Origin: Promethearchaeota archaeon
GTDB lineage: Archaea > Asgardarchaeota > Lokiarchaeia > Sigyniarchaeales > SOKP01
DNA: 46,930 nucleotides
Direction of reading: 5' to 3'
Assembly (NCBI GenBank): GCA_016839705.1
Contig: JAEOTR010000063.1
Coordinates: 1-46,930, forward strand
Below the pieces are notes generated by a model. It saw nothing but the letters and a program-made list of their open reading frames with translations, did no database searches and had not been told where the DNA came from. The first letter of the stretch is position 1; every line of letters starts with the position of its first letter. A program made the position numbers and the translations under genes. This document shows positions 1 through 46,930 of the stretch, one piece after another.

Positions 1-169
1 ATCCCGCAAAGGGAGCACCTGCAGGTAATTCTCCTTGCTCCTGCAGGTATTGCATGATTTTCATGTAGGATTCTCCCAATAGTTGAGGTAATTGTTCTAC
101 TGAGGTTTTTGTACGTATAGATAAAACCAATTGAGCATCTCGCTCTATTTTTTTACATTTATTCGACAT
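1..169 (-). CDS. GyrI-like small-molecule-binding protein, N-terminal part (runs off the window edge)
   Basis: Not in the ORF track. Manual translation from ATG at 169 gives MSNKCKKIERDAQLVLSIRTKTSVEQLPQLLGESYMKIMQYLQEQGELPAGAPFAG, typical of GyrI-like/AraC effector-binding domains. GTGGA lies just upstream. Confidence 0.7.
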   Translation of the reverse strand, partial: MSNKCKKIERDAQLVLSIRTKTSVEQLPQLLGESYMKIMQYLQEQGELPAGAPFAG

Positions 170-339
170 ATGATTTCCACTTCTATTTTTTGAATCTATT
201 TTTAATTATCACAATTTAAAAAGTAAGAAGATGTATATTTTAAAATTAAACAATATTATTTAAATGAATCTCAGTCGTAACTAAATGAATTATTGAGCTT
301 AAGCTTTTAAAATTTGAATCCTTAAGTTATTTATTTATC

Positions 340-2316
340 TTATTCTACAATGCTGCTATATTCATTATACAAAGCATCAATGATCGTCTCGAAAGCTTCC
401 TTAACTCCTTGACTGGTTTTTACTGAAGTTAAATAGTAGCCTAAAAGGTTATTTTTTTCAGCAAATTCTTGAACTTTTGAAAAATCAATATTGTTTTCAT
501 CTATCAGATCCGCTTTATTAGCAATTATTATTATCGGAATATCTCCGCAAGTTCTTTTTATTTGTTCATGCCAATCTGAAATTTGAGTAATAATATCCCT
601 CTCTTGATCATCCTCTCTAAGGCTGTAAACAATTATAGCCGCTCCACTATTATTAAAAAAGTCTTGATGAAGAAAATGAAATTTTTTACCACCCGCGATA
701 TCCCAAAAAAGTAATCTAACTATATCACCTTCGATTTCTTTGTCAAATACTGAATACTGAGCTCCAATTGTCTTAACATAATCCTTTTTAAAAATGTTTT
801 TAGTGTATCGACTAATTAAGGAAGATGTACCTGCTCTCGTATCTCCTACAACAGCTATCTTAAACCTTAATTTATATGGGTACTTCTTTACTGGATTTTG
901 ATAGTTTGTTATAATTCCTTGGGAAAGTGAAGAGAGAACGTTTTCAAAACCCTCTGAATCTGTTTCCGATATTTCAATATAGGCAGAAATATTTAATTTC
1001 ATCGCAAGAGATTTACCTTGTTCTGTGGTTATGTTTTTACCCTCACCTAAACCTACAAGAAATATAGGCATGTGAGAATAGGTATCTTTCATTTCTGGTC
1101 GATTAAATTTTAGATCAGTAGCTTCTTTCAACATAGAGTAAAAGTCTTTAATTAGATTAATCGAATCTGGATCACTTTTATCATAAACTAGTATTGCTCC
1201 GCTAGCACCCTTACAATATGATTGGATGTAAGATCTCCAGCGCATTTCAGACGAAATATCCCAGAGTTGTAATTTTACTTTTTTATCAGAAATGTCTATG
1301 GTTTTTGGATAAAATCCTACACCCATAGTGTCTCTTTGACCTTCCCCTCCTGGAATAGGAGGCATTAGGAGTAATTCAGTTGCCTGTTCAGATTTTAAGC
1401 CTAAAATAACCACTTTAAAAATGAAATCATAAATTTTTGCCAGATCACTAAAATGAGCTAAAAAACTTTCATATCTTCGGATTTTTTTGCGAAGTTCATA
1501 TAACTGAGTTCTTCCCGTACTTGAAAGTTTAATATCTAAGACACGTTTTAAAATAGCTTCCGCTTGACCTTTACTTATAGTTTTCTCATATTTATTATAG
1601 AGATCATGTGCTATTTTCGAAATTAACCAATCCAAATCATTTTCTTTGAGAAGATACTCAATTATATGTATTGTTTTAACTTTTGGGTCTCTAATCCATG
1701 CATCATCTACAATCATTTCTTGTTCTATATCGGTTACCAAATTCTCTTTACTATAATCACATTTTTTAAGAAATTTTTCTAAATTTTTTAATTGGGCATC
1801 AGTCAAAAAATCAATTTTAATTGTTTGACTAATTCGGAGGGTTGTGTCTTGACTTATAATGCAAACTCCTCTAGGTGATAAGTCTATAACTTTAAAGGTA
1901 ACATCTCTACCACTCCCTAAAGATATGAAAACTAAATCATCAACTGTTATAGGATAGTTGGTTAACTCTCTTTTGACAATACTTTCGACTCGTGGGATTT
2001 TTCTTAATTCTATATTAACTGGTGCTAAAGTAACTTTTTGAGCAGGTTGGGGTGTAACTTTTTGTATTTCTATTGTATCATTAATGATTGTGCCTGTATT
2101 TTTCCTTAACCTTGAATCCATTCGAATAATTCCCAATCCTTCATCTGATGGATCATTTCGCATAGCAACACTCACACTTTCTTTTTCCCCATTAAGTTTT
2201 ATAAAATCCTTATGTTGAATGCTTAATTTCTTCATAACATCCGAATCAATTCTTATAATATTACGTCTGATGTCTCTTGATTTAGCTTTATGAATACGTA
2301 ATATAATTTGATCCAT
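340..2316 (-). CDS. CDC48/VAT N-domain fused to a helical linker and two degenerate Rab-like GTPase domains
   Basis: aa 1-165 resemble CDC48_N and CDC48_2 (RDIRRNIIRID, IIRMDSRLRKNTG, AQKVTLAP, FKVIDLSP). Domain 1 has FKVVILG, LQLWDIS, GASGAILVYD. Domain 2 has FKIAVVGDTRAGTSS, WDIAG, NKAD, TSVKT. No AAA domain. Confidence 0.85.
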   Translation of the reverse strand: MDQIILRIHKAKSRDIRRNIIRIDSDVMKKLSIQHKDFIKLNGEKESVSVAMRNDPSDEGLGIIRMDSRLRKNTGTIINDTIEIQKVTPQPAQKVTLAPVNIELRKIPRVESIVKRELTNYPITVDDLVFISLGSGRDVTFKVIDLSPRGVCIISQDTTLRISQTIKIDFLTDAQLKNLEKFLKKCDYSKENLVTDIEQEMIVDDAWIRDPKVKTIHIIEYLLKENDLDWLISKIAHDLYNKYEKTISKGQAEAILKRVLDIKLSSTGRTQLYELRKKIRRYESFLAHFSDLAKIYDFIFKVVILGLKSEQATELLLMPPIPGGEGQRDTMGVGFYPKTIDISDKKVKLQLWDISSEMRWRSYIQSYCKGASGAILVYDKSDPDSINLIKDFYSMLKEATDLKFNRPEMKDTYSHMPIFLVGLGEGKNITTEQGKSLAMKLNISAYIEISETDSEGFENVLSSLSQGIITNYQNPVKKYPYKLRFKIAVVGDTRAGTSSLISRYTKNIFKKDYVKTIGAQYSVFDKEIEGDIVRLLFWDIAGGKKFHFLHQDFFNNSGAAIIVYSLREDDQERDIITQISDWHEQIKRTCGDIPIIIIANKADLIDENNIDFSKVQEFAEKNNLLGYYLTSVKTSQGVKEAFETIIDALYNEYSSIVE

Positions 2317-2349
2317 TTTTTATCACATCGATATTCATATTTTGTAATC

Positions 2350-2937
2350 TTATTCAGAATTAAGGGTCTTATAATTCAATGCTTCTATAATTGCATTAAA
2401 AGCTTGTGTAACTCCTTTTCCTGTTTTTGCTGAGGTTTTATAGTACCCAAGAAACGAATTTTTTTTTACTATATCCTGAATCGAAGAATCATTTATTTTA
2501 GTCTCATCTACTAAATCCACCTTGTTGGCGAATACAACTATTGGGATTTCCCCACAATATTTAGTAAGAAGCTTGTACCAATATGTTATATGATTAAAAC
2601 TTTCCCTACCGAATTCATTTTCTTCAAGACTGTACACGATTATAGCTGCTCTACTATTTTTAAAGAAATTTGGTCTTAAAAAGTGGAATTTATCTTGTCC
2701 TGCGATATCCCAAAACATTAACCTAATTTTATCATTATTGATTTCTTTATCATATGTATAGAATTGTGCCCCTAGAGTCTTTATATATTCCTTTTTGAAA
2801 GAACCTTGAGTGTATTTCATAATTAAGGTTGTCTTACCTACTCTTCCATCCCCTACGATTGTTACCTTATATCTAAATTTTCGACTAGTATCAAGTTCCC
2901 TAATTCCATTAATTCCTTTTTTTTTCTCTACTTCCAT
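2350..2937 (-). CDS. Rab-like small GTPase with intact motifs
   Basis: G1 GDGRVGKTT, G3 WDIAGQ, G4 NKVD, G5 TSAK. Start moved from 3006 to ATG at 2937 (MEVEKK), which has GGAGGA upstream. The longer start overlaps the operator array. Confidence 0.92.
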   Translation of the reverse strand: MEVEKKKGINGIRELDTSRKFRYKVTIVGDGRVGKTTLIMKYTQGSFKKEYIKTLGAQFYTYDKEINNDKIRLMFWDIAGQDKFHFLRPNFFKNSRAAIIVYSLEENEFGRESFNHITYWYKLLTKYCGEIPIVVFANKVDLVDETKINDSSIQDIVKKNSFLGYYKTSAKTGKGVTQAFNAIIEALNYKTLNSE

Positions 2938-2981
2938 AATATTTCTCAAAAGATTCCTCCTCTTTTTTATAAAAAAAACAT

Positions 2982-3038
2982 GTCCAGTATAATATTGGAC
3001 GTCCAAATTTATTATGGACGTCTAAAATTATTAAGGAC
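2982..3038. promoter_or_regulatory. Three abutting 19-bp imperfect palindromes GTCC-N11-GGAC, a putative operator array
   Basis: gtccagtataatattggac (2982-3000), gtccaaatttattatggac (3001-3019), gtctaaaattattaaggac (3020-3038). A minus-strand TATA-like TTTAAATA lies at about 3046-3053. Confidence 0.7.
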
Positions 3039-3192
3039 AGTTTCATATTTAAATCTTTGGATCCTTGACAAAAATATCTAAAAGAATTGCTTTCTCTATA
3101 ATTACTTCAGTAGAATTAGGTTTTATGGTAAAATTAATATGAATACCTAATTATTATTTAATTTGAAATTAAAGAAATTTAAGATATCAATC

Positions 3193-3570
3193 ATGTATCG
3201 AATCGAGAAAATCGGGGAGAATAAGTTTTACATAAAAGCATTAGGCTTATTCCCACCCCCAGTAGCAAAACGTTTCATAAAGGAGTTTAGAAAGAAGACA
3301 AAAAAATTAAATGAATTCTCTGTAATTGTGGATGGTGTAGATGTTATTTTTCTTAATCTCGAATCGTTCGGAATTATTTTAGACTTCCTTAAAGAAAATA
3401 ATGAGAGATTAGGCAAATCTTCTTGGATAATATCCAAAAATCCACCTTTAGATAAAGAAATCGAAACACTTTTAGAAAGAGCTGATTCTCCTAAAAGGAA
3501 AATTGTCCAAACTCTTGAAGAAGCAAAGGAATGGATTGGGGTTAGTGATATAACAATAATCCGGGATTAG
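3193..3570 (+). CDS. Hypothetical protein, STAS/SpoIIAA-like fold
   Basis: About 125 aa alpha/beta pattern with VIVDG and terminal TLEEAKEWI. Probable start is ATG at 3193 rather than TTG at 3163. Confidence 0.5.
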   Translation: MYRIEKIGENKFYIKALGLFPPPVAKRFIKEFRKKTKKLNEFSVIVDGVDVIFLNLESFGIILDFLKENNERLGKSSWIISKNPPLDKEIETLLERADSPKRKIVQTLEEAKEWIGVSDITIIRD

Positions 3571-3596
3571 TGCTCTCTAATGATAAAGACAATGAC

Positions 3597-4397
3597 TTAA
3601 TCTAATCTTAATCGCTCTTTACATAAATCAATAGCCTTTTGATTGTTATCTACCCCTATCCATTTCCTTTTTAATTTATTCGCTACAGCTAAAGTTGTAC
3701 CTGTTCCACAAAAAAAGTCAGCAATAAGTTCTCCTTCATTTGAAGAGGATAGAATGATCCTTTCAAGCAATTTTTCTGGTTTTTGGGTTGGATATCCTAA
3801 ATACTCTTTGGATCTAGTTCTAGTTTGATATGAATATATATCATTCCAGACATCCCCTACTGCATTTCCAGGTTTTTCGTCTAAATATTGTTTGCCACCA
3901 CGTCTTTTTCTATAGATACGTCCATCCTCATCCTTATATCGAAACATTTTCTTGATATAGTCTTTTTTATAGGGGATATATTGCTTATTGAAAGTGTATA
4001 TATCAGATTTAGTATAATACAAGATTGTATCATGTTGGCGTACCCATCCTTTAACCTGACTTTTGAATCCGGATACACTTCCCACATTCCATATAATCTC
4101 TCTTCTAAAGTATTTTTTATGGAAGATATTATCGCACAAGAGTTTAAGATCAAATACAGCATTCGCATCTGAATGACAATAAAAGCTACCAGAACTCTTT
4201 AGAAGTCGATGCATTTCTTTTACTCTTAGCTCCATAAAATGTAAATAATCTTCTAAGGAGTTCCATTTATCGTCAAATTCTTTATAATCAACACCGGTAT
4301 AGAAAGGAGGATCTATGTAAATTAGGTCAATAAACTCAGAGTTAAGTTTTCTTAAGAATTCTAAATTTTCTGCCAAGTATACTGTATTCAATTTCAT
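3597..4397 (-). CDS. Site-specific DNA methyltransferase, N4-C/N6-A, beta class
   Basis: DLIYIDPPF precedes ADFFCGTGTT, and YPTQKPEKLLERII is present. Probable start MKLNTVY at 4397. Confidence 0.93.
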   Translation of the reverse strand: MKLNTVYLAENLEFLRKLNSEFIDLIYIDPPFYTGVDYKEFDDKWNSLEDYLHFMELRVKEMHRLLKSSGSFYCHSDANAVFDLKLLCDNIFHKKYFRREIIWNVGSVSGFKSQVKGWVRQHDTILYYTKSDIYTFNKQYIPYKKDYIKKMFRYKDEDGRIYRKRRGGKQYLDEKPGNAVGDVWNDIYSYQTRTRSKEYLGYPTQKPEKLLERIILSSSNEGELIADFFCGTGTTLAVANKLKRKWIGVDNNQKAIDLCKERLRLD

Positions 4398-4417
4398 TAG
4401 GAAGTTAAATAGAACTA

Positions 4418-4819
4418 ATGATTTATACAATTATAATGAGTAAGGAACGATTAAATAAGAATTTCTTGGATGAATTTAAGGATTATGATTTTTCTAAGAT
4501 TCAAGAGGATAAAATCTATCTTGTTGGATCCATACGCTTTAAGGATTATTTCATCAAAATTGAATCGATTTTACAAATTCTATTAAAAAAAATTGTATAC
4601 ATTTGTTCTGTTGATGGATTATTAAATAAAGAAAAGTTTTCCCTGATGGAATGGGAAAGCTTACAAGAAATTGCCTTAAGAAAGTTAGAAGAACAAGACG
4701 CGATATTAGTTTTAGATGTACATAATTATATTGGGGAACATTCTAGGGAAGAAATCGAACTATTTGAAAAAAAATATAAAAAACCAATATATTACCTAAC
4801 CAAATTAAAGAGAAGTTAG
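4418..4819 (+). CDS. Nucleoside 2-deoxyribosyltransferase-like (flavodoxin-fold) protein
   Basis: KIYLVGSIRF, RKLEEQDAILVL and YIGEHSREEIE fit the NDT/DUF4406-like pattern. Confidence 0.55.
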   Translation: MIYTIIMSKERLNKNFLDEFKDYDFSKIQEDKIYLVGSIRFKDYFIKIESILQILLKKIVYICSVDGLLNKEKFSLMEWESLQEIALRKLEEQDAILVLDVHNYIGEHSREEIELFEKKYKKPIYYLTKLKRS

Positions 4820-4974
4820 AGAAAGATCTTTAGCATTTCAAGCAAATTTTTCTCAAGCATTTAAAATCAGCATGTAAATCATTAATTTAATAATCTCATT
4901 TTTTTTTTAAGAAAAAACTGACATTAAGATATAAACTATTAATAGGAAAAATTATCTAAGGGTTTAAACGTAAA

Positions 4975-5955
4975 ATGGAATTGTTCCAAGTTTTTTGGGA
5001 CGAGGGGAAACAACTATTTTTAGAATTCAAAAAGGATGAAAAGGAAAATCAGATTCTTTTACCAGAAAAAATCAAACGTTTAAACTTAAAATTTGATATA
5101 TCAAAACCATATAGAAAAGATGTTCCTTCTAACCAACTACCATATTTAGTGTCTATAAAAAAGCTCTATTATTCTACCGAGTTTCTATGTTTTTCAATTG
5201 ATTTGAACGAGATCTTTGGTTATGATGATTTACAAATTAGAGTATTAAGATTAAATATTTTTTTATACTCTGGGCAACGCTATGAATGCACCTTCCAAGA
5301 GAAATTTAACATATCTGATATCTGGGTAAACGAGGATTGTTATGATGGATTTGAGTTTATAGAGTTAGGAGCAAAAAGAAGCCAACAAAACACTATCACA
5401 CGAGAGAAATTCTATAAAGAGGTTAAAACAGATCCTGACAAGAATAAACACGAAAGTACGGTTATATATGAAAAAAGCAGCGTTAAAAGTATATCTGTTG
5501 ACGAATCTATAATCTCAATGATTAGGGAAAGTAACAACACGTTGAAAAGCATAGAACAACACTTAATAAATTTAAATTCAACTATTCAGAATGTATCGAT
5601 GGCAAATATTTCCTATGCTCAGACTCTTCGTCTTCCTAATAGAAATTCTGGTCCTGGCATCGAAAGGATCAAAATACCATCAAACCCAAGTTTAATCCAA
5701 GGTCAAATGTCCTCCGGTAAATTAATGGTAATCAAAGAAATGAAAACTATTTTCAAACAGAATATTGATGAGAATTCAACTTTTAATATTAAGAATATTT
5801 TGAAGCCTTTAACTGAGGAAGAACTTAACAAGATGATGTTAGATGATGAAAAGCTAAAAGAAAAAGAAGCAGCAGCAATAAGTAAGCAAATACAGAGATT
5901 TAAGAAAGAACGAGAAAAGGTAGTAAAACTTGAGGAATTGAAAAAACCAAAATAA
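4975..5955 (+). CDS. Hypothetical protein with central and C-terminal coiled coils
   Basis: 326-aa ORF with no recognised family. Confidence 0.6.
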   Translation: MELFQVFWDEGKQLFLEFKKDEKENQILLPEKIKRLNLKFDISKPYRKDVPSNQLPYLVSIKKLYYSTEFLCFSIDLNEIFGYDDLQIRVLRLNIFLYSGQRYECTFQEKFNISDIWVNEDCYDGFEFIELGAKRSQQNTITREKFYKEVKTDPDKNKHESTVIYEKSSVKSISVDESIISMIRESNNTLKSIEQHLINLNSTIQNVSMANISYAQTLRLPNRNSGPGIERIKIPSNPSLIQGQMSSGKLMVIKEMKTIFKQNIDENSTFNIKNILKPLTEEELNKMMLDDEKLKEKEAAAISKQIQRFKKEREKVVKLEELKKPK

Positions 5956-6059
5956 AGAATTAATTTTTTAATAGAACCCTTTTAACTGGAGAGCAAATCT
6001 TTAATTATTTTCTAATATTGGATATAAAGAGGTAATATATTCAATAGAGGTTATATAAA

Positions 6060-6836
6060 ATTTTATTAAATTATATTATAGGTACAGCGGGAAGTGGCAA
6101 GAGTACTCTAACTGGGGAGTTAAAAGAATATATTGTAAATAGGAATCCAGAGACTTCCGCGATTACAATGAATTTAGATCCTGGTGTCAAAACCATGTCT
6201 TATGTACCGGATATTGACATTAGAGATTATATTGTTTTAGAAGAAGTAATGGAACAATATGAATTGGGACCAAATGGGGCTATGATTTTAGCTTCTGATC
6301 TGATGGTCAATTATTTAGATGATTTGAAAGACGAAATTGACGAATATAACCCGGAATGGATAATTGTTGATACTGCAGGACAACTGGAATTGTTTGCGTT
6401 TAGAGAAACTGGGCCATTAATAGCTAGTGCCTTAGGATTTGGTGATATTCAAAGATCTGTTTGTTTTCTTTTCGATTCAAACTTCGTTCTTAGACCTAAT
6501 GGTTTTATATCAACCTTACTTTTAGCTGCTTCCGTTCAATTTCGGTTTAGAAACATCTCGCAAGTAAATATTTTATCTAAAGTAGATCTTATCGATGAAG
6601 ATCAAATTGAAATGATTGTTAATTGGAGTCAAGACTTCCAAGCGTTAGAAGATTCAACAAATGAAAGAGAAAAAGGATTGATTAGAGAATTATCCATGTT
6701 GATCTCAGAAGTTTTTATCCAAATGGGATCAACAAGTGAATTAGTTCCCTGTTCAGTAAAGGAAGATGATGGGTTAAATATTCTATTTGGGAACTTGCAA
6801 AGAGTTTTTGATTCCGATGAATCAAAACATTATTAA
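6060..6836 (+). CDS. GPN-loop GTPase, probable ATT start
   Basis: YELGPNGA, NLDPG, DTAGQLELF and SKVD are present. Walker A GTAGSGKST (6081-6107) is in frame upstream of the first ATG (6168). In-frame TAG at 6045. Confidence 0.9.
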   Translation: MLLNYIIGTAGSGKSTLTGELKEYIVNRNPETSAITMNLDPGVKTMSYVPDIDIRDYIVLEEVMEQYELGPNGAMILASDLMVNYLDDLKDEIDEYNPEWIIVDTAGQLELFAFRETGPLIASALGFGDIQRSVCFLFDSNFVLRPNGFISTLLLAASVQFRFRNISQVNILSKVDLIDEDQIEMIVNWSQDFQALEDSTNEREKGLIRELSMLISEVFIQMGSTSELVPCSVKEDDGLNILFGNLQRVFDSDESKHY

Positions 6837-6885
6837 TCAAAATAAGTTCTAAAAGTAAATATATTCAAAAATTTACTACAAGAGT

Positions 6886-7983
6886 ATGAAGATTATCGGA
6901 CCAATAGCTGGTGTCGGTTCAAGATTAAGACCATTTACATTCAGTAAACCGAAAGCTTTTTTAACTGTCGCAGGAAAAACAGTGTTAGACCATATACTTG
7001 AGAAATTTAGTAATACTTTTGATCCTTCTACAGAATTAATCCTAATCGTTGGACATAAAAAAAGACAAATTATTAACTATGTAAAAGACAATTATATGGA
7101 TAAATTTAAACTCATTTTCATTGAACAACCTCCAAGGGGATATTTAGATGGTATCCCATTTTTTGGTGGACTTGGTGAAGCAGTTTATTTATCAAATGTA
7201 AGATTCAAAAAACAAGACTTTAAAACCAAAGAACAAAACAAAAGAGAAGGGTCACTTATTTTTTTAGGGGACATGATTCCGATTGATGAATATTCTTATT
7301 TAATGTATCGATATTTTGAATCAGATGTAGATGGAATCATTACAGTAATGGAAGTTCCTAATGAAGATGCTAGTTCATATGGAATTGTTACTGTTGATAA
7401 AGATTCGATTATACAAAACCTTGTTGAAAAACCAACGGATTTTATTTCTAATTTAGCAATTGCGGGTATCTATGCCTTTTCTTATTCAGCTACTCTTGCC
7501 CTTTTCAAAATAATTAAAGGTTATATAGATCAGAGGTCGGAAAATACAAAAGAAATATTTTTAACTCAAAGTTTACAAGATCTCGTGGAAGAAGGTTTTA
7601 AAATCGAAGCTGTGAAATTAAAACAAGGGATTCTTGATTTCGGTAGACCTTCTGAATTATTAAAAGGAAATAAATTCCTATTGACGCAGGCATCTGTTAA
7701 AAGGGAAGATTTCCATAAGTTTAACATAACAATTGATCGTTCATTTATAAAAAATCCTATTTTTTTAGGTGAAAATACTAAAATTATAAATTCTGTGATC
7801 GGTCCATTTGTTTCTATAGGGAAAAATTCAAATATCGAGAATTGCATTTTAGAAAATAGTGTAATTGAAGAACGAGCTGATTTACAGAATATAATCTCTA
7901 GTAATTCAATTATAGGATGTGATGTAAAAATAAAAAATATTAGCAAAGATAACTTAATTATTGGGGATAAAAGCAGATCCTAA
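6886..7983 (+). CDS. Sugar-phosphate nucleotidyltransferase (glucose-1-phosphate thymidylyltransferase-like) with C-terminal left-handed beta-helix
   Basis: AGVGSRLRPFT-SKPK, LGD, LVEKP, GIYAF, DFGRP and hexapeptide repeats. Confidence 0.9.
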   Translation: MKIIGPIAGVGSRLRPFTFSKPKAFLTVAGKTVLDHILEKFSNTFDPSTELILIVGHKKRQIINYVKDNYMDKFKLIFIEQPPRGYLDGIPFFGGLGEAVYLSNVRFKKQDFKTKEQNKREGSLIFLGDMIPIDEYSYLMYRYFESDVDGIITVMEVPNEDASSYGIVTVDKDSIIQNLVEKPTDFISNLAIAGIYAFSYSATLALFKIIKGYIDQRSENTKEIFLTQSLQDLVEEGFKIEAVKLKQGILDFGRPSELLKGNKFLLTQASVKREDFHKFNITIDRSFIKNPIFLGENTKIINSVIGPFVSIGKNSNIENCILENSVIEERADLQNIISSNSIIGCDVKIKNISKDNLIIGDKSRS

Positions 7984-8144
7984 TCACATTCCTCAACAAT
8001 ATCCAATAAAGTTAAAAATATAAGATTAGTAAGTTCTCTATAATATAATTAAATATTAATTATAGTAAGATTAAAATAGTAATTAATAACTTCAAGATTT
8101 TAAATGTATTAGAAATTTAAATAACACTTACTTCGTTATAAATC

Positions 8145-9527
8145 ATGCCATATCACATTGCTTTTGATCTAGCTCATAAGCCTAGAGGCCGAATTGATGA
8201 GAATTTAACTGAAGTTCGAGATCAATTAAATTCGAATGATTTCATTTGTTATAATTTTTTAGAAGTTCCAATAACCGAAGAATCATTGATGCCATATGAT
8301 ATTTTAGTATTTGTTTGTCCTGATTTTTCAAGAATCACTGCTAACGAAATCACTCAAATCGTAAAATGGGTCAAGAATTCAGGTGGTGGGTTATTATTGT
8401 TATCTCACGCAGGTGGTGATAAAGGGCGTGGGAGCAATTTATCTGAAATTTCCGAGCAATTCGGCATATTATTTGAGAATGATCAAGTCCTAGATGAGAC
8501 AACTAATTTGGGGTTAGAAAACATTCCTTTAATTTCTACTTTTAACATCCCTCATCCTATTACAGCTAATATCGAGTCTTTGTGTTATAGATCTGGATGT
8601 TCTCTTTCAATAGTGGGAAGTGGAGCATTTTCAATAGCAGATTCTAATGAGACATCTGAACCTTTTTCCTGTCCACTAGTTTGTGTAACAGAAATCAATA
8701 ATGGAAGAGTTTGTTGTATTGGAAGTTATGAGATGTTTAGAGATAAAATAGGAGGAGGATTTCAGTGTTCTGATCATCCAAAACTTACCTTAAATATATT
8801 TAAATGGTTAGTATCTGATTATCGTATGGAATTAAGATCGAAAAGTGAAGTTCCTATACCTATAACTGTATCTCAACCAGAAAGCAATGCTTCTACAACA
8901 GAAACTCAACCGGAAATTCAAACATCTTCAACACCGAGTGAACATCGAACAATAAACATTGATTTTTCGATGAAAATTTCAAAAAAAAGTGAATTAATTG
9001 AATTATTAAAGATATTTCAGAACCAAATAAACACAATAAAAACGACCATCGATAAGTTAATAAAAACATCAACAGAATCAGATGGGGATATAATTGAAGT
9101 CAATCCTGAGGAAATCTCTCAAATACAGATAAGCGATAAGGATGCTCAAGTTAGTGAAGAGGAGCTTCTTGAGCCACCAAAAATAAAAAGTGAAAAAATT
9201 AGAAAAGACGATACGGATCTTACAGCTTTACCCCCAAAACCAGAAAGTATGTTGCAGGATGTACTTGAAGACATTGACGAAATCGGTCTAAAGCCGGTAC
9301 CTAAATTGAAAACTAAAACTAGAACAAAAAAAGAATTAAAAAACGAACGAGAAGGATTAGAATCAAAGCTAAGCTCTGTTCAGGATCTATTGGATTTTAT
9401 TGGAAAAAGACATTCATCTGGAAAGATTGATGATGATGAATATTCAAAAAGATCAAAGAAGCTGCAAAATGATATTAAGAAAACAAAGAAAAAGATCACT
9501 GTTCTCGACAAAATTTTAGAAAAATAA
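8145..9527 (+). CDS. GIFT (GldG/IFT52/DUF4350)-like domain, disordered linker and C-terminal helical hairpin
   Basis: IAFDLAH, YDILVFVCP, EITQIVKWVKNSGGGLLLL, NLSEISEQFGI, HPIT and GRVCCIGS, then a P/E/K-rich linker and GKIDDDEY hairpin. Confidence 0.7.
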   Translation: MPYHIAFDLAHKPRGRIDENLTEVRDQLNSNDFICYNFLEVPITEESLMPYDILVFVCPDFSRITANEITQIVKWVKNSGGGLLLLSHAGGDKGRGSNLSEISEQFGILFENDQVLDETTNLGLENIPLISTFNIPHPITANIESLCYRSGCSLSIVGSGAFSIADSNETSEPFSCPLVCVTEINNGRVCCIGSYEMFRDKIGGGFQCSDHPKLTLNIFKWLVSDYRMELRSKSEVPIPITVSQPESNASTTETQPEIQTSSTPSEHRTINIDFSMKISKKSELIELLKIFQNQINTIKTTIDKLIKTSTESDGDIIEVNPEEISQIQISDKDAQVSEEELLEPPKIKSEKIRKDDTDLTALPPKPESMLQDVLEDIDEIGLKPVPKLKTKTRTKKELKNEREGLESKLSSVQDLLDFIGKRHSSGKIDDDEYSKRSKKLQNDIKKTKKKITVLDKILEK

Positions 9528-9549
9528 GATTCGCAATTAATTGGAAAGA

Positions 9550-10878
9550 TCATTTGTTATTTTTTAGCTTTACAGGGTGATCTTCTGGGATATAAGGTTG
9601 TGCGTATCGGTTCACAATTTCGAAAAAATCCTTATCACTTACACCTTCACTCATTTTCTCTAACTCTCTCTTGACAATATTAAACGATTTTCGTAATTCT
9701 TCTTTAGAAGTCGTTTCATGCTTCATCTTCACTTCAGTGACAATCTTTCTAATTATTTCTTCTGGAATGTCTAAATCTAACACCTTTATTTTATCATGTA
9801 TGGCGTAAGTAATTGATTTTGTTCCTGAGAACTTCCCATAATAAAATTTTCTCCTCCGCCCTACCATATGAGGATTTATGGGTTCATAAGTTAGTGGATG
9901 AGCTAAAATAGCAGCAATATGAAGACCACTCTCATGTGAGAATGCATTATCTCCCACAATGGGTTTATATTGTGATAAGGGTTTACCAAAATATTTCTCA
10001 CACACATGGCTTAATTCGGGCATTCTCGTCAAATCTATTCCTGTTTTAATTCCTAATCTCTCTAATATAGTTGCAACTTCATCTAGAGCAGCATTCCCCG
10101 CACGTTCACCATATCCATTAATACAAGTATGAGGATATTGACAACCTTCTATAACACCTGTTATAGTATTTGCGACAGCTAAACCAAAATCATTATGTGT
10201 ATGAATCCCTATCGGTGTTTTTGTCTTTAAAGGATTAACTATTTCTTCTCTGATACGTTTAATTAAGTAAGAAGTGGATTGTGGAGTTAATACACCTACA
10301 GTGTCTCCTAATACAATACGTTCAGCTCCATATTCAATAGCAATACTAAAAACGTTTTTTAAATGCTCAAAATCACACCTAGTTCCATCCTCAGAGACCC
10401 AATTGACTTTAAGTCCGTTATCTTTAGCATATAGCATAGCAGTTCTTATTTGTTCTAGCTGTTGTTCCTCTTTTTGCTGTAATGTTTTTCTAAAAATAGC
10501 TGAAATTGGCATAAAAATTACAATTTCTTTAAGATCTGTATCAATACACGCGTCAATATCATCCTTTCTCGGTCTAGCGATTCCTAATATAGTGGAACTA
10601 TTAAAATTTTCATTTACAATTGTTTTAACTATTCTTTTCTCTGAATCTGATACTGCTGGAAATCCTACTGCAATTAATTTAACTCCAATTTCATCCATTA
10701 ATTTAGCTAAATGGATCTTTTCCTCAAGAGTTAAGTATACTGTAGGACTTTGTTCTCCATCACGTAATGTTTCATCCCAAATCTCAATTTTCTTGGGTAA
10801 ATCATAATCCCTGAGAGATATCTCGTTATAATCTACAAGGAGCTCTCGAAGCTCCTCCTTAGAGAATTTGTATGACAT
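9550..10878 (-). CDS. Homocitrate/isopropylmalate synthase family enzyme (DRE-TIM, AksA-like)
   Basis: DETLRDGEQ, HTHNDFGLAVAN, GYGERAGNA and HESGLH. No LeuA regulatory domain. Confidence 0.92.
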   Translation of the reverse strand: MSYKFSKEELRELLVDYNEISLRDYDLPKKIEIWDETLRDGEQSPTVYLTLEEKIHLAKLMDEIGVKLIAVGFPAVSDSEKRIVKTIVNENFNSSTILGIARPRKDDIDACIDTDLKEIVIFMPISAIFRKTLQQKEEQQLEQIRTAMLYAKDNGLKVNWVSEDGTRCDFEHLKNVFSIAIEYGAERIVLGDTVGVLTPQSTSYLIKRIREEIVNPLKTKTPIGIHTHNDFGLAVANTITGVIEGCQYPHTCINGYGERAGNAALDEVATILERLGIKTGIDLTRMPELSHVCEKYFGKPLSQYKPIVGDNAFSHESGLHIAAILAHPLTYEPINPHMVGRRRKFYYGKFSGTKSITYAIHDKIKVLDLDIPEEIIRKIVTEVKMKHETTSKEELRKSFNIVKRELEKMSEGVSDKDFFEIVNRYAQPYIPEDHPVKLKNNK

Positions 10879-11026
10879 AATTTAATCCAATTACATATTA
10901 ATGATAAATAAAATTAAGAAGAACAAATAAATTTCATTCAAGAAATATTTCACATAAAACAAGAGAAATTAGAATTAATTATTGCTTTAAAAAATATAAT
11001 TTTATCTACCACAAATAGGAGAAGAT

Positions 11027-11446
11027 CTATTTAATTACATCCGTAATAAAACATGTTTCTACAATTTTAATACCCTTAATCTGAGAGATTTTCTCTTCAA
11101 TTAGAGGATTAAATAACTCAATGCTCCCTATTTCAACCTTCATAAAAAGCCCACAATCTCCAGAAAGTCTCCATACATCAGTTATTTCTTCAATCTCTAG
11201 TAATTCTTTTATAATTCTTTTGATTTCTTTAAAGTCAGGCTCAACTTTCACAGTTGCTCTGGTACGAGGTTTATTATCAATGGAGAAATCGATAGTAAAC
11301 TTTTTAATTACTCCCTCTTCGGTTAATTTTTTTACTCGTCGTCTAACAGTTGCTTCTGTTTTTCCAACGTTTTCTGAAATATCATTAAAAGACATTCTAC
11401 TATTTTCTTTTAATAATTCTAATATTCTTATATCGACAATATCCAT
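11027..11446 (-). CDS. Lrp/AsnC transcriptional regulator (archaeal LysM-like)
   Basis: DIRILELLKENSRMSF...TVRRRVKKL HTH plus a RAM domain, upstream of the homocitrate synthase-family gene. Confidence 0.92.
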   Translation of the reverse strand: MDIVDIRILELLKENSRMSFNDISENVGKTEATVRRRVKKLTEEGVIKKFTIDFSIDNKPRTRATVKVEPDFKEIKRIIKELLEIEEITDVWRLSGDCGLFMKVEIGSIELFNPLIEEKISQIKGIKIVETCFITDVIK

Positions 11447-11789
11447 AATAATGAAATGATAATTTAATTTTAATATTTCTTTTGTAAAAATAATCTAACT
11501 TTATTATTAAATTTGATTATTATACTTATTAAATTCGCTTATATTTATTAAATACACAAAAAGGAATGTCTAAAAAGTCGTATTATAATATATCACCTTA
11601 TTAATAATTAATTGAATTGTGAAACATCCTTAATACTTAATAGTGAAAAGGCATACTTCCTACTATTATCTTTATTGTCTTAGAGAGGGAGGTTACAGTT
11701 CCAATGTTTATGCTATATTATGTTATTAGAATTAGAGGAGAATTAAAAAGTAAAAAAATAAGATATTGAAAAAAATACAATTATTTTTA

Positions 11790-14672
11790 TTATCTTCTTT
11801 TTGATAGAAATATTAAGACGATACTAACACACCCAAGAGCTAGAAAAATCGCACTACCAATAATAAAACCTAAACTCACCGTATTTGCGTAGGTGTATAC
11901 ATCAAGAGGTAAATTCAATTTCTCTTTCAAATGGGGTAGAGAATATTCTTCCTTGATATTAGCAGCCCATGCAATAATTGCTTCCATTTGAGTATCATCT
12001 AGATGGTGATATTCCTTTAATGTATCATACGCGCTCTTATATATTGATGCCATATACCATAAACCGTTTCCTTTTTGGGAAACAAGAGAATAAGAATTTC
12101 CTTCATTCCATAGTCTATTTGAAGTATAATAATCGATGTTACTTTGTAATGGAATACCTATTTCCCAGTCGGTAATAGAACTTAAACCAAAAGCGGGATC
12201 TAGATCAATCCCATTAACAAAGAGTGTCCCATTAGTCCATTGTCGATGGAATTCTAATCCCGCTAAATATGTCATGGTATATCCAGTTAAATCAGTTAAA
12301 ATATTCGGAACTACATTTTCTTTAAATGTAGTAAATAACCAGTTAAGAATCATGTCCATCTGAGTCGAGTCTAAACTAAATAACGCGATTAAATCATTTT
12401 TTACCGTCAAATCTCCATTAAATGCATCTATCCACTGTAAAATTCCATAATTATCGATAAATGAAGAGGAATTATCTGTATCAAAGAGTGCTAATGCTGA
12501 GTTATATGAAATGTTAGATTCAATGGGAAGACCCACTTCAAATCCTTTAAGTCCATCACCAAAATCGATTCCACTAGGTATAACGGTACCATTTGCCCAT
12601 TGCTCTAAAAATAATATCCCCGCATAATCACCTGTAGTCAACCTATATCCAAGAGGTTGTTGAACGATAAAAACTATCGGGGTAAGACTATTTTTCGCAC
12701 TTCCAACTATCCAACTATATAATAGATTAAATTGAGTCTGAGTCAAGTTAAAAGTAGCATTTAACTGATCCTGAATAGTACTGTTACCTCTTGCAGCTTT
12801 GTACCACTTTAAAATACCCGTTTCATTTACAATCCCATCTGAATTCAATGGATCCCAAAGACTCTGAGTTATATTTAATTCAATATCGGTGGTTGTTGGA
12901 ATTCCTGCTTCAAATCCTACTTTGGAAATTACTGCAATAATAGTATCTAATAGATAATCCTGAAGGTATTGTCCAAGAGGTAAGAGCTGAGTTGCCCAAG
13001 TTGCATTGTATGTCGTTTCCATTAAAGATCGATTTGTACCTATATTCAAATATGCTGAGTCGTAGAAATCAAGCCAGTTTAGCAAACCAAAGCCAGAATC
13101 TAACGAAGTGAATATTCCTGGTGCATCTTCATAACCATCTAATAATCTATCTTGAGCTGTGGCTGTATAGTTAAGACTATATGTGCTGCTAGAATTGTAT
13201 TCCGATACACCCTTTATGCTATATGAAAAATTAACCCGAAATCCAAAATCGTTGAAGAATGAATCCCTTGCAAAGGTTTCATTAAACCTTGTAATCATTG
13301 AATCAATTACATCTGCTATTTCATTAGCCGCACCTTGTGCTTTTGAGAGATCTCCTAATTCAGCACTTAATTCATTGATTTCGATTCCGCCTGTAAAAAT
13401 CGAGCCATTAGCCCATTGTTTGTAAAAATCTATTAACGTAGCAGTCTCCATTGTTAAGTCTTCCAAAGCTAGTTGGGCAGGAACACTAACTATCCAACTA
13501 TATAGGACTATATACGCAGTTAAATTGTTTAATTGAGAAAGCGTGGCATTATATTGTGCTTGCATAGTTGCATTTCCCGATGTTTCTGTGTAATAATCTA
13601 GATAATTTAGAAGACCTTGACCTAAGAAAATGCTTGTTAATATTCCTGGAGCATCTTCATATCCATATAATATCCTTTGTTGAGCTAATGCACTGTAACT
13701 AAGGTTACCCGATGCTACATACTCCGAAATGCCTAAAATAGGGGTAGTACCATTGGTAGTGACCGACCAATTATCATCATTGAAGAATAGTTCCCTAGAT
13801 TCCGCTGTAGCATAAGCAGTTGGGGATATGGTATTATTCCATGTTTGAGGGATAACTGATGGCCATAAATAATTAGAAACATAATTTGCTAAAGATGTGA
13901 GTTGGTTCCATGTCGAATTGTAAGCATTTTGCATACTGACATTGTAAGTAGCTGGATCAATGGTTGCGTTTTCATATAATTCTATAAATTCTAACATCCC
14001 AGTCCCATTTACAATATCTTCAATTAAACCGGGATAACTAAGATTTCCATATAACAAGCTTTGTTGTGCATTAACAGTGAAATTTAGACTATAGGTGCTA
14101 CTTGAAGCGTATTCGGACACACCCTTGATTGTAGTCCCATTAACCGAAGCATTTTCATAACTAACTTGGAATGTATAATTGTTAAAAAATGCATCTCTAG
14201 CAACAGCAGCGGTCGTTGAATAATTAGCTATAACTTCTTCTAAAGTTTCATAAATGATCTGTGCTGATAAAGGACCATTGATATTGTCAAGAATATCATC
14301 AGACACAACTTTAAGACTGTCGTGTATAAGATAACCAGTCATTGATCCTAATCTTCTATCCACAAATAATGGCATTGTGAGATTTTTAAGAAATAAAAGA
14401 GTACTGGGAGTAAAAAGAACCTCAACAATTTCATCTTTTATATTTCTCGTTTCCTGATTCTTAATCTCTGGTAGAAGTTCTGTTATTCCTAAACCAAGAT
14501 ACTGGGCCTCGATTTCTGATATAGCTTCTTCTTGAATGTGCAAAAGAGTACTCGGTGTGTTTTCTCTTACTTGATCTCTAATAAAACCGTTAGTAATAAA
14601 ACCAGTTGGTATCAAGCCAATACCAATTGCTATTAAAATAACAGAAATATTTATTTTTGATTTATTAAACAT
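11790..14672 (-). CDS. Large cell-surface repeat protein anchored by N- and C-terminal TM helices
   Basis: Hydrophobic helices at both ends with a basic SKRR tail. Many N-x-S/T sequons. Two internal repeat types: FFN..GVSEY..AQ..LL.G..PG x3 and QWxNG..GI..E.G.P x3. Confidence 0.8.
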   Translation of the reverse strand: MFNKSKINISVILIAIGIGLIPTGFITNGFIRDQVRENTPSTLLHIQEEAISEIEAQYLGLGITELLPEIKNQETRNIKDEIVEVLFTPSTLLFLKNLTMPLFVDRRLGSMTGYLIHDSLKVVSDDILDNINGPLSAQIIYETLEEVIANYSTTAAVARDAFFNNYTFQVSYENASVNGTTIKGVSEYASSSTYSLNFTVNAQQSLLYGNLSYPGLIEDIVNGTGMLEFIELYENATIDPATYNVSMQNAYNSTWNQLTSLANYVSNYLWPSVIPQTWNNTISPTAYATAESRELFFNDDNWSVTTNGTTPILGISEYVASGNLSYSALAQQRILYGYEDAPGILTSIFLGQGLLNYLDYYTETSGNATMQAQYNATLSQLNNLTAYIVLYSWIVSVPAQLALEDLTMETATLIDFYKQWANGSIFTGGIEINELSAELGDLSKAQGAANEIADVIDSMITRFNETFARDSFFNDFGFRVNFSYSIKGVSEYNSSSTYSLNYTATAQDRLLDGYEDAPGIFTSLDSGFGLLNWLDFYDSAYLNIGTNRSLMETTYNATWATQLLPLGQYLQDYLLDTIIAVISKVGFEAGIPTTTDIELNITQSLWDPLNSDGIVNETGILKWYKAARGNSTIQDQLNATFNLTQTQFNLLYSWIVGSAKNSLTPIVFIVQQPLGYRLTTGDYAGILFLEQWANGTVIPSGIDFGDGLKGFEVGLPIESNISYNSALALFDTDNSSSFIDNYGILQWIDAFNGDLTVKNDLIALFSLDSTQMDMILNWLFTTFKENVVPNILTDLTGYTMTYLAGLEFHRQWTNGTLFVNGIDLDPAFGLSSITDWEIGIPLQSNIDYYTSNRLWNEGNSYSLVSQKGNGLWYMASIYKSAYDTLKEYHHLDDTQMEAIIAWAANIKEEYSLPHLKEKLNLPLDVYTYANTVSLGFIIGSAIFLALGCVSIVLIFLSKRR

Positions 14673-14880
14673 AATAAATATTTTGTTCTGTATAATATAA
14701 AATTTATCAATAAATAAACAATTGATCTGTTTATTACAATTCTAAATTTGAGAGGATTAGAATATCACAAACTAAAGCAAACTAAATTTAAGGTAATATG
14801 TTTGAAAAAGAAACATTAATTCTAATATCAAAAATTCTCTAATCATAAAAAAAAAACTTTTTTATACAGTTTATATTAAA

Positions 14881-15462
14881 ATGATTAATATGGAAAAACA
14901 AACAATTATTAATTTGGTAATTCCGTTTGTATTTATAGCGAGTATTTATTCTGGAGTATTCTATAATTTCGCAATATGGTTTGAATACAGCATATTTACA
15001 ACATATTGGTCATTTTTTGTTACTGAATCAACGTTTACAACCATTATGTCATTTACATTTATTATTTTTGCTTTAGTTCTACTGCTTTCCATATATTTTT
15101 TAGATAAAATAATCTCCAAACCACTTATGACATTTAGTATTATTTTAATTGGATTCTGTTGCATCTATAGTAGTTTTACATATGTGATAGAGTGGTACTT
15201 TCTCTACTTTTTCCTAATGGGGGTGTCTATTGCATATCTTACACCTTGTCTTTTGAAGTTAACAACTGAAATAATACGTCCCAAGGTTGGGAAGGAACCT
15301 TACAAGTATTCATTCGCTTTAATTATAGTCGCTTGGCTAATTCTTTCAGCAACATTGATCTATTTCCTAGGGGATTTTTATCCAAAATCTTCATGGAGGA
15401 TTCTTTATTTGATTACAGGAATAATAAATATCGCAGCATCACCATTAATTAGCACCTTATAA
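14881..15462 (+). CDS. Six-TM membrane protein resembling half an MFS transporter
   Basis: About six hydrophobic segments, FFLMGVS and SWRILYLITG. Confidence 0.6.
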   Translation: MINMEKQTIINLVIPFVFIASIYSGVFYNFAIWFEYSIFTTYWSFFVTESTFTTIMSFTFIIFALVLLLSIYFLDKIISKPLMTFSIILIGFCCIYSSFTYVIEWYFLYFFLMGVSIAYLTPCLLKLTTEIIRPKVGKEPYKYSFALIIVAWLILSATLIYFLGDFYPKSSWRILYLITGIINIAASPLISTL

Positions 15463-15713
15463 ATTATCTAAATTAATATCCCATTTTATACTTAAATACG
15501 GAATTATTGAAAATCTCATATATCAATTTTTGTTATTCTTGCCTTTCTTCATTTCTTAAATTATTAATTTAGAATAAATAGAAGTTGATATAAAAATTCA
15601 TTAATAGCAAAAAAGTAATTACTAATCACTTTTAAAAGAAATCATAGTAATAATTATATTATTAGAGAGTTTATAATTCTTCAATTTATACTTATGGGGA
15701 ATGCAGCAAATTT

Positions 15714-16514
15714 ATGTCAAAAGAGATTCCAGATAACGTAAAGGATTCCTTACGAGCAATAGGACTTACTGATTATGAGATATCTATTTATCTTACCCTT
15801 ATTAGTAAGGGCCCTATGGATGCTAGAGAACTTTCCGAAGCTTCTGGGGTTCCTTATTCAAGAATATACAATATATTAACTCAACTTGATAAAGAAAAAA
15901 TGTGGATAATTAAGGAAGAAGAAAGCCGCCCAAGTAGATATTTTGCCAAATCGCCAGATGAGGCTCTCATTATTGCAAAAAAGCAATATAGCGATAGTTT
16001 TAACGAGCATTCAAATAGAATAATCCAAATGCTCAGCCCAATTTACCAATCTCATGACACTCCTATAAAAATCGCTTTATATATTCATAGAGGCAGAGAT
16101 GTGTGTATAAATAAAGCTTTATCATTAATCAATTTAGCAAAGAATTCAATCTATCTAGTATCAACCAAATTAGACTTTCTTGAAGTATTCTATGAAGATA
16201 TTAAGAAAGCAAGAGCTAGAGGTGTCACAGATTTGAGACTACTCGTCGAAGCTAAGGCTCTAGACGATAAAAATTTTCAACCAATCCTTAAAAAATATGA
16301 TTCTCTCTGTGAAATTAAATGGCGAGACCAAATTTTTGGAAGTGCTGTGATTGTTGATGAAGGAGAAGATGCGTTTATTATACTTTCTGAGAGTTTTTTC
16401 CCCGAGAAAATGTCATATTTTGGAGTAGCAACTGATCATGTAGCTTTTGGACCTGCATCACTATATTATTATGATTATCTTTACAAATCTGCTAACATTA
16501 CTAATTTGGATTAA
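15714..16514 (+). CDS. TrmB family transcriptional regulator
   Basis: GLTDYEISIYLTL and ELSEASGVPYSRIYNIL wHTH, plus a PLD-like effector domain. Confidence 0.92.
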   Translation: MSKEIPDNVKDSLRAIGLTDYEISIYLTLISKGPMDARELSEASGVPYSRIYNILTQLDKEKMWIIKEEESRPSRYFAKSPDEALIIAKKQYSDSFNEHSNRIIQMLSPIYQSHDTPIKIALYIHRGRDVCINKALSLINLAKNSIYLVSTKLDFLEVFYEDIKKARARGVTDLRLLVEAKALDDKNFQPILKKYDSLCEIKWRDQIFGSAVIVDEGEDAFIILSESFFPEKMSYFGVATDHVAFGPASLYYYDYLYKSANITNLD

Positions 16515-16580
16515 TTTCAATTAAGAGTTAAGGTCAAATTCTTTTTCTTAATTAAAAAGTAAAATGAAAAGTACTATTAA

Positions 16581-16880
16581 TTACCATTTTATACTTATCG
16601 CATTCTCAGGACACACATCAACACATTTAAAACAACGTGTACAAAGTGAACCCCATTGAGGTGTTATTCTCCACCTTTGTGGATCATAGGGATCTTTATA
16701 ATCTAAATCTAATGCAGAATGCATCATAAAAACTGCGGGATCGCAAGCCTTAAGGCATTTACAGCAATCTCTAGGATCTACCTTTCCATCTTCGCCACAA
16801 ATTGAATAATCAATTCTAATTTTGGTTCTCTTTTCCTTTAATGGTTTTTTCAATTTTTTGGTTTTAACTTTGCTTCCCAT
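16581..16880 (-). CDS. Ferredoxin-like 4Fe-4S protein
   Basis: CxxCxxxC and CTRCFKCVDVCP motifs. Confidence 0.85.
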   Translation of the reverse strand: MGSKVKTKKLKKPLKEKRTKIRIDYSICGEDGKVDPRDCCKCLKACDPAVFMMHSALDLDYKDPYDPQRWRITPQWGSLCTRCFKCVDVCPENAISIKW

Positions 16881-16892
16881 AACAACACCTTT

Positions 16893-17765
16893 CTAATATT
16901 CTCCATTATATCCGGGGTATTCTTCCCTCGGAATTAATTTCAACGCATCATTTTTACAAGCATGTCGACACACTCCACAACCAATACATACATCATAATT
17001 TACAACTACTCTTTTCATTGAAGGAATATATCTTAAAGCTCCAAGTTGACACATAGAAATACATGATTGACAACCCTGACAATTATCTTGGTTTAAATCG
17101 ATTATATACTCCGCTTTATACATAATATTAAGATCAAAACTATTTCTGAGAGTAAAAGCTCCACATTCCGGATTTTCACATGAACATATCGCATTTATAT
17201 AAGGTACTGGCTGAAACCACACCGATGCTATATATCCTTTCTTATTATTTTCTTCGAGTTGCCTCACAGCTGCTTCACGATCTAGTCTTACAGTTCTATC
17301 TTTTGGTATAAATCGAGGAAGCTTTTCAATAACCTCAGATAAAACTCCAAAATTGATACAAACAGCTTCTTTTTCTCCTCTTCTTTGCCAACGACACATG
17401 CAGTAATTACAAATTATCGGTTCTGCTGCTAATTCAGAAAGAATAATTTTACCATCTTCAAGAGGTATAACTTGTCCAAAATGACCATCTGCTCTAATCC
17501 CTTTTCTGTTTTTCTTTTGACTGTGGATCATGCCCTCAGCCATATTACGAAGTATTCTACCTATTATTGGCATTTTTAATTTATAACCCAAATCTGTTGA
17601 AGAAAATCCCATGATCTTTCTAATATATACTTGTTCATAATTCAGCCATTGTTCGCTTAAATAATCCTTGAGATTCATCTCATCGGCAAGTTGATCAGAA
17701 TAATTTTTCGCATTCATGTACCATTTCTCACCATTCGTTCCGTGAGAAAAACACCATTTACACAT
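16893..17765 (-). CDS. 4Fe-4S dicluster protein
   Basis: CQGCQSCISMC and CIGCGVCRHAC, plus CxCR and ICSC..C motifs. Confidence 0.87.
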   Translation of the reverse strand: MCKWCFSHGTNGEKWYMNAKNYSDQLADEMNLKDYLSEQWLNYEQVYIRKIMGFSSTDLGYKLKMPIIGRILRNMAEGMIHSQKKNRKGIRADGHFGQVIPLEDGKIILSELAAEPIICNYCMCRWQRRGEKEAVCINFGVLSEVIEKLPRFIPKDRTVRLDREAAVRQLEENNKKGYIASVWFQPVPYINAICSCENPECGAFTLRNSFDLNIMYKAEYIIDLNQDNCQGCQSCISMCQLGALRYIPSMKRVVVNYDVCIGCGVCRHACKNDALKLIPREEYPGYNGEY

Positions 17766-17941
17766 TTCTTAAATCCCCTAATTTTAACTATATTTTTATC
17801 AATATATTTTAGATTTAATACTATATAACTTAAAACTTTTAATTTCTAAATTTGACCTTCAAGTATATGATTGTAGAACCTATTACAACTCTGTGAATAA
17901 TTTAAGAATAATATAATAAAAAGAGAAAAAACTTAATTTAT

Positions 17942-18397
17942 TCATTTTAAAAATGTTCTCTTCCCTAAGTAAATGAAAAGCTCCGCTAGTTCGAAGAGGG
18001 TTAAGGGCATTACTAAATTTGCCATATCAGTACGAAGTTCTTCCTTATCTCTGCCAGAAAGGATTAATGTCCTTATATCTTCAACATAATCATCCATATT
18101 CAAAAACAATATTTCTATTTTATCAACACCTGTCAGTTCCTCAATATCTTTGTCTAAATGTTCTTCTACATCATTAAGTAACCCCAACTTCAAATTAGGA
18201 TTCAGATCATACTTGATTATAAGTTTATTCATCTCTTCGATAATAATATTTAAACTTAAGTTCCAATCTGCATTTTCCTTATATTTAGGAATTAAAATAT
18301 CACTAATAATGATTTCAAAAAGCGTTGTCGGGGCTTTATCATCAAACTCTACTTCTGCCCCCGTACTTAATTTTACTTTCTTAAGATCTTCACTCAT
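17942..18397 (-). CDS. Hypothetical acidic helical protein
   Basis: Open frame. Probable start MSEDLKK. Confidence 0.6.
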   Translation of the reverse strand: MSEDLKKVKLSTGAEVEFDDKAPTTLFEIIISDILIPKYKENADWNLSLNIIIEEMNKLIIKYDLNPNLKLGLLNDVEEHLDKDIEELTGVDKIEILFLNMDDYVEDIRTLILSGRDKEELRTDMANLVMPLTLFELAELFIYLGKRTFLK

Positions 18398-18577
18398 AAC
18401 CAATCTCAACTCTAATCGCAAATTATTATAATCCTTAATAATTAATGGATTAAGATTTAATAAATATTTTTACTCATCATTATATTTAAAAAGTTAACAC
18501 AGGAATTACTTTCTTTAATCTATTGAGGAAATGATATGGTAACTTTATTTTGAGTAAGGAAAGTAGAAAAAGCAAAA

Positions 18578-18713
18578 AATCGGAAACCATGAATCTTAAA
18601 ATTTAAAAAGAGGAGACGTAATTTATCTAATAACAGGGTTAAGGGTTGAGGTATTTAGCCGATTGCTCGACTTTAGGTATAAGAATATATTGTCGTTTCA
18701 TGGTCTACCGATC
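18578..18713 (-). ncRNA. Candidate ~135-nt structured RNA
   Basis: 5' GAUCGGUAGACCAUGAA pairs with 3' UUCAUGGUUUCCGAUU (16 bp, G-U pairs, one bulged U). TATA-like TTTAAATA at 18748-18755 upstream and U-tracts downstream. Confidence 0.4.
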
Positions 18714-18865
18714 TTTTATTTTAACAATATATATTGAAATTTTCTACTATTTAAAAATTTCCTTTTTGTCGTGTGAAAAAATCGAAATGTTTGTGAAATT
18801 AGTTTATTTGAACTTATAGTGGTGAAAACCATTAAAGAGAGATGTGACAAAATGGTACATTCTAG

Positions 18866-20059
18866 CTAAGATTTATTTAAATTAGGAAGGAATTTCTCAT
18901 TCGACAACTCAACAAGTGAATTGGAATACTCCATTATTTTTTTCGCGATTTCTGGGTTTTTGAGCATTTGAACTGCTACTTTTTCACCCCTATCCCATAG
19001 TAAATATGGTGTATCTTCATAAGGTACCTTTTCTTTAACTTCTTTTATCCAACTATCTGGTAATTCATTTGGTAAATCTATATCAAGCATTTTCGCTAAA
19101 AATATTGACCAAGCTCTTGGTACAACGGTCATTAAATAACCTCCTCCTCCTACAGCGAGCCATTTATTGTGACAATATTCACGGGCGCAAGTCTTGAGTG
19201 TTTGGGCGATGTCCCTATAGCCTGATAATGAAAAACCCATCTGAGTTAAGGGATCATCAAAATAAGTATCTACTCCTAACTGAGTTATTAAAATGTCTGG
19301 TTTATATGCTTCTAATAATTTCGGTGTTGTTCTTCGGAATAATTTTATGAATGTTTTGCTATTTGTCCCAGGTACCAGAGGAAAATTAATTGAATAACCT
19401 TTACCTTCCCCTTCCCCGATTTCATTAATGAATCCCGTCCCTGGAAAGAGAAATCGTCCATCTTGATGATATGATATAGTTAATACATTTGGATCTTCAT
19501 AGAATAACCATTGGACTCCATCACCATGGTGACAGTCAATATCAACATAGGCAATTCTTATATTTTCTTTTAAGGTTTTCAAATGATGGATTGCTACAGC
19601 GATATCGTTAAAAATACAAAATCCTGATGCTTTTTCTTTCCCTGCATGGTGAAGGCCTCCTGCAATGTTAAAAACAACTTTAAATTCCTCATCATTCCAG
19701 ACTTTATCAGCTGCAATGATACTTCCTCCTGACACTAAGGCCGCAGCCTCATACATACCTTTAAAAATGGGATTGTCTCCCGGACCTAAACCATAGATGT
19801 AAGGAGGAATTGTTCTATCACTTGGATCTATACTTAATTTTTTAATAATATCCACGTATTTTGGTGAATGCGCACGTTCTAGCTCCTCTCTCGTCGCTAA
19901 TCGAGGTTTAAAAAGCTCGAGCCTCTCATTTTCTAAAAGTTTTAGTTTCTCCATTAAACTATATGTTAATTTGAGTCTAAGTGGTCTAAAGGGGTGATCT
20001 CCCCCGAAATCATATTTTAGAAAATCTTCAGAGTAAATTAATCCAACTTTCTCCACCAT
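18866..20059 (-). CDS. acuC: Zn-dependent deacetylase, class I HDAC/AcuC family
   Basis: HPFRPLR, GGLHHA, SGFCIFND, DIDCHHGDGVQ, FPGTG, DPL and GGGGY. Confidence 0.93.
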   Translation of the reverse strand: MVEKVGLIYSEDFLKYDFGGDHPFRPLRLKLTYSLMEKLKLLENERLELFKPRLATREELERAHSPKYVDIIKKLSIDPSDRTIPPYIYGLGPGDNPIFKGMYEAAALVSGGSIIAADKVWNDEEFKVVFNIAGGLHHAGKEKASGFCIFNDIAVAIHHLKTLKENIRIAYVDIDCHHGDGVQWLFYEDPNVLTISYHQDGRFLFPGTGFINEIGEGEGKGYSINFPLVPGTNSKTFIKLFRRTTPKLLEAYKPDILITQLGVDTYFDDPLTQMGFSLSGYRDIAQTLKTCAREYCHNKWLAVGGGGYLMTVVPRAWSIFLAKMLDIDLPNELPDSWIKEVKEKVPYEDTPYLLWDRGEKVAVQMLKNPEIAKKIMEYSNSLVELSNEKFLPNLNKS

Positions 20060-20258
20060 GATAGTGATTATAATCTAAATTCTTATTAATTTTTTTTAAA
20101 TATATTTTATAAGCTATATTCTGTAGGCCTTTAGCACAATTGATAAAACCAAGAAAAAAGAAGTAATATATAAGAGAAATTGTATTATCAAAATATCATA
20201 AGAAAAAATAAATATTTTTGTATAGAATTCATATAAAATTAATTTCTAACTTTTCAAC

Positions 20259-20813
20259 ATGAGTATTCCCTTTCGAAAATTTATAACTCGGGTAGGTCAG
20301 CATTCTGAATTTAAACCACTTAAGAATCGATTACTTAATTATTTAAAGCAAGAAAGCGAAAATAAGTACAAAAATTACCCGAGATTACTAGAGCTCATGA
20401 GGGGTTATTGGCCAAAATATCAATATAGATCCCGTATATCTCATCTTTTAACGGATTATCATGAAGAAATCTTTAGCTTTTATTTGAACTCATTCTTTCA
20501 CTTTCGAAAACGAGGGCTTTCTTATGAAGATCCAGAAGCACCTACTCCAGTTGACTTCAAACTGGTTTTCAAATATCACTATAACTCGAATGAAATTGGT
20601 GTGGTCGAGGATGTAATGAAGGAGTTAAATATTCAAGCTACAACCGAATCTATTCTAAAGAGAGTTTTTATATTTGCGATAAGTTCCTTTGGTTATATAG
20701 TCGAGCAAATATTTGGGAGACCTTTTGCTTTCCAATTTTTCGATATTTCTCTTAATTCTCTCCCCAACGATGAATGTGAAGTAGTAGCAATAATATCAGG
20801 AAGAGAACAATAA
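20259..20813 (+). CDS. Hypothetical protein
   Basis: 184-aa ORF with no recognised family. Confidence 0.6.
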   Translation: MSIPFRKFITRVGQHSEFKPLKNRLLNYLKQESENKYKNYPRLLELMRGYWPKYQYRSRISHLLTDYHEEIFSFYLNSFFHFRKRGLSYEDPEAPTPVDFKLVFKYHYNSNEIGVVEDVMKELNIQATTESILKRVFIFAISSFGYIVEQIFGRPFAFQFFDISLNSLPNDECEVVAIISGREQ

Positions 20814-20851
20814 TTTTTTCAATCTATTGATTTAATCTACTTAAGATCCAA

Positions 20852-21280
20852 TTATTCCTTTGTTAAAAATGACCCTAGATCCATGAGATCATCACCACGT
20901 TTAACTTGGATTTTGCTCTTAACACCTTTCGCTTTACGTTCTAAATGCATTACAACATCAACGGGGATTTTTCTTGGGACTCCGCCTTGTTGTCGAATAA
21001 TTGCAATTAAATAGTCAATATTTCGGATAACATCGGGACTGATTAACTCATTGTAGATAGCTTGGTAAACATTGGGTTCATTCGTCTTAATTTTACTCAA
21101 ATAACTATATGCTTCTGGAGCTAATACTACCTTTAGAACAAATTCAAGTTTATCTGAAATTGAAACGACCCTCTCCTTCGCTGCTTCTTGTTGCTTTTTA
21201 GCTTCGATCATCGCTTGCATTTTTCTCATACGTATTTTTTCTAACTCGTGCTGTTCAATGTCTTTATTGTTTTCATTCAT
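20852..21280 (-). CDS. PDCD5-like dsDNA-binding protein
   Basis: ELEKIRMRKMQAM, VLAPEAYSYLSKIK and terminal KIQVKR fit the PDCD5/MTH1615 pattern. Confidence 0.7.
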   Translation of the reverse strand: MNENNKDIEQHELEKIRMRKMQAMIEAKKQQEAAKERVVSISDKLEFVLKVVLAPEAYSYLSKIKTNEPNVYQAIYNELISPDVIRNIDYLIAIIRQQGGVPRKIPVDVVMHLERKAKGVKSKIQVKRGDDLMDLGSFLTKE

Positions 21281-21461
21281 TTTCTTCTAATTCTTACTAA
21301 TTTTTTCTTATGAGTGTCTAATTATTATAGGGTTATATTTTAGTAATAGTATGTAAAATTAAACCTCTATTAGTGATTAATGATTATTAAAATAATAATT
21401 TTTGGAAGCTATATTTTTACTTCCTGTTAACTCTAATAAAGAATTAGAATATTGATAATAA

Positions 21462-21616
21462 TGGTCCCTCCCCCCGGATTTGAGCCGGGGACCGTTCCCG
21501 ATTTGGTAGAAACGCACCAATATTCTCGGTTTCGGCTGACGTAACTTCATTAGCCATAAGCTTTAGTACGCGATATTATCTACAGCCGAGCACTCTGACC
21601 ACTGAGTTAGGGAGGG
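21462..21616 (-). tRNA. tRNA-Tyr(GTA) with two introns and encoded CCA
   Basis: Acceptor CCCTCCC/GGGAGGG with C1:G72 and A73, D stem ACTC/GAGT, anticodon stem CTCGG/CCGAG, anticodon at 21583-21581, T stem CCCGG/CCGGG. Removing 21579-21531 and 21524-21495 gives 76 nt. Confidence 0.9.
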
Positions 21617-21912
21617 GATATTTTTAAAATTAAATAGTAATGTAATTAATATATTTTTTATGGTTTTCTACAAGATTAGAAAGAATAATGATAAAGATCT
21701 ATTCCTTTTTTTTTTTGTACACACAAAATTCACTCTTTTGTTAATGAAAACTATTAAATTTGTTAACTATATAAGAATATTAAACAAAAATTTTCCCAAT
21801 AAAAAATACCAAAATACTTTTGTTGTGAAAAATTTTAATACTATAATAAATAGTTTTATAAAATTAGACTAGTATAACTACATCAATTTAAAAGGCTGAA
21901 TTTTATCAAAAG

Positions 21913-22431
21913 GTGAGAACCATCAGAGAAGAAACAGACTATACAGAATCGATCGAGGCCTACAAAAACGATCCCTTTGTTATTTTAGAACCATGGGGTA
22001 GGAGCATTGATCATTTACGCCTAACAATCATAGGAAAAAAGGGAACTCCATATGCAGAAGGGAAATTTGTATTTGAAATAAAATTTCCAGAAAATTATCC
22101 TTTTGCGCCCCCTTATGCCTACGCCGTTACCCTAATGTGGCATCCAAATATAGACTCCTCAATTCCTCCGGGTAAACTTAATATATGCTTGGATTTAATT
22201 AACCCAGATTTAGTCGGAAAGGTAGATGCAAGTACCGGGGCTTCAGGATGGACTCCTAGCAAAACTTTAACAAATATCATAGAAGCATTAAAAGGTATGA
22301 TGCACTACGAGGCTCCCTTCTTTAACCCAGGAGATCCTTTAAATCATGAAGCAGGAGAACAATACTTTCGAGCCTTAAAGAAGTTCGAGAGCAAGGCAAA
22401 GGCTTGGACAGACAAATATGCCCGAGATTGA
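21913..22431 (+). CDS. Ubiquitin-conjugating enzyme E2
   Basis: GTPYAEGKF, FPENYPFAPP, WHPNID, ICLDLI (catalytic Cys), WTPS, PLNHEA and AKAWTDKYA. Confidence 0.95.
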   Translation: MRTIREETDYTESIEAYKNDPFVILEPWGRSIDHLRLTIIGKKGTPYAEGKFVFEIKFPENYPFAPPYAYAVTLMWHPNIDSSIPPGKLNICLDLINPDLVGKVDASTGASGWTPSKTLTNIIEALKGMMHYEAPFFNPGDPLNHEAGEQYFRALKKFESKAKAWTDKYARD

Positions 22432-24070
22432 AGGTGTTTAATTACTTTTTATTTATTAATTTTATTGTTTTAAACATTTAAAATGATTTTAGTACTAAAT
22501 GAGATTTCATAAAGAATTAGAATCATTCTATCATCATTTAAATAAGCTTTAACCTTTCTTTCAGAAATAATTGATTTCCATATTAATCCGAATATGAAAA
22601 TTTTGATCTCTTTTTTATAGATAGTTATTTAATTAAAGAAATATCTAAATTTTATTCCAAAAAAAAAATAAAAATAAACCTTAAATAGAGGATCAAAATG
22701 ATTTTTCAATTAGGGGCAGTATTAATGGGACTCATCATTACCGCTATCTTAATTCCAATAATTATGTTTATTATTGGGGTTCTTGTTACCAGATGGTGGG
22801 CAGGGAAGAAGGGATGGGATGATTCCATGAAGTTAGCCCTGATAGTAAACGCTTTATGGTTTGTAATTGGGCTTGTAATAGGTTTGGCTTTGAGTTTTAC
22901 TGGTTTAGAAAATTGGATAGTTCAAATCATAAGTCTAATTATAAATATAATTCTTGGTGCACTCATCGTTAGCAAGATCTATGAAAAGGAAATGGGTGAA
23001 TCTCTTGTATTCGTAATTGTGATTCAAATTATACTATTCATCATTGCCTTAATCCTTGGTTTTATAATTGGAGCCATATTAGCCGTAGCCTTATTAGGAT
23101 TGATATTACCTTAAAAGTAAAATATAATAAAAAATCCTTTTTTTTTTTATTTAATCGTTCAAACATATCAGAATTGCTAATTAGCCAATTATTATTTAAA
23201 AATCGTCTGTTTTTTGAAAATAACCTTTTTGAAGTTTATTTGACCCTATTTTCTTCTCTTTTTTCTTTGAATAAAGAAATAATCTCTGGATTTAATTCTG
23301 AGATAAAAGGTGAAATTAAGATAGTATAATATCCTCTTGAGTCTTGGATTCAAGATGGAGAGATTATATAAAGTTGATCTTTAGTTCCTGTTTTTGCTGC
23401 ATAGAATACGCACAGTTCTTTTCCAAATCATGAAAACCTTTGATAGGATCAGTTTAATCATCAATCTAGATTTGTTTTAAAAAATAAATATTTTTAAAAA
23501 TGATTTGATTTAAGAAAATATCTATGTCAAAAGTAAATACATTGATTAAAAAATCGAAGGGATTAAAAGCTAATTATATCGACCAGACGAAATTTGATAT
23601 ATCTTCATTTAAGGGGGATTTAGCCGAAAAAGCGTCAAAAATTTTACCAAAAATGTTTAAATGTATTCAAAAAGCTAGAAGAGATTACAGGGAAAAAATG
23701 AAAAATCTCCCAACAGAGATCCAAAAAGCACCCCCGGAGTTGTGGAATGAAATTGTTGAAAAAGCAGAGTCCTTAGGGATTGATCTTATTGGTTTTGCTC
23801 CCATTGATGATAATCTAATTTTTGAGAATGACTATGTCGGGGGAATCGACTTCTTATATGAAAATGGTATCGTATTAGGGATGGAAATGGATTATAATGC
23901 AATTAACACAGCTCCTGATCCCCTGCTGGTTTAGAATCTTTAAGAATATACGCTGAATTAGGCGAGGCTACTAATAAATTAGCAGATTTCATCAGGTCTA
24001 AAGGATTTAGAGCTATTGCATGTCATCCATTAGGTGGACCAATCCTTTATCCTGCCATGGCAGTTAAAGC
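22402..24070 (+). repeat. Direct repeat copy A (~1.7 kb)
   Basis: Aligns with 25227-26900. Identical blocks are 22402-22523 = 25227-25348 (122 bp) and 23422-23520 = 26250-26348 (99 bp). The rest is diverged. Confidence 0.92.
22698..23114 (+). CDS. Four-TM membrane protein, copy A
   Basis: Hydrophobic, and a paralog of 25523-25936. Confidence 0.8.
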   Translation: MIFQLGAVLMGLIITAILIPIIMFIIGVLVTRWWAGKKGWDDSMKLALIVNALWFVIGLVIGLALSFTGLENWIVQIISLIINIILGALIVSKIYEKEMGESLVFVIVIQIILFIIALILGFIIGAILAVALLGLILP

Positions 24071-24146
24071 TAAGATGGGGGAAATTGGGAGACAAGGGAT
24101 TTTAATCACCAAAAAATTTCATCAAGAATTAAGCACTAGAAATTAG
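23524..24146 (+). pseudogene. Reductive dehalogenase/QueG-like cobalamin Fe-S protein, frameshifted and truncated
   Basis: LGIDLIGFA and IVLGMEMD. One base is missing in the C-run at about 23920. The other frame continues YAELGEATNKLADFIRSKGFRA..AVKAKMGEIGRQGILITKKF and stops before the Fe-S motifs. Confidence 0.8.
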
Positions 24147-24177
24147 AAAAAAAAAAATGATTTTAGGAGATTTAATT

Positions 24178-24450
24178 TCACGAAAATAATCCGCCTAATA
24201 AACCTGCTAATAGAGTCAAGAGTATAATTGGAAAAAGAACCCACAGTATTAACGTAATAATTCCAAGTATCAGTCCTCCAGTGCCTAAACCTTTTGAATC
24301 ATCTACAATAATCCCAATTACGCCAAAAACTATTGCCGCGATCGCTAAGATAAGAGGTATTATGGGGTAGAAAAACCAAATCGTAAGTATTGCTCCTACC
24401 CCAGCAAGTAAACCAATAATTCCAAATATTTTTCCCAATATTTGCACCAT
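24178..24450 (-). CDS. Small membrane protein (DUF4190-like)
   Basis: Three hydrophobic helices with AIVFGVIG and GGLILGII. Confidence 0.65.
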   Translation of the reverse strand: MVQILGKIFGIIGLLAGVGAILTIWFFYPIIPLILAIAAIVFGVIGIIVDDSKGLGTGGLILGIITLILWVLFPIILLTLLAGLLGGLFS

Positions 24451-24616
24451 TTATTTAATTTTTTATAGGTAACACTTTGAAAGTGTATGATATTAATGGG
24501 ACCATGAATTATATAAATTTATTTTTTAAATTTAAATACGAAAAATTTAGAAACTCCTCTTACTCAATTATTATCTCTTCTCTTCTTGAATTTATGTTAC
24601 TATAATTTATCTATTA

Positions 24617-25105
24617 TTGGCGGCTATCTTGGCTATAGTAACTGCGTTACAATTAAAGAAGAAAACACGGGAATTAGCAGATATAAAAACTAAATCTATT
24701 GCTGCGAGATTGTTATTCATTACGGCTGAAATATTGTGGCTTATTATGGTTTCTTTGTTCTTCCCAATAGGAAGATTTCTTGGACCTCCTGAAATAGGTA
24801 TGACCTATACTTTTTGGTCAGTTAATTTCTTGTTTTTATCGATTCCTCTTCATACTGTGGGATTTGGAGTTATTGGGGGTTTCTTGTCAGCAGTTTTATC
24901 TCTTATTGGTACGGGTGCAGCAAGTTATTACTCAAAACCACGATCAACGAAAACTACTACTGAGAAAGAACTCGACCCACCTAAAAAAAAAGAAACTTCT
25001 TCAACTGAGTCAACCATAAAATTTTGCCCTGAATGTGGGTCAGAATTAAAACCACCTCTTCCAAAATTTTGTGGTGACTGTGGGTATGAATTAGAAAAAG
25101 GTTAA
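24617..25105 (+). CDS. Membrane protein with C-terminal zinc ribbon, possibly 5'-truncated
   Basis: TM segments and FCPECG..KFCGDCG. The TTG start falls within a hydrophobic segment. Confidence 0.7.
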   Translation: MAAILAIVTALQLKKKTRELADIKTKSIAARLLFITAEILWLIMVSLFFPIGRFLGPPEIGMTYTFWSVNFLFLSIPLHTVGFGVIGGFLSAVLSLIGTGAASYYSKPRSTKTTTEKELDPPKKKETSSTESTIKFCPECGSELKPPLPKFCGDCGYELEKG

Positions 25106-25226
25106 AAATTAAATTTTTCTTTTTTAAATTACTTTTATGTTTATCTAAGTCTGTAAGTTCTTTTACATAAACATTTTTAAAAATAATTTGATTTTAGAAA
25201 ATAGTATAGTTAAGAGTGAGTATGTT

Positions 25227-26900
25227 GCTTGGACAGACAAATATGCCCGAGATTGAAGGTGTTTAATTACTTTTTATTTATTAATTTTATTGTTTTAAAC
25301 ATTTAAAATGATTTTAGTACTAAATGAGATTTCATAAAGAATTAGAATGATTCTATCTTCATTAAAATAAGTTTTAATCTTTCGACCAAAAAAACCTGAT
25401 TTCCCTATTAATCCGAATATGAAAATTTTGATCTCTTTAATATAGATTGTTATTTAATAATAGAAATGTCTAAAATTTGTTCTAAAAAAGTTATAAAAAT
25501 AATTCTTAAATAAAGGATTAAAATGATTTTTCAATTTGGAGAATTATTAATAGGACGTCTCATTACCGCTATCTTAATTCCAATAATTATGTTCATTATT
25601 GGGATTCTTGTTACCAGATGGAGGGCAGAGAAGAAGTATTGGAATGATTCCATGAAGTTAAACCTCATTGTAAACGCTTTATGGTTTGTAATAGGTCTTG
25701 TAATAGGTGTAGCATTGGGTTTTACAGGTTTAGCAAATTGGATAAGTCAAATAATAAGTTTAATTATAAATGTAATTCTTGGGACACTAATCGTTAGCAA
25801 GATCTATGAAAAGGAAATGGGTGAGTCTCTTGTATTCGTAATTGTGATTCTAATTATATTATACATCATTGTTATTATCCTTAGTCTTATAGTTGAACCC
25901 GTATTAAACTTAGCCCTTGTAGGATGGTTTTTATAAAAAATTATAAATAATTCCCGTTTTTTTATTCATCTGTACTTATCAGAATTGCTAATTAACCAAT
26001 TATCTTTCAACTATTCGTCTGCTTTTTTAAAGTGAGCTTTTTGTAGTTAACCTAAACCTATTTTCTTCTCTTTTTTCTTTTAATGAAATTGTACTGATGA
26101 GATTTGTAGATTTTTGAATTTAATTCTGAGATAAAAGGTGAAATTCGTATAGTGAAATATCCTCTTGAGTCTTAAACTAAAGATAGAGAGATTATATACA
26201 GTTGATCTTTAATTCTTGTTACTGCTACATTGAATACACACAGTTTTTATCCAAATCATGAAAACCTTTGATAGGATCAGTTTAATCATCAATCTAGATT
26301 TGTTTTAAAAAATAAATATTTTTAAAAATGATTTGATTTAAGAAAATAGTTCAGTTAAGAGTGAGTACATTGCTTTAAAAATCAAAGGGAAAAAGAACTA
26401 AATATATCGACCAGACTAAATTTGATATTTCTTCATTTTCAGGTATTTTAGCCGAAAAAGCGTCAAAGGTATTGCCAAAAATGTTTAAGAGTATTCAAAA
26501 AGCGAGAAGAGATTACAAATTAGAGGTGAAAAATCCCCCTGATGAGATCCAAGATGCACCCCAAGAGTTTTGGAATAAAATTATTGAGAAATCTAAGTCT
26601 TTAGGGATTGATCTTATAGGTTTTGCTGCTATCGATGAAAATTTAATTTTTGAGCAGGATTATGTTGGAGGAATTGAAACATTATATGAAAATGGAATTG
26701 TATTAGGGATGGAAATGGATTATGAAGCTATTAATTGTACTCCAGAACCTCCAGCGGGTTTAGAATCTTTACGGATTTATGCTGAATTAGGAGAAGCTAC
26801 GAATATATTGACATACTTTATACGGTCTAAAGGTTATAGAGCAATAGCTTGTCATCCCTTAGGTGGTCCAATTCTTTTTCCCGCGTTGACTGTCAAGGCG
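25227..26900 (+). repeat. Direct repeat copy B, beginning with the last 30 nt of the E2 gene
   Basis: Starts gcttggacagacaaatatgcccgagattga, which encodes AWTDKYARD*. Confidence 0.92.
25523..25936 (+). CDS. Four-TM membrane protein, copy B
   Basis: Paralog of 22698-23114. Confidence 0.8.
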   Translation: MIFQFGELLIGRLITAILIPIIMFIIGILVTRWRAEKKYWNDSMKLNLIVNALWFVIGLVIGVALGFTGLANWISQIISLIINVILGTLIVSKIYEKEMGESLVFVIVILIILYIIVIILSLIVEPVLNLALVGWFL

Positions 26901-26939
26901 ATATTTAAAAAAATATTATCTATTTATCTAAGAAAATAA
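26352..26939 (+). pseudogene. Reductive dehalogenase/QueG-like pseudogene, copy B
   Basis: Relative to copy A, ATG is replaced by CAG (26352) and AAA by TAA (26376). Similarity ends after VKA and no Fe-S motifs follow. Confidence 0.8.
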
Positions 26940-27013
26940 TAAAAATTTACATATTATTTGATAAAAAAAGAAATTGAATAAAAATACTTGAGAAATTTAG
27001 TGGATAAAAGTAG

Positions 27014-27796
27014 TTACTTCATAAGGTCTTGAACTTCGTTTAACTTAATCCCTATATTCAACCACCCCCCAATTACATTACCAAATAGAGATGGTGTAAA
27101 CAGTATCCGAGTTTCTCTGTTTATCATTGTAGTATGAAACGCTTCAAGACTCATACCCAATTCGGTCAGACGATACCACTTGTTAACTTTTAGGAAGGGA
27201 ATCTCTAATTCTTCATTCAAATGTATGGTCTTCCACGTTTTGTAATGTTTGACACCGGGTAGTTGCTTACCTTCACGAGTATGATGCCCAAGATACCAGT
27301 CTTCACCAAACTCAGCGGGAATTTTAGGATTGTATAGAAGACAATAACTATCTATGAAAATTTCGGCGTTCTCGTCGACTCTGGGTCTGCCATTCCGCCA
27401 CCAGAGCGGTAACGTCATATACTTATATTGTTGCTGTGGTGCATCCCGAAGAAGATCGAATTGAGGTTCTTCTGGGAGGAGCATACACTCAAATTCCTTG
27501 AATCCCGGTTTTCCTTCTACAGAGGAATTCCAGAGTTCCAGATCAGTCTTCATTGCATTTTGCCATGCCTTTACATCCTTGAATCCCAATTCACTCCTAC
27601 GAACGTATTGATTGAAGGGTGTTGGCGAGGCAGGATGAGGGAAGGGGATTTCAGGATCGATTGATCGCCATGATAGGTAATGAAGCACACCTGGAAGGCT
27701 TCTAGCTCGAGGAACATGCTCATTCAGATACCAAGTCTCCCCATCTTCGATTGAAATGTTAGCAGTATAGTTAAAGAGATGAACGAATCTTATCAT
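27014..27796 (-). CDS. Tandem EthD-like dimeric alpha/beta-barrel protein
   Basis: WYLNEHVPRARSLPGVLHY and WYLGHHTREGKQLPGVKHY. Confidence 0.7.
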   Translation of the reverse strand: MIRFVHLFNYTANISIEDGETWYLNEHVPRARSLPGVLHYLSWRSIDPEIPFPHPASPTPFNQYVRRSELGFKDVKAWQNAMKTDLELWNSSVEGKPGFKEFECMLLPEEPQFDLLRDAPQQQYKYMTLPLWWRNGRPRVDENAEIFIDSYCLLYNPKIPAEFGEDWYLGHHTREGKQLPGVKHYKTWKTIHLNEELEIPFLKVNKWYRLTELGMSLEAFHTTMINRETRILFTPSLFGNVIGGWLNIGIKLNEVQDLMK

Positions 27797-28034
27797 TATA
27801 GTAAAACCTCCGATGCTATATTTATAGATTTAAAATCTTTAAATTAGACAAATCCATCTTTTAAAGATAATATTTCAATTAAAAAATTCTTCTTATTAAA
27901 TTTAAAATTATTAATATGTTCGTATTCTATGCATTTTATTTTAAATCTTTTGCTAATATTTAGCATAGTTTAGAATGAATGATGGATTTCTGTGCTTTAA
28001 TCATCATTATCAAAATTCTAAAAATAAATACGAA

Positions 28035-29618
28035 CTACATAAAAGCAATTACAACATTATATTTCTTAATTTCCGATTCTGCTAAGGCTTTCCCTAGTGG
28101 GCTTAAAGTTACAATATCATTGCTTTTTATTTTTAGAGAAGTCAATTTGATATCTGGGTCTTTTAGTGAAGGCATATAAGGGTTCCAATAAATTTCTTTA
28201 GTCATCGGATTGGTGATCATCCATAATTCCGGATCTAATTTATGTGCTGAAATTTCCATTGCTTTGAAAATATAACCAACATCTGCATCAAAAGGTACAA
28301 CAAGTTGAACATTCTCCTCACCTTCAATTTTGCCACAAGCGAGACAATCATCTCTTTTTAAAACATGGAGATGATCAAATTGACCATAGATCCCATTGTA
28401 ATTAACATATGGTGGTTCCATTGGATCTCCGATATTTCGGCCCTTAACCCTGAATAAAAGTTTAAGAGCTTCTTGAGATTCGATACTGGAGATAATAGAG
28501 CTAACTGTTTGGATTGCTGCAATTTTATTTCCTAGAATATTTTCCATTTCTTCGAATTTATAGTCTGGTCCAAATGTTTCATTGATATTAGTCTTCCAAT
28601 CTTCAATTTCTTTTTCAGTTAAGGATTCTCTCTCTCCTTCGGCAATATTCTCATTAAATACTCTTTCTCTTAATTTTTCTAATTCAATTTGAGCAATTTC
28701 TTTTAGTTTAAGAACTTCATCATTTAAATTGAGATCTGGTTTATGCCCATACTCTTTTTCGAATTCAACCTCTGCTTTTATTACGCAATGATTTCTATTA
28801 CGAGGTAATCCTTTTAAAGTACAAGCTGCGACTAATTTATCATCAGCAGGGGGAATTGGTACTAAACACCTATAACATGGTGTTTGATCTAAAACTTCTG
28901 GAGCATATTTCCAATCAAAAACCATCTCAATTTCTTTCCTAATTTTTCTAATGACAGGGTTTATGTCTTTTTCTTTGATTCGTTCAATTTCTTCTTCTAA
29001 TTCCTCTATTCTTGTTTGAGCTTTGAAGTATTCAGGATATCCCATTTCATTAATATCCCATATCCTCGCTTCTACCATATTTTCGATTTCCCTTTCTCTG
29101 TTCTTATAATTTATCCCTGAACCTTCAGGAATTACAATTTGAACATGCCCCTCAAATCCAACTGTCCCTCCCTCTACCATTGGTTTCTTCATTCTAAGGC
29201 AAATTTTATTTAAGTCTAATCTTGCGTTAAAATTATCTAAAGCGGCGATAACCACATCTGATTCTTCATAGACCGACATTGGTAATTTTTGAAGTTTTTC
29301 AAAATAGAAATCCACATTTAGATACGGATTCATTTCTTTTAACCGTTCGGCTGCAACTTCCGCTTTAGACCTTCCTTCATCTCCGGGTCTAAAGAGCATT
29401 TGTCTCGATAAATTTGAAGTCTCGATTGTATCTAAATCGATCAAAATAAGCTTACCAATACCCATTAGCGTGAAGTCTTTAGCAATTTCGCATCCCAACG
29501 CTCCGATTCCTACAATCATAATGCATCCATTTGAGATAATTGATTGATCCCATCCTTCGATGAGTTGCTGCCTTGCATACATTCGCGACTTGACAATATC
29601 TTCAATTTTTTCTGTCAT
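28035..29618 (-). CDS. Ubiquitin-like-activating enzyme E1 (ThiF family, UBA3-like architecture)
   Basis: YARQ, VGIGALGCE, DLDTIETSNLSRQMLF, ALDNFNAR, PCYRC, ACTLKGLPRNRNHC (catalytic Cys motif), CLAC and a C-terminal probable ubiquitin-fold domain. Confidence 0.93.
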   Translation of the reverse strand: MTEKIEDIVKSRMYARQQLIEGWDQSIISNGCIMIVGIGALGCEIAKDFTLMGIGKLILIDLDTIETSNLSRQMLFRPGDEGRSKAEVAAERLKEMNPYLNVDFYFEKLQKLPMSVYEESDVVIAALDNFNARLDLNKICLRMKKPMVEGGTVGFEGHVQIVIPEGSGINYKNREREIENMVEARIWDINEMGYPEYFKAQTRIEELEEEIERIKEKDINPVIRKIRKEIEMVFDWKYAPEVLDQTPCYRCLVPIPPADDKLVAACTLKGLPRNRNHCVIKAEVEFEKEYGHKPDLNLNDEVLKLKEIAQIELEKLRERVFNENIAEGERESLTEKEIEDWKTNINETFGPDYKFEEMENILGNKIAAIQTVSSIISSIESQEALKLLFRVKGRNIGDPMEPPYVNYNGIYGQFDHLHVLKRDDCLACGKIEGEENVQLVVPFDADVGYIFKAMEISAHKLDPELWMITNPMTKEIYWNPYMPSLKDPDIKLTSLKIKSNDIVTLSPLGKALAESEIKKYNVVIAFM

Positions 29619-29774
29619 TCAAAAATCCTCAGTTTTTATAAACATACTATAATAATTTTATTTTCGAAATTTAAACTCTTTGAGTTTAGAATTTAGAGTA
29701 TAAGGATGTAATAATATTTAAAACTAATTTAAAACTAGTATTAGAATTTATTTATTATATAGTTCTTTTTGGGC

Positions 29775-30260
29775 TTATTTCTTCTCTCTTATGGGAAAAT
29801 AAAGATCAAAGATCCATTTATTAGGCATTGGTTCAAGTGGGGTGATTAGTTCTTCTAACCCGGGTTCATTATCTTCATCCCTTTCAAATTGCGAAGTTCC
29901 AATCCATTCATTAAATAAATACATCCAAGTTGGGAAGATATTCTCTACGCCTTGACATCTCGCCACAGCATATAATCCACCAGGTATTTCTTTTATTTTG
30001 ATTACACCTTCAGGCTCAACATTGGTATCCACACTGATTAAACATTCATAACCATATTCACCTTGAGGATCATCTGGATTAGGAGGAGGGTTGTTATAAC
30101 CGAAGTGATAATGCTTTGCGGGATTAGAATAGAACCCCTTAGGCTCTCCCCAATCACGTATTGTTTTTATAGCATCTTCTTCAGGAGTTTTGCTAATTGC
30201 ACGATAATATGCAACTCGCATAGGTGCAAGCTTCACAATTCGTATTATAATTTCATTCAT
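29775..30260 (-). CDS. GyrI-like effector-binding protein
   Basis: LAPMRVAY, IPGGLYAV, YLFNEW and DLYFPI. Confidence 0.88.
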   Translation of the reverse strand: MNEIIIRIVKLAPMRVAYYRAISKTPEEDAIKTIRDWGEPKGFYSNPAKHYHFGYNNPPPNPDDPQGEYGYECLISVDTNVEPEGVIKIKEIPGGLYAVARCQGVENIFPTWMYLFNEWIGTSQFERDEDNEPGLEELITPLEPMPNKWIFDLYFPIREKK

Positions 30261-30339
30261 TCTAATCTTCTAATATGTTTTATTCTAATTTAAGGAGAAG
30301 TCAGTATCAAATTAATAAAATGATTTGGAAAAAAGTATT

Positions 30340-33300
30340 TTATTTCTTTTTTTTTTTCCCGGCTTCTTTAATCATTCTTTTTAAACTATCCACATCCTCT
30401 CTTTCTTTTGCCTGTTGTAATTTTTCTTTAAATTTTACGCTTTCTTTTTCTTTTTTTTCTAATTCTTGAATTAATTCTTCCTTAATATTTATAAGTTCTC
30501 CAATTTTTCCACGAAAGTCTTTTGCTTCTTTTTTAGTCTTTACTTTTTCTTCCTCTTCAAATGCTCTTTGTTTTTCTCTACTATCTTGGATTAGTTTCAT
30601 TATTTCATCAGCGGACTGACGAACTTCACTAATGTTTTCTTTCAATTTCTGATCTTCAATTCTTATTTTATCTGCTTCTCTCTCTCTTTGTTTTTCTAGT
30701 TGTTCTTGAATAGAATTGATTCTCGATTGTTCAGCTTTTACTCTCTTTTCCAAGATTTTCATATTATTGATTTCTGTTTCAATGTACTTTAGTTCTTCTT
30801 GCCATCCGATTTCTTTAAATTTCAAAATAGCTTCCTTAAAATTTACATCAGCTTTCTTGAAATCATGGTAAGCTGACCATTTTTTTCCTTCATCTATTAA
30901 TCTTAGTCCTTCATCTCTTATTTGGTCAGATCGCTGTTTAGTCAATACTAACTCTCTGTATTGTCTTTCTTGTTCTATCTTTAGTTTTTCTTGTTCTAAT
31001 CTTCTTATTCTGACTTCCTCTTGAAACGCCTCATATTCCCTTTGCCTCTTAATTTGAGTTGATTTTTCTAGTCGCTTTCGTTCAAGGTAACTAGCTTTTT
31101 CATGTTGTAAATCCTTGATTAATGAATTTAAATTATTAATTTCTGGTTCCCAGCCAATATTCTCTGCTAAAACATTCCTTGCCAGAATATATAAAGAAAC
31201 AGCTTTCTCATAATCCGGAATTGGTTGTTTTAAATAAGTCCCGGCTTCTTCTAATAATGAATAAGCAGATTCTCTTATATTCATCTGTTCCTGTATAACT
31301 CTTTCTCTTTCTTGAAGAGCTAATTGTTGTGCTTTTTTCTTTTCTCTTTCTTGTCTTTGTCGTTCTTCGACTAGTAATTGTAAATCTTTTTCTTCCTGTA
31401 CTTTATCCAGTTCTCTCTGAAACGTTAGTTTCTCCATTTCTTCATTATCTTTCATAATTTGTTTAATTTTTGTAACCATACTCTTAACGCTATCTGGAGG
31501 AAAATGGATTTCATTTAAAATAAATTCGGCTCTTCTATACGTTTCAATTGCCTTGTTATATTGTAATTGTTTTAAGAAATCTTCAGCCTTATCTAAAACT
31601 TTAAATGCTTCTTGTCTTCTTTGTTCTATCAACACTTTCCTTTGTTCCATTTTTTCTAATTGTATCTGCTTATTTTTTAAACGCTCTTTTTCAGTATTTG
31701 CTTCTTCAGAAACTTTTTGTTGAAAAATCCATTCCTCTCTTTCCTTCTGTAGAGAGTTTTCTAGATTTCTTTGTTTTTGCAGGAGAGATTCACTTTTTCT
31801 CCCTTGAACCTTTTGAATCATTTCCCTAAGAACCTCAGTAGGAAATCTGATTTCGTTAAGGATTATTTCTGCAGAATAATAATATTCTAAAGCTTTATCA
31901 TATTGAGCCTGTTTCAAGTAAGTTTCAGCTTCTTCAAGAAGATTAAAAGCTTCATTTCTTCTTCTTTCGCTATACTGATGTTTTTCTCTCTGTTTTTCGA
32001 TATCCATTTCTTTAGCTTTAGTCTTCAAGTCGTTAATTTTTATATCTTCCCGGATTTTTTGCTGAAACTTTTGTTCTTCGCGTTCGTTTTGAAGTAAAAT
32101 TTCCATTTCCTTCTGCTTTTTTAAATTATTTTCTTTATTCTTTTCCTGAATTTTGTAAATCATTTCTTTGACTGCACCTGAGGGGAAACCGATTTCATTT
32201 AATAACAATTCTGCCTGACGATACTTGTCAATAGCTTCTTCATACTTTCCTTCATTTAAATTCTTTTCAGCACTATCCATCAGATTAAATGCTTTTATTT
32301 TTTGTTTTTCTAATATTTTTTCCGTTTCTTCACGTTTTTGAATTTCAATTTGCCGTTTTCGTAATCTTTCTTTTTCCCTTTGAGCAGAGTCAATAATCTT
32401 TATTTGGAATTTATCATCTTCTTTTTGTCTTTCAGCTAATAAACGTTGTTCTAATTCTTTATTCTTTTCTAAATCTCTTTTGCGAGCCTTAATCGCATCT
32501 GTAGTTTCATATAATAATTTCATATAATCGCTGGTCCACCCAATATCGGTTAAAACCGTAATAGCATTGTTGTATTTTGTTAAAGCATCATCAAAATTAT
32601 TATCTTTAAGTAAATTGGCTCCGTCATCAATTAATTTAAATGCACTTGCTTGTTTAAGTAGACTTTGAGCAGAGGTAATTTTTTTTCTTTCTCTAACTTC
32701 TATTTCCTTCATTACCATTTCTTTTTCACTTTGTTTATATTGACGAATTTTTTCTAAGAAGTCGTACTGAGCTTTTTCATCTTCTAAAGCCTTTTCTAAC
32801 GATTTTTGTTTTATCAAATCATTTTCTTTTTTCCTATTTTGAATATCAAGAATTGTTTCTTGGATGATAGGTATTTCATCAGTCCATTGGATTTGAGCAA
32901 AAATATTTGTTACTTCATAATATAATTCTAGTGCTTCGTCATAATTCGCCTGTGAGAGAAAAGCTTGAGCATCCTCTAGCAATTTAAAAGCATTCTCTTT
33001 CTGTTTCTCACGGTAAGCAAGTTCTTTTTCTTGTTTTCTTAAAACAATTTCTTTATTTTTTAATTCCTCTTGTTGGATTTTCATTTCCTTTGCAATTTGG
33101 TCTTGAAAAATCTTTTCCAACTTTTCTTGTTCTACAACTTCATAAAATTCTCTTTGCTTTTTTAGTTCAGCTTCACGTTTTTTGTCTTCAATTACCTTGA
33201 TAGAGTTTTGGATTATATTTATTTCATCGTCCCAATTAATCTCCTTAAAAATCTTAACAGCATCATTATAGAATTTTATTGAATTATCAAAATTTCCCTT

Positions 33301-36300
33301 TTCCAAGTGAGTTTGCGCTTCTTCCAATATATTAAAGGCTTTTTCTCTCTTTTCTTCAGTTATTAATCTAAACTCTTCTTGTTGTTTTAATTTTTCTTCC
33401 TTTTCAATCATTTTAAGCTGTTCTAATCTAACCTTTTCAACAATTTGTTGTTGGAATATTAAATCCTCCTGTTCTTTTCTCAAATTTTCTTCTAGTTGAG
33501 TAATTTTCTTTATTTCTTCCGTTTTTCTTTTTTCTTGAATTTTATATATAAAATCTTGAACTATTTCCGTTGGGAAACTAATTTCACTTAGAATCAATTC
33601 AGCTTGTCGATATTTCTCTATTGATTGGTCATATTTTCCTTGGTTCAACAAATCTTCTGCATTATTCATTATTGCAAATGCTTCTGATTTACGAGCCTCA
33701 ACACTGGATAATGAAATTTCTCGTTTTTGAAATTGAATTTTTTTTGATTGAATTGTTTCTTGTTCTTTTTTCAAATAATCAGCAATTTTAACTTGAAATA
33801 GTTCATCTTCTTTTTGATGTTTCAAAGCTATCTCAAATTCATTTTGCTTTGCAATTTCTTTCTCACGCTTTCTTTCTTGTATGGTATTAATCGTATCATT
33901 TAGTACTTTTAAATAGGATGTTCCCCACCCAATATTTTTCAGTAAATCTATAGCTTCATTATATTTTTTTACAGCTTTATCATATTCTTCCGCCTTAAGT
34001 AATTCCTCTCCAGTTTCAATCATTTTAAAGGCTTCTTGTTGCTGAGCTAAATTCTGAGCAGAAATAATTTTCTCTTGTTCTAAGGGTTTCGACTCTTTTA
34101 AGGCAGCCTGGGTCTCCCTTTCTCTTTGATACTTAATTTGCTCAATAAAAGATCGTTCTGCAGCTTCTTTCGTAATAGCTCTTTGTAATTTTTTTTGATT
34201 ATATAATATACTTTCTTGCTTTTTTTGCTCAATATCTTGTATTCCTTGTTTTAATAATGGAATCTCATCTAGCCATTGAATTTGGGTAAAAATATTTATT
34301 ACTTTATGATAAACTTCAAGGACTTCATCATAATTACCTTGGGACGCTAATTTTTGAGCATTTTCTAACAAATTAAACGCTTGTTTTTTTCTTTCTTCTC
34401 GGTAAGCAAGTTCTTGTTCTCTTTCTCTGAGTATAATTTCATTTTGTTTTAATTTTTCTTGACGTGATTTTAACTCCTTTGTTATTTTCTCTTGAAAAGA
34501 TTTTTCTTGCTTTTCTCTTTCTAAGTCTGTTTGCATTTTGATCTGATTTTGTAATTCTGCTTCCCGTTTTTTATTTTCAATTTCCATTATTGAATTTTGA
34601 ATTAAGCTAATTTCATCTTGCCATTGAGCATCGGCAAAGAAGCTAATAGAATATTGTAAAATTTCAATTGCCTCATCATAATTTCCTTTAGATACCTCTT
34701 CTTTTGCTTGTTCAAGTAATTTAAATCCAGCCTTCCTTCTTTCCTCCCGATATTCTAATTCTTCTGCTCGTTCTTTTAATGCAATCTCTCGTTTTTTTAT
34801 TTTTTCACGTTCTTGATGTAGATATTTAGCAGTTTGCATTTGGAAGGCTTCGTCTTCTCTCTGTCTTTCAAGTGCTTCCTGCATCTTTTTCTGTTCACTC
34901 AATTTCTGGTTTCTTTGTAATTCTTCAACTTCAAAAATAGAGTTTTCAATTACTGAAATCTCATCCTTCCACTGAATCTCAGCAAAGATATTTCCTGCAT
35001 TTTGATAAGCTATAATAGCATTGTCATAATCTCTTTTTTTAATCAAATCAATAGCAGAATCTAAAAACTGGAATGCATCATTTTTGCGTTGCTCAAAAAT
35101 TTTCAGCTCTTTTTCCTTATCTTTTAATATAATCTCCTTCTTTTTTATACGCTCACGCTCTTTGGTTAGTTGACTAACAATCTGGCTTTGAAATTCGAGT
35201 TCTGCCTCTTTTCTTTTTTCTAATTTCTGTTGAATTTCATATTCTTTTTTAAATTGTGAATTTTTAATTTTTTGAACATTCGAAATCGTATTGTTGATAT
35301 TAGAAATATAGGTTTCCCAACCAGGCCCCATTTGCTCGAGTAATTTTAATGCTTCTTGGTATTCATTAATCGCATCATCGTACCTTTTCTCTTGTAAGAT
35401 ACTATCCGCAATACTAAGTAAATTAAAAAATTCTTTTTCTTTTTTTGACTCCTCACTTCTCCTTTCTTCATATAATCTTTTTCTGGAATCAACTTCCATT
35501 ACTGATTGTAGATTCTGTTCTTTTTGTTTTCTATAAATTGTTTCTTGAAGAGTTGTTAAATCTTTTTGCCGTTTTTGTTTTAATTGATCAATTTTTCCTT
35601 CTCTTTCCTGTTTTCCTTTTATTCCTTCTATCAAATTAAAAATAGGTTGGATATATGAATCCCAATCAATGGATTTAAATAAGTCTACAGCTTCTTCAAA
35701 TTTTTGAATTGCTTGTTCGTAATTTTTCTCCCTTTCAAAACGTTTACCAATATCTATAGTATTGAAAGCTCTTCTTTGGATAAGTTCTTCTCTTTCTTTT
35801 CTTTGTTCAAATTCGATTAGTTGTTCTTTTTTTAACTCTGATTCCAAGTTTTCAGATTTCTTCGTAATTAAGCTTTCTAATACATCAATTTGCCTTGCTT
35901 CTTGTTGTGATTGGTAATATTCAAATTGTTCCTTGTCTTTCTTGAGCTTTTCAATAATCACCAAAATATTTTGAGTTTGTTCTTTCCATCCTATCGAATT
36001 TAGTAATTCTATGGCTCTTTCATAATTCATTATTGCCTGATCGAATTTTTTCTCTTTTTCAAAAGCTTTTGCCTTATCAATATGAGCAAATGCATGGTTT
36101 TGTGATTCTTCCTCTTGCTTTTTTCTAATCCTATATCGAGCTATGGATGCCGCTTTTTCTGTGCTTGATTTCTGCCCAAACATATCCACGATTTCAGGTT
36201 TACTCTCATCTAATCTTTTAAGATATTCTTCAGATGGTCTTAATTCTTGTTCGGGTACCTGTTGAGTTTGTTGTTCTCTTCTTAAAATGTCATTAAGATT

Positions 36301-36705
36301 TTTTATTTTTATTTTAATATTCTCTAATTGAGTTTCAGCCCAACCAGATTGGGAAAGTAAATTAATAGCAGATAAATATTGTTGATTTGCTTCTTCAAAA
36401 AGTCCGTCTAATTCCAATTTTTTAGCTGCTTCTAATAAAGCAAAGGCTTGATCTTGTAGCTGTTCAACTTGAGTTTTAATCTGAGCCTGTTGGTATATCT
36501 TCTCTTTTTTCAAGGAGACTTTTAGTTCTTCTATTCTTTCATAAATGTCACTAATCCTATGCATCAAATAACCGCTTTGTTTTAGGAAATCCACTGCTTT
36601 TTCATAATTTGATATAGCCTGTTGAATATTTTTCTCTTCCTCAAATTTTTGAGCAATTTCTAAGGATTTAATAGCTTCTTGAGCTAATTGTTCTGGATTT
36701 TGCAT
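30340..36705 (-). CDS. Giant helical repeat protein (18 TPR/MIT-like units with charged helical spacers)
   Basis: Repeated AFxLLExA...YDxAIxxYxxAxxI...W/FP units separated by E/K/Q/R-rich stretches. Probable start MQNPEQ at 36705. Confidence 0.85.
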   Translation of the reverse strand: MQNPEQLAQEAIKSLEIAQKFEEEKNIQQAISNYEKAVDFLKQSGYLMHRISDIYERIEELKVSLKKEKIYQQAQIKTQVEQLQDQAFALLEAAKKLELDGLFEEANQQYLSAINLLSQSGWAETQLENIKIKIKNLNDILRREQQTQQVPEQELRPSEEYLKRLDESKPEIVDMFGQKSSTEKAASIARYRIRKKQEEESQNHAFAHIDKAKAFEKEKKFDQAIMNYERAIELLNSIGWKEQTQNILVIIEKLKKDKEQFEYYQSQQEARQIDVLESLITKKSENLESELKKEQLIEFEQRKEREELIQRRAFNTIDIGKRFEREKNYEQAIQKFEEAVDLFKSIDWDSYIQPIFNLIEGIKGKQEREGKIDQLKQKRQKDLTTLQETIYRKQKEQNLQSVMEVDSRKRLYEERRSEESKKEKEFFNLLSIADSILQEKRYDDAINEYQEALKLLEQMGPGWETYISNINNTISNVQKIKNSQFKKEYEIQQKLEKRKEAELEFQSQIVSQLTKERERIKKKEIILKDKEKELKIFEQRKNDAFQFLDSAIDLIKKRDYDNAIIAYQNAGNIFAEIQWKDEISVIENSIFEVEELQRNQKLSEQKKMQEALERQREDEAFQMQTAKYLHQEREKIKKREIALKERAEELEYREERRKAGFKLLEQAKEEVSKGNYDEAIEILQYSISFFADAQWQDEISLIQNSIMEIENKKREAELQNQIKMQTDLEREKQEKSFQEKITKELKSRQEKLKQNEIILREREQELAYREERKKQAFNLLENAQKLASQGNYDEVLEVYHKVINIFTQIQWLDEIPLLKQGIQDIEQKKQESILYNQKKLQRAITKEAAERSFIEQIKYQRERETQAALKESKPLEQEKIISAQNLAQQQEAFKMIETGEELLKAEEYDKAVKKYNEAIDLLKNIGWGTSYLKVLNDTINTIQERKREKEIAKQNEFEIALKHQKEDELFQVKIADYLKKEQETIQSKKIQFQKREISLSSVEARKSEAFAIMNNAEDLLNQGKYDQSIEKYRQAELILSEISFPTEIVQDFIYKIQEKRKTEEIKKITQLEENLRKEQEDLIFQQQIVEKVRLEQLKMIEKEEKLKQQEEFRLITEEKREKAFNILEEAQTHLEKGNFDNSIKFYNDAVKIFKEINWDDEINIIQNSIKVIEDKKREAELKKQREFYEVVEQEKLEKIFQDQIAKEMKIQQEELKNKEIVLRKQEKELAYREKQKENAFKLLEDAQAFLSQANYDEALELYYEVTNIFAQIQWTDEIPIIQETILDIQNRKKENDLIKQKSLEKALEDEKAQYDFLEKIRQYKQSEKEMVMKEIEVRERKKITSAQSLLKQASAFKLIDDGANLLKDNNFDDALTKYNNAITVLTDIGWTSDYMKLLYETTDAIKARKRDLEKNKELEQRLLAERQKEDDKFQIKIIDSAQREKERLRKRQIEIQKREETEKILEKQKIKAFNLMDSAEKNLNEGKYEEAIDKYRQAELLLNEIGFPSGAVKEMIYKIQEKNKENNLKKQKEMEILLQNEREEQKFQQKIREDIKINDLKTKAKEMDIEKQREKHQYSERRRNEAFNLLEEAETYLKQAQYDKALEYYYSAEIILNEIRFPTEVLREMIQKVQGRKSESLLQKQRNLENSLQKEREEWIFQQKVSEEANTEKERLKNKQIQLEKMEQRKVLIEQRRQEAFKVLDKAEDFLKQLQYNKAIETYRRAEFILNEIHFPPDSVKSMVTKIKQIMKDNEEMEKLTFQRELDKVQEEKDLQLLVEERQRQEREKKKAQQLALQERERVIQEQMNIRESAYSLLEEAGTYLKQPIPDYEKAVSLYILARNVLAENIGWEPEINNLNSLIKDLQHEKASYLERKRLEKSTQIKRQREYEAFQEEVRIRRLEQEKLKIEQERQYRELVLTKQRSDQIRDEGLRLIDEGKKWSAYHDFKKADVNFKEAILKFKEIGWQEELKYIETEINNMKILEKRVKAEQSRINSIQEQLEKQREREADKIRIEDQKLKENISEVRQSADEIMKLIQDSREKQRAFEEEEKVKTKKEAKDFRGKIGELINIKEELIQELEKKEKESVKFKEKLQQAKEREDVDSLKRMIKEAGKKKKK

Positions 36706-36912
36706 TTTAATTGAATCTAAATAATATTTAATTGGTTTAAGAAATAACAATAATTTTTCTTACTTTAATTTATCCCCACTTAGTAATTAAACTTTTTATA
36801 TGGTGATAATTATTTAAAGTAAAATATCGAGTACGTTAATTGTTTTTCTATTTACTACAAGTAAGCATTCACATTTTAAAAAAAAATAATAAATAAATGG
36901 TAAATTTAAGGT

Positions 36913-38868
36913 ATGGATTTAAAAAATAAGAATATAATTATTGATTTTGAACCAATTTCAAGAAGAGTTTTATTAACAAGTGATCTCTCAGTTTATGAAC
37001 TTCTGTCCGAATTAAGCTTTCCGATTAGATCAATATGCGGTGGTGCTGGAACATGTGGAAAATGTAGACTACTAGTCCAAAAGGGTAAAGATTATCTAAC
37101 TACTCCAACTAATACAGAAAAAAAATTCTTAGATCAAGATGAACTGGAAGAGGGCTGGCGATTAGCCTGTCAATCTAGAATAGATACTAGGAAGCTTCAA
37201 ATCCTTGAAAAATTAACGATACCCCAATTCCGAATTTTTCTACCAAATGAGTTAATTCTTGAAGATTTTAATATTCTAACCACAGGAATAGATAAAGAGG
37301 TAAATTTTAATCCTATGGTCAAAAAGTATTATATCGAAGTGGATAAACCTTCTTTGATAGATCCGCAAGCTGATTTTGAAAGAATAATTACCAAGCTCCT
37401 TTCTGTAGATAAAGATTTAAAAAAGGTAATTCAAATTAATATTGATTTTAATTTATTAAATGATATCCCTAAGTTATTAAGAGAAAACGATCATAAAATA
37501 ACAGTTGTTTTATGGAATAATAACAGTATAATTGCATGTGAACCAGGAAATACAGTTAATGACAATTATGGAATTGCATTTGATATCGGAACCACGACAG
37601 TAGTGGGGTATTTAATTAATCTAAATAACGGGAAAATTTATGCTCTGGATTCATGTTTAAATAGCCAGACGGCGTATGGGGAGGATGTCATTACTCGAAT
37701 AACTCTCATAAAAAATGAAAAACAGAATCTTAATGTGTTAAACTCTTCCATCATTGCTGATATTAATAAAATTCTCTCAAAAGTATGTGTTAATACTAAT
37801 GTTGACCCTTCTCGGATTTATGAGGCGAGTATTGTAGGAAATTCAGTAATGCATCACATTTTTTTGGGAATTGATCCTGTTAATATTGGTTTAAGCCCTT
37901 TTGTTCCTGTAGTACAAAAAGGGCTGAATGTAAAAGCTGAAAAATTAAACATCAATATTTCCAAAAATGGAAACGTCTACACTGCTCCTGTTATCTCTGG
38001 CTTTGTTGGAGCCGATACCGTAGGTGTAATTTTATCTTCAAGGATATTTGAAGAAAGGGAATTAACTCTAGCTATTGACATTGGAACCAATGGTGAGATC
38101 ATTATTGGAAACCGCAAAATCCTAGCAGTTGGTTCATGTGCAGCAGGATCCGCCTTAGAAGGGGCTCATATAAGTAATGGTATGAGAGCAGCAGCAGGAG
38201 CAATAGATACATTAAAAATAATACCTGAAACTTTTGAAGTAGCATTTTCAACAATAAAACATAGAAAACCATTAGGAATTTGTGGTTCTGGTTTAATTGA
38301 TGCCGTATCAGAAATGCTACGGACAAATATTCTAACAAGAAGTGGGAATTTCAATAAAGAATTCATTAATCATGAGAGAATTAATAAAACGGATAAAAAT
38401 ATGGAGTTTATTATAGCTAAAAAAGATGAAACATCTCTTGGTAAACCTATAACTATCACTCAGAATGATATAAGACAAGTTCAAATGGCAAAAGCAGCAT
38501 TCTATTCCGGAATGAGATTAATTATAAAACATTTGGGTGAAAAATTAGAAATAGAACAAGTATTTTTAGCTGGAGCTTTTGGAAATTATATTAATAAAAG
38601 AAACGCAAAGTTTGTTGGAATGATACCCGATATTCCTGATAATAAAATATACCAGATAGGTAATGCAGCAGGAGTTGGTGCTCAGCATTGCTTATTAAAC
38701 AAAAATTTGAGAGATAAAGCAAAATCATTATTAAAAAAAATTCAATATATCGAAATTGCTGTAAAAAAAGATTTTCAGAAAGAATATGCTGAAGCCATGT
38801 ATTTTCCTCACTTGAATTTAGAATTGTTTTCCAGTTTGAAAGAGTATGAAAAAATACCAAAAAGATAA
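36913..38868 (+). CDS. Reductive activator of corrinoid proteins (RACo; 2Fe-2S plus ASKHA ATPase, DUF4445)
   Basis: CGGAGTCGKC..RLAC, FDIGTTT, DIGTNGE, CAAGSALEG, GICGSG, LAGAFG and GNAAG. Confidence 0.93.
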   Translation: MDLKNKNIIIDFEPISRRVLLTSDLSVYELLSELSFPIRSICGGAGTCGKCRLLVQKGKDYLTTPTNTEKKFLDQDELEEGWRLACQSRIDTRKLQILEKLTIPQFRIFLPNELILEDFNILTTGIDKEVNFNPMVKKYYIEVDKPSLIDPQADFERIITKLLSVDKDLKKVIQINIDFNLLNDIPKLLRENDHKITVVLWNNNSIIACEPGNTVNDNYGIAFDIGTTTVVGYLINLNNGKIYALDSCLNSQTAYGEDVITRITLIKNEKQNLNVLNSSIIADINKILSKVCVNTNVDPSRIYEASIVGNSVMHHIFLGIDPVNIGLSPFVPVVQKGLNVKAEKLNINISKNGNVYTAPVISGFVGADTVGVILSSRIFEERELTLAIDIGTNGEIIIGNRKILAVGSCAAGSALEGAHISNGMRAAAGAIDTLKIIPETFEVAFSTIKHRKPLGICGSGLIDAVSEMLRTNILTRSGNFNKEFINHERINKTDKNMEFIIAKKDETSLGKPITITQNDIRQVQMAKAAFYSGMRLIIKHLGEKLEIEQVFLAGAFGNYINKRNAKFVGMIPDIPDNKIYQIGNAAGVGAQHCLLNKNLRDKAKSLLKKIQYIEIAVKKDFQKEYAEAMYFPHLNLELFSSLKEYEKIPKR

Positions 38869-38939
38869 GATATGACTCAAGGAGAAAATTCTTTCTTTTT
38901 CCAATAGAAAAAAATACTCAAAAATTTTAATAATAGAGT

Positions 38940-39461
38940 CTAATAATTTCTGATTTCGTGTACTTTTAGAGCATTTCTCTTCAAACAATGGATTAAAGAA
39001 TTCTTGATTTCATTATTTTTATACAAACTGGTAGGATTTGGTGAGTTTAAAATCGAATTGATATTTTTTTCTCTGGATATTTGTTTAGAAATTCTTTCTA
39101 TCCATAACTCAAGGATGTCGATATTATCAAAAATGTTATACAGATACTCTTTTTTAGAAACATTGATTAGCTTTTTAAAAATAACAGAGATCATCAAATT
39201 ATAGTGTCCCCCTCGAGTATTTTTGTTTTCTATTGCAAAACAATGATTCAAAGAGATAATTTTATCATCGTGGTGAATATAACAATGGCTGAATGTTTCA
39301 CCGTCTGCGTGGAATTCCATCAGATTTGTAATCTCATCTTCTGGGATGCTAATTCCCTTTTCTGGGATACCAAATCTAAATTTAATCAGCACCATTGGTC
39401 CAATCTTGATGTCAAAATAAGAAACAATCAATTCATATGGTAAATCTATAATTTTAATCAC
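38940..39461 (-). CDS. Longin/uDENN-like protein
   Basis: IVSYFDIKIGP, LMEF..FSH and RGG..LMISVI. The FDxxxGP start is typical of uDENN/longin domains. Confidence 0.6.
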   Translation of the reverse strand: MIKIIDLPYELIVSYFDIKIGPMVLIKFRFGIPEKGISIPEDEITNLMEFHADGETFSHCYIHHDDKIISLNHCFAIENKNTRGGHYNLMISVIFKKLINVSKKEYLYNIFDNIDILELWIERISKQISREKNINSILNSPNPTSLYKNNEIKNSLIHCLKRNALKVHEIRNY

Positions 39462-39532
39462 TTCTAATTAATTTTTTTCTAATAAGAAAATTACCCATCA
39501 TTTTTCTAGATCGTTTTTTTAAGGGAGTGTGA

Positions 39533-40066
39533 TTAATGAACAAAAGTTCCTATTATTTCCCGAATCCTGTTGATATAATAGAAACTATGATTAATGATCT
39601 GTTTTAAATCTACATTATCATAAAATGCAATTGTTAATATAGCTGCTTTTCCTGCCCATACACAAATTATTTTACCTTTTGCAGAATTGATAATAGTTGA
39701 TTGTAAATCTCCATGTTCACATTCAATTCCAACACGTTCACTTAGTGATATTATTGCTGCTGTCATTGCCCCGATACGCGTTTCATCCCAATCAGCTTCC
39801 GGATTAAAAACAATTGGATAACCGCCAACCCCTATTAAGGAAATATTTCTTACTCCTTCAATCAACTTCAGCATCTTTAAACATGGTTTTATTTGTTCTA
39901 ATAATTTCTTTTGAGTGTTAGTTGAAAATTCTTTAGACCACCTTGCTAATGTTGTTTGACTAACATTAAACTTATTTTCAGTTTCATAATATGTATGATC
40001 TTTTAAATATTCTAATATTTCTCGCTTTTTTTCATTTGAATATCGTTTTCCTTGCATTTCGATCAC
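39533..40066 (-). CDS. HTH fused to a roadblock/LC7 domain
   Basis: YSNEKKREIL..FNVSQTTLARW HTH, then DETRIGAMTAAIISLSERVGIE..GDLQ..AGKAAIL roadblock. Confidence 0.85.
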   Translation of the reverse strand: MIEMQGKRYSNEKKREILEYLKDHTYYETENKFNVSQTTLARWSKEFSTNTQKKLLEQIKPCLKMLKLIEGVRNISLIGVGGYPIVFNPEADWDETRIGAMTAAIISLSERVGIECEHGDLQSTIINSAKGKIICVWAGKAAILTIAFYDNVDLKQIINHSFYYINRIREIIGTFVH

Positions 40067-40523
40067 TTTGAATAATAAAGTAGTATTAGTATTTAAATCT
40101 TTCTATCAATTTCCAAGAATATAAGTATTAGTAAAGCATTAGTAAATTGAATCTCTATATTAAAAATAATGTTAGTAACTAATATTATCCACTAAAAAAA
40201 CAAGCAATTGCATTTATGCAGATTTTTTGTTTTAAAGAAAAATAACTCATTTATTTGTTTTTAATTTAAAAAAATTCTATTACCTCAAAGGAAAAGGAAA
40301 TTTAAGGATTTATCAAAATTTAAAAACTGTGAGTTACTTTAAATTCATAACAAAATTTAATGGATACAAAAAAATTAAATATAATACCGTTCATAAAATC
40401 TTAAAATTAATTTGTATTAATAAATTAAATAAACTATTAAATATCATAATTTTAATATTAATTTATAGAAAAAACAAAATAATTAATTACAATAATCAAA
40501 TAATACGACGTGTGTGGAGCTTA

Positions 40524-41048
40524 ATGTCAAGTTTTAAACTGAAAGTATTACTTACTGGCGCGGCTGCCGTTGGTAAGACAAGTCTGGTTCAAAGGTTTAT
40601 CAAAAATAGATTCCAAGCTAATTATAAATTGACCGTAGGCGTTGATATTTTAACAAAGGATGTGGAATTCCGAGCAGGTGAAATAGCAACTTTAAGCATT
40701 TGGGATATTGGTGGTCAACAACGTTTCGAATTTATACGTAGTACTTTCTATAAAGGAGCTGCAGGAGCGTTATTAGTTTTTGATTTAACACGAGAACAAA
40801 CTTATGCTGAAACGCGAAAATGGCTTACAGAAATAAGACAATTCGCAGGTGAGTCAATTCCCTTTGTATTTATCGGAAATAAAGCGGATCTAATCGAAGA
40901 TGTAGGTTTAGTAATAGATCGGGATGAAGCTCGTTCGTTTGCAGAAAATGAGGGTAGTATTTATATTGAAACCTCTGCTAAAACGGGAATAAATGTCGAT
41001 GAGGCATTCACTGAGCTTACAAAACGAATAATCGATTCCCGAATGTAG
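40524..41048 (+). CDS. Rab-like small GTPase
   Basis: GAAAVGKTS, TVGVD, WDIGGQ, GNKAD and ETSAKTG. Start at ATG 40524. No C-terminal Cys. Confidence 0.95.
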   Translation: MSSFKLKVLLTGAAAVGKTSLVQRFIKNRFQANYKLTVGVDILTKDVEFRAGEIATLSIWDIGGQQRFEFIRSTFYKGAAGALLVFDLTREQTYAETRKWLTEIRQFAGESIPFVFIGNKADLIEDVGLVIDRDEARSFAENEGSIYIETSAKTGINVDEAFTELTKRIIDSRM

Positions 41049-41139
41049 AATATCATCATTTTTCTTATTTTCAATTACCATCTAATTCTCCTTTAATATC
41101 GATATAATTTTCTAAACTATTAAATGGAAATCTATTAGG

Positions 41140-42561
41140 TTAAGATTCAAAATCTTCGTATAAATCATCATGAATAATGTTGATAGCATCGATTAATTTC
41201 TTCCTGTCAATAACTAGTGATAAATTTAACTCATCAAAACCTTGAGATATTGCTTTTACTTTCACGTTTTTTTTATCTAATGCACTAAAAATTTCTGCTT
41301 TTGTTTTTGTTTCAAGGATTTTTAACCCAGTAATGTTTATTACAGCCACATCTTCCCATTTTACTTCAAAAAATTCTACAAAGAATTTTGATTTGTTTAA
41401 CGCCTTAATTGCTGCTTCTGAATCTTCAGAATTAACAATAAAGGAAGTGCCTATTTCAGATGAACTTTGAGCTACTAACGATACACTTATTTTATTTTTG
41501 CTCATAGTTTTAAAGATTTTGGCGAGAACTCCGGGTACATCAACGAGACTTCCCGATATTACAGTTATAATCGTAGCGTATTCAATTGCTGAAATCCCTT
41601 TTATTTGTTCTTTATCAGATCGATCTGAGATTTGGGTAAAATTATCATCTAATGGTTTATCAAAGTTTCTGATTTCCAAAGGTATTTTGTATTTCTCTAT
41701 TGCTTCTAAACATTTAGGGTGGAGGATCTTGGCCCCAAAATTAGCAATGTGCTTTGCTTCATTATAATCTAAATTTTTTATAAGCGAAGATTCGGGAACA
41801 TATTTTGGGTTTATGGCTAATAATCCATCAACATCTTTCCATAATATAACTTTAATATCTTTGTCACTGCTGGTACTATAAAGAGAATGAGCAAGAATGG
41901 TTGATGTATAATCTGATCCACCTCTTCCTAATGTTGTTATATAACCAATTTTATTTCTACCAAGAAATCCCGTTAAACACATAACTACATCTTTTTTAGG
42001 GTTCTCAATAAGGGGGATCAGGAGGTTCTTAACACGAGAATTTGTTAAATCATATAAAGGATACGCGTTATTAAATTCATCATTAGTTATAATGATTTTA
42101 TTTGCAGGGATATATACAGAATCTACACTACAACTTAAAAGGTATTGATTTAATATATAAGTTGAAAGAATTTCCCCAAAACTGAGAACATAATCTCTAT
42201 AATATGGTTCTAACCCGAATTCTTTTATATCCGCAAAAGCGTCATCTAATTCACTTAATTTTTCATCAACCCAATCCCTTGCTTTAATGTAATGTTCGGA
42301 ATCCTCTTCAAATATATGTTCAATTATATCCAAATGTCTTTTTTCAATTAAGGATATATTTTTATCAGTTTCTTTTATGTCTTCTAACCCCTGAGCAGTT
42401 TTTGAAAGCAAGTCGGTTATTCCCTTTAATGCTGACACTACAAATATCTTTTTTATATCTTTATAGATATTTGTAATTTTCAAAATTTTTTCGAACGCAT
42501 TCTTATCTAATAAACAAGAACCTCCAAATTTCATAACAATTATTGCCATTGTTTTAAACAC
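41140..42561 (-). CDS. lysC: Aspartate kinase with two ACT domains
   Basis: VMKFGGS, VVSA, SFGE, TTLGRGGSDY, DVDG and FGAKILHP. Confidence 0.93.
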   Translation of the reverse strand: MFKTMAIIVMKFGGSCLLDKNAFEKILKITNIYKDIKKIFVVSALKGITDLLSKTAQGLEDIKETDKNISLIEKRHLDIIEHIFEEDSEHYIKARDWVDEKLSELDDAFADIKEFGLEPYYRDYVLSFGEILSTYILNQYLLSCSVDSVYIPANKIIITNDEFNNAYPLYDLTNSRVKNLLIPLIENPKKDVVMCLTGFLGRNKIGYITTLGRGGSDYTSTILAHSLYSTSSDKDIKVILWKDVDGLLAINPKYVPESSLIKNLDYNEAKHIANFGAKILHPKCLEAIEKYKIPLEIRNFDKPLDDNFTQISDRSDKEQIKGISAIEYATIITVISGSLVDVPGVLAKIFKTMSKNKISVSLVAQSSSEIGTSFIVNSEDSEAAIKALNKSKFFVEFFEVKWEDVAVINITGLKILETKTKAEIFSALDKKNVKVKAISQGFDELNLSLVIDRKKLIDAINIIHDDLYEDFES

Positions 42562-42660
42562 CTATTTGTAATTTTTAATCCTTGTAAATTTATATTTTTT
42601 TCAGCAATATAAAAAAATTTTAAAGTAAAGGTAAAATGTTGGTATAATTTTTCAAATAAT

Positions 42661-43533
42661 GTGATTGACTTTCATTTACACTCAACTAGTTCTGACGGTT
42701 TAGACACACCCTCCCAATTAATCGATAAAGCGGTAGAACTTCAATTGAGCGCAATTGCTCTAACCGATCACGATTCTATTATAGGCTTGGAGGAATTTAT
42801 CTCATATGGGGAGGAAAAAGAGATAATTCTAATACCTGGAATTGAAATTTCAATTCAGCATGAACCCGAAAGGGAATTGATAGATGTACATATTATTGGA
42901 TTAAATATAGATTATAAGTCAACAAAACTTATTAATTCAATTGAGAATCAGATCAAAGGGAGAAAAGTGCAAAAGAAGGCTATTTGTAAGCGTTTAAGAA
43001 ATGAATTTGGGTACGATATCACTTTCGAAGAAGTAAAGGCAGTGGCAGAAGGTACTGTAATTGGCAGACCTCATATTGTAGAGATTATGATCAAAAATAA
43101 TCCCACCAAAATTAAAGGAAAGTCTACAAATGACCTATTTAAGATGATAAGTATAGGTGGGGAAGCATTTGTGGATAGAGAAGTTGAGCTTAATTTCGAA
43201 GAATCAATTGATTTAATTAAAGCTGCTGGGGGTATTTCAATTCTTGCTCATCCTGGAATTTATGAGGTATCAGATCGGATGAAATTTGTAGAATTTTGTT
43301 CGAAAACTGGAATTGAAGGAATTGAAATCGAATATACCTATTTAAAAAACCGACCATATTATGAAACTGATAAAGCAACGTGGGCGCAAGAGTTTTTCCC
43401 TAATTATTTTCGAAAGATCGCAAAAAAATTCAAATTAATAATGTCAGGGGGTTCAGATTACCATGGAGGGAAGAAAGGAATAAGAATGGGAGATGCTAAT
43501 GTTCCAGATAAGTATTTAAAAAGGTTTATTTAG
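42661..43533 (+). CDS. PHP-domain metallophosphoesterase (TrpH/YciV-like)
   Basis: DFHLHSTSSDG, ALTDHD, PGIEIS, GRPH, LAHP and GGSDYHG. Confidence 0.92.
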   Translation: MIDFHLHSTSSDGLDTPSQLIDKAVELQLSAIALTDHDSIIGLEEFISYGEEKEIILIPGIEISIQHEPERELIDVHIIGLNIDYKSTKLINSIENQIKGRKVQKKAICKRLRNEFGYDITFEEVKAVAEGTVIGRPHIVEIMIKNNPTKIKGKSTNDLFKMISIGGEAFVDREVELNFEESIDLIKAAGGISILAHPGIYEVSDRMKFVEFCSKTGIEGIEIEYTYLKNRPYYETDKATWAQEFFPNYFRKIAKKFKLIMSGGSDYHGGKKGIRMGDANVPDKYLKRFI

Positions 43534-43550
43534 ATTTAATTTCAGCAAAA

Positions 43551-45473
43551 TTACTCTTCTAAGAGTTTTTGCAATTCTTGAATTTGTTTTTCTATTTTTC
43601 CCTGATATTCCATGATTTTATTTTTCTTTTCTTGAAGTTCCTCTGCAGAAATTTCCCCGTTTAATTCTTTCATATCAAAATCTAATGCCATTTTATACAA
43701 ATCTGCTTTTTTAAGTTTTAATTCTATAAGCGTTTTTTTTGCATGCTCTGCTTGGTTAAAATCAATAGTAGGTGATGGTTTGTCTTCCTCAATAGGTTTT
43801 TGGGAAGGTTCCGCTAAAATTGGAGACTTAGGTAGTTTAACAGGTGTTTCTATCTTTGAGGATTCTAGTGATTGTTGAGGTGGTAATTGGGGAGTATTAT
43901 TAAAAATTTCTGAAGGACGAGAAGGTGCTTTAACTTTTGATAAATTCTCACTTACGTTAATTTGTACTCGTTTTTTAGTTCGCATTGAATCGACTTTTTC
44001 TTTGGGAATATTTGTAACATGACCAAAGGCAGATGTTTTCAATTTAGATTTAGCATCCTTAGGAACAGAGCCCATTGTCTTCGATCTGATTTTCACCATG
44101 AAATCTTCTGGGTTTAATTTTAATCCAAAATTTTCGGTTTCAATTTTGGAATCCTTCTCTTTCGTTTTTTCTGGCAATCCTTTACTAGATTTTATCCATT
44201 GTTTAGAGGTTTCTTGTTGTAAATTTGAGCCTTCAGGTGTCACTTGTTTTAATTTTTGAGTGGCAGTCGTGGGAGGAGGTTTTGGTGTTAGGGGTAAATT
44301 ATGTTCAGGAGTTTCAGCAGAAATGGTAGTGTCATATTTGCTAATTTTTTCTGACAATTCAGGAGTTAATGCTGCAGACTTTTCAGATCGATCGGTTTCT
44401 ATTGGGAATGCGGGTGTTGGTTGAGGGGCCCCGACCTGCTTCAACATTAATTTAATCTTTTGTGATTTTTCAAAGAATTCTTTACCAAGCGAATCATCAC
44501 CTAATTCAAGGCATAAATCACTTATCTTATCAAATAAGAAAGCTGCCTTTTCAAAATTCGCGCTTTTTAATGACCCTGTAGCTTCTTCTATTAATTTATC
44601 TCTTTCTAACAATGGTTTTAATAAGGGAGAAACCTCAGCACTCATTTCTAATATGTCTGCAATAATTTGAATCATTTTGTCTCGATTTTCAGGTTCTTTT
44701 GCTATCATTGAGTAAGATTTTAACCCTAAAATTCTTTCGATATGAGCAGGATTTTCTGCTCCTTTTATATCTTGTTTATTGCCAATTACTGCTATATGGG
44801 CATATGGAGCTTCATCCTTTATTAATTCCAAGAAGAATTTGCTTTTCTCAACATTTTCTAATGTAGAATCAGTAATTAAAAGAACTGCATCACTACCTTT
44901 AATGAAATTATTCCAAAGATAACTAAATTGTTCTTGTCCAGCAAAATCCCATAGATGAAAATGCAATTTTCCAATTCTAACAGTAGCGATATCACCTGTA
45001 ATTGTAGGTATATGTTGCATAGGTATTTCTTCTGCTCTTATCAACCGAGTTATAGTAGTCTTCCCAACTCCCGAAAATCCAACTAAGGATATCTTTGGAC
45101 GAAGGTTCTTATGGCTCCCATCTACTATGGGATCGAAAACTTCAAAGGTTTTTGCATCAAATCGGTGTTGTAAAATTTCTTCAAATAAATTTATAAATTC
45201 TTTTCTACATTTAATCAATTCCTTTTTAATATTATCAAATTTATCCGTTAAACCAGTAACAAATAAAACTATTAAGTTTAAACTTTTTTGAGTGATATAT
45301 GACACTCTATATTTGTAGTAATCATGGAACTCTATTGCATCTTCCTCTCTAATAGAAATATCGTTCAATATTTCTGTAACGAGATAATCTAACGCTTCTT
45401 GTTTAAGCGCTTTTCCAAAATGTCTGTAGTATAAGAGTTCGTCTCCCCTGAAAATGAAAACCTGTCTTAACAT
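43551..45473 (-). CDS. Longin-like domain, Arf-like small GTPase, helical bundle, disordered linker and C-terminal helical hairpin
   Basis: About 125-aa N-terminal longin-like region, GFSGVGKTT, PTI, WDFAGQ, NKQD and a P/S/T/K-rich linker. Confidence 0.88.
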   Translation of the reverse strand: MLRQVFIFRGDELLYYRHFGKALKQEALDYLVTEILNDISIREEDAIEFHDYYKYRVSYITQKSLNLIVLFVTGLTDKFDNIKKELIKCRKEFINLFEEILQHRFDAKTFEVFDPIVDGSHKNLRPKISLVGFSGVGKTTITRLIRAEEIPMQHIPTITGDIATVRIGKLHFHLWDFAGQEQFSYLWNNFIKGSDAVLLITDSTLENVEKSKFFLELIKDEAPYAHIAVIGNKQDIKGAENPAHIERILGLKSYSMIAKEPENRDKMIQIIADILEMSAEVSPLLKPLLERDKLIEEATGSLKSANFEKAAFLFDKISDLCLELGDDSLGKEFFEKSQKIKLMLKQVGAPQPTPAFPIETDRSEKSAALTPELSEKISKYDTTISAETPEHNLPLTPKPPPTTATQKLKQVTPEGSNLQQETSKQWIKSSKGLPEKTKEKDSKIETENFGLKLNPEDFMVKIRSKTMGSVPKDAKSKLKTSAFGHVTNIPKEKVDSMRTKKRVQINVSENLSKVKAPSRPSEIFNNTPQLPPQQSLESSKIETPVKLPKSPILAEPSQKPIEEDKPSPTIDFNQAEHAKKTLIELKLKKADLYKMALDFDMKELNGEISAEELQEKKNKIMEYQGKIEKQIQELQKLLEE

Positions 45474-45513
45474 GATGTTCCATCAACAAAAATTAATATA
45501 TATTGTCCTATAA

Positions 45514-46005
45514 CTAAGTCGAAATATATTTTACTAGATCCTTTATAATAGAATACTTTTCTTTTTTTATTTCTTCTTGTTTCAGAGTATCTCCTATTCT
45601 TGCCAATTCCTTTTCAAAATCGAATATTGAAAATTCTTTAATCTCTTCGTCTCTTGAACTATCACTTAACTTTTTTAAGAATAAGCTAATACTCGGCATA
45701 AATTTAGCTAAATTAACGTCTAGCTCGAGTTTTGATATCAAAATCAATTTTTTTGTAAAAGAGAATAAATAATGATGTTTTTGGGCTTCTAAAGCAAATG
45801 AGTTTATCTTATCTAAATTTAATTCACTAGCTATTTCTTTAGAATTTGAAATAAGGGAAAGTAACCTTTGGGGAATAATTTTCCCCTCGGAAAATTCCTT
45901 AATCTTTGAACCCAATATAATTCCATACTTATTTGCTATGGCACATTCAGCATTTAAATCAGATTTTAGCTGTGTGATGATTTCCGCGTAATTAATTTGA
46001 GTCAT
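45514..46005 (-). CDS. Roadblock-like protein
   Basis: CAIANKYGIILGS beta-hairpin pattern, directly upstream of the longin-GTPase gene. Confidence 0.55.
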   Translation of the reverse strand: MTQINYAEIITQLKSDLNAECAIANKYGIILGSKIKEFSEGKIIPQRLLSLISNSKEIASELNLDKINSFALEAQKHHYLFSFTKKLILISKLELDVNLAKFMPSISLFLKKLSDSSRDEEIKEFSIFDFEKELARIGDTLKQEEIKKEKYSIIKDLVKYIST

Positions 46006-46113
46006 AATTTAGAAATATTATTTTTAAACACATAATGGAAGCCTATTTATTTATATTTATTTTGTTATAAACTCATTATAAGCATCAGATTATGATAAAG
46101 TTAAGAATTAACA

Positions 46114-46911
46114 GTGAAAATCTATAAAACCCATTTTATTGAAAAAGAATCAGATATAACAATAATTTCGGATTCAAGGACAGCAATTTCAAGAGCAAAA
46201 ATGAGTTTCCAAATTCATCGAGCTAACTTAGAAAATTATGCGCAAAAAAATTCTGATTTTCTAAAATCATTTTCTCCGATAAAAGTTAATAGCAACTACA
46301 AAGTTATAGAATTAATGGCAGAAGTAGCATTTCTCTGCGATGTGGGACCTATGGCTGCCGTTGCAGGAGCATTAGCAGATTTAATGTTAGAAGAAATGAA
46401 GTTAAAAAAAAGAGATAAAGATCTAAACTATGAAGAATGTAAGATTGCTTTAGTTGAGAATGGAGGTGAGATTGCTATAGATTCCGAAGACCCTATGAAA
46501 ATCGCTCTATATGCAGGACAAAACGAGTTGAATTTAAACATCGGTTTTCTAGTAAAAAAAGAAGATTGCCCACTCGGTATAGGGACAAGTTCGGCAACAG
46601 TAGGTCATGCAATTAGTTTAGGACAATCTGATGCTGTAACTATTTTTGCAATAAATGCTGCCTTAGCAGACGCTGCTGCAACAAAAGTAGGTAATGAAGT
46701 GAAGGGAAAAGACATAGAAAAATCTATTAAGAGAGGACTGGATATTGCAGATCAAATTGAAGGTGTTAAGGGTGCTTTTATTTCAAGGGAAAATAAAGTC
46801 GGTCAGATAGGTAAATTACCCCAGCTAATTAAAATTGAAGGGAATAAAAATCATATATTAAAAAGTAAATTAGATGACCATATTCTAGGTGATTTTGAAA
46901 TATATAAATAA
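46114..46911 (+). CDS. UPF0280 ApbE-like protein
   Basis: VGPMAAVAGA, VENGGEIA, GTSSATVGHAISLG and LADAAAT. Confidence 0.92.
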   Translation: MKIYKTHFIEKESDITIISDSRTAISRAKMSFQIHRANLENYAQKNSDFLKSFSPIKVNSNYKVIELMAEVAFLCDVGPMAAVAGALADLMLEEMKLKKRDKDLNYEECKIALVENGGEIAIDSEDPMKIALYAGQNELNLNIGFLVKKEDCPLGIGTSSATVGHAISLGQSDAVTIFAINAALADAAATKVGNEVKGKDIEKSIKRGLDIADQIEGVKGAFISRENKVGQIGKLPQLIKIEGNKNHILKSKLDDHILGDFEIYK

Positions 46912-46930
46912 AATAATATCATCTATTAGA

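Follow-up and report, generated by a model that had tools for sequence, protein, structure and literature searches.

The class i pseudoGTPases AAGAB (PMC12490416) and p190RhoGAP (domains pG1 and pG2; PMC5593906) are multidomain proteins in which the Ras fold is conserved and the G motifs have been lost, and the psGD of AAGAB is a precedent for a pseudoGTPase that serves as a binding surface (PMC12490416). In bacteria, Death-like domains are found as N-terminal adaptors on NTPases, GTPase switches occur in such systems, and the animal members of the Death superfamily are thought to be of bacterial origin (PMC8195603). The unfoldases of the CDC48/p97/VAT group have an N-domain and two AAA+ domains with Walker A/B motifs. 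The same N-domain fold is present in Ufd1, a protein without motor. For the Rab-like GTPases, of which Asgard genomes contain dozens, hardly any partners are known.

We have analyzed a stretch of 46,930 nucleotides (the window) from a sediment Loki-type archaeon (assembly of 3.36 Mb, 31% GC), the genome of which contains three full CDC48 genes and codes for small GTPases in more than 60 ORFs. Located on the reverse strand at 340..2316, a gene codes for a 658 aa protein composed of a CDC48 N-domain, a helical domain with a predicted Death-like fold, a pseudoGTPase (D1) and a Rab-like GTPase domain (D2). The initial annotation had described it as a CDC48-type N-domain without AAA motor fused to two Ras folds. 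Pfam bore this out, with matches to CDC48_N, CDC48_2 and, in two stretches, Ras, and with no AAA family matched in the 658 aa. The motif losses quoted there for both GTPase folds are likewise all present in the sequence. The fusion is neither unique nor decaying: it was found in 22 protein clusters including its own (the other 21 at 52–86% identity in the protein search), and dN/dS was below 1 for every domain, mostly 0.1–0.5 in pairwise comparisons. A public contig matches positions 1352-2668 without difference, covering the upstream gene, the spacer, the N-domain, the helical domain and the start of D1, and the D1/D2 junction and P-loop of D2 are spanned by two more, also without difference. 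As these bridging contigs belong to one study and possibly to the source sample, independent support for the fusion comes from the other 21 clusters. The full-length predicted structure had a pTM of 0.42, so no fixed packing of the domains is predicted. No paper on this architecture was found in the literature searched, mostly outside subscription journals, and the initial annotation knew of no description either.

The N-domain (1822..2316, reverse strand; aa 1-165) comprises a double-psi barrel and a second subdomain. Its assignment to CDC48_N held: this family matched aa 6-88 (E 8.3e-21) and CDC48_2 matched aa 111-163 (E 1.2e-7), both above cut-off, and the VAT N-domain structure 1cz4 was matched with E 3.6e-16. 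The model TIGR01243 covered aa 5-163 only, with 90 bits for a cut-off of 803, and the two AAA+ domains with Walker A/B motifs of CDC48/p97/VAT are absent from the protein. Identity to a Lokiarchaeia CDC48 of 744 aa was 58% over 168 aa, and in trees the N-domain of the fusion is nested within the group of this paralogue, a copy of which is found on another contig of the same genome (C25). By these trees, the N-domain is derived from the 744 aa Lokiarchaeia CDC48 paralogue. In the best tree the N-domains of the fusions occupy three separate positions, which may reflect capture or conversion, more than once, from the parent CDC48 gene; their monophyly in Loki was not rejected (AU test, p 0.23). 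Compared with the parent CDC48 they are on longer branches; their dN/dS values are mostly 0.16–0.48 (one pair 0.74), with up to ~1.7 synonymous changes per site.

D1 (898..1428, reverse strand; aa 297-473) has a Ras fold in which the P-loop and G4 are lost. Its motifs read GLKSEQATE (aa 306-314), WDISSE (aa 352-357) and GLGE (aa 422-425). The P-loop was intact in 0 of 128 homologues, and the G4 columns of these 128 show G-L-G in place of NKxD. Judged by its motifs, D1 is a pseudoGTPase in every homologue and, as in class i pseudoGTPases, the small-GTPase fold is kept while P-loop and G4 are lost. Whether the degenerate motifs are under purifying selection was a check proposed in the initial annotation; D1 is motif-less in 128 of 128 and yet conserved, and for the domain dN/dS is below 1. 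In D2 (346..870, reverse strand; aa 483-657) the G2 Thr, G4 (NKAD) and G5 (TSVKT) are kept; the P-loop Lys is replaced by Thr in GDTRAGTSS (aa 491-499), and switch II reads WDIAGG (aa 538-543). The D2 P-loop Lys is kept in 29 of 34 homologues, the switch-II Gln in 5 of 34 and NKxD in all 34, and loss of the Lys maps to a single clade of five members that includes the protein studied here. The description as a double pseudo-GTPase is therefore valid for D1 throughout and for D2 within this five-member clade, and the catalytic and binding motifs of D2 are not lost throughout the family. An origin of D1 and D2 by internal duplication was rejected, as they share 23% identity and D1 comes from another Rab-like subfamily. 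These domains and the upstream GTPase are, by sequence, Rab-like and not Rabs; neither the fusion protein nor the upstream GTPase has a C-terminal Cys prenylation motif.

Located 33 bp upstream, on the same strand (2350..2937), is a gene for a Rab-like small GTPase of 195 aa from its ATG (Pfam Ras, E 7e-41). It had been reported to have all motifs intact, and G1 to G5 are indeed present, with the P-loop Lys and the switch-II Gln, as they are in seven orthologues, so that its motifs suggest an active enzyme. The orthologues form their own clade, with dN/dS of 0.15–0.32. This GTPase and D2 belong to the same Lokiarchaeia subfamily, which has ~8 members in the host genome. It is a close paralogue of D2, as proposed (52% identity), but not the closest, since one gene of the same genome reaches 54% and two others 53%; a direct sister relationship was rejected, the two being in separate clades. 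Of 12 fusion loci whose upstream DNA could be seen, 6 have this gene and six do not; it also lies beside two loci without N-domain. The switch-plus-scaffold pair of the initial annotation is thus a trait of the subclade to which the protein belongs and not of the family. The upstream gene adjoins all five D2 genes without Lys, and it is also present at a sister protein whose D2 keeps the Lys. As loss of the Lys is one event, its match with the upstream gene amounts to a single observation; compensation within the Lys-less clade would fit this pairing. A complex predicted from helical domain plus D1 (aa 166-476), the upstream GTPase, GTP and Mg had a score of 0.00 and was counted neither way.

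Between the N-domain and D1 lies a region (aa 168-293) that the initial annotation did not mention and that carries the strongest conservation of the protein. It begins with a six-helix bundle (1525..1815, reverse strand; aa 168-264) that belongs to no Pfam family. The most conserved segment (1438..1578, reverse strand; aa 247-293) includes the final helix of the bundle, a short loop and a long helix, basic in character, that runs into D1. An I, an S, a G, an L, R269, R276, K278 and F289 are invariant in the columns of the 128 homologues, and dN/dS was lowest for aa 229-293, mostly 0.02–0.18. Heimdall- and Hod-type homologues retain the segment, and so do four short members of ~285 aa in which bundle helices 3-4 are missing.

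By sequence, the helical domain is what defines the protein family. With the profile of aa 168-293 we identified 133 clusters, 90 of them with helical domain and D1 (~320 aa), 14 with helical domain, D1 and D2, 22 that carry the CDC48 N-domain, 3 to which a third GTPase is added and 4 fragments. In three proteins there are three GTPase folds in a row, a motif-less D1 and two with intact P-loops. Among genome representatives, the family was found in 37 of the 134 other members of the taxonomic family and in 8 of the 53 others in the genus; it is present in 9 of 54 genomes of the genus, five with N-domain, and three further Asgard families contribute 8 genomes. Plasmids and viral contigs yielded no homologue. 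When the region shared by all forms was used for a tree (midpoint root), the forms with helical domain and D1 were outside and those with D2 inside. The N-fusions form one group (91/87) in which several N-less proteins are nested, two of them complete at the 5′ end, indicating that the N-domain is dispensable. Helical domain plus D1 (90 of 133 clusters) comes out of this comparison as the oldest unit. To this unit, as the sequences show it, D2 from a locally expanded subfamily was added C-terminally and the N-domain of the resident 744 aa CDC48 N-terminally, in the genus from which the window comes. The simplest history would be core, then D2, then N-domain, with later losses or recombination. 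Both additions are under purifying selection where present, and several lineages are without N-domain. As a separate observation, a Candidatus Hodarchaeota genome codes (L049:2807-3895) for a helical domain with a motif-less GTPase, the first half of which resembles a Rab-like subfamily of its host and the second half the Loki D1; transfer or recombination is a possible origin of this mosaic.

Genomes of Heimdallarchaeia type have the helical domain joined to zinc ribbons in place of D1. Four such loci, without Pfam match, code for the helical domain with one or more Cys/His zinc ribbons, and one genome has two of these homologues in tandem. A Candidatus Heimdallarchaeota protein (P0330; L052:786-3191) consists of a CDC48 N-domain, the helical domain and a zinc ribbon, and its gene immediately follows a Rab-like gene that is intact and co-oriented; Rab-like GTPase, CDC48 N-domain and helical domain thus recur here, differently ordered, in another class. 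The N-domain of P0330 has 38% identity to the CDC48s of its own genome and 29% to the 658 aa fusion, and the best tree places it with CDC48s of Heimdall. The AU test (p 0.062 and 0.22) did not reject that the N-fusions of Loki and Heimdall have a common origin, so that an independent origin is without statistical support and, the case being one protein, we take it as a lead for a recurring functional link and not as proof.

The reading that we prefer, with a probability of about 0.42, is that of a motor-less, non-enzymatic adaptor that would tie CDC48 clients to a small-GTPase switch. The N-domain would bind clients or cofactors of the parent CDC48, and clients could be held or delivered without a motor. 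D1 would bind no nucleotide and offer a fixed protein-binding surface, by analogy with class i pseudoGTPases, and the helical domain would be an oligomerisation or partner-binding module. D2, with Lys kept and Gln lost, would usually be a slow GTP-binding switch in cis; in the five-member clade without Lys, the co-oriented intact paralogue would probably be the switch in trans. The architecture series, the order in the tree, dN/dS below 1, a D1 that is motif-less in 128 of 128 and still conserved, the nesting of the N-domain in the parent CDC48 group and the Heimdall fusion of CDC48-N and helical domain all favor this adaptor. The dispensable N-domain, the patchy family, the lack of ubiquitin or proteasome neighbors and the pTM of 0.42 weaken it.

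The main rival, somewhat unlikely in our estimate, is that only the core of helical domain and D1 is functional. The N-domain, D2 and upstream gene would then be accretions that add little, products of Asgard GTPase domain shuffling that selection keeps folded. Most family members have the core alone, N-less forms are nested among the fusions, the upstream gene comes and goes, a third GTPase appears in 3 clusters and, relative to the parent CDC48, the N-domains have longer branches. Narrow unique architectures are also common in Asgard (10.1101/2020.10.19.343400), which counts in the same direction and tempers any surprise at the one found here. Against such accretion, however, stand the N-domain dN/dS values (mostly 0.16–0.48), the retention of the fusion in 22 clusters and the second CDC48-N fusion of the helical domain in another class.

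The next two rivals concern the helical domain. Chains of the Death superfamily match 73-90 aa of its predicted fold (Death/CARD/DED/PYD-like), with scores above those of any HTH protein. Death, CARD, DED, PYD or EAD profiles were not listed for it in the Pfam scans or the PDB profile search, though such searches often miss remote members of the superfamily. No usable match to the domain came from Foldseek against PDB and viral models or from the ESM Atlas, whether queried with structure or with features; sequence searches with it in Pfam, PADLOC and PDB gave only noise, and with the EAD1 and Death profiles no protein of the own genome scored above cut-off. Nor did we find a mention of Death-like domains in Asgard in the literature covered, mostly outside subscription journals. 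That the basic, HTH-like conserved segment binds nucleic acid or membrane, as a regulator or tether, is quite unlikely. A presumed resemblance of the segment to IS630-type HTH and LEM motifs was supported by no search, no HTH family is among the recurrent Pfam matches of the domain, and the Death-superfamily chains outscore HTH proteins over more residues (73-90 aa).

Very improbable is an immunity or conflict module in which a Death-like effector-associated domain would sit on a GTPase threshold switch, as in the bacterial ternary systems. The predicted fold and the patchy distribution would suit it, but the genome (93% complete) has one copy of the helical domain, where bacterial systems usually carry a second on the effector, together with a linked ternary core. 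Moreover, there is no effector gene nearby, the chromosomal neighborhood is stable (39 loci), the sequences are conserved and not diversifying, and PADLOC gave no match beyond noise. A chimeric assembly or decaying pseudogene is ruled out: the gene is close to the contig end and this copy is degenerate in both GTPase folds, but 21 other clusters have the fusion, four relatives at 75–86% identity share the Lys loss, contigs bridge the junctions, and dN/dS excludes decay.

No ubiquitin, proteasome or effector genes were found among the neighbors of the family in the 39 loci, so the gene neighbors give no support to the link with ubiquitin-type adaptors that had been suggested. A sigma-70 promoter scan, with a model unsuited to archaea, remained at chance level, and no RNA data set containing the sequence is listed among the sequencing runs. 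Within the window, a single-copy gene at 3163-3570 (forward strand; 125-135 aa, without Pfam or NCBIfam match, STAS/SEC14-like by eye) is found on the opposite strand at most 3.5 kb upstream in 17 of the 39 related loci, in two genera. At 3597-4819 there is a divergent pair formed by a N6/N4 DNA methyltransferase, found again in 10 related loci, and an uncharacterised gene of 133 aa, found in 7. Farther away are an IFT52 GIFT-domain protein (8145-9527, forward), a histone-deacetylase-family protein (18866-20059, reverse), a MIT/TPR-repeat protein of 2136 aa (28035-36750, reverse) two genes from a ThiF/E1-family protein (527 aa), a roadblock gene head to head with a further Rab-like GTPase (39533-41048) and a 640 aa protein with an Arf/Rag-like GTPase domain and flanks without assignment (43551-45473).

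The family offers a defined, soluble and testable case: a prokaryotic pseudoGTPase that is conserved, was built up in steps and is physically attached to the part of CDC48 that binds clients. Its bearing is more on Asgard cell biology than on eukaryote ancestry, as the CDC48 fusion covers part of one Lokiarchaeia genus and one Heimdall protein, and no eukaryotic counterpart of it was found. A bolder version, which we consider unlikely, takes the helical domain as a true Death fold native to Asgard (Loki, Hel, Hod, Heimdall) that would mediate homotypic assembly and was twice joined to CDC48-N beside a Rab-like GTPase, giving a GTPase-gated adaptor that feeds clients to CDC48. It would connect small-GTPase signalling with the CDC48 segregase in a prokaryote. 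With a Death fold here, Archaea would join bacteria and animals, to which this superfamily has been traced so far.

Compared with the known systems, D1 is like AAGAB and p190RhoGAP (PMC12490416; PMC5593906) in its conserved Ras fold without G motifs within a multidomain protein, and p190RhoGAP also has several GTPase-fold domains in one chain (PMC5593906). D1 is, in contrast, archaeal and independently derived from a Lokiarchaeia Rab-like subfamily, it is always preceded by the helical domain, there is no GAP domain, and its nucleotide state is read from sequence. With the CDC48/p97/VAT unfoldases the fusion shares the complete two-subdomain N-domain (58% identity to the Lokiarchaeia CDC48); it differs in having no AAA ring and in an N-domain recently captured from one paralogue and joined to GTPases. 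Death-superfamily and bDLD/EAD domains are the best structural matches of the predicted six-helix bundle, and EADs are, like the helical domain, N-terminal to an NTPase fold (PMC8195603). ROCO proteins and AP-GTPases, such as DAPK1 (Roc-COR-Death), combine a Ras-like and a Death-like domain in one chain, as is predicted for the fusion, but the fusion has no COR, LRR or kinase, its GTPases are Rab-like and the domain order is another; COR is not matched, D2 ends the protein and Ras outscores Roc. Also comparable are the Asgard roadblock and longin GTPase fusions (PMC10933270): the present fusion is likewise a lineage-specific one of Rab-like domains, in a host with more than 60 small GTPases; there the partners are others, and the section of that source covered does not mention the present architecture. 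With a CDC48 N-domain as one partner and, as the other, a helical domain that is still unclassified, the fusion is a new and apparently undescribed variant among the multidomain small-GTPase proteins of Asgard.
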